A DNA stretch of 64,000 bases, from positions 400,071 to 464,070 of the forward strand of contig NIVC01000268.1 of the NCBI GenBank assembly GCA_002269645.1, read 5' to 3'. This document shows positions 1 to 64,000 of the stretch, in pieces. The notes beneath the pieces are model-generated. The model saw only the letters and a program-made list of their open reading frames with translations, did not search any database and had not been told where the DNA came from. The DNA is from Macrostomum lignano (lineage: Eukaryota). The position numbers were made by a program, and so were the translations under genes. Numbering within the stretch: the stretch's first letter is position 1; each line of letters starts with the position of its first letter.

Positions 1-211
1 CAGCCTTTAGGATAATGCAATCGTCTATGGTTAAACCATGAGCACATTTATTTATTTTTTCACTTAAACTTCAGGATAATGATTTCAAACTCGGGATAAT
101 GGACACCTATTTTTAGAACAAAACAGCAAACACCAACAACAAAAGATTAGCGCTATGGAAAGTTAATTGTGCAGTATCAATATGGCGCAATTGTCATAGT
201 GCCGAAGACCA

Positions 212-530
212 TTACAGATTGCAATTGTTGAAAGTGCAGTTGTTCATAATAAAGATATTCCGACCGTTCATCTGACGACCATCAGACACGCTCACTGCTT
301 CTTGCACGATGGAACTTTGGATGCTGATGTCAGCAGGCATTGTTACTTGACCGTGGGTTGCGGCGCTTTGTCCCATGTTCAACGCACGCGACACTGCATC
401 GCTGCATTGTTGCAGGGACTTGTCCCGTTTAACTGCCAGGTAGCGCCGGACCGTGCTCTCGGACTTTTGACCCGTGATAGCCATGATCTCGCTCATCGAA
501 TTCCCAGCCGATTCCAGGTCTCAAGAAAGT
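212..530 (-). mobile_element. Degenerate Crypton-like tyrosine recombinase C-terminal fragment (inside an AASS intron)
   Basis: Minus strand reads *DLESAGNSMSEIMAITGQKSESTVRRYLAVKRDKSLQQCSDAVSRAL...NNCTFNNCNL*. This resembles the Crypton/YR C-terminal pattern LxxAG...IMxxTGH(R/K)SxxSLxxY, with Q in place of the catalytic His. No upstream HxLR motif could be recovered and an in-frame stop lies just upstream. Confidence 0.55.
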
Positions 531-895
531 GCAAGAAGTTCAAAAAGTCTTCGTTATCCTTCATGTCCTTCTGAGATGTGGAAAGTCTTGAGATCCAATT
601 GAGTTTGCTGCTAGATACGTTGGCTAAACTTTCGACAGGCAGATTGCCCCAGTTGATCGGATATGACGTCTGGTTCTCCATGGCCAAGCGAATGTAGCTA
701 TTTACGTTTTATTCTCTCTTTCTCTCCACATCTCCTTCCTTTCCACCCTCTTAACCCCCAGCCTGTTTGCAACTTCGTTGTCTATGGCCCAAACTCCAGT
801 AAACCACCTCAGTCTTTATGTCTCTCTCTCCTTGGTAACCCCTCTCTCCTTTCGATGCCCTTTTTGTCTATGGCCCCACTGAAATTCGACAATGC

Positions 896-973
896 GGTTA
901 TTCGTAAGTGAGACTTTAGGATAATAGTCCGGCTCATGAGTGCGCTGCGCTAAAGTCTCACTTACGAATAACC
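896..973. repeat. Perfect 23-bp inverted repeat with 32-bp spacer
   Basis: GGTTATTCGTAAGTGAGACTTTA (896-918) and its reverse complement TAAAGTCTCACTTACGAATAACC (951-973). Confidence 0.9.
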
Positions 974-1149
974 AACCATTAACATTAACTTCTGCTGTTA
1001 TTTGTTTGCCTCTGTTTCACACTGTTGTTATATTTCGCTCTATTACTGAAATAGAAAATACCATAGACAATTCAAGGCACGAATCGCCACATTGACGCCC
1101 GGAAAAGGGACGCTTAAGCCCGCAAAAATTAATGACAATAACAATACCG

Positions 1150-1410
1150 CCATCAAAAGTATCCCCTATTAATCATATATCCATTATAAATAGCCCTAAT
1201 AAAAATATCCCTTACTAATAATATCCCCATTATCAATATCCCCAAAAAATGCCCTTACTAATAATATCCCCATTATAAACATCCCCAATAAAAATATCCC
1301 CAATAAAAATGCCTTTACTAATAATATCCCAAATAAAAATACCCCTACTAATATTATCCCCATAATAAATATCCCCTTTAAAAGCATCCCCACGCAAAAT
1401 ATGCCCACCC
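1150..1410. repeat. Degenerate AATATCCCC-type short tandem repeat
   Basis: Recurrent AAT(A)TCCCC..TAATAA units just upstream of the AASS acceptor. They explain ORFs 1196-1408 and 1233-1418. Confidence 0.7.
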
Positions 1411-1412
1411 AG

Positions 1413-4400
1413 ATTCATCAGTTACTGCGGCGGGCTGCCGGCACCGCAGCACAGCACGAACCCACTGCGCTACAAGTTCAGCTGGAGCCCCGAGGGCGCT
1501 CTGCTATCCACACTGAACGCTTCTCGCTACTTGAAGTCCGGCAAAATTGTTGAAATACCCCGCGGCGGTCACCTGATGCTGGCTGCTCAGGACATCGAGT
1601 ACTTTCCCGGCTTCAATCTGGAAGGCTATCCCAACAGAGACAGCCTGCACTACCGGGATCTGTACGGGATCGAGTCCGCCCAGACCCTGCTCAGGGGGAC
1701 GCTCAGGTATCGGGGCTACTCCAACGCAGCCTGGGGACTCATCCAGCTTGGCCTACTGTCGGACACTCCGCACGCCAGTCTGCATCCGGAAGGCCCAGAC
1801 ATCACCTGGAAACAGTTGCTATGCCAACTGCTCGGCAAACCTAGGGATATTTTTGTTGGCACGCTTAAAGACGCCGTGTTTGCTAAAGTCGGCCGGGACA
1901 GGGAGAAGTTCCAGTGCATCGAGGAGCTCGGGCTGTTCGAGGATAAGCTAATTGAGAAGAGGCACACGCCTTTGAGTAGTATCAGCTGCATGCTGGCTGA
2001 AAAGCTGAAGTACAGTGAGTGCATGATGTACTTTTCTATTTTCAACTATTGATCTTAGAATCTTAATCATTTGATGTTTTAGCCCTGATCCAGGAATCCT
2101 CAAATCTAATACTTCGATCCCCAATCCTAATCTCTTGATTCTAAAATCCCAACATCTAGATCTCTAATCCCAATAAACAGATCCCTAATCCTAATATCTA
2201 GATCCCTAATCCCAATATTTAGATCCCTAATCCCAATATCTAGATCCCTAATCCTAACATCTGGATCCCTAATCCCAATATCTAGATCCCTAATCCCAAT
2301 AAACAGATCCCTAATCCTAATATCTAGATCCCTAATCCCAATATCTAGATCCCTAATCCCAATATCTAGATCTCTAATCCCAATAAACAGATCCCTAATC
2401 ATAATATCTAGATCCCTAATCCCAATATCTAGATCCCTAATTCCAATATCTAGATCCCTAATCCTAACATCTGGATCCCTAATCCCAATATCTAGATCCC
2501 TAATCCCAATATCTAGATCCCTAATCCCAACACCTAGATCCCTAATCCCAATATCTAGATCCCTAATCTCAATATCTAGATCCCTAATCCCAATATCTAG
2601 ATCTCTATTCATGCATGTATTTCTCAATCCCCAGACCTAGATCCCTAATCCCAATCCAATAACCTGTAAAATCATTCAGTACTGCTACTGCATCTAAAAC
2701 TAAAAATTTGTCCATCCCCCCACAGACCCAGGCGAGACGGACGTGATTATAATGGTGCTGGATTTGTCGTGCCGGTTCCCCAACGGCACCCGGGAGAATC
2801 ACGTGATCAGCCTGGTGAAATACGGCGATCCCAAGGCCTATTCGGCAATGTCCCTCACCGTTGGCTATCAAACAGCTATAGCCGCCAAAATGCTGCTTGA
2901 TGGTGAGTCTTGGAATGAGAATTTCAATGGAATGAGTCTGGGGAATGCTGCAAATGGATTGATGTGTCAGTGAATAGAACTGATGTGTCAGTGAATAGAA
3001 CTGATGTGTCAGTGAATAGAACTGATGTGTCAGTGAATAGAACTGATGTGTCAGTGAATAGAACTGATGTGTCAGTGAATAGAACTGATGTGTCAGTGAA
3101 TGGAACTGATGTGTCAGTGAATAGAACTGATGTGTCAGTGAATAGAACTGATGTGTCAGTGAATGGAACTGATGTGTCAGTGAATAGAACTGATGTGTCA
3201 GTAAATAGAACTGATGTGTCAGTGAATAATAGAACTGATGTGTCAGTGAATAGAACTGATGTGTCAGTGGATGGAACTGATGTGTCAGTGAATAGAACTG
3301 ATGTGTCAGTGAATGGGAACTGATGTGTCAGTGAATGGGAACTGATGTGTCAGTGAATGGGAACTGATGTGTCAGTGAATAGAACTGATGTGTCAGTGAA
3401 TGGGAACTGATGTGTCAGTGAATGGAACTGATGTGTCAGTGAATAGAACTGATGTGTCAGTGAATAGAATTGATGTGTCAGTGAATAGAACTGATGTGTC
3501 AGTGAATGGGAACTGATGTGTCAGTGAATGGAACTGATGTGTCAGTGAATAGAACTGATGTGTCAGTGAATGGAACTGATGTGTCAGTGAATAGAACTGA
3601 TGTGTCAGTGAATAGAACTGATGTGTCAGTGAATAGAACTGATGTGTCAGTGGATAGAACTGATGTATCAGTGAAGAGAACTGATGTGTCAGTGAATGGA
3701 ACTGATGTGTCAGTGAATAGAACTGATGTGTCAGTGAATAGGAACTGATGTGTCAGTGAATGGGAACTGATGTGTCAGTGAATAGAATTAATGTGTCAGT
3801 GAATGGAACTGATGTGTCAGTGAATGGGAACTGATGTGTCAGTGAATGGAACTGATGTGTCAGTGAATAGAACTGATGTGTCAGTGAATAGAATTGATGT
3901 GTCAGTGAATAGAACTGATGTGTCAGTGAATAGAACTGATGTGTCAGTGAATGGAACTGATGTGTCAGTGAATAGAACTGATGTGTCAGTGAAGAGAACT
4001 GATGTGTCAGTGAAGAGAACTGATGTGTCAGTGAATAATAGAACTGATGTGTCAGTGAAGAGAACTGATGTGTCAGGGAATAGAACTGATGTGTCAGTGA
4101 AGAGAACTGATGTGTCAGTGAATAGAACTGATGTGTCAGTGAAGAGAACTGATGTGTCAGTGAAGAGAACTGATGTGTCAGTGAAGAGAACTGATGTGTC
4201 AGTGAATAGAACTGATGTGTCAGTGAATAGAACTGATGTGTCAGTGAATGGAACTGATGTGTCAGTGAATAGAACTGATGTGTCAGTGAAGAGAATTGAT
4301 GTGTCAGTGAATAGAACTGATGTGTCAGTGAATAGAACTGATGTGTCAGTGAATGGAACTGATGTGTCAGTGAATAGAACTGATGTGTCAGTGAAGAGAA

Positions 4401-5842
4401 CTGATGTGTCAGTGAAGAGAACTGATGTGTCAGTGAATAATAGAACTGATGTGTCAGTGAAGAGAACTGATGTGTCAGTGAATAGAACTGATGTGTCAGT
4501 GAAGAGAACTGATGTGTCAGTGAATAGAACTGATGTGTCAGTGAAGAGAACTGATGTGTCAGTGAATGGAACTGATGTGTCAGTGAATAGAACTGATGTG
4601 TCAGTGAATAATAGAACTGATGTGTCAGTGAAGAGAACTGATGTGTCAGTGAAGAAAACTGATGTGTCAGTGAAGAGAACTGATGTGTCAGTGAAGAGAA
4701 CTGATGTGTCAGTGAATAATAGAACTGATGTGTCAGTGAATAATAGAACTGATGTGTCAGTGAAGAGAACTGATGTGTCAGGGAATAGAACTGATGTGTC
4801 AGTGAAGAGAACTGATGTGTCAGTGAATAGAACTGATGTGTCAGTGAAGAGAACTGATGTGTCAGTGAAGAGAACTGATGTGTCAGTGAAGAGAACTGAT
4901 GTGTCAGTGAATGGAACTGATGTGTCAGTGAATAGAACTGATGTGTCAGTGAATGGAACTGATGTGTCAGTGAAGAGAACTGATGTGTCAGTGAAGAGAA
5001 CTGATTTGTCAGTGAATGGAACTGATGTGTCAGTGAAGAGAACTGATGTGTCAGTGAAGAGAACTGATGTGTCAGTGAAGAGAACTGATGTGTCAGTGAA
5101 TAGAACTGATGTGTCAGTGAATAGAACTGATGTGTCAGTGAATGGAACTGATGTGTCAGTGAATAGAACTGATGTGTCAGTGAATGGAACTGATGTGTCA
5201 GTGAAGAGAACTGATGTGTCAGTGAATAGAACTGATGTGTCAGTGAATAGAACTGATGTGTCAGTGAATAGAACTGATGTGTCACTGAATGGAACTGATG
5301 TGTCAGTGAAGAGAACTGATGTGTCAGTGAAGAGAACTGATGTGTCAGTGAAGAGAACTGATGTGTCAGTGAATAGAACTGATGTGTCAGTGAATAGAAC
5401 TGATGTGTCAGTGAATGGAACTGATGTGTCAGTGAATAGAACTGATGTGTCAGTGAATGGAACTGATGTGTCAGTGAAGAGAACTGATGTGTCAGTGAAT
5501 AGAACTGATGTGTCAGTGAATAGAACTGATGTGTCAGTGAATAGAACTGATGTGTCAGTGAATAGAACTGATGTGTCAGTGAATAGAACTGATGTGTCAC
5601 TGAATGGAACTGATGTGTCAGTGAAGAGAACTGATGTGTCAGTGAAGAGAACTGACGTGTCAGTGAAGAGAACTGACGTGTCACTGGGTGACTCAAGCAA
5701 AGCCCGCTGTCATCTTTCAGAAGAGATCCAAGACCGCGGTCTCGTGCTGCCGCTGTCAATGAACATCTACCGACCAATATTGAAGCGACTCAAAGCTGAA
5801 GGCATCTCAGCCGTCGCCAAGACAACCGAAATTGAAGGCTGA
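1413..5842 (+). CDS. AASS: Alpha-aminoadipic semialdehyde synthase, C-terminal saccharopine dehydrogenase part (last 3 exons; 5' part lies outside the window)
   Basis: Exons 1413-2014, 2726-2902 and 5721-5842 have GT-AG borders and consistent phases. The translation contains FISYCGGLPAP..NPLRYKFSWSP, FPGFNLEGYPNRDS, TLLRGTLRYRG, SAMSLTVG..TAIAAKMLLD and IYRPILKRLKAEG, all characteristic of AASS/LKR-SDH. Confidence 0.95.
2140..2655. repeat. 21-bp intronic minisatellite (ATCTAGATCCCTAATCCCAAT)
   Basis: Tandem copies are visible inside AASS intron 2015-2725. Confidence 0.95.
2957..5685. repeat. 21-bp intronic minisatellite (GAACTGATGTGTCAGTGAATA) with palindromic core
   Basis: About 2.7 kb of tandem units in the last AASS intron. 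The core ACTGA-TGTG-TCAGT is self-complementary and unit ends vary (AATA/AGAG/ATG/AATAATA). Confidence 0.97.
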
Positions 5843-6545
5843 CGAGCTAGCTGTGCTAATTTATATTGCTGTGATGTAAATGTCAAGGATCCTAACGTAG
5901 GAAAAAGAAAGTTCTTTTACCTCTGTTATAATCTGTTTTTTGCACTTGCTTCAGAAAAGAAAGAACTTTTTCTTAGTACAATATTGTACTTTACTAGAAG
6001 CATATCGTTTGTTTACTATTTTATAATCTCTCCAGGTAAACAATACATACTTTCAAACTTCTCACTTAAAGTCTCATTATTTATTTCAATTTTTATTTAC
6101 AGATTTTATTTATACTATTTTTAAATTCGCTCTACTCACTCCAGTAGTATGTTGCGACTGCGAATTTAAAATTTATATGGAGTATTTTTATGCTTATATC
6201 AGTAACTCAGTTTTTGAAAAATGCCAAAAATTGCTTTGTTTTTATTTCATTCCTTTCTTTGCAAATGCATTAATTAATATATATTTTGTGATTAAATAAT
6301 TTCATACGATCTCCGCTACTTTCAGTAAGCTATGTAGTTAATTAACGAAAACATTGCAGCTGTGACAGAAAATATACGAACTGTGCAGACTATCACAAAT
6401 TTTTTATTTACGAGTATATGTATGTTCTGATATTTATAAAGCCAGGCGTAACTTCTTAATAAATTTAATTATTGGCTTTTATAATCAGTCATGAGTCACT
6501 GTCTCAGCCCCACCTCCACGTTTTGAGAGTCAACTCCAGGGTCTC

Positions 6546-6775
6546 TGCCCTCTGCACTCTATAACCCATCCTCTCTGCACTCTATTATCAGCCCTCTCTG
6601 CACTCTATAACCCACCCTCTCTGCACTCTATAACCCACCCTCTCTGCACTCTATAACCCACCCTCTCTGCACTCTATAACCCACCCTCTCTGCACTCTAT
6701 AACCCACCCTCTCTGCACTCTATTATCAGCCCTCTCTGCACTCTATAATCCACCCTCTCTGCACTTTATAATCCA
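6546..6775. repeat. 23-bp minisatellite (CTCTCTGCACTCTATAACCCACC)
   Basis: About 10 tandem copies. Confidence 0.9.
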
Positions 6776-6777
6776 GA

Positions 6778-7230
6778 ACCAACCCCTTTTATCCATGGCC
6801 CACTGAGGGGCGGTGCAAAACCAACCCCCGTTTTCCATGGCCCACTGAGCTAGGGGCGGTGCAAAACCAACCCCCGTTTTATATGGCCTACTGAGGGGCG
6901 GTGCAAAACCAGCCCCCGTTTTCCATAGCCCACTGAGGGGCGGTGCAAAACCAGCCCCCGTTTTCCATAGCCCACTGAGGGGCGGTGCAAAACCAGCCCC
7001 CGTTTTATATGGCCCACTGAGGGGCGGTGCAAAACCAGCCCCCGTTTTCCATAGCCCACTGAGGGGCGGTGCAAAACCAACTCCCGTTTTTTATGGCCCA
7101 CTGAGGGGCGGTGCAAAACCAACCCCCGTTTTCCATGGCCCACTGAGGGGCGCTGGAGAACCAACTCCCGTTTTATATGGCCCACTTAGTGGTGGTGCAG
7201 AATCAACCCTAATTTTTCATGCCCCACTGA
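6778..7230. repeat. 42-bp minisatellite related to the 43-bp intron-3 satellite of the Ly6-like genes
   Basis: Unit AACCAACCCCCGTTTTCCATGGCCCACTGAGGGGCGGTGCAA. It shares CCCACTGA....GGTG..AAACCAACCCC with the arrays at 8950-9620 and 14262-15450. Confidence 0.85.
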
Positions 7231-7819
7231 GGTTATACCATACACAAATTCTTAATAACTGATTGCTTGGGTACAAACAAAGAAACAAACAAACAAGCAA
7301 AACTTGCAGACAAACCCTCCTTACTTCTGTCTGTGGTATTATTAAAGTATTCTCCACTGCTTAGGCTGACCTAGCCGAAATTGAGAACTGTAATTGTAAG
7401 CACTGCTTTAGTTGCGCTATCTCTGCACTGACACTTAAAAACAGGGCAGAAAAAAGATAATATTGCTCTCTGAGCAGAGACTGCACAATCCGACGGTTAC
7501 TTCAGATGGGCGCTAGAAAGCAGGTGAGCCCGCGTGCGCGCGTTGACGCCACCTGTCGCACCCTTTATACAATGCAGCTACTCCTATTGCAGAGAGAGAG
7601 ACTCGCATAGTTTCACTTTGAAATAAACGACATCTCTAACCCAAATGTACAGTCATCAAACCCTGCAACCAAGGAATGAAAGCGAAACTGGGCAATGTTT
7701 GAAAATAAGCGCTACTTTTGGTGTATTTAAACTCGCGTTTTCATCTTAGGCGAATTTCTTTAAATGAAATATATTGAGGCAAGCAAATGCTATACATATA
7801 AACTAAGACAGATACAGTA

Positions 7820-9860
7820 ATGCTTAAGAAGCAACTTCTAATTGCTTTGGCATTTCTGCTAGCTGGCATTGGTAAGTGTATTGGTGAGGACAGTAAAAGT
7901 AAGAGTTATTAAAGGATTCAAAGATGGAAAAAGTGAATGACTGAATAGAAGAGAGTGAGAGAGAGAGTGAGAGTGGGGTAAAGGGGAGAGGTGGAAGAGA
8001 GGAAGATTGGGAGAGAGGAGGGGAGAGAAAGACAGGGGGAGTGACAGAAAGTGGGAAAGGGGAGAGGGAAGAAGGAGAGATGGAGAGATGGGTCCAGGGA
8101 AGGAACAGGGAGCGATGGAGAGGGGAGAGAGAGGGAGAGTGGAAAGGGGATAAGGGAGGGAGAGAGGGAGAGTTGAGAGAGAGAGGAGAGGAAGAGAGGG
8201 AGAGTGGAGAGTGAAGAGGGGAGAAAGAGAGTGAAGAGTGGAGAGGGAAGAGGGGAGGGTGGGAGAGTGGAGAGGGAGAATCAAGGAAACAAGTGGGGTG
8301 TTGATTCAAAGACGCAGATGGATGAAAATAAGATTAGGCCAGTGTAGGCAAAGCAGGAGATCAGTAGCTCTCCCCTTCGCCAAGTGATGAAGTTCCACCA
8401 CCCACAAAAACCCAGCCGTGGACTCAGGCGCTGCCATCTTGTGCTACAGCCGGGACCAATCGACAGGCGTGGCCAATGGAACTGTAGACGACTGCCCGTC
8501 TGACTTGGCCTGCTATCTGTACACAAAAGATAAGGTAACTACGGGTAAAACTTTACACACTTTTTTGGGAAAGTGTATGCATAATGCCGCCAGGCCCAGA
8601 TGTTCCACACTTCCCTGAGTACTTGGTTTGAAAATAAATTCCCAATAGTATAAAAGTATAAAAATATTATCCACCAGATAAGCTACGCAGGATGCGGTCG
8701 CTGCACAGAAGAAAACACTGAAGATCACAACTGCGAGTCTTGCACATCTGACTACTGCAACGACTGGCCTTCGCTAATCGGCTGTTTCTATGCTAAAAGC
8801 GAAACTAAAAAGGAAAATTGGTTAAAAATATCCTGCAACAAGAAATTTTGCTACAGCTTTAACTACACTATCGGAGCCACGGTGAGAACTCGTTTCTGTA
8901 AAGCGAGACTGCTGCAGATATAGATTGCTTACAGAAATCTTAAATAGATAGATTCCACACCCCGCTGAGAGAAGTGTGAAAGCAACACCCCCAATCTTCC
9001 ACCCACACCCCACTGATAGCAGGTGTGAAACCAACACCCTAATCTCCCACCCACACCCCACTGATAGCAGGTGTGAAACCAACACCCCCAATCTCCCACG
9101 TACACCCCACTGATAGCAGGTGTGAAACCAACACCTCCAATCTCCCACGTACTCCCCACTGATAGCAGGTGTGAAACCAACCCCCCACCCCCAATCTTCC
9201 ACACACCACTGATAGCAGGTGTGAAACCAACACCTCCAATCTCCCACGTACACCCCACTGATAGCAGGTGTGAAACCAACCCCCCCCCCCACCCCCAATC
9301 GTCCACGCACCACTGATAGCAGGTGTCAGACCAACACCCCAATCTTCCACCTACACCCCACTGAGAGCAGGTGTAAGACCAACCCCCGATCTTCCACACC
9401 CCACTGATAGCAGGTGTGAGACCAACCCCCGATCTTCCACACCCCACTGATAGCAGGTGTGAGACCAACCCCCCCCCCGATCTTCCACACCCCACTGATA
9501 GCAGGTGTGAGACCAACCCCCCCGATCTTCCACACCCCACTGATAGCAGGTGTGAGACCAACCCCCCCCCCCGATCTTTCACACCCCACTGATAGCAGGT
9601 GTGAGACCAACCCCCCAATGCTTTACGAAGCGAAATAAATTGAAACTGTAGTGTAAGACAAAAGTGTCAAAGGAATTTTATCCCCGAAATTGCAGTATTA
9701 CGCTGCCGGTTGTGGTAACTGCTCTGGTTACGAGAAGTTCGATACCTGCAGAGTGTGCAGCACAGACTACTGCAACTCAGCTACTGCATTTTCAGCAGAT
9801 AAATTAAAATTTGTGGCCGGTGGCTTCATTATTCTGATCCTTCAGTCCTGGATAAATTGA
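7820..9860 (+). CDS. Secreted, probably GPI-anchored protein with two three-finger (Ly6/uPAR-like) modules, paralogue 1 (179 aa)
   Basis: Exons 7820-7871, 8416-8534, 8678-8881 and 9696-9860 are all GT-AG and in phase. Signal peptide MLKKQLLIALAFLLAG; two 8-Cys modules ending CESCTSDYCN and CRVCSTDYCN; hydrophobic C-terminal tail FVAGGFIILILQSWIN*. Confidence 0.85.
7920..8285. repeat. GA-rich low-complexity tract (intron 1 of Ly6-like gene 1)
   Basis: Purine-only GGAGA/GAGA run. Confidence 0.9.
8950..9620. repeat. About 41-49-bp minisatellite (CCCCACTGATAGCAGGTGTGAAACCAAC core), intron 3 of Ly6-like gene 1
   Basis: Tandem copies with a variable C-run. Confidence 0.93.
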
Positions 9861-10311
9861 CTCCTGACAGATGCCGAGTAAGGGAGAAAAACGTACTCAA
9901 ACTTGAAGAAACACGAGTCTCTTTTAAAGACAGAAATACCAATAATGTGATGTTTTTTAATTTTTAAGCTCAAGTGTTGGTATCCAGATTTTAACTGCTA
10001 TATAGGCTTTAGAAAACCCTTTTATCAGGGTTCTAATAACTAACTTCGATATACTTCATTTCTTCTGTTTTTAATGAACGTTCGTCAGTAGCTTGCAAAA
10101 ATTATTTGCGGAATAACTTAATTTGCCAGTTATTTGGAAAGCCACAAATAAATTACCATATTAGCAGAGCTTTTTTTTCAAACTATGTTGAAAATAGCGT
10201 AAAACCTAAGTGAACACTCGCTTCTTCTATACAGCTTTCTTGGTGTCAAAACTCAGCGGTGTAAAAGTTATTTTGCCAAATCAGTAGCTCTGTCAGTACT
10301 TGATAGGTGAT

Positions 10312-10630
10312 CGTCTCTCTGACTCAGGGATCAACTCTGACTCAGGGATCATCTCTCTGACTCAGGGATCAACTCTGACTCAGGGATCATCTCTCTGACT
10401 CAGGGATCAACTCTGACTCAGGGATCAACTCTGACTCAGGGATCAACTCTGACTCAGGGATTAACTCTGACTCAGGAATCAACTCTGACTCAGGGATCAA
10501 CTCTGACTCAGGGATTAACTCTGACTCAGGAATCAACTCTGACTCAGGGATCAACTCTGACTCAGGAATCAACTCTGACTCAGGGATTAACTCTGACTCA
10601 GGGATCAACTCTGACTCAGGGATTAACTGA
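10312..10630. repeat. 18-bp minisatellite (CTCTGACTCAGGGATCAA)
   Basis: Tandem copies downstream of Ly6-like gene 1, each containing TGACTCA. Confidence 0.95.
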
Positions 10631-10637
10631 GGGATTA

Positions 10638-11563
<926 letters not shown>

Positions 11564-11594
11564 GGAGAGAGGGAGAGAAGAGAAGTACTACTCG

Positions 11595-11840
<246 letters not shown>

Positions 11841-12294
11841 GAGGGAGCAATGAAAACTGTCTGAAGCATTATTCCTTCCATTTGCATTAGCGAACTTCCA
11901 TTTGCTCTTTTCAAAAAAATTTAGTTTGTGTTTTTTGTTCGAGCCAAGAAACTACTCTGCGTTTAGAATAGCCAGCATCATGCTGTGTACTGTACTCTGA
12001 TGAGGCTGCCTCTTTAGTGTAGTCATTGGGTCTCAGCCTCTCCATTCATGCAGTGAAGCCTCACTATCCACTGCAGCTCATTTTCAGTTTAGAATGAATT
12101 CATTTCTTCGGCTAAGATGACCCAGCCAGGTTTTCTAGCCCGAGACACAAAAATGAAACTCAAAGAAATAATAAAAATAGGTGCCCAGGTTGTGTATTTA
12201 AACCCGAAGTCGTTTGTAAGGCTTTCTTATTGTATATTTTTAATAAACAGTTCAACGACACGAAAACAGGTTTTCTGTGAAATCACGCAGACAA

Positions 12295-13082
12295 ATGTCA
12301 CGGACAAAACTTCTAATCCGTTTGGCAACACTGTTTGCTGCTTTTGGTAAGACATTTGTATGTTTACATTATTTTATTGAGGGAGAGATGGGAGAGATAG
12401 TGAGGGAGAGAAGGAGAGAGGGAGAGAGATAGGGAGAGAGGGAGAGAGGCATAGAGAGAGGGAGAGAGAGGGAGAGGGAGAGAGGGAGAGAGATAGGGAG
12501 AGAGGGAGAGAGGGAGAGAGAGAGAGGAAGAGAGAGAGGGATAGAGAGAGAGTGAGAGGGAGAGAGAGACAGGGGGGAGAGAGGAAGAGGGAGAGAGGGA
12601 GAGAGGAAGAGGGAGAGAGATAGGGAGAGAGGGAGAGAGGCATGAGAGAGGGAGAGAGGAAGAGAGAGAGAGGAAGAGGGAGAGAGGGAGAGAGGAAGAG
12701 GGAAGAGATAGGGAGAGAGGGAGAGAGGCATGAGAGAGGGAGAGAGGAAGAGAGAGAGAGGAAGAGGGAGAGAGGGAGAGAGGAAGAGGGAAGAGATAGG
12801 GAGAGAGGGAGAGAGGCATGAGAGAGGGAGAGAGGAAGAGAGAGAGAGGAAGAGGGAGAGAGGGAGAGAGGAAAAGGGAAGAGATAGGGAGAGAGGGAGA
12901 GAGGCATGAGACAGGGAGAGAGGAAGAGAGAGAGAGGAAGAGGGAGAGAGGGACAGAGGAAGAGGGAGAGAGATAGGGAGAGAGGGAGAGAGGCAGAAAG
13001 GAAGAGGGAGGGAGAGAGAGGAGAGAGGAAGAGGGAGAGAGGGAGAGAGGGAGAGAGGGAGAGGGAGAGAGAGAGGGAGAGA

Positions 13083-13128
<46 letters not shown>

Positions 13129-13276
13129 GACAGAAAGAGAGAGGCATGAGAGAAGGATGAGAGAGGGAGAGAGGGAGAGAGGAAGAGAGGGAGAGAGAGA
13201 GGGAGAGTGGGGGAGAGAGAGAGAGAGAGAGAGAGACAGAAAGAGAGAGGCATGAGAGAAGGATGAGAGAGGGAGA

Positions 13277-13336
<60 letters not shown>

Positions 13337-15727
13337 AAGAGAGAGGCATGAGAGAAGGATGAGAGAGGGAGAGAGGGAGAGAGGAAGAGAGGGAGAGAGA
13401 GAGAGAGAGAGAGAGACAGAAAGAGAGAGGCATGAGAGAAGGGTGAGAGAGGGAGAGAGGGAGAGAGGAAGAGAGGGAGAGAGAGAGGGAGAGTGGGGGA
13501 GAGAGAGAGAGAGAGAGAGACAGAAAGAGAGAGGCATGAGAGAAGGATGAGAGAGGGAGAGAGGGAGAGAGGAAGAGAGGGAGAGAGAGAGAGAGAGTGG
13601 GGGAGAGAGATTATGCAGGGAGAGAAGAGAGGCAGAGGCGATAGGCGAAGTCAGACAAGTTCATCCCGCAGCCAACAGCCAGCCTCATAGAATCCCTGTC
13701 ACCTGTTCCCCCAGCCGTGGATTTCAGCGGTGCGATCTCTTGCTACAGCCGGGACAAGTCAACAGGCAGAGCAAATGGAACCGTATCCAACTGCACGTCT
13801 GATTCAGCCTGCTATCGCTACACTGCTGACGAGGTGTGTAAATTTGTGCTTGTAGTCATTGGCGTCACGGATAGTGGCATTGGTGTCTAGGTGTTTAAGA
13901 TGAACTAGGACGCAGCTGGGTTTACTAAAAAATATTTTTCTTAAGTCAATCTCGAATTCACCACCAAGGTAAGCTACGCAGGATGCGGCACCTGCTCAGC
14001 TGCTGACACCAGAGATTACAACTGCGAGTCTTGCACAGCTGACTACTGCAACACTTGGCCACCGTTGACTGGCTGTCTGTATGCCAAAGGCGAGTACAGG
14101 AAGGAAAAATGGGTGAAAGTATCCTGTTCCCAAGCCAGCTGCTATCAGTTCAGCTATGGATACGGTCCTACTATTGTGAGATATTTGACACTGTTATTCT
14201 AACGAAACTTAACAACAATCTAACTGAGGTGTAGCATTTGAAAATATTGAATACCCAACGGGAGCAGGTACAAAACCAACCCCCAATCTTCCACACCACA
14301 CTGAGAGCAGGTGCGAAACCAACCCCCAATCTTCCACACCACACTGATAGCAGGTGTGAAACCAACCCCCAATCTTCCACACCCCACTGATAGCAGGTGT
14401 GAAACCAACCCCCAATCTTCCACACTCCACTGATAGCAGGTGCGAAACCAACCCCCAATCTTCCACACCCCACTGATAGCAGGTGTGAAACCAACCCCCC
14501 AATCTTCCACACGCCACTGAGAGCAGGTGCGAAACCAACCCCCCAATCTTCCACACCACACTGAGAGCAGGTTTGAAACCAACCCCCAATCTTCCACACC
14601 ACACTGATAGCAGGTGTGAAACCAACCCCCAATCTTCCACACCACACTGATAGCAGGTGCGAAACCAACCCCCAATCTTCCACACCACACTGATAGCAGG
14701 TGTGAAACCAACCCCCAATCTTCCACACCCCACTGATAGCAGGTGTGAAACCAACCCCCAATCTTCCACAACCCACTGATAGCAGGTGTGAAACCAACCC
14801 TCCAATCTTCCACACGCCACTGAGAGCAGGTGCGAAACCAACCCCCCAATCTTCCACACCACACTGAGAGCAGGTTTGAAACCAACCCCCAATCTTCCAC
14901 ACCACACTGATAGCAGGTGTGAAACCAACCCCCAATCTTCCACACCACACTGATAGCAGGTGTGAAACCAACCCCCAATCTTCCACACCACACTGATAGC
15001 AGGTTTGAAACCAACCCCCAATCTTCCACACCACACTGATAGCAGGTTTGAAACCAACCCCCCAATCTTCCACACCACACTGATAGCAGGTTTGAAACCA
15101 ACCCCCAATCTTCCACACCCCACTGAGAGCAGGTGTGAAACCGACCCCTAATCTTCCACACCCCACTGAGAGCAGGTGCGAAACCAACCCCCAATCTTCC
15201 ACATCTCACTGATAGCAGGTGTGAAACCAACCCCCAATCTTCCACACCTCACTGATAGCAGGTGTGAAACCAACCCCCAATCTTCCACACCTCACTGATA
15301 GCAGGTGTGAAACCAACCCTCCAATCTTCCACACCCCACTGAGAGCAGGTGCGAAACCAACCCCCAATCTTCCACACCCCCTGAGAGCAGGTGCGAAACC
15401 AACCCACTTTCTCCTACACCCCAGTGATATCAGCTGTGAAACCAACTCTCCATCAGTTACATTCAAGTACTTTAACCTTTAACTTATCAAGTATAAACTC
15501 TAACTAATCATGAACGAATAGTCAATAAAATTAATAAATGAAAACTTCAGTTCTTTTTTGCCGGCTGCGGTGACTGCGCAGATTACGGGAATTTCGACAA
15601 TTGCAAGACTTGCGCAACCGACTATTGCAATTCAGCAAAGGTTCTGACTGCAGAGCAAACGAATTTGATGCTGACTGCAGCTGGAGGCCTTCTCGTGATG
15701 GTCATGCAGCTCTGGGGTCATGGATAA
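12295..15727 (+). CDS. Secreted, probably GPI-anchored protein with two three-finger (Ly6/uPAR-like) modules, paralogue 2 (184 aa)
   Basis: Exons 12295-12346, 13715-13833, 13969-14175 and 15551-15727 have the same intron positions and phases as paralogue 1. Motifs CYSRDKSTG..NGTV, SYAGCGTC, CESCTADYCN and CKTCATDYCN; hydrophobic tail LMLTAAGGLLVMVMQLWGHG*. Confidence 0.85.
12375..13640. repeat. GA-rich low-complexity tract (intron 1 of Ly6-like gene 2)
   Basis: Purine-rich GAGAGAGG/GGCATGAGA blocks with internal duplications. Confidence 0.93.
14262..15450. repeat. 43-bp minisatellite, intron 3 of Ly6-like gene 2
   Basis: Unit ACTGATAGCAGGTGTGAAACCAACCCCCAATCTTCCACACC(A/C)C, with 43/44-bp period. 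Confidence 0.95.
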
Positions 15728-16039
15728 CAGTTCCAATTTATCAGTAGCTAAAACTGATTGACTAACACTACAATGAGTTCTCTAAACTGACTCTGTTTAT
15801 TTCAACATTGACAAGTTTTTATGGACTTTATACATTTCTTTATGGAAATTTAACAACCTGCGTGAAATAATATTACCGATTTCATCAATGTTTTCGATAT
15901 ATTCAAGTAAATTAAATCTTTTTTATTGTTAGATGCATATTGTTGTTTTAATGAAACGATTTGCACAAAAGTTTCTCGTGTTGAAACCTTTTATTACGCC
16001 CGTATCCTAACTCTTTTGAAAACTCAGATTTTGTTCGCT

Positions 16040-17450
16040 CCTCTGGCTCAATGATGACCTCTCTGACTCAGTGATCATCTCTCTGACTCAGTGATTATCT
16101 CTCTGACTCAGTGATCATCTCTCTGACTCAGTGATTATCTCTCTGACTCAGTGATCATATATCTGACTCAGTGATCATCTCTCTGACTCAGTGATTATCT
16201 CTCTGACTCAGTGATCATAATATCTGACTCAGTGATCATCTCTCTGACTCAATTATTATCTCTCTGACTCAGTGATCATAATATCTGACTCAGTGATCAT
16301 CTCTCTGACTCAGTGATTATCTCTCTGACTCAGTGATCATCTCTCTGACTCAGTGATCATAATATCTGACTCAGTGATCATCTCTCTGACCCAGTGATCA
16401 TATATCTGACTCAGTGATTATCTCTCTGAATCAGTGATCATATATCTGACTCAGTGATCATATATCTAACTCAGTGATTATCTCTCAGACTCAGTGATTA
16501 TCTCTCTGACTCAGTGATCATATATCTGACTCAGTGACTATCTCTCTGACTCAGTGATCATCTCTCTAACTCAGTGATCATCTCTCTAACTCAGTGATTA
16601 TCTCTCTAACTCAGTGATTATCTCTCTAACTCAGTGATCATCTCTCTAACTCAGTGATTATCTCTCTAACTCAGTGATCATCTCTCTAACTCAGTGATTA
16701 TCTCTCTGAATCAGTGATCATATATCTGACTCAGTGATCATATATCTGACTCAGTGATTATCTCTCTGACTCAGTGATCATCTCTCTAACTCAGTGATTA
16801 TCTCTCTGAATCAGTGATCATATATCTGACTCAGTGATCATATATCTGACTCAGTGATCATATATCTGACTCAGTGATTATCTCTCTGACTCGGTGATCA
16901 TATATCTGACTCAGTGATTATCTCTCTGACTCAGTGATCATACATCTGATTCAGTGATCATCTCTCTGTTCATCTCTCTGACTCACTGTTCATCATCTCT
17001 CTGACTTAGTGATCACCTCTCTGACTCACTGTTCATTATCTCTCTGACTCACTGTTCATCATCTCTCTGACTTAGTGATCACCTCTCTGACTCACTGTTC
17101 ATTATCTCTCTGACTCACTGTTCATCATCTCTCTGACTTAGTGATCACCTCTCTGACTCACTGTTCATTATCTCTCTGACTCACTGTTCATCATCTCTCT
17201 GACTTAGTGATCACCTCTCTGACTCACTGTTCATCATCTCTCTGACTTAGTGATCACCTCTCTGACTCACTGTTCATCATCTCTCTGACTTAGTGATCAC
17301 CTCTCTGACTCACTGTTCATCATCTCTCTGACTTAGTGATCACCTCTCTGACTCACTGTTCATCATCTCTCTGACTTAGTGATCACCTCTCTGACTCACT
17401 GTTCATCATCTCTCTGACTTAGTGATCACCTCTCTGACTCAGTGATACTA
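16040..17450. repeat. 20-bp minisatellite (CTCTCTGACTCAGTGATCAT) changing to a 23+20-bp dimeric array after about 16975
   Basis: Tandem copies downstream of Ly6-like gene 2, related to the 18-bp array at 10312-10630. Confidence 0.95.
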
Positions 17451-17889
17451 TTTTTAACTTGGCGATAATCTCTTTATGTCGAGGAAGAGGATTTCTGAGT
17501 CCGAGTCTATGCATCATAAAAATCGTTTTTGATTGTAGTTTGCAGATAGCAAACAAAATACAATTAGAATTGCGCTTTCCTGAGTATCATATCGGCTAGC
17601 TGGATCCCATCAACCGGTATTGCATATAAGTTGATATTTATCGATTTGGAATTTTGCTGTTTACATTCTCATCTGGTAGATACTCGTGTGAAGCATTCCC
17701 TACTGCAGATGCTGAAAACTGTTTGCACTGCAGTTGAGGCACCAATCAGGGCTCTTGGAGACAATTAGCTATTAAACATTGTATAGCCTTTATCTGCTGA
17801 AGGTGACTATTTAATACTTGTCGATTTCAAAGACCTCTTCTGCAGCCATCTTTCGGGAAACGAAAATGGCATTCTTTTGGAACTCTGAA

Positions 17890-19299
17890 ATGAAATTGCA
17901 CCTTATCCTAATTTGGTTACTTCTCTCCGGGGCCTGCAGTCGTCAGCTCAATTATTATTTAATAGGCTGCTATGTTGACGACAATGGAGGCGTCAGAGAT
18001 CTGTCCGGTTTTGTTGGGATCAACAGCTGGAGCAGCTACGAGGTAGTGGCCGAACATGCTCAGGTGTACAGCGTGTCGATGACTCGACGATACTGCCGTC
18101 AGGTGTGCGGTCTTGGCGGATTCGCCTACATGGGACTGCAGAACGCGTACTCCTGCTACTGCGGCAACAAGTACGGCTCGCAGGGAGCTGTCGCATTAGC
18201 AGATTGCGGCAAACCGTGCCCTGGAAATGGTAGCGAGACCTGCGGAGACATGGACAGGAACCTGGTCTTCGGATTGAATTACCTGGGTGAGAATAACGGG
18301 AACAGACACGAAATCGGGTCAATGATTGAAATTAATGTAGGATTGACATTCGAAGCTCTCCTAGTCGTTTGTGTTTAATTTAAACAAAATTGCAACCCAA
18401 TTCAATTAGGCCATGGAACTTAAAATTGTTAGGTTATGCCATAGACAAAAAACAGGATCGCTTACCCAACTGATACGTGCTCAATAAATATACCTTTTCA
18501 ACCTTGAATGTGGCCTCAGGTAATTTCAAACGTGACCAATAACGTCTATGGATATAATCTCTGTGAATACGTAAACACATAGACGCCTATTTTTTAGCTC
18601 GTTGAATGTTAACAGTCGTAAAGGTCAAATTCGAAGTGTCGCCTTCGAGGTTGAAAAGGTATACCGGTAGTAGATTGAATAATAAATAAAAATTGATTAC
18701 ACCTGCCCTAATTGGGCCAGATGTGCAACCGACAGCTCAGCCGCAGCGATTGCGCGACGCATCTGAAGGCTGCGTACGGCTGTTCAGTCCAAGGACTGGG
18801 GGGTCGCCACACACAGCCTCAATTACCCCAGCTTATGCTGGCACCCATTTTACAGCTGGGTGAATGGAAACAATGCAGAGCCAAGTGTATTGCTCAAGGA
18901 CACAAATTGTTCTCGTGGGCTCGGGAATCGAACCCCCGACCTTCAAGTCCTGAGGCCGACGCTCTAACCACTTGGCTACAACCCCTTAATTAGCTTGAGG
19001 AACTTTTGAATCTACTTTTGTTTACAAAATTTGCTGTGTGCACAATTTCAGAAAACAACCAATTTATATCGAAACCAACAAGACCGACAGTCACTGCCAG
19101 TGCTGCCTACGGAGAACTCGCTTATCCCCAAATCGTGGCCACCAGTGCTATCGATTGCATCAGCAGCTGCCAGACATTCGGGAAAGACTGCCAGGCCGTG
19201 ATCTACATTCTGCCGAATCAGCTGTGCCACTTGCTGAAGTTTGCGCTGGTTCCGGAGGCTCTTGTTGGAGTGACTGGCCAGTTTTACGTCCGAGTCTGA
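17890..19299 (+). CDS. Secreted WSC-domain + PAN/Apple-like domain protein (about 214 aa)
   Basis: Exons 17890-18286 and 19052-19299 (phase 1 GT-AG intron). Signal peptide [16 protein letters not shown]; WSC motifs [29 protein letters not shown] and [14 protein letters not shown]; exon 2 has the PAN-like CISSC..DCQAVIY..LCHL. An alternative ATG lies at 17866. Confidence 0.85.
18700..18985 (-). mobile_element. tRNA-derived SINE, family 1, copy 1
   Basis: Minus strand starts GGGGTTGTAGCCAAGTGGTTAGAGCG...GGTTCGATTCCC (A and B boxes). The body is homologous to the copy at 21737-22012. Confidence 0.8.
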
Positions 19300-19384
19300 T
19301 TGCCTTGAGATTCTGAGGTTTTGCTTATTTGAACTTGGCTCAACATTGAGCATCAAAGAGAAGAAAAATATTGGTACATAGAAA

Positions 19385-19770
<386 letters not shown>

Positions 19771-20178
19771 ACAAAGCGCAATAAATCGATCTATTTCTGC
19801 TTCAAAAGCAGCGACAGCTACTGGTTATTTATCCATGTTGGTAAATTTTTACAACGAAAAGCAGCATGCACCGACGAACACAGCAGCCGCTGTAACCAGT
19901 GCGACTATCACACCACAGAAGATGAAATTTCAATATTCGTATAGTATGCGAAAAGCAAGATGATCGAGGTCTATATTAATCTAACTACTGTTACAAGACT
20001 ACAGACTGAACTATAACTACTCTATCGATATTTTGCTAACAGCTGTTTGTTAGGTTGTCAGTTTGCTACAAAAAAATCTACTTCGAAGTGACATGCAGCT
20101 CGCCAGACGCTGTAGCATGGGAGACGATTTCATAGAAATTCAGTATGAATTTTCCCACAGTACTGAACTTTGAGCATC

Positions 20179-23100
20179 TCAGAAGCGCGTCTCCTCGTGG
20201 TAGCCCTGATTGTCCAGCCCGTCCTCCGGCAGAGCTCGCAGGTGTCCGTCATCGCCTTGACCGACTGCCGAGTCAAAACCGCTCGACCTGTGCCGGAGGT
20301 CCGGGCAGAGGTGCGCCGGATGATCCAGCGAGCTGTACTCCGGCAGAGACAGCTGTTGCTGCTGTTCGTCGTGAATCGAGTGAAGGTAGCCGCTGAATGC
20401 TTCCAGATGGCGGACACATTCACTTGGTCGTCGAGACGAGCCGACGCCGTGTAGCGATGGGTCCTCGCCGGCGCTGTGGCTGATGCTGTAGGTCCGCGTC
20501 TGTCGGCGCCGCTCTCGAGCCGCGTCGTTGGCGTGCTGCGAGATGGACACTCGGCGACTGCGGGTTTGCGAGCGAGTTTGTTTGCAAGGAGCTAAAGCCC
20601 CTTGGTGCTAAAGCCCCTTGGTGCTAAAGCCCCTTGGTGCTAAAGCCCCTTGGTGCTAAAGCCCCTTGGTGCTAAAGCCCCTTGGTGCTAAAGCCCCTTG
20701 GTGCTAAAGCCCCTTGGTGCTAAAGCCCCTTGGTGCTAAAGCCCCTTGGTGCTAAAGCCCCTTGGTGCTAAAGCCCCTTGGTGCTAAAGCCCCTTGGTGC
20801 TAAAGCCCCTTGGTGCTAAAGCCCCTTGGTGCTAAAGCCCCTTGGTGCTAAAGCCCCTTGGTGCTGGCGCCCCTTGGTGCTGGCGCCCCTTGGTGCTAAA
20901 GCCCCTTGGTGCTAAAGCCCCTTGGTGCTAAAGCCCCTTGGTGCTAAAGCCCCTTGGTGCTAAAGCCCTTGGTGCTAAAGCCCCTTGGTGCTAAAGCCCT
21001 TGGTGCTAAAGCCCCTTGGTGCTAAAGCCCCTTGGTGCTAAAGCCCCTTGGTGCTAAAGCCCCTTGGTGCTAAAGCCCCTTGGTGCTAAAGCCCCTTGGT
21101 GCTAAAGCCCCTTGGTGCTAAAGCCCCTTGGTGCTAAAGCCCCTTGGTGCTAAAGCCCCTTGGTGCTAAAGCCCCTTGGTGCTAAAGCCCCTTGGTGCTG
21201 GCGCCCCTTGGTGCTAAAGCCCCTTGGTGCTAAAGCCCCTTGGTGCTAAAGCCCCTTGGTGCTAAAGCCCCTTGGTGCTAAAGCCCCTTGGTGCTAAAGC
21301 CCCTTGGTGCTAAAGCCCCTTGGTGCTAAAGCCCTTGGTGCTAAAGCCCCTTGGTGCTAAGGCCTTGTTAACCTTGCAAACTGTCTTCTGTTTGAGCTTC
21401 TTTTGAAAAGTTCTTTCAGTACTAAAACAGTCGTTGAATAGACAGCATAGAGCTGTCATTTTTACATAGACACTTGCATGAATTACATTAGCTAAACTTA
21501 ATGAAAGTGTTTAATAAAATATTATTTCACTAATGTTCTTTCGTACTCGGATAAACTGACGCCGCTGGTTGATGCACCGCCTTGCTCGCCAATGCTGCTT
21601 CCCGTTTCATCCTGAAAATTATGCAGGCACTCGCAAAAATGTAAATTCCATCTAGATCGAGTCATGGACAGCTGAAGTAGAAGGACTCCCTCGAATCGTA
21701 CGAATGTCGCCGGTAAAAATGTTATTTTTTATTTCACACCTGACCTAATGGGCAGATGTGCAACCGACAGCTCAGTCGCAGCTATTTGCGTGGCGCATCT
21801 GAAGGCTGCGTACGGCTGTTCAGTCCAAGGATTGGGGGCCGTCACACACAGCCTCAATTACCCAGCTAATGCTGGCACCCATTCTAGCTCATTCACCTTG
21901 GTGAACTGAAGCAATGCAGAGTTAAGTGTCTTGTGCTCAAGGAACCAATTGTTCTGAGAGGGTCGAGAATCGAACCACCGACCTTTGATTCCAGAGTTCG
22001 ACTCTCTAACCCCTTTTATAACATTCTTGAACGTTTAATAATTCTAAATTGATGAAGTATGTTTTGTCCGAGGTTGACTCAAAACTTACTCGAATTCGGA
22101 AGTTCAAAAGGTGAAAAATCACTAAAAGCACAAAGAACTTATCAATTTGCAAATTCAGCGTCCTTCTACTTTAGCTATTGATTGCATAATGAACAATATT
22201 TCAGTAGCCTTTGCACCTCAACCAGCTCCTGGTAGAAATTGGACAGCGCGTAAATCACCGCGTCGTGGACGGTCACAAACAGACCAGCTTCGGAGCGTTT
22301 GTCGAAGAAGTTGGCCTTCCTCAGAAGCGAACGGACAAGCGAAGTGCAGCCGGACAAGTACATTTCGACGCCAATTTTACTGAAATCGTCGACAATTTTT
22401 GTCAGCAGACGGACACCCACGGCGTCAATGAAGGCGCAGGCCGACAGGTCCAAGATGATGCAGAAGACGTTTACAGTCGGCTCGCTTTCGTCGTCGCTAT
22501 CAACGGAAGCTGGAAGATCAGCCGAATCGATGGAGCCCATGGATTCGTACGACTTTGAGGCGGTGATTGGCAGGTTCTTGAGCTCCTCCGAGGAGCTCAA
22601 CTGGGCGCGCTGGCGTGCTATGGCGCTCTTTTATGGCAAATAATTTGGGGAAAGGTTAAGTCACTTTGTAAACAATCTCTGGTTAGAAAGTTCGTTTTTT
22701 AGGGGGCAGACTAGTTTAAGCAATCAACTCCGACGTCCGGCTTTCGTGCCAAGGTACCCAGGTTCGATTCCGTGTGTAATTCTACAATAATTTGAGACCC
22801 TGTCCTAAGGCATATCTCGGTAAAGTCAGGGTCGTATGTGTATACGCTCGTACCTGCGTACGTTCGAGTATCTGTGTACGTGTGAGCGATTCGTGGTCAG
22901 AAGGGATGAGCATGATTGCTTGCCTCCTCGTTGGCGTTGGCTACGAAAAAACGTATTACTGAGACAGTACTGTAGTTCTCAATTTTTCTTAGGGCGAGTC
23001 TGGTTGCTTCCCGAATCCATGGTTTGACTTGGACGCGTCGATGTTAACTCGGTGTTCAAGGACAGTAATTATAGTTAAAGGTACAGTGCCTGACAACAAC

Positions 23101-26100
23101 TAGGTCAGAGTTGTTGCAGACCATGTGCTATTTTTGCATGTCTTCTTTTTTATTCCTGTACCTGCCCCTGTACGTGATTTCATGACTGTTGTATTGGTTT
23201 AACAGCAGTAGCCCCCAGCGGAAACGTAGACAGATTAACATGAATCCGTTAAATGATGATTGCAAAAACAATGTCGTTGAATTTACCGGATGACTTCCCT
23301 CTTCCTTGACAACTCCGAGCACTTCCTTGATGCCCTGGGCGTTGAGCACGTCAGTCCGAAGGTTCATATCGCCGCTGGCTCCTCCGCTTCGCTTGGCTGC
23401 GGCTTTAGCGCGTTCGAGAATCTTCTTCGGATTCATGGCCACGGAGCGGAATAGGCGCTTGCGAAAGTTGTCTGCGCTGGCGAAATAGAGCGAGCCGTCG
23501 AATTTAAAAATTTTCAGGCCAGGAATTTCTTCAGCCTGAATAGTAAATATTTTTTGGGTTCACGAATTTCAGTAAAAACGAAGTGTCGATTTTTTGCGAG
23601 GCCATGTTACTTTTTGGCTTGTACTATTCTCAGCTGTTAAGAGTCAACCACTAGAGGCACTGTGCATTACACGACTGGTGATAAGAGTTACGTAGTAAAG
23701 ACTGTTTTACAGCTTGTGTGAGCGCTCACGGACCGTCATGCTGTCCTGTTGACGTAAGTGGCCTAAGAAATGCATAGTGACGGCAGCAACTACTAAGAGA
23801 CTGAGCTACATGCTAGCACGACCGCTATGTACCAATCGTCTTACAATAGCCTCATCGGCCATAACTCGATAGTTTTTTTAAGTTCTCTTTGCTCTGAAAC
23901 TCACCCCTTTAATCTTCTTAATGTTCCTATAAATGTCAGTTTTCGGCACTCGCCCCAGCAGGTAGGCCTTCGGAGCCTGGGTCCGATAAATGATGGTGAG
24001 CAACGAGAAGGCGACCCCGATTCCCAGACCGATGGGCAGGTCCAGACCAAGGATTGCAGCCAGCGTTACAATCCAAATTGACTGTAATTACATGGGAATT
24101 CAACTAATTACAATCAATCATATTGTAAAAAGTAATAAACAGTGAGCGTACAAAGTCGTATCGATTGGTTCGCCACAGTCGAGGCAGTTGCTCCACTTGC
24201 AGGATCATGTTCTTCAAATTCACGATTATAATTGCGGAAAGTACGCACTGAAATTGATAATGCAATTATAATATAGGATTGCTCACTTGATCAGCAAATT
24301 ATGGAATAGACTGCTGATAAACAGGTATTCACCTTGGGTACCGGCTCAAAATAGGAGCAAAAAGTAAGAATGCTGATTAGTGTAATTATTGTAGCGTAAA
24401 CCGAATAGATCTGAAGTGCGAAATAAAATGGCACATTGTAAACGGCATAAGGTATCATTCCTAAATTATGACTCTTACTTAAGGCAACTTTTTCTTACTA
24501 GTGTCTTTCCTCTCATGGACTCGTGCAGCGAGGTGCAAGCAATGGACGAGGCCGACACGAACGTGCTGAACCAGCTCATGCCGAAGTTGACAAATCCGTA
24601 GGCTAGGACCTCCTGGTTGGCGTCCACTTCATATCCGTGACGTAGAGCGAAGGTCTTGGCTACAGACACCGACAGGGCATAGGAGATTATGCCAAGCACG
24701 ATGCCGTTCACTAAAATTCCGGACCCGCTTGTGAAATGCTCCGGCAGTGGAGCGCGCGGCACCTCGAATCTGAAGTTAAATTTTGATGGGTCGCTTTTAA
24801 ACCGGTGTCAGAAATGCGGTGTCAGATGGGTCTTAGTTAAAAAGTTCTATTTGCTTCACACACTTCATGTCTGCATAAAAGTAACCCCGTCAATCTGATA
24901 AAAATGCGTAAAAGTCTTTTTTAATCCTATACTGATGGATAAAGCCATATCCGACACTGACAACCTGACTTTCCATTACTGCTATGTTGAATTGTTTCTA
25001 TTCGTTGCTTCTGTAAATTATGGTTGACTTTCAAAGTAAAAGACGTGTGGCTTTTTCTCAAAGAGAAAGTTTTTGAAAATTTTAATTATACCGTTAAAAG
25101 AAGCGATAGATAACGGTGGCAAAAGTGGTATTTTACATTTTCCAAGCGCGGCTTACCCTTGTCGAATGACGCCAACATTTTCCACTTTAATAGTCCCCTT
25201 CCAATTCATGAACTGCGACATTAGAAGACTTGTAATCAACTGAAATCGAGTTATATTGTGTTTGTGTGCTTCTTATACTCGCATCTTCTCGTAACAACAA
25301 ATCAACGGTTTAAAAAAAATAGCGCAAACCTTACCACAATGATGTCGATTGGAATTGGAATTTTCACATATTTAGAGCACTTCTCGTTCACCAGCTTGAT
25401 GGCCAGCAGCAGAGCAAAGAAGGCTACGAAAATGCCGATTGTGTATCCGTTTACCTGACCGGTGAATAGCCTTTTGAATGCCTCGATAAAGTACTAAATG
25501 GGGTTAGATGGAATACAAAAAAACAGATGTAGACATCTCAACTTATAATACTGACAGAATGTCAAATACCAATGGATTAGGTTACATCTCAAACGAAACT
25601 AGAACAAGTCAACGCTATTGCAAGTTTGTGTCGATTAAAAACTAAACTAGAACGACTAAGAACGACAAAACTAAACTAGAAATTAGTTTATTTCTTAGTA
25701 TTTTTACAGTGTTCTATCTGGACTACTGAATTAAAAAATATGTCCAAGTAGAACAACCATGTGTCTTATCCTACGTTGATTAACAAATTTGTCGAACCAA
25801 AGTTTAACAAAATTTTATCAAAGAGTAATAAGAAATATTTTTAAAGAATTTTTGTTCGAATTCCTTTTGCGAACTTATTTAAAAATTAAATCTCAATTTA
25901 GTGAACAAAACTATATTATGCGCGTTTCCGCTCCATTAATTTTTCTTCAAAACTATTAACATTAATGAACTTGCAAATTAGGACCTGAGTAACTTTATTA
26001 CTAAAAAACGCTCACAATAGTTTACCTGACCACCTGCAAGAACCAAGGCCATTGTTACTCACCATGAAGAATTTCCCGTTGCCATTTATGGCCGGAATTT

Positions 26101-28107
26101 TCGCTCCGAGCAGATTGCCCAACTGACTGCTGACGATGTGCAGCGCAGCGCCGCAGGTGAACGCGCTATTCAACGGATCGGACATGTAGATGGTGAGAAA
26201 GCCCAGCTGCAGAGCGCCCAGCAGAATCTGCAACAGCCCAGCAACCATGGTAATGGATAAGGCCACCATTGCGTTCGCGTCATCCCGGTTAATGCAGCCA
26301 GCTGGAAATGCGAGGGAAAATTCCAGTTATGTTGATTTGACAGGCAAATACGCTTGAATAGCCTCCTAAAATTTTTTTTTAAATTTTTCTACATTTAAAA
26401 AAACTACCGTCGTCTAAAGTTTTTCTATTGGTACAGCTCGACGATAAGTTGTTGAAGTTTCTTTAAAAAGGAATCATAATTAGATAGATTTCGCCACTGA
26501 TGCTTAAAAATGCAAAGAAACCAACCTGTCGCTCCTGTCGTGACATTCGGAGCCGTAGTAACCAAAGCCATTGTTGTAGATTCGGTAGCGATGGTAGTTG
26601 ATTCGTTGCCAGTATACAGACCAGCATTAGAGACTGAGGCAGTTTCGCAGAGTCCAACACCATTGGGGTACACCTGTTGGACACCGGCTCGAACTGCTTC
26701 GCCAACAATTAGCGATACGGCGCCTTGACTTGCTAAAAATTAATTAGTTAATTCGATTTCAAGATTAGCGGTTACATTGTGCATCGATGTTTACCTTTCA
26801 GGGATGCTAAACAAGCAATGCTGTTTTGTCTTTTTGGGTTGTTAATAAAATGACAAATCGACTGTCGATCATGACGGTTGGATTGTTGATGAGGTGACGG
26901 TTGGATTGTTGATGAGGTGACGGTTGGATTGTTGATGAGGTGACGGTTGGACTGTTGATGAGGTGACGGTTGGATTGTTGATGAGGTGACGGTTGGATTG
27001 TTGATGAGGTGACGGTTGGATTGTTGATGAGGTGACGGTTGGATTGTTGATGAGGTTACGGTTGGATTGTTGATGAGGTGACGGTTGGACTGTTGATGAG
27101 GTTACGGTTGGATTGTTGATGAGGTGACGGTTGGACTGTTGATGAGGTGACGGTTGGACTGTTGATGAGGTGACGGTTGGATTGTTGATGAGGTTACGGT
27201 TGGACTGTTGATGAGGTGACGGTTGGACTGTTGATGAGGTGACGGTTGGACTGTTGATGAGGTGACGGTTGGACTGTTGATGAGGTGACGGTTGGACTGT
27301 TGATGAGGTTGGATTGTTAATGAGATGGCGGTTGGATTGTTGATAATGTGACGCTGGGACTGTTTTTCCAATAGATTGAAATTCCAATTAGCTGGATGAC
27401 GGTTCTGTCCTCATTAAATCCTTTAACAAATTTAGAAATGGAAAAGACAAATTAACTTACACATGTTGAGATGATTCGACGTCCCGAAGATAAAGTAGAT
27501 CAGCATAGCAAAAAAGGCCGAATAGAATCCGTATTGCGGCTTCACGTTTGCCAACAATGAGAAAGCGATTGCTAAAATTCAACAAGGAAAAGCTTGACTT
27601 TTTAACGTCATTAAAATTAATTGAAGTGCTTTTTAAACTCACCCTGCGGAATGATGAACAGTCCAACGCTAACACCTGAAATAAGGTCAAACACAGCGTA
27701 CTCGCGAACTTTATAGTTGACAAACACGTTGATGCATGGAAACGCTTTGTTAAGAATTCCCATGGCTTTAGTTTTTATGTCCTTTTTCTCTTTAAATTGA
27801 TTGGCTTTGCGTTGCTGCATCAAATTGATCCGGTGCGCTTTGCGTTCGCTCGGTTCCAGACGAATCTGATACTCTTCTTCCAGCTGCACTTCGTTGTAGG
27901 TCGGCCTGGAAGCAATCGTCCCACCGCGTTTGCCGTCGTCTCCAGCACCGCCACCGGCTGATGCCGTGATGGCTGCGAGATCCGTCAGCCTCTCGTTCGA
28001 CATCTGCTTGCGAAGATCTCTGGGAATGTTGGCCGGGTTTCGGTTCGGCTGGCCGGCTCCGCCGCCGCCGCCACCGCCGCCACCACCCCAGGACGTCCCG
28101 AAGACAT
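20179..28107 (-). CDS. SLC26/SulP anion transporter with STAS domain (prestin/pendrin-like), paralogue A
   Basis: 14 exons: 27643-28107 (or -28003), 27461-27571, 26526-26732, 26063-26301, 25335-25493, 25157-25239, 24499-24769, 24333-24410, 24152-24247, 23905-24081, 23287-23535, 22217-22627, 21547-21611, 20179-20557. All are GT-AG and in phase. Motifs DLISGVSVG..IPQ, YGFYSAFF, IPIPIDI, NQEVLAYG, VNLKNM, FKFDGSLYFAS and IILDLSACAFIDAVG. The start is uncertain because of an apparent 1-nt frameshift near 28086-28089. Confidence 0.92.
20591..21362. repeat. 16-bp minisatellite (GCTAAAGCCCCTTGGT), last intron of SLC26-A
   Basis: Highly homogeneous tandem copies. Confidence 0.97.
21737..22012 (-). 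mobile_element. tRNA-derived SINE, family 1, copy 2 (more degenerate)
   Basis: Shares CAGATGTGCAACCGACAGCTCAG, CATCTGAAGGCTGCGTACGGCTGTTCAGTCCAAGGA and GAATCGAACC with 18700-18985. Confidence 0.8.
22725..22890 (+). mobile_element. Degenerate SINE fragment
   Basis: B-box GGTTCGATTCC at about 22761, and CCTGCGTACG shared with the SINE at 46828-47193. Confidence 0.4.
26870..27335. repeat. 23-bp minisatellite (GACGGTTGGATTGTTGATGAGGT), intron 2 of SLC26-A
   Basis: Tandem copies visible. Confidence 0.95.
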
Positions 28108-28205
28108 GTCAAATTTGTTAGAATTTTCCCAGTTTTCCAAAATTAATTCACTCGACGTTCGGATAACTGGGGAATGGTTATAAAAGGGGATGTGAAATTA
28201 AGAGT

Positions 28206-28761
28206 CAAAATGAAGCCCGAAATATACGGTCCCGATTTCTCTAAGCAAATCCCTTCATTTGGAGCCAAATTGCTCCCATTATGCCGAAAACGCGACCAAT
28301 GTAGCATTTGGGGATCTCTACGCTCTTATGGGGAGAAATGGTTGTGAGGGAGCTTATAGCACCTTTGACCATGATATAAATGTGCTATTTATGTCTCCAC
28401 GGAGACAGGGAAACACAATGAGAGCTTGGTTGGGGGCAATAACAAACAATATTGAGATAACATAATGGAGGGCACAACATATCATTACTATATCGCTTCT
28501 ATTCTTCATACTAACACATAAAAATAGCGTTTATCGTCATATAAGCATTTGAAGCTCCAAATGAAGGTATTGGCGTAGAGAAACCGGGACCCAATGCTTC
28601 ATGCTCCATTCTGGAGCCTTAGTTAAGTTCACGTGAAATCCTCATTTATTCGTTTTTCCCCATAGAGATCCCCAAATGCTAAACGGGTTGGTTTTTGGTG
28701 GTCGGAAGCAATTTGGCTCCAAGTAGGGAAATCGGGACCGTATATTTCGGGCTTCATTTTG
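28206..28761. mobile_element. Foldback/MITE-like element with nested inverted repeats
   Basis: Perfect 34-bp terminal IR (CAAAATGAAGCCCGAAATATACGGTCCCGATTTC, 28206-28239 / 28728-28761). Inner IRs TTGGAGCCAAATTGCT and TAGCATTTGGGGATCTCTA. Confidence 0.8.
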
Positions 28762-29317
28762 GCTATTCTGTTTCAAAAATAGGCCCTTAATTTATAATGC
28801 TAACAACCTACCATCTTATCCAGCAACAACTTACCCAAACAGTAGCAACAGCCAGATCTCGGAATCGTCCTTCGAAAGAATCAACTCTTCTACTAAGACG
28901 AGGCTAAAAAAATCAGCTATTTAGAGTCAGAAAAATGGAGAAGAGATCAGGGCTAATTAAGCACCGGAAGAGAATGCAGAACAATTTGCTGCTTTAAGAC
29001 CTGTGAAACTTGTTGGAATTAGCTGACTCTGCATTTGCCTGTGCCAAGCTCTGTAATAGCTAATGAATTACCGGAAAAGAAAACAGTAATCAAGCGCGTT
29101 TAGCACTCTCAGACTTTATGGTTAACCGTTGAATTTCCAATATCAATACCAATTTTCTGAATCACTGAGTTCGTCGGTTTCGACTGATTGCAATTGGCAA
29201 ATGTGTCTTTAGAATTGAGTCAGGACATTGTATAGAAAATGAGGTATGTTGAGAGGCATGCTGAACTTTGCAATAGAATGACTCAATTAATAAGTTTTAG
29301 CATCATAAGATTTCATC

Positions 29318-29845
29318 TGAGGGGGCACCATTTCATCTGAGGGGGCGCCAGTTCATCTGAGGGGCGCCAGTTTATTTGAGAGGGCGCCAGTTCATCTGAG
29401 GGGGCGCCAGTTCATCTGAGGGGGCGCCAGTTCATCTGAGGGGGCGCCAGTTCATCTGAGGGGGCGCCAGTTCATCTGAGGGGGCGCCAGTTCATCTGAG
29501 GGGGCGCCAGTTCATCTGAGGGGGCGCCAGTTCATCTGAGGGGGCGCCAGTTTATTTGAGAGGGCGCCAGTTCATCTGAGGGGGCGCCAGTTCATCTGAG
29601 GGGGCGCCAGTTTATTTGAGAGGGCGCCAGTTCATCTGAGGGGGCGCCAGTTCATCTGAGGGGGCGCCAGTTTATTTGAGAGGGCGCCAGTTCATCTGAA
29701 GGGGCGCCAGTTCATCTGAGGGAGCGCCAGTTCATCTGAGGGGGCGCCAGTTCATCTGAGGGGGCGCCAGTTCATCTGGGGGGGCGCCAGTTCATCTGAG
29801 GGAGCGCCAGTTCATCTGAGGGGGCGCCAGTTCATCTGAAGGACA
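29318..29845. repeat. 20-bp minisatellite (TTCATCTGAGGGGGCGCCAG)
   Basis: Tandem copies in the region between the SLC26 paralogues. Confidence 0.95.
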
Positions 29846-30487
29846 CTATTTTATTGGAGAGGGCGCGCCATTTAATTTGACGGGACGCCATTTCCAAGAG
29901 AGCGTATTGCATTGCGACCGAAAAAAACGAATTCACCAAGCTGTATGTTTGTTTTAATCGCAGTCAAATATTCTCAACACCGACAACTGTGACCGAGTTT
30001 TGTAGAAGGGGCTGCTGTTTCTGCAACTCAGTTGCTTATTCGTCGCCAAACTAATTTTGGCTTCCCGTCAAAAAGTACCGCTTGCAAAGGGGCAACGGCT
30101 TGCGGCTTCATTAGCAAATTCGACGTATTCTGCTCACTGCCTTGACTTTATTGCGTTCTTTCTTATAAGTCAACCCCTTCGTGCTTAAAACCGAGAGCAG
30201 CGAACAAGCTGATAAAACTTTGACGTTCGTCCGACGTTCGGTTTGGGTTTAAAGTAGAAAAACTTTACGTTATAAACTGCATTCAAGATAAAGACAGTGA
30301 AGCAGAACTCCCTGATCAGGACTTGGTCTGTGAGCCTCACTGACTGCTTAAGAATGCACTAAAAGCAGTCACGGTTCACCCTCATGGTCATAAGATCGAA
30401 CGCTATTTGAAGTTTCCAACAAAAGTATATCGCCTTTAAATTGCCTAAAAAAGAAGAACATCAAAGTTAATTAGCTGAAATACTTAC

Positions 30488-31050
<563 letters not shown>

Positions 31051-31544
31051 CTTCCCTTTAACGCCCATAGTGAGTCATGCGTGTGGCACGGAGGTTCAGT
31101 ATTTTTCAATAGCCTTCAAAGGGAGTAGCCGTTCAGATACGGTAGACGCCAAAGGCTGGATGTCGAGCAGGCATATTATGACTTTTACTTGCCAGTCACC
31201 AGTGGGCAATGCATTATCGTTTTCTGTCTTATCAGCTTAGGGCGCGAGTTTTACAGCGCAGAGATAGATAGCCCCCAGCAAGCTTGAGGTCACAAAAGCG
31301 CATAAATAGAATGAAGAAATGAGCGCAATGCCAGAAACGCTATCAATTCGTGCTGAGCACTTATTCGGAATTTTTTGTTATCGACTTTGAGCAAAGCCTG
31401 AACGTCGAGCATAACGGACCGAATTTGATTGCTGAGCAGTGGAAAACAGAAAGACGACGGCTTACACACTGTTTTGCTTAAACCAAGTCTTTCTTCTCTT
31501 GAAACGATCGAGGTAAGTCGAGTAATAATGTGAACGGTCCGTAA

Positions 31545-33672
31545 CGAATTCTAATGAACTCTCAATGGGATTCGAATGTAATCTATCGAATTCTAATGAA
31601 CTCTCAATGGGATTCGAATGTAATCTATCGAATTCTAATGAACTCTCAATGGGATTCGAATGTAATCTATCGAATTCTAATGAACTCTCAATGGGATTCG
31701 AATGTAATCTATCGAATTCTAATGAACTCTCAATGGGATTCGAATGTAATCTATCGAATTCTAATGAACTCTCAATGGGATTCGAATGTAATCTATCGAA
31801 TTCTAATGAACTCTCAATGGGATTCGAATGTAATCTATCGAATTCTAATGAACTCTCAATGGGATTCGAATGTAATCTATCGAATTCTAATGAACTCTCA
31901 ATGGGATTCGAATGTAATCTATCGAATTCTAATGAACTCTCAATGGGATTCGAATGTAATCTATCGAATTCTAATGAACTCTCAATGGGATTCGAATGTA
32001 ATCTATCGAATTCTAATGAACTCTCAAAGGGATTCGAATGTAATCTATCGAATTCTAATGAACTCTCAATGGGTTCGAATGTAATCTATCGAACTCTAAT
32101 GAACTCTCAATGGGTTCGAATGTAATCTATCGAATTCTAATGAACTCTCAATGGGATTCGAATGTAATCTATCGAATTCTAATGAACTCTCAATGGGATT
32201 CGAATGTAATCTATCAAACTCTAATGAACTCTCAATGGGATTCGAATGTAATCTATCGAATTCTAATGAACTCTCAATGGGATTCGAATGTAATCTATCG
32301 AATTCTAATGAACTCTCAATGGGATTCGAATGTAATCTATCGAATTCTAATGAACTCTCAATGGGATTCGAATGTAATCTATCGAATTCTAATGAACTCT
32401 CAATGGGATTCGAATGTAATCTATCGAATTCTAATGAACTCTCAATGGGATTCGAATGTAATCTATCGAATTCTAATGAACTCTCAATGGGATTCGAATG
32501 TAATCTATCGAATTATAATGAACTCTCAAAGGGATTCGAATGTAATCTATCGAATTCTAATGAACTCTCAATGGGTTCGAATGTAATCTATCGAACTCTA
32601 ATGAACTCTCAATGGGTTCGAATGTAATCTATCGAATTCTAATGAACTCTCAATGGGATTCGAATGTAATCTATCGAATTCTAATGAACTCTCAATGGGA
32701 TTCGAATGTAATCTATCGAATTCTAATGAACTCTCAATGGGATTCGAATGTAATCTATCAAACTCTAATGAACTCTCAATGGGATTCGAATGTAATCTAT
32801 CGAATTCTAATGAACTCTCAATGGGATTCGAATGTAATCTATCGAATTCTAATGAACTCTCAATGGGATTCGAATGTAATCTATCGAATTCTAATGAACT
32901 CTCAATGGGATTCGAATGTAATCTATCGAATTCTAATGAACTCTCAATGGGATTCGAATGTAATCTATCGAATTCTAATGAACTCTCAATGGGATTCGAA
33001 TGTAATCTATCGAATTCTAATGAACTCTCAATGGGATTCGAATGTAATCTATCGAATTCTAATGAACTCTCAATGGGATTCGAATGTAATCTATCGAATT
33101 CTAATGAACTCTCAATGGGTTCGAATGTAATCTATCGAACTCTAATGAACTCTCAATGGGTTCGAATGTAATCTATCGAATTCTAATGAACTCTCAATGG
33201 GATTCGAATGTAATCTATCGAATTCTAATGAACTCTCAATGGGATTCGAATGTAATCTATCAAACTCTAATGAACTCTCAATGGGATTCGAATGTAATCT
33301 ATCGAATTCTAATGAACTCTCAATGGGATTCGAATGTAATCTATCAAACTCTAATGAACTCTCAATGGGATTCGAATGTAATCTATCGAATTCTAATGAA
33401 CTCTCAATGGGATTCGAATGTAATCTATCGAATTCTAATGAACTCTCAATGGGATTCGAATGTAATCTATCGAATTCTAATGAACTCTCAATGGGATTCG
33501 AATGTAATCTATCGAATTCTAATGAACTCTCAATGGGATTCGAATGTAATCTATCGAATTCTAATGAACTCTCAATGGGATTCGAATGTAATCTATCGAA
33601 TTCTAATGAACTCTCAATGGGATTCGAATGTAATCTATCAAACTCTAATGAACTCTCAAAGGGATTTGAATG
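31545..33672. repeat. 42-bp satellite with higher-order structure
   Basis: Unit ATGAACTCTCAATGGGATTCGAATGTAATCTATCGAATTCTA. Paired 41-bp deletion variants occur at 32069/32110, 32571/32612 and 33115/33156. Confidence 0.97.
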
Positions 33673-33744
33673 TAGAGTTCGATCTCAGAATGACCAAAAA
33701 ATGATTCCATCATACTCATTAATACTCAAACAGAAGCGACAGCC

Positions 33745-36700
33745 ATGACGGACAAAGACTTCAGGAGGCCAAGCGTCGCCTCCCTCAGCGAGTTGCGCAA
33801 CCAACTGCCTGACGATCTTCGTCAGCAGCAGAACTCGCGACAGACCGCGTCGAGGCCAACCTACACGGAGGTGCAGCTGGAGGAGGTGCACCAAATCAAA
33901 CTGGATGACGACGAGAAAATCCGGCACAAGAAGCAGCTTATGGAAAATCGCAAGGCCGGCCCGAAAGAAGTCCGTAGCAAAGGCGCCGTGGCTTTGGGAA
34001 TACTTAGTAAAATATTTCCCGTAATAAAGGTTTTCGTCAACTACAAAGTCAAAGAGTACGCGGTGTACGATCTCCTGTCAGGAATTAGTGTGGGAATGTT
34101 TATCATTCCTCAAGGTGAGCGGGGTTACTACGGTTTCTAATAGCTAATGTATTCACAGATGCCACTATTTACTGTCGTCATTGACAACTGACGTAGAAGG
34201 ATGCTAACACGTTCAATTTCTTAGAAATCTGCACTAGAAAAATCTGATTTCTTAGCGTCCTTCTTTATCGGTCTTCAGTTAATACTAACACCACCATCAC
34301 CTATTTCAGCCATCGCTTTTTCCCTGCTGGCCCAGGTGAAGCCTCAATACGGTTTTTATTCCGCTTTCTTTGCCATGCTGATTTACTTTATTTTCGGCAC
34401 CTCAAATCATCTGAATATGTGTAAGTTTGACGCCTGCTATTTCAATTTTTATATGCTCTTGGAGATAGAAATCTGACAAGGAAGCTGCGTGTACTTCTCT
34501 GCTTTTCAAGTCTCCGTGTTTGTCACTCTTTTAACAGGTGACTTCTCTGTGTCTGACAGGTGACTTCTCTGTGTCTGACAGCTGACCCCTCTGTGTCTAA
34601 CATGTAACTCCTCTGTGTCTAACAGGTGACCCCTCTGTGTCTAACATGTAACTCCTCTGTGTCTAACAGGTGACTCCTCTGTGTCTAACAGGTGACTCCT
34701 CTGTGTCTAACAGCTGACCCCTCTGTGTCTAACAGGTGACTCCTCTGTATCTAACAGGTGACTCCTCTGTGTCTAACAGGTGACTCCTCTGTATCTAACA
34801 GGTGACTCCTCTGTGTCTATCAGGTGACTCCTCTGTATCTAACAGGTGACTCCTCTGTGTCTAACAGGTGACTCCTCTGTGTCTAACAGGTGACTTCTCT
34901 GTATCTGACAGGTGACTTCTCTGTGTCTAACAGGTGACTTCTCTGTGTCTAACAGGTGAATCCTCTGTATCTAACAGGTGACTTCTCTGTATCTGACAGG
35001 TGACTTCTCTGTGTCTAACAGGTGACTCCTCTGTGTCTATCAGGTGACTCCTCTGTATCTAACAGGTGACTCCTCTGTGTCTAACAGGTGACTCCTCTGT
35101 GTCTAACAGGTGACTTCTCTGTATCTGACAGGTGACTTCTCTGTGTCTAACAGGTGACTTCTCTGTGTCTAACAGGTGAATCCTCTGTATCTAACAGGTG
35201 ACTTCTCTGTATCTGACAGGTGACTTCTCTGTGTCTAACAGGTGACTCCTCTGTGTCTAACAGGTGACTTCTCTGTATCTGACAGGTGACTTCTCTGTGT
35301 CTGGCAGGTGACTCCTCTGTGTCTGGCAGGTGACTCCTCTGTGTCTAACAGGTGACTCCTCTGTATCTAACAGGTGGCTCATCTGTATCTAACAGGTGAC
35401 TTCTCTGTGTCTAACAGGTGACTCCTCTGTGTCTAACAGGTGACTCCTCTGTATCTAACAGGTGACTCATCTGTGTCTAACAGGTGACTTCTCTGTGTCT
35501 AACAGGTGACTTCTCTGTATCTGACAGGTGACTTCTCTGTGTCTAACAGGTGACTCCTCTGTGTCTAACAGGTGACTTCTCTGTGTCTAACAGGTGACTC
35601 ATCTGTGTCTAACAGGTGACTCCTCTGTATCTAACAGGTGACTTCTCTGTATCTGACAGGTGACTTCTCTGTGTCTAACAGGTGACTTCTCTGTGTCTAA
35701 CAGGTGACTCCTCTGTATCTAACAGGTGACTCCTCTGTGTCTAACAGGTGACTCCTCTGTGTCTAACAGGTGACTCCTCTGTATCTAACAGGTGACTTCT
35801 CTGTATCTGACAGGTGACTTCTCTGTGTCTAACAGGTGACTCCTCTGTGTCTAACAGGTGACTCCTCTGTATCTAACAGGTGGCTCATCTGTATCTAACA
35901 GGTGACTTCTCTGTGTCTAACAGGTGACTCCTCTGTGTCTAACAGGTGACTCCTCTGTATCTAACAGGTGACTCATCTGTGTCTAACAGGTGACTTCTCT
36001 GTGTCTAACAGGTGACTCCTCTGTGTCTAACAAGTGACTCCTATATCGGGTGACTCTCAATCTAATGAGTGATTGAAAAAAAACCAAAAACGTCAGCTCA
36101 CCGCCAACCAACCCCCAATTCAGCCAGTCAAGGTGCCGTTTCGCTCCTGGTCGGCGAAGCTGTGCTTGCTGGCGTGGAACAAGTGCACCCTAACGGGGCC
36201 GGGATCTGCGTCGAGCCTAACGACACCATCACCACTTTGGGGCCGAATCTGAACTTCACTGATCTAACGACTGAGATGACGACAACTTTGCTGACGACTA
36301 CAATGGATATGACTGGAATTAACAGCACCGCTAGTAAGGAAAATTCCTGTCTGGGTTGGGTCAGATAAGCCTCAGTTTGAAAGTAATAAAAATTGTTACT
36401 TACCCAATTTGAAACTGGTTCTTAAAGAAAAATTATTTTGTCGTCAATCCCAGACCCGGACATGTGCGTCCCCCGAGCTGACGCCAACACTCTGGTCTCA
36501 ATATCCATCACCATGGTGGCCGGAGCTGTCCAATTGCTGCTCGGATTGCTGCAGTTCGGCTTTCTCACCATCTACCTGTCCGATCCGTTGAACAGCGCGT
36601 TCACCTGCGGGGCCGCTCTGCACATCTTAAGCAGCCAATTGGCCAACATGCTCGGCACGACTCTCCCGCCAATCTCGGGTGTTGGAAAATTCTTCGTGGT

Positions 36701-39700
36701 GAGTCACGTTTGAGTTGGTTTTGGGTGCTAGGATATATCGAATAGAGCTGTGCAACTTGAGCAGTTTGCTCTTATATCGGTCAATCTACTTTGGCGAATT
36801 CTCTTAGCTGTCAATGTACCGCGTCCCTATTAGGTTTATGATAATCTAAGAAGACAACCAATTAGTTATTTGACCGGCCCTTTGCTTCGTTTCAGTACTT
36901 TGTAGAGGCGTTCAAACAGATTTCTGCCGGAAACGTAAACGTAGCATCCATCATAATATGTTTGGTATCTTTTGCTGTGCTGCTAGCTGTCAAGCTAATT
37001 AACGAAAAATGCTCTAAGTACGTCAAAATTCCTATTCCAGTCGACATTATTGTGGTGAGTTTTGCCAGCATTTTTTGCACATAAGGAATTCTTAACACGT
37101 CATAGATTTTCTATATGGTCAAGAAAATACTTTACGCTCGTAGGTTGCCAGAGATTAGATTAATTCTATGAATACCAAGGACATCTTAAGGAAGTCAAGG
37201 TTGTCTTTTGATGTCAAAAAATGTCTTAAAATGTTAAGGACGTCGTAGGATATCGTCTTAGGATGTTAGAGACATATTAGGCTGTCAAGAATTTCAAGGT
37301 CTTAGGATGTCAAGAGTGTATTAGGATGTCAAGGATGTCTTAGAATTACAAGTATGTCTTCGGATGTCAAGAGTGTATTAGGGTGTCAAGGATGTCTTAG
37401 GAGTTCAAGGATGTCTTAGGATGTCAAGAATGTTTTAGGAATTCAGGGATATCAAGGATGCTTTAGAATGTCAAGAATGTCCAGGATATCTTAGGATGTC
37501 AAGGATGTCAAGGATGTCTTAGGATATCAAGGATGTCTTGGGATCTCAAGGACAAGATGTTAAGGATATCTTAGAATGTCAAAGATGTTTTAGGACATTA
37601 TCAAGAGTGTATAAATCGACTTTAAAGACACATAATAATTTCGACCGGAAACGTTTCACTGTGGTAAAACATTTAAAAACATGATCCACTTGCTTCTCAA
37701 AACGCTAATTAAGCTTGTGACGAGTTTGCTGCTGTCACAGTTTCTGAACTGGGAAACCGAGCTAGATATTTCAACTGTCGGAGCCATTGAGAGAGGGTGA
37801 GCGATTTCTTCGAATGTTTTTATTTTAATGCTCAATCAAGGCGCATTTACAATAGCTTGAAGTTCCTACTCAAAACGAACCTTCAGATTCCGGGCACCTA
37901 CCGCTCCCCCCGTTGAGCACTTCACCAGCGGAACTGGGATCATAATTAACGGCTTGGTACTCGGTATTATATCGTACTCGCTCTCCGTCTCTGTCGCCAA
38001 AACTTTCGCCGTTCGATACGGCTACGAAGTGGACTCGAACCAGGAGATGATCGCCTACGGCGCTGTGAATTTTGGGATGAGCTGGTTCAGCACCTTCGTG
38101 TCCGCTTCGTCTATCGCTTGTACGTCGCTGCACGAGTCTATGCGAGGCAGAACTCTGGTGAGTGCAGTTTACGAATAACGAATAACGGTGTTGTTACGGT
38201 GTTGTTACGGATCTTGTAACCTCAAACTGCCGCGTGCAGCTGTCCTCGGTTGAAAGCCAATTAGCCCCGCCGATAATATTTTTCTAGTCCCTGACTAGAT
38301 GAGAGAAGTCCTTGGTGCCTTTACTGCAGAATTCAGAACCATTCAGAACCACCAATTCAGAAACACCAGAATAACACTTGAGTATAGTTTTTGAAAATAT
38401 AGGCCTGTCTACTGAATTTTATAGATAAAATATACAATAAAATATATGAAATGTACAGTATAATGTACAGTAGAGCCTTCTTACAAAGACAAAACGCTGC
38501 CTTCTAAGAAATTAAACGCTTACGTAGCCGTGTTGAAGTGGCAGCGATAGTCTATGGCCAGGCTTATGGCCAGCCATGGTTAGAACAAATCAAATAATCA
38601 AATTAAATAAATAAACGAATAAACGAATAATTCAATAATAAATCATAAGTGAAAGAGTAGCTCGTTTCAATTTGGTATCTTGTACTCAATTGTACTCAAT
38701 TGTACTCAATGATGAGGATCCGTGCAGAGAAATAGATGCCTGAGACCCTAACGGCACAGAGATTTTACAGACCTAGCAAGAAAAAAGTCAAAGCGCTCTA
38801 CACATGTGTGTTTATGTTTCAGCGAAATGCGTATAACTACACTCGAACTTGCTTCATCACGGGTTTAATAATAATCAAGTAATATTATATCGTATTTGTA
38901 ACAACGCTTTTAATGAATCATCTGCACTTTTTAACGATAAATACTTTAATCATATATATATATTAAAAAATATGCGCCCACTTCCAGCTCTACTCGCTCT
39001 ATGCAACGATAATCACCTTAGTTGGAATTCTGACTTTCGCTCCTGTGTTTGCCCCGGTTCCAAAGGTAAGCTATTGAGATGTAAGCTGCAATGTACTCAG
39101 CAAACAATTGATTTCTGTTTTCTTATTCTAGTGCGTCTTGTCAGCTATCATTTTGGTTAATCTGAAGAACATGATGATGCAAGTTGAACAGCTGCCAGGA
39201 CTCTGGAGAACTAATCGATACGATTTTGTGAGTTTTTTTTGTACTTTTTGTTCGAATTTTTAGAACAGGTAATGTTTAGTCCAATGTCGAGAATATCGCC
39301 TTAGCGTTTGAGGATATCAGATCGGTAGCAACACCATTGTATTCCGGTTCAGTTCTATGAGAGCCAACCCCGAAGGCGTAGACTCACAGGGGTCGGCAAA
39401 CTCCCGCACATGCGGCCCGTAAAGCCTCTATCCTTTGAGACTTAAGAACAGCTTGTGCCTCTTCTCAGCTCTCTTCTCCCCTCTTCTGTTTTCTCTTCGC
39501 TCCTCTCGTCTTCTCTCCTCGCCTCTCCTTTTTTCTCTCCTCTTTTCTCTACTCTACTCTCTTCTCTTTCCTCTTCTCTCCTCTCCTCTCGTCTTCTCTA
39601 TTCTCCTTCAATACCCCACCACTCCTTTCTCCTAAATCTCTTATCTCTTCTCTGTTTCCCCTCTTTCTCCTCTCCCTTTTCTGGCCCGCAGTCAAGCACT

Positions 39701-42700
39701 AGGTTCTCTATTTGGCCCCTGATGTAAAAAGGTACTCGTACTTTCTACGATGAACAAGTCAATACAGCTGTACACCCTATGGGAGCGTGTGTCCGCGTGT
39801 TTATCTGTGTGAGCGTGTTGGCGTGCAAGCCTGGGTCATCGGAATGGGCATAAGTTTTAATTAGCCGTTATTCGAAGCAGGGGCCGCAAACCCTCTGCAA
39901 ACCAACTACACCAAGCCAACCACACCAAGTATTAGAAAATTACACCTGTAGTACGATTTTCAATTTCGACATTCAGGCAATCTGGTTGGTGACTCTGGCA
40001 GCCATTCTGGGCATCGACCTCCCGATTGGCCTACTCGTTGGCGTCATCTTCTCCCTGGCAACTGTCATTTTCCGATCGCAAGCGCCTAAAGCTTATCTAC
40101 TGGGTCGGGTGCCAGAGACCGACATCTACAAGAACGTAAAGAAGATTAAAGGAGTAAGTTGACTTTCAACTATTTTTGAGTAATTTTTCAACTATGGGTC
40201 GTGGCCTTTTAAAAAATTAAAGACGCTAACTTAGCGAGGAATATGTTTTACTTTTTATCTTCATATTTTAGTAGTTATGATACATTTAAGCCCTCTCAAA
40301 AAATTAGGTGTTTACTCCAAAGCGCTCCTGATGACAGTGCTAAAAGGATGCCAGAGACAATTTAATTAGCAAGTTTTAAACAGAAGAGCCGTTGCTAAAA
40401 CCTTGCATTTCTGACACAAAAAAATTGATAAATGCCTTCATTGATCATCCTGCATCTTCCCCAAAGAGGGGTAAATGGGATCCAATGTGAAATTAAGGCT
40501 CTTTGTCTTTAATACGCAAATAAAAATCCAAACACTCGACCCAAAAACCTCTTCCAGGCCGAGGAAATCGAAGGCGTTCGAGTGTTCAAATTCGATGGCG
40601 CGCTGTACTTTGCCAGCGCAGAAAATTTCCGAACCCGTCTGTTCCGTCAGGTGGCGATGAACCCGAAGAAGATTCTGGCCAAAGCCAAAGCGCACGCCAA
40701 GAAGACGGGAGCACTTGCCAGCAACTTGGACATCCGCACGGAAGTTATGGACAAAGAAGAGATCAAGGAGCAGCTTGAGATTGTCAAAGCCGAAGGAAGT
40801 CATCCAGTGAGCATAAATAAATTTAATAGCACAATAATATGATAAATAAATTCACCGTTTTGTAAGCCAACCCCACCAAAAAGTGTCAATGGGTTATACT
40901 CTTTGTAAGCGTGTGCCAGATATCTGTAGTAATATCTGTAGAGACAACGCATGAATCACCGGAGTAAAATTTTGCAGGACGACAGAGCTCGACAGCTAGC
41001 ACAAGCATCCATGGACGAACTAAATCGAAGCAACAACAGCCAGACGGACTTGGATGACTACGACGACAAAGACGATGTCAATGGGCCTGTGGTGAACGTG
41101 TTCTGCATCATCTTAGACCTGTCCGCTTGCGCGTTCACCGACGCAGTTGGTATTCGGCTACTGAGTCAGATTGTTGAAGACTTCAATAAAATCGGCGTGG
41201 AGATTTATTTAGCCAACTGCACATCCTTGGTCAGATCGCAGCTACGCAAAGCGAACTTCTTTGCTAAGCGAAGCGAAGAGAATGGCGTGTTTGTGACTGT
41301 TCACGACGCTGTCCTTCACGCGCTGTCCACACTTTACCAGGAGCTGCTTGAGGTAAGCATTAGATAGGATTGGAATCGAGGTAAAACTTATAGCAATAAT
41401 TTTAAACGTTAACCTTTTTTTCTGGCGTAAAGGTGGAATTTTCATTTGTAGAAACTCCATAATTTTGTTTATTCTATTTAAGTCAAAATGAATACGATCC
41501 ATGTTGTGACCTGCAACGTCTCGGAAATGAAAATAAAATTTACGATTGTTAAGGAATACGAGGCAACCTATGCTAAAATATGCATCAATACGTAGGCCAA
41601 TAGGCGCATCAGTGCGTGTAAGTATGCCAACATAAAAAGGAACTTGTTAGAAAACTTTATAACGAGAAACTGTCACATTTGTAACATTTTATCAGGACGA
41701 GAACGAGTCAGAATCGGACTTCGAAGCCAGAGACCACATGGAGACTGTGCCTGCGCCCCAGTAAGCTTTTTGGCGAAAATTTAACACTTCTATATTTTGT
41801 ATCCTGTTAGGAAGTCGGCGTGCTAGCTGACAGCTGACTCGATGCCATTGAGGAGGCAAGTAGCTCATAGTTGCGAGTATAACCCTTGAGCACGCTCACG
41901 CAGGCTCCGAATTACACAGTTGATCTGGCCCCTCCATTGCAGTCTGTCGCATCACCACGCCAACAAGAAGCTCTCTACCGGCAGCGATGAAGCGGCCAGA
42001 GAGCTGCGCCGACAGTCTCGCAAGGTTAGCAGGCAGCAGGCGATGTCGGCTCATTCAGACGACTTAAGCGGCGGTGCGGCTTTGTCTTCAGCGTCCAGCT
42101 CGAGCAGGAGGATCAGCCAGCGAGCTGAGCACGCCGACCGGATTAACGAGGAGCGCGAGCAACAGCAACAGCAGACGTCGACGAAGAATCGCTACCAGCC
42201 CGACGAGGCGAAACCGCTGCCCGTTTTCGATGAGGCACGGGATGCTGGACAAGCTTCTACATCGTCGCGCGGTGTTGCAGACGTTCTGGTTTGTGTTTTC
42301 ATCAGCTTATTTTAGCGCAAGAGTTTATACTTGATAAAAATGAAGATTATCGTCTTGATGAAGCACAATTGCCTAAAAGCTGTTTCACCTTACAGTTTGA
42401 CAACAGGTTCATAAAAATATGATTTCTTAGACACTCGTAGCAGCTAGTACGATAACAGTGGAAAAATCATAAAATTTAAATTCTCGATCTTCGGAGTCCT
42501 ATAGCAACCGTTTTCGATACTCTAGAACACTGTTATTCAGTTATTCAGAGTTCTGCAGAAACTTATCGTCACTATCCTACAGAATCCATATTTAGTGCCT
42601 TATCGCACCTATATTCAGTGACCTACAGGATCGCTCTTTAGCGCTCTACAATTCCCAACTTCTGTGCTCTACAGAACCAATCATCAGTGCCCTACCACAA

Positions 42701-42986
42701 AAACGTTTAGTTCCCGATCAGTAATCGAGTTTCACTGTTAGACGCCTTGCAGAACCCCTCTAAAGTAGACTCTAGCACTAATCTAAATTAACCATAAGTA
42801 TCTTTACAGTGCATATTAAAAATGAAAATTGAAAACCCGAATTTTCAGGTGCACGAAGACGAAGAATCCCGGCGCGAACGGGAGGAAATGGACTTGAACT
42901 TTGCCGAGATGCTGAAAAGCCTACCAGACACGGACGATGACGACGCTGGGGAGGACAACGCCGGCTTCCAGGACTCCGCGCTTTGA
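33745..42986 (+). CDS. SLC26/SulP anion transporter with STAS domain (prestin/pendrin-like), paralogue B (about 990 aa)
   Basis: 15 exons: 33745-34114, 34310-34420, 36124-36333, 36454-36698, 36896-37054, 37714-37796, 37887-38157, 38988-39065, 39132-39227, 39977-40153, 40558-40806, 40978-41352, 41696-41760, 41943-~42288, 42849-42986. All are GT-AG and in phase; many exon lengths equal those of paralogue A. The donor at 42288 is the least certain border. Confidence 0.93.
34535..36050. repeat. 22-bp minisatellite (CTAACAGGTGACTCCTCTGTGT), intron 2 of SLC26-B
   Basis: Tandem copies visible. Confidence 0.96.
37170..37600. repeat. Degenerate GGATGTCAA/GGATGTCTTA short-unit repeat, intron 5 of SLC26-B
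   Basis: Recurrent 9-10-bp units. Confidence 0.8.
39387..39733 (+). mobile_element. hAT/Charlie-like MITE remnant with CT-rich interior
   Basis: Left end CAGGGGTCGGCAAAC...GCGGCCCG and internal TGGCCCGC/TGGCCC motifs resemble non-autonomous hAT elements. The right TIR was not found. Confidence 0.4.
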
Positions 42987-43167
42987 AACGGATTTTGTTT
43001 TAAACTTTTTATTGCACTTTTTGTTCGTTTTGCTAATTTAACAACACAATTAGGATTAAAAGTTGTACCCTCCTTCGGCACCCCTCCGTGTACATTAGAT
43101 AAATTTGAAAGTGATATGATCGACAAACACAAGCATCTTCTACCAGTTCGGATCTAAACTATTTTAG

Positions 43168-43898
43168 AATATAGTCTTTTGCAGCCCATTTGAGCCTACG
43201 TGCATTGAATTTAATCCAAGATACGTTTGCCAATGCAACGGAGCTTTTGTCTATGGTGGCAAGGCTGGCACAGCGGCATTTGCATCAATTTGGTCCAAAC
43301 GTTCGTGAGCCATTCGGCAAACTTTTGCCTCTGTGGGTTGATGCGTACCGCTGAAATGTCAGCGTCTCTACCAACAATTTCCAGTCGATTTTCCAGAGCT
43401 CTTCTGACAGCCGAAATCTGATAACTAACTGGAACTGTTCCTTCAACTTTCGCTGCTTTTTCTGCACCGTCAACAAAGGGTTCGTCTCAACTGCATCGAG
43501 TAGCAGTTGGATCTGAGGTTCTCGAGCAACTTGCCTTGGCAATTACTCATACCACCCTTTCGCAGGCAGTCACTGCCGGCAGAGTTTCAACGCGCTGATG
43601 GATGCTATAAAACATCATTTTTTTACATTCAGCAACCTTGCAGTGTCCTTTGAGTGTTCACCTCTGTTGAATGTTTCGATCACAAGCCAATGGCATTCGT
43701 TCGACAGCCTAGCATATGGTCCACAATTCTGGGGCTGATCTTGCTCCTCCGAAACAGTTGCAAATGAAGCTATGGACCAAATTAAGTGCCGCTGTGCCAG
43801 CCTTGATGCCGTAGACAGGGGCTCCGTTGCATTGGCGGACCTATCTTGGATTAAATTGAATGCGCGTGGGCCCAAATGGGCTGCAAAAAGCCATATTA
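43168..43898. mobile_element. Non-autonomous DNA transposon with about 50-bp imperfect TIRs
   Basis: TTTTGCAGCCCATTTGAGCCTACGTGCATTGAATTTAATCCAAGATA (about 43177-43223) matches the reverse complement of TATCTTGGATTAAATTGAATGCGCGTGGGCCCAAATGGGCTGCAAAA (about 43843-43889) with 4 mismatches. Confidence 0.75.
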
Positions 43899-45991
43899 AT
43901 TAAAAACGGCAATTTACTTTTAAAAAGTGTGACTTAAGCTAGCTACTTATCTAGCAAAAAAATAAATATTCAAAACAATTACTTTGATTTTCCTGATAAC
44001 ATTTCGCTGCGCGAAGTTTTACGAGCTATTTCGTCAATTTACGCATAACCATAATGTTTTACTAACTTGACATAACATTTTCAAAAAAAATGTTGACCTA
44101 TATTTTATGTCACTTGTCATCTCCTGGGCATCATTATTAACCTATAGTTTTAGCCATCAATAATTTTGATTGACACGAGTGTAATATTTTTGTCAAAATA
44201 AATTTTTACTGGTTGGAAGCCGTTCTTACTTCCAATCGAAAACGCTACGAACTTGATCTATTGCTATCAGAACAGTTGTGTCGCCAATTTATTAAGATAA
44301 AGCGCTTTATTTCTTAAAGTGCGTTGTACCTTAGGTAGATATGAACAATAGACAGCGGCGCCCACCTAGCCAGTAAATAATTGACACCCATTAAAATTGC
44401 GACCGTCTCCGAATAAAATTCCTGCGTAAAATACTGCTCTCTGTGACCCCAAAAATGGATCGGAGGCTTTAAAGTATTAAAACTGTGAAACGTGAATTAA
44501 CTTGAAATTCTAGTTTCATAATCCCATTCAGTTGTCGTACAAGTGCAAATTAATGCTTTTTAATGCCATTCATAGATGACAAATTAACAGTATATATTTG
44601 TAGGCGAATATGTGCGCATACAATCAGTGGTTCGACGTGTTTCGTAAAAAATATAAAAATGTATTTTCGAGCGTACTGGTGAATTTACGATTGGTCAGTA
44701 GTTGAGTTGAGTCTAACCTGGCGCACGTTATGCCTCAGCTGGGGAGGCGTAAGCGATAGGATTCGGTTAGAAATATTTGTCAATTTATGAAAAGCGCGTT
44801 AAAGAACCTTCCATGCATTGCTAAAACTTTGCATGGGCAGGCGAAAGGTAAAAGAATAACTTACAAACAGTAGCTATTAACAGGACAAACTTTAAATAAT
44901 GAACAAGTTGAAGCGAGTCTAAAACTTATTCTTGTTAGGTTGAGGTTAGTGCAAGAAGTTGAGCTACTACTGAATTAAAATTTTGCCTGACTTGGCTCTA
45001 ACTCATAGAAAAAATAAGGAACCCACTCGTATGTTGCTCAAAAATCGAAATAAACAAGTTAAAAATGTACGCAAAGACAAGAGCACTATTGAGACACACA
45101 ATTAAATTTTAAAAACTGATAGACCGATCTCTGAAACTGAGCATCTTGTCAAATGAAATTAAATTCAGAATCTAAAATCTCTACTACTTAATAATAAATT
45201 TGCTTGAAACATTCAAATTACGCAATAAAAGCCATGCAAAAGCGTTGCAACGTACTGAGGCGCTGGTTTTGAAGCTAATAAATAAATCATCCATCAATAA
45301 ATAGTTTGAGAATATCATATACGGAGGCATTGATTTGACTAGGATCACGGCAGATACGTGCTCGATTGCGCTCGTTTCAGGTGCAAAATGGTAAAAAATC
45401 GTAACGCAGAAAAAAGACATCTTTTTAGTTATAATTGGAGACTGGCCAGGAGGGGCAAACAAAAACAAAAATGCATCACAGTCTGTTTGCTTTTACCCAA
45501 AGGCGCGCAAATTGAATTTATGTTACCCTTCAAACTAAGCAAGGTTAAGTATACTCGTATTGAAGAAATTTATGGTTAAAAATCGAAATTTTACAGCATG
45601 TCGCGGGTCAAATTGAAATAGGTCAAATTATTTATGAGCATTTTTAGTCGAAATTTAAGTTTAAAAAATTTGCTACATACTGTTTTGTTGAAACTTTCAT
45701 GCAATTTTTTTTCTTTTAGCATTGACAAATGAAACCTTCCAGATTAGAAAAAAACATTTGCAAGACAGACTTAGGCAATTGACTTCATCTAAGATATAGC
45801 AAATCGATACTTTTCGAGAGAGGATAAAACTAGGATAATTTATTATCTAAACTGAAACTAACTCCCTCCAACCTCCCAACTGTAACCTTTCATTTGTCAT
45901 CACTGTTTAACTAGTGCCCAATTTTTATCGCGAATAGCCAACCTTTTAGATCTGACCTACCCTTCGTAGAAATCGCATCCCAATCACAGCG

Positions 45992-48900
45992 TCACACAAT
46001 CAACTCTTCCATCAGGAAGGCGGCATTTTCGGAGTCTTCAACTTTCTCGCTATTGTCCGCAGCCGACTTTCGATTAGCGATAGTAACGGCGGTGGCATTC
46101 GACGATGTTGCCGCTGTGTTCGCCGAAACGCCTCCGCCGACGTCGCTTCCAGCGTCGCTTGGCTCAATGCTGGCCAACTCGACGTGCAGCGGACTGTCAA
46201 CTCGACGATGCCGTCCGCTGCTATGCCGAGCAAACTTGAAGAAGCCGCCTCCGCCGCTGGACCCTTTGCTTCGCTGATTGCGATCTTCCGACAATCGACC
46301 CTCCGGTATCGGCGATGGCAGGCCGTGAACTCCCGATGCCGCCGCTTGCGAGGACGTATCGCTGGAGTCGAGGCTGCTGCCGGCGCCGTGCGATGACGAT
46401 TTCTGCGATCGGCGTTGACTGCGCTGCTGACGACCGCGCCACGATTTGAATGTCTTGCGAGATCTGTCGCGGTTTGTTGATAACCGAATATTTAAAAATA
46501 CTCAGAATGAAGTTCTTGAAGTTCTATTGCGTAGCAAGAAATATTTGTTATACAAATACCCCCTCACGGAAATCCCTTAATCTCCTGAGTGCAAGTATTC
46601 TGTATTGCTAAAAAGTCTACATAAAGGCTTACAGTAAGATAACGATGTACTTTGAAAGATAAATATATATTTATCGGACCCATTAGACATTATTCTAGTG
46701 TCGTCATTTGTAAGATATATTAGATATATGATGTCATCTATTGTATTAGTGACTACGTTTCTTAATATCACGGAAGCAGTCCCGCAAAAAACGAGCGCTA
46801 TCTCTTTGAAAAGCAACGCGATTTGTCAGGGGGGCCGTAGCCCAGCGGTAGCGCAGCTGCTCTGGTGTGCAAGCGACCCAGCCTCGATTCCAAGTGCAGT
46901 CACATTAATTTGGGGCTGAATTGGAATCTCGGCTTGGCTCTGCTCGTGCAATTAACGGCCTTGAGAGCCAACCCCTTAAGGCGCAGTGAAGTGTACATGC
47001 CTAACGATAATATAAAGTTAGGGCCGCTGTACACTCCTGTGTGAGTGTGTGCCTGCGTACGTATCCGCGCGCTTGTATGCCTGCTCAGGGGAGTCGGCGG
47101 AATGGGTAGTAATGCCTCTCGCCGGTTGTGTGCCTATGTCGCTTAAAGTGCGCCAGCCAGGGTGCACACAACCCCCTGCCTCTAATAAAAAAAGCGATTT
47201 GTCGGCTCAAGTTTGACCGTGTCATCATTAGATAATCTTAGGAAACCATATCGCAAATCTACCTGTTATACTAACAGAAAAACAAGAGGAAATGTGTAAA
47301 AAGCGTATGCAAATAGCTGCAATACTTATTTATTATACAGTCACTACATAAATTTAAACTATGAGAAACTCACTTGGCGTCGTTTCGATGAATTCTAGAT
47401 AAGTCGTCCTCTGTCTCGGTGACCAATTCGCATTCCTCGTCTAGTGTTCCCTGACTGGGTAAGCTGTCGACTGAGGGAACTGAAAAAATTAAAACGTACG
47501 TCCCTCGTTAGACATCAGATTCTGTTTTTCAGTGTTTTCCGTGGAATTGCTAGTCGAACTATTGGAATGATAAAAATTCAAGATCCGATTGTTAAGCGTA
47601 CTAATTAATCTGTCAAATATTCAGCGCGTCATAAACTGCTTGACAGTTAGTGAAGGCTGCATTGATGATGATGCGCGTAATTAACAACTGTCAACTATGA
47701 GAAATCGATGATGAAAAATTGGGGATTCAATATTTATGTTACAATTAAAATATAAATCAACGGATTTTTAATTAGAAAAACCGCTCTGGTGTAGGTGAAC
47801 TACGTATTAAATTGATTTACCGTACTGTCGAGTAGCTACGCTCGTAATTATGGGCTATAGAAAAAAACTACAATAATTGTGATCAACAATGTAGAAGCAA
47901 AATTTCGCGATGAACAATATGCATCGTTAAACTAGTTTTAACGAAGTCCCAGGCGTTGTGATTGGCTACGGAGTAATTTCTACTATAATGCCTAATTAAT
48001 AAATCCGGTAAACAAATTGCTTTGATAAATTGATCATTTGCAGTGAATTTCTAACTCCCTTAGACTTCTTTAGAGTAAAAACTGTTCTTAATGCAAATCT
48101 TTCGGGGGATAAAAAGTTTAGCTAGGACTCCGTAAAAATTGGAACTCCGTAATTGATCGGAGTTGATCTTTACTCCGTAAAGATCAACAAAAGCAACAAT
48201 CCAAAACTGTTCTTGTACAGTTGTTCGTTCAGCTTCGGTTAATCTATTTTATAAAACTTCAGTAAAAACGAATATGTGAGAAAACCCCTAATCTCTGACG
48301 CAATAAAAATATTAAAATATTACTCAAATTACTAGGACATAAATACTCATTACTGTTAATAGTTTCAAAAATACTGGTAAGTTAGTTTTCAACTACCTTT
48401 CAGAGGAAATTTTATAGAAAGAATTAAAAAGTTATGATAAAACTTGGGTGAAAAGCATGAGTCGTGTATCGGGAAGCGGTGAGGCAATAAAATTAGAGAA
48501 AAAATCTAAACTTATATTAGCTGGCTAGACTCGCAGGTTCAATTAACTGGCAAATTTTTCCGCTTAAATTAGTCAATACGAGCGTAGATTTCTACGAAGA
48601 AATTAAATTACCAGTTCTCAGTGCGTGAAGCCAGAATACTGAAATTCGAATTTGTTGCGAAAATGAAACAGAAAAACCAATTTACAAAAGCGGAAACGGA
48701 TTAAAGATTCAGTTCCACATGCGCTGGCAGGCAAAATTAGTTTTTGTTAAAGTTCTCACATCAGAGTAGTTAAACAAACGCCAGAAAAAACGTAGTTTTT
48801 TAAACAAAGCAAAAAGGTCAAATATTCCAAATCTTCATGCCAAGTCTTCATGCTGAAACAAACTGAACGATTTTGAATGAATTCAAAACGAATTTCGAGA

Positions 48901-51900
48901 CTCACTTAGTAAGGATAAAACAAAACCAAGTTCGTCATTCAGACTACCAATTCTATTTAGTGGAGCAGACAAACGACCTCATGATATTTTTCTCTCGTGT
49001 TAGTTTTGCGTGTTACGTAACGCACAGCAAGTTCAATTTCTATAGTGACATTTAAACGGCAGGCAGTTTTAGTTTTTTATTAAAGAAATTGAATGGAAAT
49101 TTACAGCAACTGGTCGTGTGGGTCTCTGATGTCGATCCTTCAGCTTTAAGGCACCCCGGCGCGTCTCTAGCGATTAACCGGATTCGAAATGGGATTTGTA
49201 TTCAGAACGGAGGGAATGCCACAAAATAAAAATACTTTTGACTCTGTGCAGTTAAAATTACTAAAGCACTTTCAAAAGGAAAATTGATAGGCTTTACATA
49301 ATTTTATAGTAGCACATTAGTCCATTTGATATTTAAACTGATGGCTTACTACGCTCGTACAAACTGAACAGAAACCTGCTCTTTACATTCCTAATCACGC
49401 TTAATAACTCAATGTGTTTGAGTTAAATTTCAGATAGAGTATGGCAGTAGCTATAAGATGCTCCAGTGAAAAACGTTTAATTTTACTTCAAGCTACACTT
49501 GGCCTCCGTTTCTAATGAATTCATTCGACATCAAACTTCTCTTTTTAATTGTATCATTATTAACAGCTATAATTGGGGTGGACGTCAAACATAATGGACA
49601 TTAATTTTTTATATAATTTAAAATTGTCACAATGCGTTATAAGGTTACACTTCACGTAAATAATGAAGACGGTTACGGCACATTGGCTACGTTTGCGCGT
49701 CAAACGTGAATAGAAAGAGAACTCAATGAACAAAAATTGACACAGATATGACATCAAAATTGCGCTTTGGGGCTTAATAATAGTACTTTTCTGGCTTAAT
49801 ATGTGACCAATTTCAGTAGCATACCAATGATAATTGCTGGAATTGTGCGTTTGGAAAATGTTCTCACGGATAGAGTAAGATAGAGACGGATTGGTTTTTA
49901 TATCTGGCATTTAATATTAGGAAATACTTTAAAACCACAATGCTGCGAACGATTTCAAAGATATATTTACCCTTCTAAAGACACTTGCGTAATGCTTCAC
50001 ATCGCAATTGTAAGCATAATTTTTGGGAGAATTGACAAGTGTATTCTGCCACAATATATAACCAACTAATACTGATGATATGGCAGTGCAGTAATCATGT
50101 AGGAGTTAATTTAGTTTTAGTGCTACAGAAGAAATAATTGTCAATTTCTATTGTGCCTGTAGAAGTTCTATTCACTTTTTGCTTTGCACACTGTAGATAC
50201 ATATAATCTATTTAAAAAACGCTTGCAACACTTTACCAATTTGTATCGATCCATAAAATGATTCTGTTGCTAAAAGCGATTTTGTCGTAAAAATTTGTTA
50301 ATCATTAGTAAGCTAGCAGATTTGTATTCTTAAAAAGATTTGGACGTTTTATCCGTTCAATATACGAGCTATAGCTTTGCTTGTAGAAAAGCGCGAAAGA
50401 GGTTAATGAATATCAGACCAGTTATTACAACAAAAATAAGATACACTTTGTTGTGCTTTGCCCTTTATAGAGTACGAGTATCACCGAAGCCATTTAATGA
50501 AGCCAGATAGTGGCACAAGCAAAGAAGATACTCAAGCCAACAAAGTAAAAGGACAAATACTAATTAGATTCTCACCTGGCAGACCCTGTTGATTAGGATT
50601 CTGAGTGCTAGCGTACTTCTGCAGACATCGGCTTCCATCTTTGGCGCTAATTCGTTGACTGGGATTCCTCTTCAGTGACGTCTCTCGTCGGAACGAAGCT
50701 CCTGTTGGTCGCATCGACGAAGCGTTTGACGCCGTTCGCAATCGGACTGGCTCTGATTCCTCTTTGGCTGCTCGTAGTTCCGCGGCCAAATCCTGAAGCA
50801 CGTGATAAACGCAGCGCTTCGGAGGCACCCCAGCACCGGCCAGCCGTTGGCCTACCAACGCCTGGAGCGCGTGTTCCGCTTGGCTCTCGCACCGGGTCTG
50901 CATCATGCGAAACTTGATGTACGGCAATAGGTGCGGGTAGATCGGCGGACGGTTAGTTACTAGAAAGTCGACGAATTTCCATAGGTGAGCGCCATATGGT
51001 ATCTCGGTGATGGTTTTCGCTACACGATGACAGTCAAGCTGGATGAGTCTGGAATAAGCTACTAGCATCACTTTTAAGCCGATCAGGGCCAAGCGTTGGA
51101 CAACGTCGCTTGAGTACAATGAGGCGCGGAAAGAGCGATCACTCAGTGTCAGGCTGGCTCGCTCAGACACGCCCAGATGCTTAGTGGAAGAGCCGCCGCC
51201 ACCTCCGCCTACGATTGAGCCAGCTGCAGCCGCAGCAGGGCTGATCTGCGCCGCTTGCTGCTGTTGTTGCTGTTGTTTGACGCTGCGCGGATTGAGCGCA
51301 TTTAAAATTAGAGATAGAGCAAAACGCTGATTCGCTGGACTCAGCGCCGGACCCTCGGGTTGTAGGGCGCAACGAAGCAGCAAAGGAAGCACAAACTGGC
51401 CAAGCATAACAGCCGTTTTATCCATTGAGAAGAGTGCATCGGTGTGGCACAAAGTCTCTAAGGAGCACACGGTACCACTGTCGGTACTATTCATCAGTAG
51501 GCTTACCAACTTGATGACCGACTTAGAGAAGCGACTTGGCACTCCAGTGCTGATAAACACGTCACGATTGTGAGTCGGCGAACTGCCTGGTAGACCTAGC
51601 GAGGAGCTGCTATCGCGCATCGAAGCGTTGTCGTATAGGATGATGCGAATACAAATATTAGTGAGCGTCTTCAGGTGATTGACGGGCGCCAAAACTGCTC
51701 GATGTCTCATTAGGCAGTCGGAGACAGAGTCCAACAGGCAAGCTAGACAGTCCCAGTTGAACATGCGTCGATTTGAATGTGCCATCTTCTTTTCGATCTC
51801 ACGGTAAAGCTTATCAAAACGACGAAGTACGGAAACAAGTGTCACTCTTAAAGCCTCCTGTTGCCATTCAATTCGAGGCAGCACTTTGCAGATAAAAATG

Positions 51901-54900
51901 ATCAGAGGCCGTTGCTCGGTCCGATAGTGCGGATCGCAGGGTACCAGCTTTAGCAGATTCATTGCAACATCGACCACGCGTACGATGGACTTTGCATCTA
52001 GCAAATCTGAGATTCTCTCTTGACCTTTAAATTGATCAGCTAGTAGATTCACACCAGTAAGAAAATATTCGGTTGTAAGGCTGAGGTAGGCTTCCCGCTG
52101 CGTAATATAATCTAGCCTCTCACGGTCGTCATCTCCACGAGGATAACCAGCAGTACCGCTCTCGCGATTAGGCACCCCGCAACGACCTTCTTCCATTCGT
52201 TTAAACGGTGACTCGTCGCGGTCTTCCATCACAACGGAAACTGGTGCCTGGCTAGAAGTTCGAATTGCCGATGTTTTTTCCACTGGGCCCTCGAAGCCGC
52301 GAGCATTCTTTGCCAACAAATCGGTGTTGCACAGCAACTGTCGAACAGCAGTGCTCAGCTGCATCAGCATGCCAAGCTCGCTGCCGCCTTTTGCTTTGCT
52401 ACCTTCATCACGCTGGCCACTGTCTTCGGCCTGCTTGGCAATTTTCTTGAGATCGCGCAAGATGAATGGAAATGTGGCTTGCAGGATGCAGATCATCTGT
52501 TTGGCGCGAGTGGATTCTGGCGCATAAGAGACGACGGTAACACAGAGGCTGACGGCCTCGAGAACGTTCCAATTATTTGGATCATCCGAGTAGCAAAAAT
52601 CAACCGGCTTCAACGGTTTTGGTGCTTGAACCATTGACAGAATATCGAGCGCGTCCGTCTGCGTGTCCTCCGTAATGGACCATAGGAGTCGATACAGGCT
52701 TGACGGTTTAATTTTGTAAAACTCTGTCGGACTTGACTCCTTGGCATCGAGGTCAAGGCTGCTGGCTATGCTACCAAATAGCTGCAGGATGAATGGCGTC
52801 CGATGTAGGATGAAGAACTGCTTGCAGGCGCACTCGATGGCATGCGTCACCAGGCTGTTCTTCTGGCTCAGATTGTAGACTCGCAGAATGGTTGGTATGA
52901 TCCACACATATCCACTTGTGGCAAAAATTGTCTTGAAGTGCATGCAACAGTTTATGTAAGTTGCCAGACAGTAACGCAAGATTGAAGCGTCTTCATTATG
53001 CAGAATGAATGTTCCATTGATGACATTGAGGAATAAGCCAATATCGGAACCCCAAGGAAATGTAGGATTCATCTTGGAGAAGATTAGGCCAACTAGCTTG
53101 CTCCAGGAGAGCTTATGAATCAGATCTAGGCCCTGCAGCTCCCTACCAGTCTTGCCGTTGTAAAGTGAGAACTCAGTTTCTAGAGCCTTTCTAGGAAATG
53201 ATGGCAGTTTGGACAGCTCCTCATGCAGGAAGTAGGCATGACTGGCTGTTTGCGCAGGCGAGGTGTGTCGCAGTACCGAGTAGGTAAGCAATATCTTTCC
53301 GATTTCGACAAACTTTAGAGTGAACGCGTGTTTCTGCAACTGATCATAAGCTTCCTCTGGTCCCGCTTCACCAGGCTCAGATGCGGTATGTGATTCCTCT
53401 TGAAGAAGTAAAAGTCGCGAACGTAGTACATGAGGTTGTGCATCAGATCTAAAATTTTATGCGTTGGCATATGAAATGAATCTGTGTATCACCGTTTCAT
53501 TGATTCAACGGATCACTTATACTAGCGAGTACTATTATCAGTGCTGAAATTGGCTACTGTAAAGATTCATAATAAGCCCGTAATGAATTTGCCACATAAA
53601 ACGCAATAGCCAGCAGCTATGATTCAAATCCTCCCGAAAGAGCAATCGTTCGTTCCTTCTAATCAACAGAACAGATCGATCTGAAAAACGCACCTAATCT
53701 TATGCGTCTAGGATTCTAATCGTTAAAAATGGTAAACAGGATAGAAACTGCTAGAAAGAAATATAAATTATGATAAGCACTAGCTTGTTTGGTATAAATC
53801 ATAACGTTCTTGTTAGTCACCAGCTATCAATATTATCGAAAAGTTGCACTATAAAACCACTATAGAATACCATATTATAAATGTTTACCAATTATAACTG
53901 CTATTTATGCGAATGCATGCTGGTAATCATATTTTAGGGGAAATTGCAACTAATGCTTGTCCCTAAACTGAGGCGGATTATATTCTAAGCATTTTGTGAT
54001 CGATAATACAGGTGCAGTGAATCAGATAAAAAGCACCAGTTATCAATGATCAGCTACAAATATTTGTGCAAGTTAAAGCCACGCAGACTGAAAATTATTT
54101 AAAAGCAAGTGGTAAAGAGCTGCAGCTGAAGCAAAACAGCAAAAATTTAAACCCGTTTCCAGAAATTTTGACTCTAGATTTTTTAAGAGTTGTAGAGAAT
54201 TTTTTACTACATGATTGACCGACATGGCAAGCTTTAATATAAACTAAGTAAACTTTACAATGTAACTGGCCTCAGTAATCAAGGCTACACCATCCGAATG
54301 CCTGATATTTCCAGTAGCTTTTGTTTGATCTACTAAGAGCTAGGCTTGCTGATAAATCTTCGTAATAAAATCTAGAATTCTATGCGCAATCATCAACTAG
54401 TACACCGAGTGCTTGATTGCTTTATCTTAAATTCAATTTTAATTTTCTTCATCGATGGTTTTTTTAAGTTATAGTGCACACAAAGCAATAAATGATTGCA
54501 ACACGCAGAAATAATTCTGCTCCAACTGCAACCGCGAAGCTTCTGGCGATGATGCTTGCATTTTTGATTAAGCCAATCTATATTCAAACCTCGGTGTAAG
54601 AAATGTGCAGTTCAATCTAAGTGTCGCAATACACAAAATAAATTATGCAAACAAGCCCAAAACACTGCTGTTGATAGGGTCAAAAGAGCCAAAACGCACA
54701 TAAACTTTATTAAAAACAAAAAATAATATTTCAATGCTTTAGCAGTCCATTTTGAACTTAAAATGCAAAATAATCGCACTTGATAATAAAAAATTTCAAT
54801 ATAGAAACAATTCTGTCGATGGGACTCAGCTGAAAGTGGAGTTTAGAATGGTTACTTACAAAATCCATTTTTCTTCCGAACTTGCCGATGGTATAAGAGA

Positions 54901-57900
54901 ACGCGAGAAAGAAGAAAAGTGCATAGATAAGCCTCGAGTTTTGGTTAGTGCAGAAAAATAATAAAAGCGAAAAGTAATGAACATATTTTAATTAAATTGT
55001 AAGCATTAGTAAGTGAAGTAATTAAGGTAGTACTTTCTCGAGACTTATTGTCACTTAATTGAATCATTTGAGCACCACCGCAGATTGTTCAGGGCTAAAT
55101 CTATTGAAGCATTATTAACAAAGACGTATCAGTGCAAAGGGCGTATTGTCGTGTTGTAATGTAACTCATTAGGTAGCAATTCGATTGCAGAATAACAAGC
55201 TTGTTATGAATAATGGTGGCAAGGGACTGTGTTTCATTCCAAACTTTCATATTAGTCGTGCTTTTTAAGCAGCAGCGGTGCGTTTTAAAACTTAAACAGT
55301 ATTTGAACTATTTGTGCATCATACTATGTGGATGGTCATTTCAATGACAGAAAACACACTAAAACATTTTGTGCTACTAAACCCCTTTCGGGTACTTTTT
55401 TAATGCAAGTATGATTTTTGCAAGAAGTAGGTTTTACGGTCACTGGTGTATTAGTTTGTGCAAGAAATCAACAGGAACGACAGCGCCGAAATTCAGTTTG
55501 ACCGAAAAATTATCATTACACTATACTTATTGCAAACTTCAGTGGCTCCAAATCTAATAAATTAACTAGAGATTGCAACAGGGAACGTCTTTAGGCTGGG
55601 GGACCCGGCCGCCAAAGTCGCCCACTATAGAACACAACATGGGCCTCGGCATTCCCTCTATAAAGCGACAGAACTATCAGAAAATCTGAGATACTACTCG
55701 TACCTAATAATATAAGCAGTAAAGATTGGCCAATCGCACGCTTCTAAAACTAGTTATTTTTTAAATACAGTGCTGCAACACTAAGCAGCTATCATTTAGC
55801 GGACAGAAAAGGTAAAAGTCTGCGCACAAAAAAATAATAGACGGCTTTTTAAATACAAGCAATCAATGTGCTACCGGGATTGGGCGTTGTATTATCGTGC
55901 ATCTTTGACAATAAGAACTTATTTTGAACTAGTCGTCTTTTGTGATAATACTATAATGGCCCTATTCGTAGCAGTCTAATTCAAATTTGGTAACTCACTG
56001 CAGATAACAAACACTGAATTATTTGTATCAGATGCTGCAGGTTAAGAGGCAATGATTTAAATGGGAAGAAGTGTTGTGAGTTAACAATCTCTAGGAAATA
56101 GTATTTATCGAAGGTTTTAAAACAATGCACATAATAACCAATGTTTTTTTTAAATGAGTATATAAAAAACTTATTTTAAAACCCTTTGGTGTATGTAGGC
56201 AGAATACCGGTAGGCGAAACTTCAAGCTTTTGTTAAGGCGTTAGTATTGCATCTGGGTTGTATAGTTTTATATTCACTACTAGTTACAATTCTTCCCTGC
56301 TAAAAATCGGCTTTATTTGTGATTTATATTGTTTTAGATCATAGGAGTATAAACTTATTAATATGGGAAGTAGCAAACTCTTTGCTATTAAAGCGTTACT
56401 GTCATAGGACATAGCTTTATAGTACTTAAATTGTGTATATAGTCAAGAGTTAGAAAATTGATTAGTTGTTAGGGTGAAGGTATAGAAAGTTATAGCTGAT
56501 AATAAGGTAACTTTTAGGTACTTTAGAGCATTAGAAAAAAACGTCTAAGAGTGGCTATATCTAGATCAGTATCCGATAACATGGAGAAATGAACCCAATA
56601 AGGTAAAATAGACTTAATAGTAAACTTTCTACTATGAAGAATCAATTCGAATAAAAAAATACGTAAATATTAAAAAAAACCGAAGTTCCGATTGCCAGTC
56701 TTCTAATACTCATATGGCTGAGGCTACAGCGTCACGTACGAGCTACTTAGAATCTGAAACTTTTCCAACACCCCACGTACTTAGAACCTTCTTCATCTAA
56801 GCTATTATAATAAAAAAATAATTTAGACTAGTGAGAAACCGCTATTAATAATATTTAAAACTACTTTCGAGAGGAACGTTAGTAGTGAGGAAAACCCACA
56901 TTAGCATTCATTTCGAGATAAAACGTAAGACAAAATACACGTAAATTTACTTTATAAAGCACGGTGTAAGGAAGTTCATGCATTTGATTATTAAAAAAAT
57001 ATTAAACACTTACGCGACTTTGTGTCGCACAGGAAGTAAGATTCTTGGTCCTCCTCGATGCGGAAGAACTCCAAGCTGTCTTTGAGAATGTCTTGAAATC
57101 TGGTGTCCTAAAGTTCAATGTAAAGCAAAATAGTAGTATCTAAAGTATATTTAAATTTCAGTTAGAAAAGTGCTCAGAAATTTCAGCATTGGATACCTCC
57201 TGGATTATGTAGCAATTCGGCACGCTGGATAAGTCCGGACCATTCACGATGATCTTCTTAGCGCTGGGCACATTCGCCGTAATCATTAGCATTGGCTAAA
57301 ACGGATTTGCAAGTCAATATAAAGGCACTATAGAATTCATTACTATATCGAACTGCAAATGGTAAAGACTTACGTCGCACTGCTCTTTTCTAAGCGTCTG
57401 CTTTAAATCCTTGAACTGTATGCCCTGCACAAAGGGTACAATGTGCCACAGCAAGGACAGAGCGCCAGCGATGGCCTCTTGTCCGCCTTCCGATGGGGTG
57501 CGCACATAGAACATTACGTAACCGAGCTGAAAAAGGTAACGTTAAATTCCATTTCATTAGGTTTGTAGGATATAAAACTATTCTGCGACACAACACACTT
57601 CATCTTTAAAATATCTCCTATAGCTATATATGATTAAAAATACTCAGCATCAATAAACAGAAATATTTTCTGGAAGGAAGGTACTCATCATAGAAACTCA
57701 CAATATAGTTAAACATTGCGTGAGCCGCCTGTGGTGGCAGGTCAGTCAGTCGGACAATCAGTTTGCGCAGCACGAAGATTAATTCCTCCTGGAAAAAACA
57801 ATCATTGTGGCTACTGAGCAGTTCTTACTCATTTTATTAGGATGTTCTTGCTTGCATTGCTTGTTAAAGTACATTTAAACGGGTCAATAATAAAAACTTT

Positions 57901-60900
57901 CTACAAGGCGATGAAAAAAATACTGCTCTAAAACGTTTGCCTCTTGGTTTGAGCTCGGAAGAAAAGAATAACGCAGTGCTTTTTCTACGGGAGTTAATTT
58001 ATTTCCAACTGCCGTAATAAAAATCCGAGCATACGGATGGAGAAGTTTTCCGCTAAAGACTCCGTCTTTTTTAATGTTTCAACAGCATGCGACACATTTT
58101 TGGTATCTCAAAATTACAGCAATAAATATCAATGAATTCTGTTAATAATGCGAGCTCGCAAGTTTTCTTGTATAAAAGTAAATCAGGTCGTTTCAATATT
58201 TACAAGAGTGGGAAAGCAGTCTACATTAAAACGACTGAGTCGAAAAGCTAATTCTCTAATAAAAGCATTTCGATGGCGTGATCGCTTAAATGGCAATGAG
58301 TCGTTTTTAGCTCTGTTAGAATGTCACTTTGTACATGTAGGTCAGAACAATACGTCACTTGTGACGCGAGACTGCTCATGAGTCATTATACAGTACCTTT
58401 CATAAGTTCTTATGCAGTACCGTTCATAAGTCATTATGCAGTACAATTCATGAGCAATGACACTGTACCGCACATAAGCTATACCTTAATAGCGGCCACG
58501 CCACAATGCCTTATTATTGTAGCAAGAGAAAAGAAGAGAAAATTGGTTTCTAATTTACTTAGAACCAGCCTATGCGTCTTCGGGTATTTTAGGGGTTCTA
58601 TTATGGAAATTCAATAAAGTTTTGGTTTCAGATGAAGAAGGAAATTGAATTTGACAGGTGTCCGTCGAACTTTAACTAGATTTGACAGACAACCATGTCT
58701 GTAAAAATTTTACACTCGTTCAATTTGTACCTCTTCTGTTAGAGGCAGCAGTTGTCTGAGTGGCGCTGCAAGTTGCTAAAATTTTAGAAGATTACAAGTG
58801 GGTTGCCATGCAGCGTTACCCACGTGTGAAACGGTCATTTCAAAGCTTTATCAGTTGGCTACTAAGTATCACGTGCACTTGTGAGCCCCCTTAATACTTT
58901 TAAAGACGGATGCGAGAGGACTTTATGCATAGTGAAAGTGTCAAGCAGCTAGCTTCCAACTTTGGAATTCGAATGACTATGTAGTATCTAAAAAAATCGG
59001 TTGAATAATATTATGTCACATTTTGAATATAAAAACTTCGTCGGTACAAACATTTTTAAGTATGTGAACTATTTCTGAAGGTAGTTTTAAGGGAAATCAA
59101 CTGAGGAATACATGTACGAGTAAGCATTTTGAGTGAAGTAGAGACAGACTAATACTATATTGTCAAGTTAAATTCGGCTAAAAAGTGAGACTTAGGTTGA
59201 TCTAAAAGTATCATATTATTCTGTGTCAGTGATTCGCTTTTAAAATGTTTTTCTCGGGTGCTGATTAACAATATTTTCATTAGTACAATAGTAAGGACAG
59301 TATAGCGCAAGAAAAAATGTCATATTCACGAGTTATTAATTACTGCGAGTTGGTGTAAAATTTTAGAACTGAAGATTAATAAAGTTACTAATACAGATGT
59401 TTTAACCGTAGATTTCAGCTCATAGATAGCTAAAAACTAAAGTGAAATTTTCATAGTCGATTAAATAGCGTAGCATACATCGACTAGTTTTCTAAAGGAG
59501 TACATTCTTACCTGTCCCATTAGTGTAAATTCCTTCTAAATGATTGTCACATTAAGTCAATGGTAATTAATACTTTATAACAGCTTCGGAAATATAATAT
59601 GCGCTCGTATTTATACATATACTTTTCTTTATCTAGCTATTTTGAAAGATAATGATTCAAATAAATGATAATGCCGATGACAGATAAAACCAAAGAGCTA
59701 GAACCGTAAAAGAAATTCGATACTTAAACAAACGAAAATTTGCTGCAACTGCCAAACAATGAAAACTATAGAATCTGATCGAATCGTCGTAAATAAAGTT
59801 CTGTGAAATATTAATCTTACATTGAGTGTCAATGCGAGAAAATAATATAGTAAAGCTAACTATATATATATATATATATATGAAGCAGGCACGATAAGAT
59901 ATAACTTACCTTCTTATGCATTCTAGTTAGCTTTTCCAAGAAGTAGCGCAAGAACAAATTTGGATCTTCGACCAGCGAGCTCCATATTACTTGTCTTGCG
60001 ATTTGAGACACTAGAGTTGAAAAATGTCGACGTAGTTTTTGTTAGTATTTTTATTAAAGGTACAATACAAGCGTTTAAAGATTAGACACATAACAGATCT
60101 TGTTAAAACATTGGCTTTGTGTGATTTCGTGATGGGTAAGAAAATTTGGTAATATAGAAGAAAATTTCGAAATAATTGCCTAATGCCATGATAACGTGCT
60201 CTATTCATAATGACAACCGCACTAACGCTGAGCTACCTAAATATTTTAACAAGTTTGAACAGTTCCGTACCAGCAATTCCGTCACCGTTGACCTCGTAGT
60301 CGTCTAACAAGTGAATAATAGGCACCACTGCACCGCAGATGCAAGACGGAAACACACTCTGGGCCTGCTGAAGCGTCTGGGGCGTCACCGACGGCACTGA
60401 CATGACGCATTCTTCGTCTGTGGATCAAGGCAACAATTAATTCGTTTCTTATTCAACTGACTTTATTTTCGCAATAAAAAAATTGCTAAAATCGCAATTA
60501 TTTTTTTGCATATTTTAAATACAAAATACATGTATATGTGTTGCGACTCTACTAAATTGCATATAGAACATAATAGTACGCAGTACACAGGATATCTACT
60601 GTGCGATCACTTTATACCATTGAGTTGTATGGGTGTCGGCATGGTTTTTTGATTCACTGCAAGCGGGACTTATGCTTTGTAGTTAAATCTTATTTGAGGT
60701 GCCAAGCTTTTTTAGATAAGCATGTGTTTCAACGCAATAATAATGGAATTTTCTAAATAAATTCTGGGTCGTCCAAGTTTGAGTACTAGCTGTATTGCTG
60801 AGGATTTTAAAAAAATATATTTTAAGCAACGCCAAATCCTAGTACTAATTTCTACAGAATACAGTAACACCAGTAAACAAGGCCCTTTCAAAAGTACTAC

Positions 60901-62759
60901 GCTTCAAATTACAATTTATCCAAATATATGTAAATACTAATCAATAATAGAGAACAACATTCACATCTTTGAGCAGTCATATCGTTCATCGTTTTTTCGT
61001 TTTTTCAAGCCAGAAAGTTTGAAATTTTACTATGGTGGTGAGTCTTGGTTACGTATGTGCTTCATGTGGATATTTGGATTGGATGAAAAACCCTGCTTGT
61101 TTGAATGGCAAAGCAAAAACGACAATTCCATAGTTCGTTTGCCGACTAAAATTTACATTCATCGTACCGAGTACCAATGACAAAAGTGCACTTTAAACTT
61201 TCTTTTAAAACTAAAGATAACAATAAAAATAACATTTAAAAGATGAGCACGGCAAAAAAATCATTGGGAAAAATCTGAGGATGATGCAGTTGCGGGGTGA
61301 AAGTGGCAACTTGCATAAAATACTTTTGTGTCAGTGACTGTGAACTGGTTTTCGTTCAATTTTCGAGCACACGGTGCGGCCTGAGGACCGTTCAGTAACT
61401 AAAAAGCTATTTTGATCTATTTTGAATTGCAATGAATTCTAAACTAAAAGGACGCATTAAGTATGGTCAACTTTATGACAGATTATCCACGAAGACTTGG
61501 ATTTACAGATCAAAAACTTTCAAGCAGGATTTGTATCCTGCGAATAAGTACTTATGAGAGAAAAATCACGCTACAAGAAACTATGTATGAATTTGGAATC
61601 TTTTTGTTGGATAGATAATCTACATGTATTATTGAGACTTGAACAAAGAAAATGAACAAGCATACTAGATGAAATCAAATCGTAAAGTCGTTAAATACTA
61701 TTCAGAGATTGCTGCGTTCTAATTCTTCCTTATATGTCCTACAAATAACGACGAGTTATCATTCTTGACTAAAATGAACGACTAAGGTCCTGAACTGCTA
61801 ACTCGATGTTCTAACTACGACGCAATACTGCAAAGTGCAGCGTGTACCGAAAACCTGTGCGTGGCGTTATTATCTAAAATTCTCGTGAGTTGCTGAGCAA
61901 TGCCGGTTTTACATAGGTAAAACCGAAAGGCACCTACACACAAGGGTTAAGGAGCATTGTACAAGAGCTAGCACTGTGTACGACCACCTACTGATGTGCA
62001 ATCAATGTGCTGAAGTTAGAAATGCTGAGAAATTTGAAATTATCGATCGTAACCGCCAGAGTATGAAGTTGTCTACTCTTGAGACGTTGTACATTAAACA
62101 GCTAAAGCCCACCATGAACATCCAACTTGGTGGTAGAGGGGCGAGTGTCCATATAAGGGTGTTCTGACCCCATGCGCTTGCCTCTTATTTAGGGCCATCT
62201 ATCTCTGTTACCCATACTTACAATCATTTTGGCCTACTAGACTAAAAAAATTAACCATCTCTCTGAATCTATATTATTGCCTTGCCTAAAGATGCCGATT
62301 GTTCGGCGAAACATGTCGTGCAAAGATTAATTAATTGATTGTAATTTCGTACTATTCAAGATAAAATGCGAATGTTCGCTTTTGCTTTCGTTTTCCTGAC
62401 TTTCCTATTGAGACTTCAACTTAAATAATTTAGCTTTGCTTCAAATACATACTAGATTTTGAAATCAAATCATAAAGTCGATGAAATACTATCTTTTCCA
62501 ATCCGAGAATGCTGCGTCCTTTTAGTTGTTTTGACCTTATATCTATCTATGAAAATATATTAACGAAGAGAGGCGAAGAATTATGAAATTTTGACTGGAA
62601 ACTGACGATTGGCGGCTAGGCGAGCGTTCGCTCCAGCGCCAACTGCTGCCGCCGCCAAACTCGATGAAGTTGAAGCTGACGACGCCTTCAACTTGGACTG
62701 AAAGTGCATCGCGGTTGCTAAGCGCGAGGCTGGCTGCTGCTGTGGCGTCTGATTGCAGT
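45992..62759 (-). CDS. unc-80: UNC-80 homologue (NALCN channelosome subunit), 3' part; 5' exons lie outside the window
   Basis: Exons 62607-62759 (tentative), 60271-60417, 59910-60010, 57702-57788, 57374-57526, 57197-57295, 57014-57107, 50576-53448 (1-nt frameshift at about 53359), 47374-47479, 45992-46463. Motifs QSVFPSCICGAVVPIIHLLDD, VEDPNLFLRYFLEKLT, FKDLKQTLRKEQCD, LPSFPRKALETEFSL, LFLNVINGTFILH and ACKQFFILHRTPFILQLF match UNC80 as recalled. Confidence 0.92.
46828..47193 (+). mobile_element. tRNA-derived SINE, family 2, full-length with 10-bp target-site duplication
   Basis: Head GGGGGGCCGTAGCCCAGCGGTAGCGC...CTCGATTCC and A-rich tail TAATAAAAAAA. TSD GCGATTTGTC at 46818-46827 and 47194-47203. 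Confidence 0.85.
61860..62325 (+). mobile_element. Penelope-like retroelement 3' fragment (GIY-YIG endonuclease) with degenerate hammerhead motif
   Basis: Reads FYIGKTERHLHTRVKEHC...VYDHLLMC...FEIIDR...LETLYIKQLKPTMNIQ, typical of the PLE GIY-YIG C-terminus. A hammerhead-like motif follows at 62281-62325. Confidence 0.8.
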
Positions 62760-63399
62760 CTAAAAAAAGTTTTATATTTACACATAGTGCTTTGGCACAA
62801 ATATTTTTAGAGCCAAGAAATTCGGCCACTACGAGCGTATTTCGCAGGCGCCATAATAATTTTTCTAATGAATTGAAGCTTGTTTGACAATTACAGGAGA
62901 AACGGGAATCCAAATATCACTGAGAAATCATATCAAACAAATGGTGCAGTCTGTTTGAAACTGTGCGCATCTTAAAACTAAATAAAACCAAATCTCCAGG
63001 ACTAAATTTTGATTATACGAGTATTGAATTGAAGTAAACAACCAATTTAAAAAAATAGAATTCTGGTAGAGTAGCTCGCTTAATAAATAGGAATAAAATG
63101 AATGACAGAACAAACATTAACTTGTTTTTATTTACTTTAATTTAATTGCCAATGCATTACGACCCTTGTAGGTCATCGTCAGGGCAGTAATGAAATTGAA
63201 AATTTTAATAAACAGTTGAATAAATATACCTGTAATAAGTTGAATACACAATATAAATAATGTACGTAGTTTTCAATTGAAACAAGTTCTAACACACGGT
63301 GCAGTAGCGTACACTCCAAGCTAAAACACGCTGAGTTGGCGGCTGGCACCCCCCCATAGCTAGCTGGCAGTTTAGGTTCGGGTTCTGATCTTTGATGTA

Positions 63400-64000
63400 C
63401 ATAGCTCCTGGAAACTGTTTCATGATGAGGTGGAACAGCTTACTGGCTATCTCATTGGGAATGGTTACCCAGGAACTATGTGTCTCGCATTCTGAACCAG
63501 TTTTTAAATAACAAGCTGACTAATCAACAGAGCACTCAGGAGGAGAATGCTAGAGAAACTAAGAGCCCTACGATTGTGTTGCCGTTTTTCAGCCTGTGGT
63601 CTACTGAGTTCAAGAAAAAAAGTGGAAAAACTGTTCAAAAAAAGCCTCAACGTGCAGCTTAGGATCATGTTCCGCACGGTGTCCCAGTATGTCTGCAACT
63701 TGAAGTCCCGTGTGCCTCGGCCTCTCAATGCGGGTGTCGTTTATAAATTTCATTGCGCTGGTGACCAGAGTATTTCGTACATCGGAAAGACTAAGCGACA
63801 CTTGTACACTAGGGTCAAGGAGCACTGGACCAAAAGATCTGCTATACAGGAGCACTTTCTCACATGCAACTAATGCTGTAACAGGAAACCGATTGATTTA
63901 TTTAATATTATCGATTCCTCCCGCCATGAGCACACTTTGAACATCTTAGAGGCTGTTTATTAAAATTTCAATTTCATTACTGCCCTGAAGATTACCTACA
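63400..64000 (+). mobile_element. Penelope-like retroelement fragment (GIY-YIG region), with frameshift and stop
   Basis: Reads IVLPF...(frameshift)...GVVYKFHCAGDQSISYIGKTKRHLYTRVKEHW..SAIQEHFLTCN*. CTGAAGA occurs at 63985-63991 near the window end. Confidence 0.8.

What the first reader, a model, noticed from the sequence alone, without database searches (positions are those of the whole stretch)
24499..38157. Both SLC26 paralogues carry a rebuilt anion-binding pocket (F137Q, S398A, R399C equivalents)
Seen: both genes read GTSNHLNMSSQGAVSL in TM3 (Gln codon 26725-26727 in A, 36129-36131 in B) and TFVSASSIACTSLHESMRG in TM10 (Cys codon 24535-24537 in A, 38119-38121 in B). Established: prestin has GTSRHISIGPFAVISL and TFSISCSLSRSLVQEGTGG, and F137, S398 and R399 (pendrin F141, S408, R409) line the anion site. 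By gap-free manual alignment, G-P-F becomes S-S-Q, Ser becomes Ala and Arg becomes Cys. Equivalents of Q97, F101, E374 and the VNLK motif are kept, and the transmembrane and STAS exons are intact. Inference: the same substitutions in two diverged, intact paralogues suggest a selected change of function, such as a different or neutral substrate, a channel or sensor role, or a non-transporting role, rather than decay.
Basis: partly seen in the sequence, partly recalled or inferred. Interest (0 to 1): 0.78.

Follow-up and report, generated by a model that had tools for sequence, protein, structure and literature searches.

The report
Flatworm SLC26 transporters with uncharged pocket
Two intact, head-to-head SLC26 anion-transporter genes of the flatworm Macrostomum lignano belong to an old flatworm-only subfamily that has replaced the usual arginine and phenylalanine of the anion site with small uncharged residues and a glutamine, so they probably move anions differently from the classical exchangers, though nobody has tested this.

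Summary
The window is Macrostomum lignano DNA. Gene A (minus strand, identical to annotated BOX15_Mlig016666g2) and gene B (plus strand) are complete SLC26 genes, 65% identical. Both read GTSNHLNMSSQGAVSL and SSIACTSLHES.

HMMER and MAFFT alignments to prestin and pendrin are gap-free there: Gly-Pro-Phe becomes Ser-Ser-Gln, Ser398 becomes Ala, Arg399 becomes Cys. This is not decay: synonymous sites are saturated while pN is 0.07–0.16.

The motif is not private to these two genes. A Gln/non-basic pocket (x-Q-G in TM3; Cys, Val or Ala at the Arg position) marks a flatworm clade. It includes two more M. lignano subgroups and Schmidtea mediterranea Slc26a-1, which is gut-expressed and functionally untested.

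Outside the clade, 140 of 149 representative SLC26 proteins keep Arg/Lys, and none has Gln at the Phe position. Ser-to-Ala alone is common and unremarkable.

The nearest functional precedent is SLC26A9, which has Val at the Arg position and carries out uncoupled Cl- transport. The clade is not close to SLC26A9 in sequence, so this looks like an independent loss.

My best guess is uncoupled monovalent-anion transport in an epithelium. That is inferred, not shown. I class it as a new variant of a known kind, of moderate interest.

The parts
20179..28108 (-). Gene A. A complete SLC26 gene equal to M. lignano BOX15_Mlig016666g2 (P0001, 996 aa). The exons I verified for the TM and STAS parts are 27643-28003(+5' extension to 28108), 27461-27571, 26526-26732, 26063-26301, 25335-25493, 25157-25239, 24499-24769, 24333-24410, 24152-24247, 23905-24081, 23287-23535 and 22217-22627. 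C-terminal exons lie near 21540-21610 and at 20182-20556. The protein ends in ...ETRF.
   Evidence: Splice sites are all GT-AG. tblastn of P0001 against the window is 97-100% identical over residues 8-996. Pfam finds Sulfate_transp at 1.8e-82 and STAS at 8.9e-17.
33745..42986 (+). Gene B. The paralogous SLC26 gene, 65% amino-acid identity to gene A, lying head-to-head with it. Exons are 33745-34114, 34310-34420, 36124-36333 (probable donor; my first model used 36354), 36454-36698, 36896-37054, 37714-37796, 37887-38157, 38988-39065, 39132-39227, 39977-40153, 40558-40806 and 40978-~41350. C-terminal exons are 41944-42291 and 42849-42983. The protein ends in ...DSAL.
   Evidence: The annotated relatives P0004 and P0005 match the window at 100% over most exons. 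Pfam finds Sulfate_transp at 2.7e-84 and STAS at 2.6e-15.
26725..26727 (-). Gene A Gln codon (CAA). This is Gln195 of P0001, at the position of prestin Phe137 / SLC26A9 Phe128, capping the N-terminus of half-helix TM3.
   Evidence: The AlphaFold model starts the TM3 helix one residue later.
24535..24540 (-). Gene A Ala-Cys codons (GCT TGC), Ala499-Cys500 of P0001, at the positions of prestin Ser398-Arg399 / SLC26A6 Ser403-Arg404 / SLC26A9 Ser392-Val393, at the N-terminus of half-helix TM10.
   Evidence: The model's TM10 helix starts at the preceding Ile. The SLC26A6 and SLC26A9 numbering comes from PMC10328499.
36129..36131 (+). Gene B Gln codon (CAA, Gln163), at the same position as in gene A.
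38116..38121 (+). Gene B Ala-Cys codons (GCT TGT), at the same positions as in gene A.
28109..33744 (.). Intergenic spacer of 5.6 kb between the two divergently oriented genes. It is largely minisatellite arrays: a 20-mer at 29312-29839, ATAG at 30488-31050 and a 42-mer at 31545-33674.

Best explanation
Genes A and B are functional members of an ancient, flatworm-restricted SLC26 subfamily. I call it 'Q-type'; the planarian member is Smed-slc26a-1. The central anion pocket of this subfamily was remodelled once and then kept.

Shown: the fold, both domains and the TM1 pocket residues (Gln and Phe) are standard SLC26. Four things differ:
- The basic residue at the N-terminus of TM10 is replaced by a small uncharged one (Cys here; Val or Ala in relatives).
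- The Phe that caps the pocket at the N-terminus of TM3 is replaced by Gln followed by Gly.
- The Ser that in prestin lies close to that Arg is Asn, Val or Ala.
- In genes A and B the second TM10 Ser is also Ala.

Inferred: the two half-helix dipoles, the retained first TM10 Ser (the prestin Ser396 equivalent) and the new Gln amide still form an anion site, but one without a countercharge. In SLC26A9, and in the R404V and R399V mutants, that situation goes with loss of coupled Cl-/HCO3- (or divalent) exchange and with uncoupled electrogenic Cl- movement.

My best guess is therefore that these proteins are uncoupled monovalent-anion (Cl-/halide-type) transporters in the plasma membrane of an epithelium, probably gut. 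The membrane and tissue guess rests on three points: the N-glycosylation sequons in the TM3-TM4 loop, the class I PDZ-ligand C-termini, and the gut expression of the planarian relative.
For: Identity and integrity:
- Gene A is 100% identical to annotated P0001.
- Both Pfam domains are found.
- The AlphaFold2 model has a mean pLDDT of 78.7, about 90 in the TM helices.
- Foldseek's best matches are prestin, SLC26A6, SLC26A3 and pendrin, with target-normalised TM-scores of 0.7-0.86.

Register:
- Searches agree.

Selection:
- A versus B gives pS 0.73 (saturated) and pN 0.07-0.16 in the TM and STAS parts.
- The Gln codon is CAA in A and B but CAG in P0002.
- Both motifs are invariant across four distinct G1 proteins (genes A and B, P0002, P0003).

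Rarity:
- In 61 other animal homologues the Gly is 61/61, Phe/Tyr 59/61, Ser/Thr 60/61 and Arg/Lys 61/61.
- In the 149 best representatives from an exhaustive scan of 1.84 billion proteins, Arg/Lys is 140/149. Gln at the Phe position is 4/149, and all four are in this clade.

Clade:
- Members are the M. lignano Mlig027200, Mlig006231 and Mlig022511 groups, S. mediterranea Slc26a-1 and three unnamed transcripts. All have Q-G in TM3 and, wherever TM10 is present in the sequence (P0132 stops before it), Cys, Val or Ala at the Arg position.
- A neighbour-joining tree built without the signature columns recovers the clade in 147 of 200 bootstraps. Its subgroups are recovered in 190-200 of 200.

Functional precedent:
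- SLC26A9 is the only mammalian paralogue without the basic residue, and it is an uncoupled Cl- transporter (PMC6656431).
- SLC26A6 R404V loses coupled exchange and gains slow uncoupled Cl- flux (PMC10328499).
- Prestin R399V gains a small uncoupled Cl- flux, and SLC26A9 V393R is inactive (PMC11078650).
- In prestin the helix dipoles contribute more to Cl- binding than Arg399 does, and Ser396 is essential (PMC9584906). The Ser396 equivalent is retained here.
- SLC26A9 and the planarian-type subgroup share an L-V-P-G stretch before TM3, although SLC26A9 is among their most distant relatives in the set. This suggests convergence.

Tissue:
- Smed-slc26a-1 is expressed in the gastrovascular system/gut (PMC4500094, supplementary file 1).
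Against: - No transport measurement exists for any member of the clade.
[quoted passage not shown] The mutant fluxes are small.
- The clade does not share SLC26A9's other hallmark substitutions. SLC26A9 keeps Phe128 and Ser392, whereas here these are Gln and Ala. The SLC26A9 residues Ala396, Val397 and Ala400 correspond to Leu, His and Met here.
- A Gln amide could partly replace the Arg as an anion ligand and so preserve coupled exchange.
- Pendrin R409C is a loss-of-function disease allele, so Cys at this position is not by itself permissive.
- Support for a single origin of the pocket is only moderate (73% bootstrap on a distance tree).
- I could not inspect model coordinates, so the pocket geometry and the orientation of the Gln side chain are unverified.
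- Gut expression is known only for the planarian member, which belongs to a different subgroup.
Confidence: 0.42

Rival explanations
1. The proteins are still coupled anion exchangers (Cl-/HCO3- or similar). The Gln amide and the retained first TM10 Ser take over the ligand role of Arg and Ser398, so the change tunes affinity or selectivity rather than the transport mode.
For: - In prestin the helix dipoles dominate Cl- binding and Arg399 sits 4.5 Å from the ion (PMC9584906).
- The Ser396 equivalent, the TM1 Gln and Phe, NQE and VNLK are all kept.
- Overall the proteins are most similar to SLC26A5/A6/A3-type proteins.
- The C-termini are PDZ-ligand-like, as reported for apical exchangers (the comparison with mammalian exchangers is from my own knowledge).
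Against: - Every tested removal of the basic residue from a coupled SLC26 (R404V, the R409 disease alleles, R399V) abolished the coupled or motor function.
- Arg404 is proposed to contact HCO3- and oxalate directly.
Confidence: 0.3
2. The pocket has been re-purposed for a different class of substrate, such as a neutral or weakly acidic small molecule or a 'soft' anion. The model is the related NCS2/UraA-UapA fold, where a Gln near the half-helix ends binds uncharged nucleobases. In some members two Cys residues face the site.
For: - Gln is invariant in the clade while the residue at the Arg position drifts among Cys, Val and Ala.
- The Mlig027200-type genes have Cys both just before the Gln (TCQG) and at the Arg position (SM[ST]CS).
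- The fold is shared with UraA (Foldseek hit 8omz).
- The role of Gln in NCS2 transporters is from my own knowledge.
Against: - The cysteines are not conserved across the clade.
- The rest of the pocket and the helix-dipole geometry are typical of anion-carrying SLC26 proteins.
- No SLC26/SulP member is known to carry an uncharged substrate.
Confidence: 0.12
3. The proteins no longer transport. They act as regulators, scaffolds or sensors through the STAS domain and the PDZ-ligand tail.
For: - STAS domains of mammalian SLC26 proteins interact with CFTR (my own knowledge).
- The C-terminal tails are long, with conserved ends ETRF, ETKF and DSAL.
- Pendrin R409C is non-functional.
Against: - The strongest constraint lies in the TM core. 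pN is 0.07 in TM1-3 and the pocket motifs are invariant, while the cytoplasmic linker evolves fast (pN 0.47). This fits a protein whose membrane mechanism still matters.
Confidence: 0.08
4. The pattern is an artefact or decay: mis-spliced gene models, a shifted alignment, or young pseudogenes.
For: - The SSQ motif spans an exon junction.
- My first models for two other junctions of gene B were wrong.
Against: - The junction is shared by the annotated protein, by a paralogue with the same intron phase, and by an intron-free transcript of a related species.
- The register is gap-free by two methods.
- Synonymous sites are saturated while replacement divergence is low.
- All exons are open with GT-AG borders.
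Confidence: 0.02

Closest known systems
Schmidtea mediterranea Slc26a-1 (UniProt A0A0H3YF67; Vu et al. 2015, eLife 4:e07405)
   Same: It belongs to the same Q-type clade. It has Q-G at the TM3 N-terminus and a non-basic residue (Ala) at the Arg position, followed by LHES. It is an SLC26 with a STAS domain.
   Different: It is only about 39% identical to gene A in the TM domain and sits in a different subgroup (G2). It keeps the Gly before TM3 and the second TM10 Ser (GAQG / SMSAS against SSQG / SIAC here). It is known only as an in-situ pattern (gut); RNAi was not tested and no transport data exist.
SLC26A9 (vertebrate uncoupled, channel-like Cl- transporter; PDB 6RTC, 7CH1)
   Same: It lacks the basic residue at the TM10 N-terminus (Val393). 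Its pocket is uncharged, so divalent anions and HCO3- are excluded. The residue aligned with prestin Ser133 is Val, as in the G2 flatworm genes. It is epithelial and ends in a PDZ-type motif.
   Different: It is not an orthologue. An SLC26A9-like representative is among the least similar of 159 sequences compared (30-36% identity). SLC26A9 keeps Phe128 and Ser392, which here are Gln and Ala. SLC26A9 has Ala390 where these genes keep Ser. Its helix-10 packing residues (Ala396, Val397, Ala400) are not shared.
SLC26A5 (prestin) / SLC26A6 / SLC26A3 / SLC26A4: canonical SLC26A exchangers and the motor protein
   Same: These are the best sequence and structure matches (prestin 8e-135; Foldseek 2.9e-41). 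They share the 14-TM core/gate fold, the STAS domain, the TM1 Gln and Phe, the NQE and VNLK motifs and a glycosylated TM3-TM4 loop.
   Different: Identity is about 30-33%. The canonical pocket Gly-x-Phe ... Ser-Arg is replaced by Ser-Ser-Gln ... Ala-Cys. The TM3-TM4 loop is much longer (about 55-65 residues) and contains two conserved Cys.
Engineered or disease variants at the basic residue (SLC26A6 R404V, prestin R399V, pendrin R409C/H/L/P)
   Same: They carry the same kind of change at the same position. Pendrin R409C is literally the same residue.
   Different: Those are single substitutions in an otherwise canonical pocket, and they cripple function. Here the change comes with co-varying substitutions on the TM3 side and has been maintained through speciation and repeated gene duplication.

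Membership tests
SLC26/SulP anion transporter family | Sulfate_transp (PF00916) membrane domain | tested here: met
   Gene A scores 1.8e-82 and gene B 2.7e-84, both full-length matches to the profile.
SLC26/SulP anion transporter family | C-terminal cytoplasmic STAS domain (PF01740) | tested here: met
   Gene A scores 8.9e-17 and gene B 2.6e-15. The domain is split by a variable insertion, as in animal SLC26 proteins (model).
SLC26/SulP anion transporter family | 7+7 inverted-repeat fold with two half-helices (TM3 and TM10) whose N-termini meet in mid-membrane | tested here: met
   In the AlphaFold2 model, short helices start at Gly196 and Ile498 (P0001 numbering), each preceded by an extended segment. 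Foldseek target-normalised TM-scores are 0.7-0.86 to prestin, SLC26A6, A3, A4, A7 and A9.
Canonical coupled SLC26A exchangers/motor (A1-A8 type) | Basic residue (Arg/Lys) at the N-terminus of TM10 (prestin R399, pendrin R409, SLC26A6 R404) | tested here: not met
   It is Cys in both genes. Arg/Lys occurs in 61 of 61 and in 140 of 149 comparison sequences.
Canonical coupled SLC26A exchangers/motor (A1-A8 type) | Gly-x-Phe/Tyr at the N-terminus of TM3 (prestin G135-P136-F137) | tested here: not met
   It is Ser-Ser-Gln in both genes. Gly occurs in 61 of 61 and Phe/Tyr in 59 of 61 other homologues.
Canonical coupled SLC26A exchangers/motor (A1-A8 type) | Coupled, electroneutral or fixed-stoichiometry anion exchange | not testable with these tools
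   This needs flux or electrophysiology measurements.
SLC26A9-type uncoupled Cl- transporters | Non-polar or uncharged residue in place of the TM10 Arg | tested here: met
   Cys here, Val393 in SLC26A9.
SLC26A9-type uncoupled Cl- transporters | Orthology with vertebrate SLC26A9, and SLC26A9's other pocket residues (Phe128, Ser392, Ala390) | tested here: not met
   An SLC26A9-like representative (P0193) ranks 159th of 159 in identity to gene A. The pocket residues here are Gln, Ala and Ser instead.
SLC26A9-type uncoupled Cl- transporters | Fast uncoupled Cl- conductance, with no HCO3- or SO4 transport | not testable with these tools
   This needs expression and patch or voltage clamp.
Flatworm 'Q-type' SLC26 clade (Smed-slc26a-1-like; defined here) | Q-G at the TM3 N-terminus together with Cys, Val or Ala at the TM10 Arg position, and monophyly when those columns are removed | tested here: met
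   Every clade sequence with the region present shows both features. Neighbour-joining bootstrap support is 147/200 for the clade, 200/200 for the window's subgroup and 190/200 for the other subgroup.

The most novel reading that the evidence does not exclude
Rhabditophoran flatworms carry an old SLC26 subfamily that independently of vertebrate SLC26A9 gave up the pocket arginine. It rebuilt the site around a glutamine, giving a second, differently engineered route to uncoupled (channel-like) anion transport, or possibly a substrate class new for SLC26. If so, it is a natural 'mutant series' (Cys, Val or Ala at one position with an invariant Gln) for working out what sets coupling and selectivity in elevator-type anion transporters.
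Probability: 0.35. Interest if true: 0.6.

Novelty: new variant of a known kind. Interest (0 to 1): 0.45.

Why it matters
An open question for SLC26 proteins is how one fold yields coupled exchangers, a channel-like uniporter and a motor. The only natural example without the pocket arginine has been SLC26A9, and single-residue swaps reproduce its behaviour only weakly.

A second, independent and long-conserved lineage without the arginine would help. It has a different compensating residue (Gln for Phe) and natural Cys/Val/Ala variation. That gives experimenters a comparative handle on which pocket features set coupling and selectivity.

It also flags a probable gut anion pathway in free-living flatworm models (Macrostomum and Schmidtea), where RNAi and transgenesis are available. 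The genes themselves are ordinary in every other respect, and all functional claims are inference.

Tried and rejected
- From GC content and microsatellites I first assumed an insect genome. The protein search showed it is Macrostomum lignano.
- My first gene-B model used a weak donor (36354) and an upstream acceptor (40942). The annotated relatives indicate 36333 and 40978 instead. Neither junction affects the pocket motifs.
I repeated it with database sequences.
- The word-indexed search with a nine-sequence clade alignment returned nothing new and did not even list some of the query members. A single-sequence search with P0125 was what found the Schmidtea gene and further M. lignano paralogues.
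- I tested whether the clade is related to SLC26A9. It is not.
- I tested whether the group-1-specific Gly-to-Arg/Lys change in 'GGKT' (RGKT/KGKT) could be a general compensation for the lost Arg. It is absent from the other subgroups, so I rejected it as a clade-wide feature.
- Literature searches for flatworm SLC26 function and for the Mlig gene identifiers found nothing relevant.
- I could not determine which organisms the Logan samples ERR14224705 and SRR30276804 come from.

Full report
**What is in the window.** The region holds two multi-exon eukaryotic genes lying head-to-head, 5.6 kb apart. I built GT-AG models for both. Gene A is on the minus strand and gene B on the plus strand. Each encodes an SLC26 protein with a full Sulfate_transp domain and a STAS domain. 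The two are 65% identical.

A database search identified the organism as the flatworm Macrostomum lignano. Gene A is 100% identical to the annotated protein BOX15_Mlig016666g2 (P0001, 996 aa). That annotation adds an upstream start codon and C-terminal exons. Gene A therefore runs from about 20179 to 28108 and gene B from 33745 to about 42986, both wider than the finding's coordinates. Two of my gene-B junctions (the exon 3 donor and the exon 12 acceptor) were probably wrong and are corrected from the annotated relatives. Neither touches the pocket motifs.

**Checking the observation.** Both genes read GTSNHLNMSSQGAVSL and TFVSASSIACTSLHESMRG.

The SSQ tripeptide spans the exon 2/3 junction, a phase-1 intron. 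Three results support that junction:
- The annotated P0001 uses it.
- The paralogue P0002 has an intron at the same place and phase, with Gln encoded by CAG rather than CAA.
- An intron-free transcript contig from another sample (P0132) reads NMTNQGAVSLL without interruption.

phmmer against all PDB sequences aligns these stretches to prestin and pendrin without gaps. Ser-Ser-Gln lies over Gly-Pro-Phe137, and Ala-Cys lies over Ser398-Arg399. MAFFT alignments of 66 and 153 sequences give the same columns.

An AlphaFold2 model has a mean pLDDT of 78.7, about 90 in the membrane helices. It starts the TM3 half-helix one residue after the Gln and the TM10 half-helix one residue before the Ala. Its best structural matches are prestin, SLC26A6, SLC26A3 and pendrin.

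**Is it decay?** No. Between A and B the synonymous sites are saturated (pS about 0.73). The proportion of non-synonymous differences is 0.07 in TM1-3, 0.16 in TM4-14 and 0.13-0.16 in the STAS core. It is 0.42-0.49 in the N-terminus, the extracellular loop and the STAS insertion. The membrane core is the most constrained part of the protein. Both pocket motifs are invariant in four distinct M. lignano proteins of this subgroup.

**How unusual are the residues?**
- Among 61 other animal homologues, the Gly before TM3 is invariant (61/61). The Phe position is Phe/Tyr in 59, the Ser398 position is Ser/Thr in 60, and the Arg position is Arg/Lys in 61.
- I then ran an exhaustive HMMER scan of 1.84 billion representative proteins. 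In its 149 best hits the Arg position is Arg/Lys in 140. Gln at the Phe position occurs only four times, always in relatives of these genes.
- Ala (18) or Pro (37) at the Ser398 position, with the Arg kept, is common. The third substitution in the finding's title is therefore unremarkable on its own.
The invariant Gly becomes Ser or Thr. The Ala after Phe becomes Gly. The residue equivalent to prestin Ser133 becomes Asn; in prestin that Ser is described as lying close to Arg399 and likely interacting with it electrostatically (PMC9584906).

**A wider clade.** The sequences carrying Gln turned out to be further flatworm genes:
- Other M. lignano groups (Mlig027200, Mlig006231, Mlig022511) have TCQG or SCQG in TM3 and SM[ST]CS in TM10.
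- Schmidtea mediterranea Slc26a-1 has GAQG and SMSAS.
- Unnamed transcripts from three sequencing runs have Val or Ala at the Arg position, or are truncated before TM10.

I built a neighbour-joining tree of 160 sequences from 409 membrane-domain columns, with the signature columns removed. It recovers the whole 'Q-type' clade in 147 of 200 bootstraps. The window's subgroup is recovered in 200 of 200, and the subgroup joining M. lignano and planarian genes in 190 of 200.

One subgroup contains both a macrostomid and a triclad. The pocket change therefore most likely predates the split of those lineages and has been kept since. The Gln is invariant and the Arg position drifts among Cys, Val and Ala.

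M. lignano also has a conventional SLC26 that keeps the Arg (P0123). Within M. lignano, the window's subgroup forms at least two clusters. One is the head-to-head pair in this window. The other is a tandem pair (P0003 and P0002) on contig NIVC01001359.1.

**What is known about these positions.**
- Walter et al. 2019 state that SLC26A9 is the only mammalian paralogue lacking a positive residue at this position. They link this to its inability to carry sulfate or bicarbonate (PMC6656431).
- Tippett et al. 2023 show that SLC26A6 R404V loses coupled Cl-/HCO3- exchange and gains slow uncoupled Cl- transport. [quoted passage not shown] - Futamata et al. 2022 find that the helix dipoles contribute more to Cl- binding than Arg399 does. 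They also find that S396A abolishes prestin's capacitance, that S398A prestin still shows capacitance, and that F137A shifts its voltage dependence (PMC9584906).
- The flatworm proteins keep the Ser396 equivalent.

**Most likely mechanism.** Shown: these are intact, constrained SLC26 proteins. Their pocket has no countercharge and carries a new polar amide on the TM3 side.

Inferred: an anion can still be held by the two helix ends, the retained Ser and the Gln, but in a low-field site. Every experimental case so far associates such a site with loss of coupled exchange and of divalent or bicarbonate transport, and with uncoupled Cl- movement. I therefore favour uncoupled monovalent-anion transport (confidence about 0.4).

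Three points fit a plasma-membrane epithelial role:
- The TM3-TM4 loop is long, with N-x-S/T sequons and two conserved Cys.
- The C-terminal ends (ETRF, ETKF, DSAL) are class I PDZ-ligand-like.
- Smed-slc26a-1 is expressed in the gut (Vu et al. 2015, supplementary file 1).

The resemblance to SLC26A9 is convergent. An SLC26A9-like sequence is among the least similar in the comparison set, yet SLC26A9 and the planarian-type genes share L-V-P-G before TM3.

The rivals are a still-coupled exchanger in which the Gln substitutes for the Arg (about 0.3), a new substrate class (about 0.12), a non-transporting role (about 0.08), and artefact or decay (about 0.02).

**Novelty and verdict.** The genes are annotated only as hypothetical or STAS-domain proteins. 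The planarian relative has been cloned and mapped by in situ hybridisation but not studied functionally. I found no paper describing the altered pocket.

This is a new variant of a known kind. Interest is moderate: useful to people working on SLC26 mechanism and on flatworm physiology, but not a surprise at the level of a new system.

Noticed in passing
window 20182-20193 (gene A C-terminus, minus strand) and 42972-42983 (gene B C-terminus): The predicted C-termini end in ...EETRF (gene A) and ...QDSAL (gene B). The paralogues P0002 and P0003 end in ...ETKF. All fit class I PDZ-ligand motifs (S/T-x-hydrophobic). From memory, mammalian apical SLC26A3, A6 and A9 and CFTR have similar tails.
   Followed up: partly
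window 26526-26700 (gene A exon 3) and 36160-36333 (gene B exon 3): The TM3-TM4 extracellular loop is unusually long, about 55-65 residues, and fast-evolving (pN 0.49). It has several N-x-S/T sequons and two Cys that are invariant in the subgroup, which may form a loop disulfide.
   Followed up: partly
window 24508-24519 (gene A) and 38137-38148 (gene B): The nearly universal 'GGKT' after TM10 is 'RGKT' or 'KGKT' in this subgroup only. This puts a basic residue at the predicted cytoplasmic end of TM10. It is absent from the other Q-type subgroups.
   Followed up: partly
window 26872-27364 (gene A intron 2) and 34532-36042 (gene B intron 2): The intron that splits the SSQ motif carries a large minisatellite in both genes (23-mer x 21.7 copies and 22-mer x 68.7 copies). 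The repeat units differ. The window as a whole is rich in such arrays, for example a 21-mer x 128 copies at 2960-5683 and a 42-mer x 51 copies at 31545-33674.
   Followed up: no
window 50535-53456, minus strand: A single 974-codon open frame matches the C-terminal region of UNC80 (PF20262, 5.4e-204). This would be a subunit of the NALCN channel complex, so a large UNC80 gene lies downstream of gene B.
   Followed up: partly
window 17815-18375, plus strand: An open frame with a WSC domain (PF01822, 1.3e-13) lies next to gene A's 3' end. One UniProt model (P0279, 1472 aa, 'WSC domain-containing protein') fuses WSC and SLC26 domains, which is probably a mis-merged prediction.
   Followed up: no
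window 1369-2049, plus strand: An exon-like open frame matches the saccharopine dehydrogenase C-terminal domain (PF16653, 3.8e-42).
   Followed up: no
P0004 (UniProt A0A1I8GRS8) compared with window 36896-37054: One database isoform of gene B lacks exon 5 (53 residues, a transmembrane segment). This would break the topology, so it is probably an annotation artefact rather than real alternative splicing.
   Followed up: no
L003 1-17588 (GCA_002269645.1, contig NIVC01001359.1): The two other members of the window's subgroup (P0003 and P0002) lie in tandem in the same orientation about 3.6 kb apart. The subgroup is therefore organised as at least two two-gene clusters with different orientations.
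   Followed up: partly
P0127, P0128, P0304 and P0305 (other M. lignano loci, not in the window): The second M. lignano subgroup has Cys both immediately before the pocket Gln (T/S-C-Q-G) and at the Arg position (S-M-S/T-C-S). Two thiols would then face the site. I cannot tell whether they form a disulfide or ligate something.
   Followed up: no
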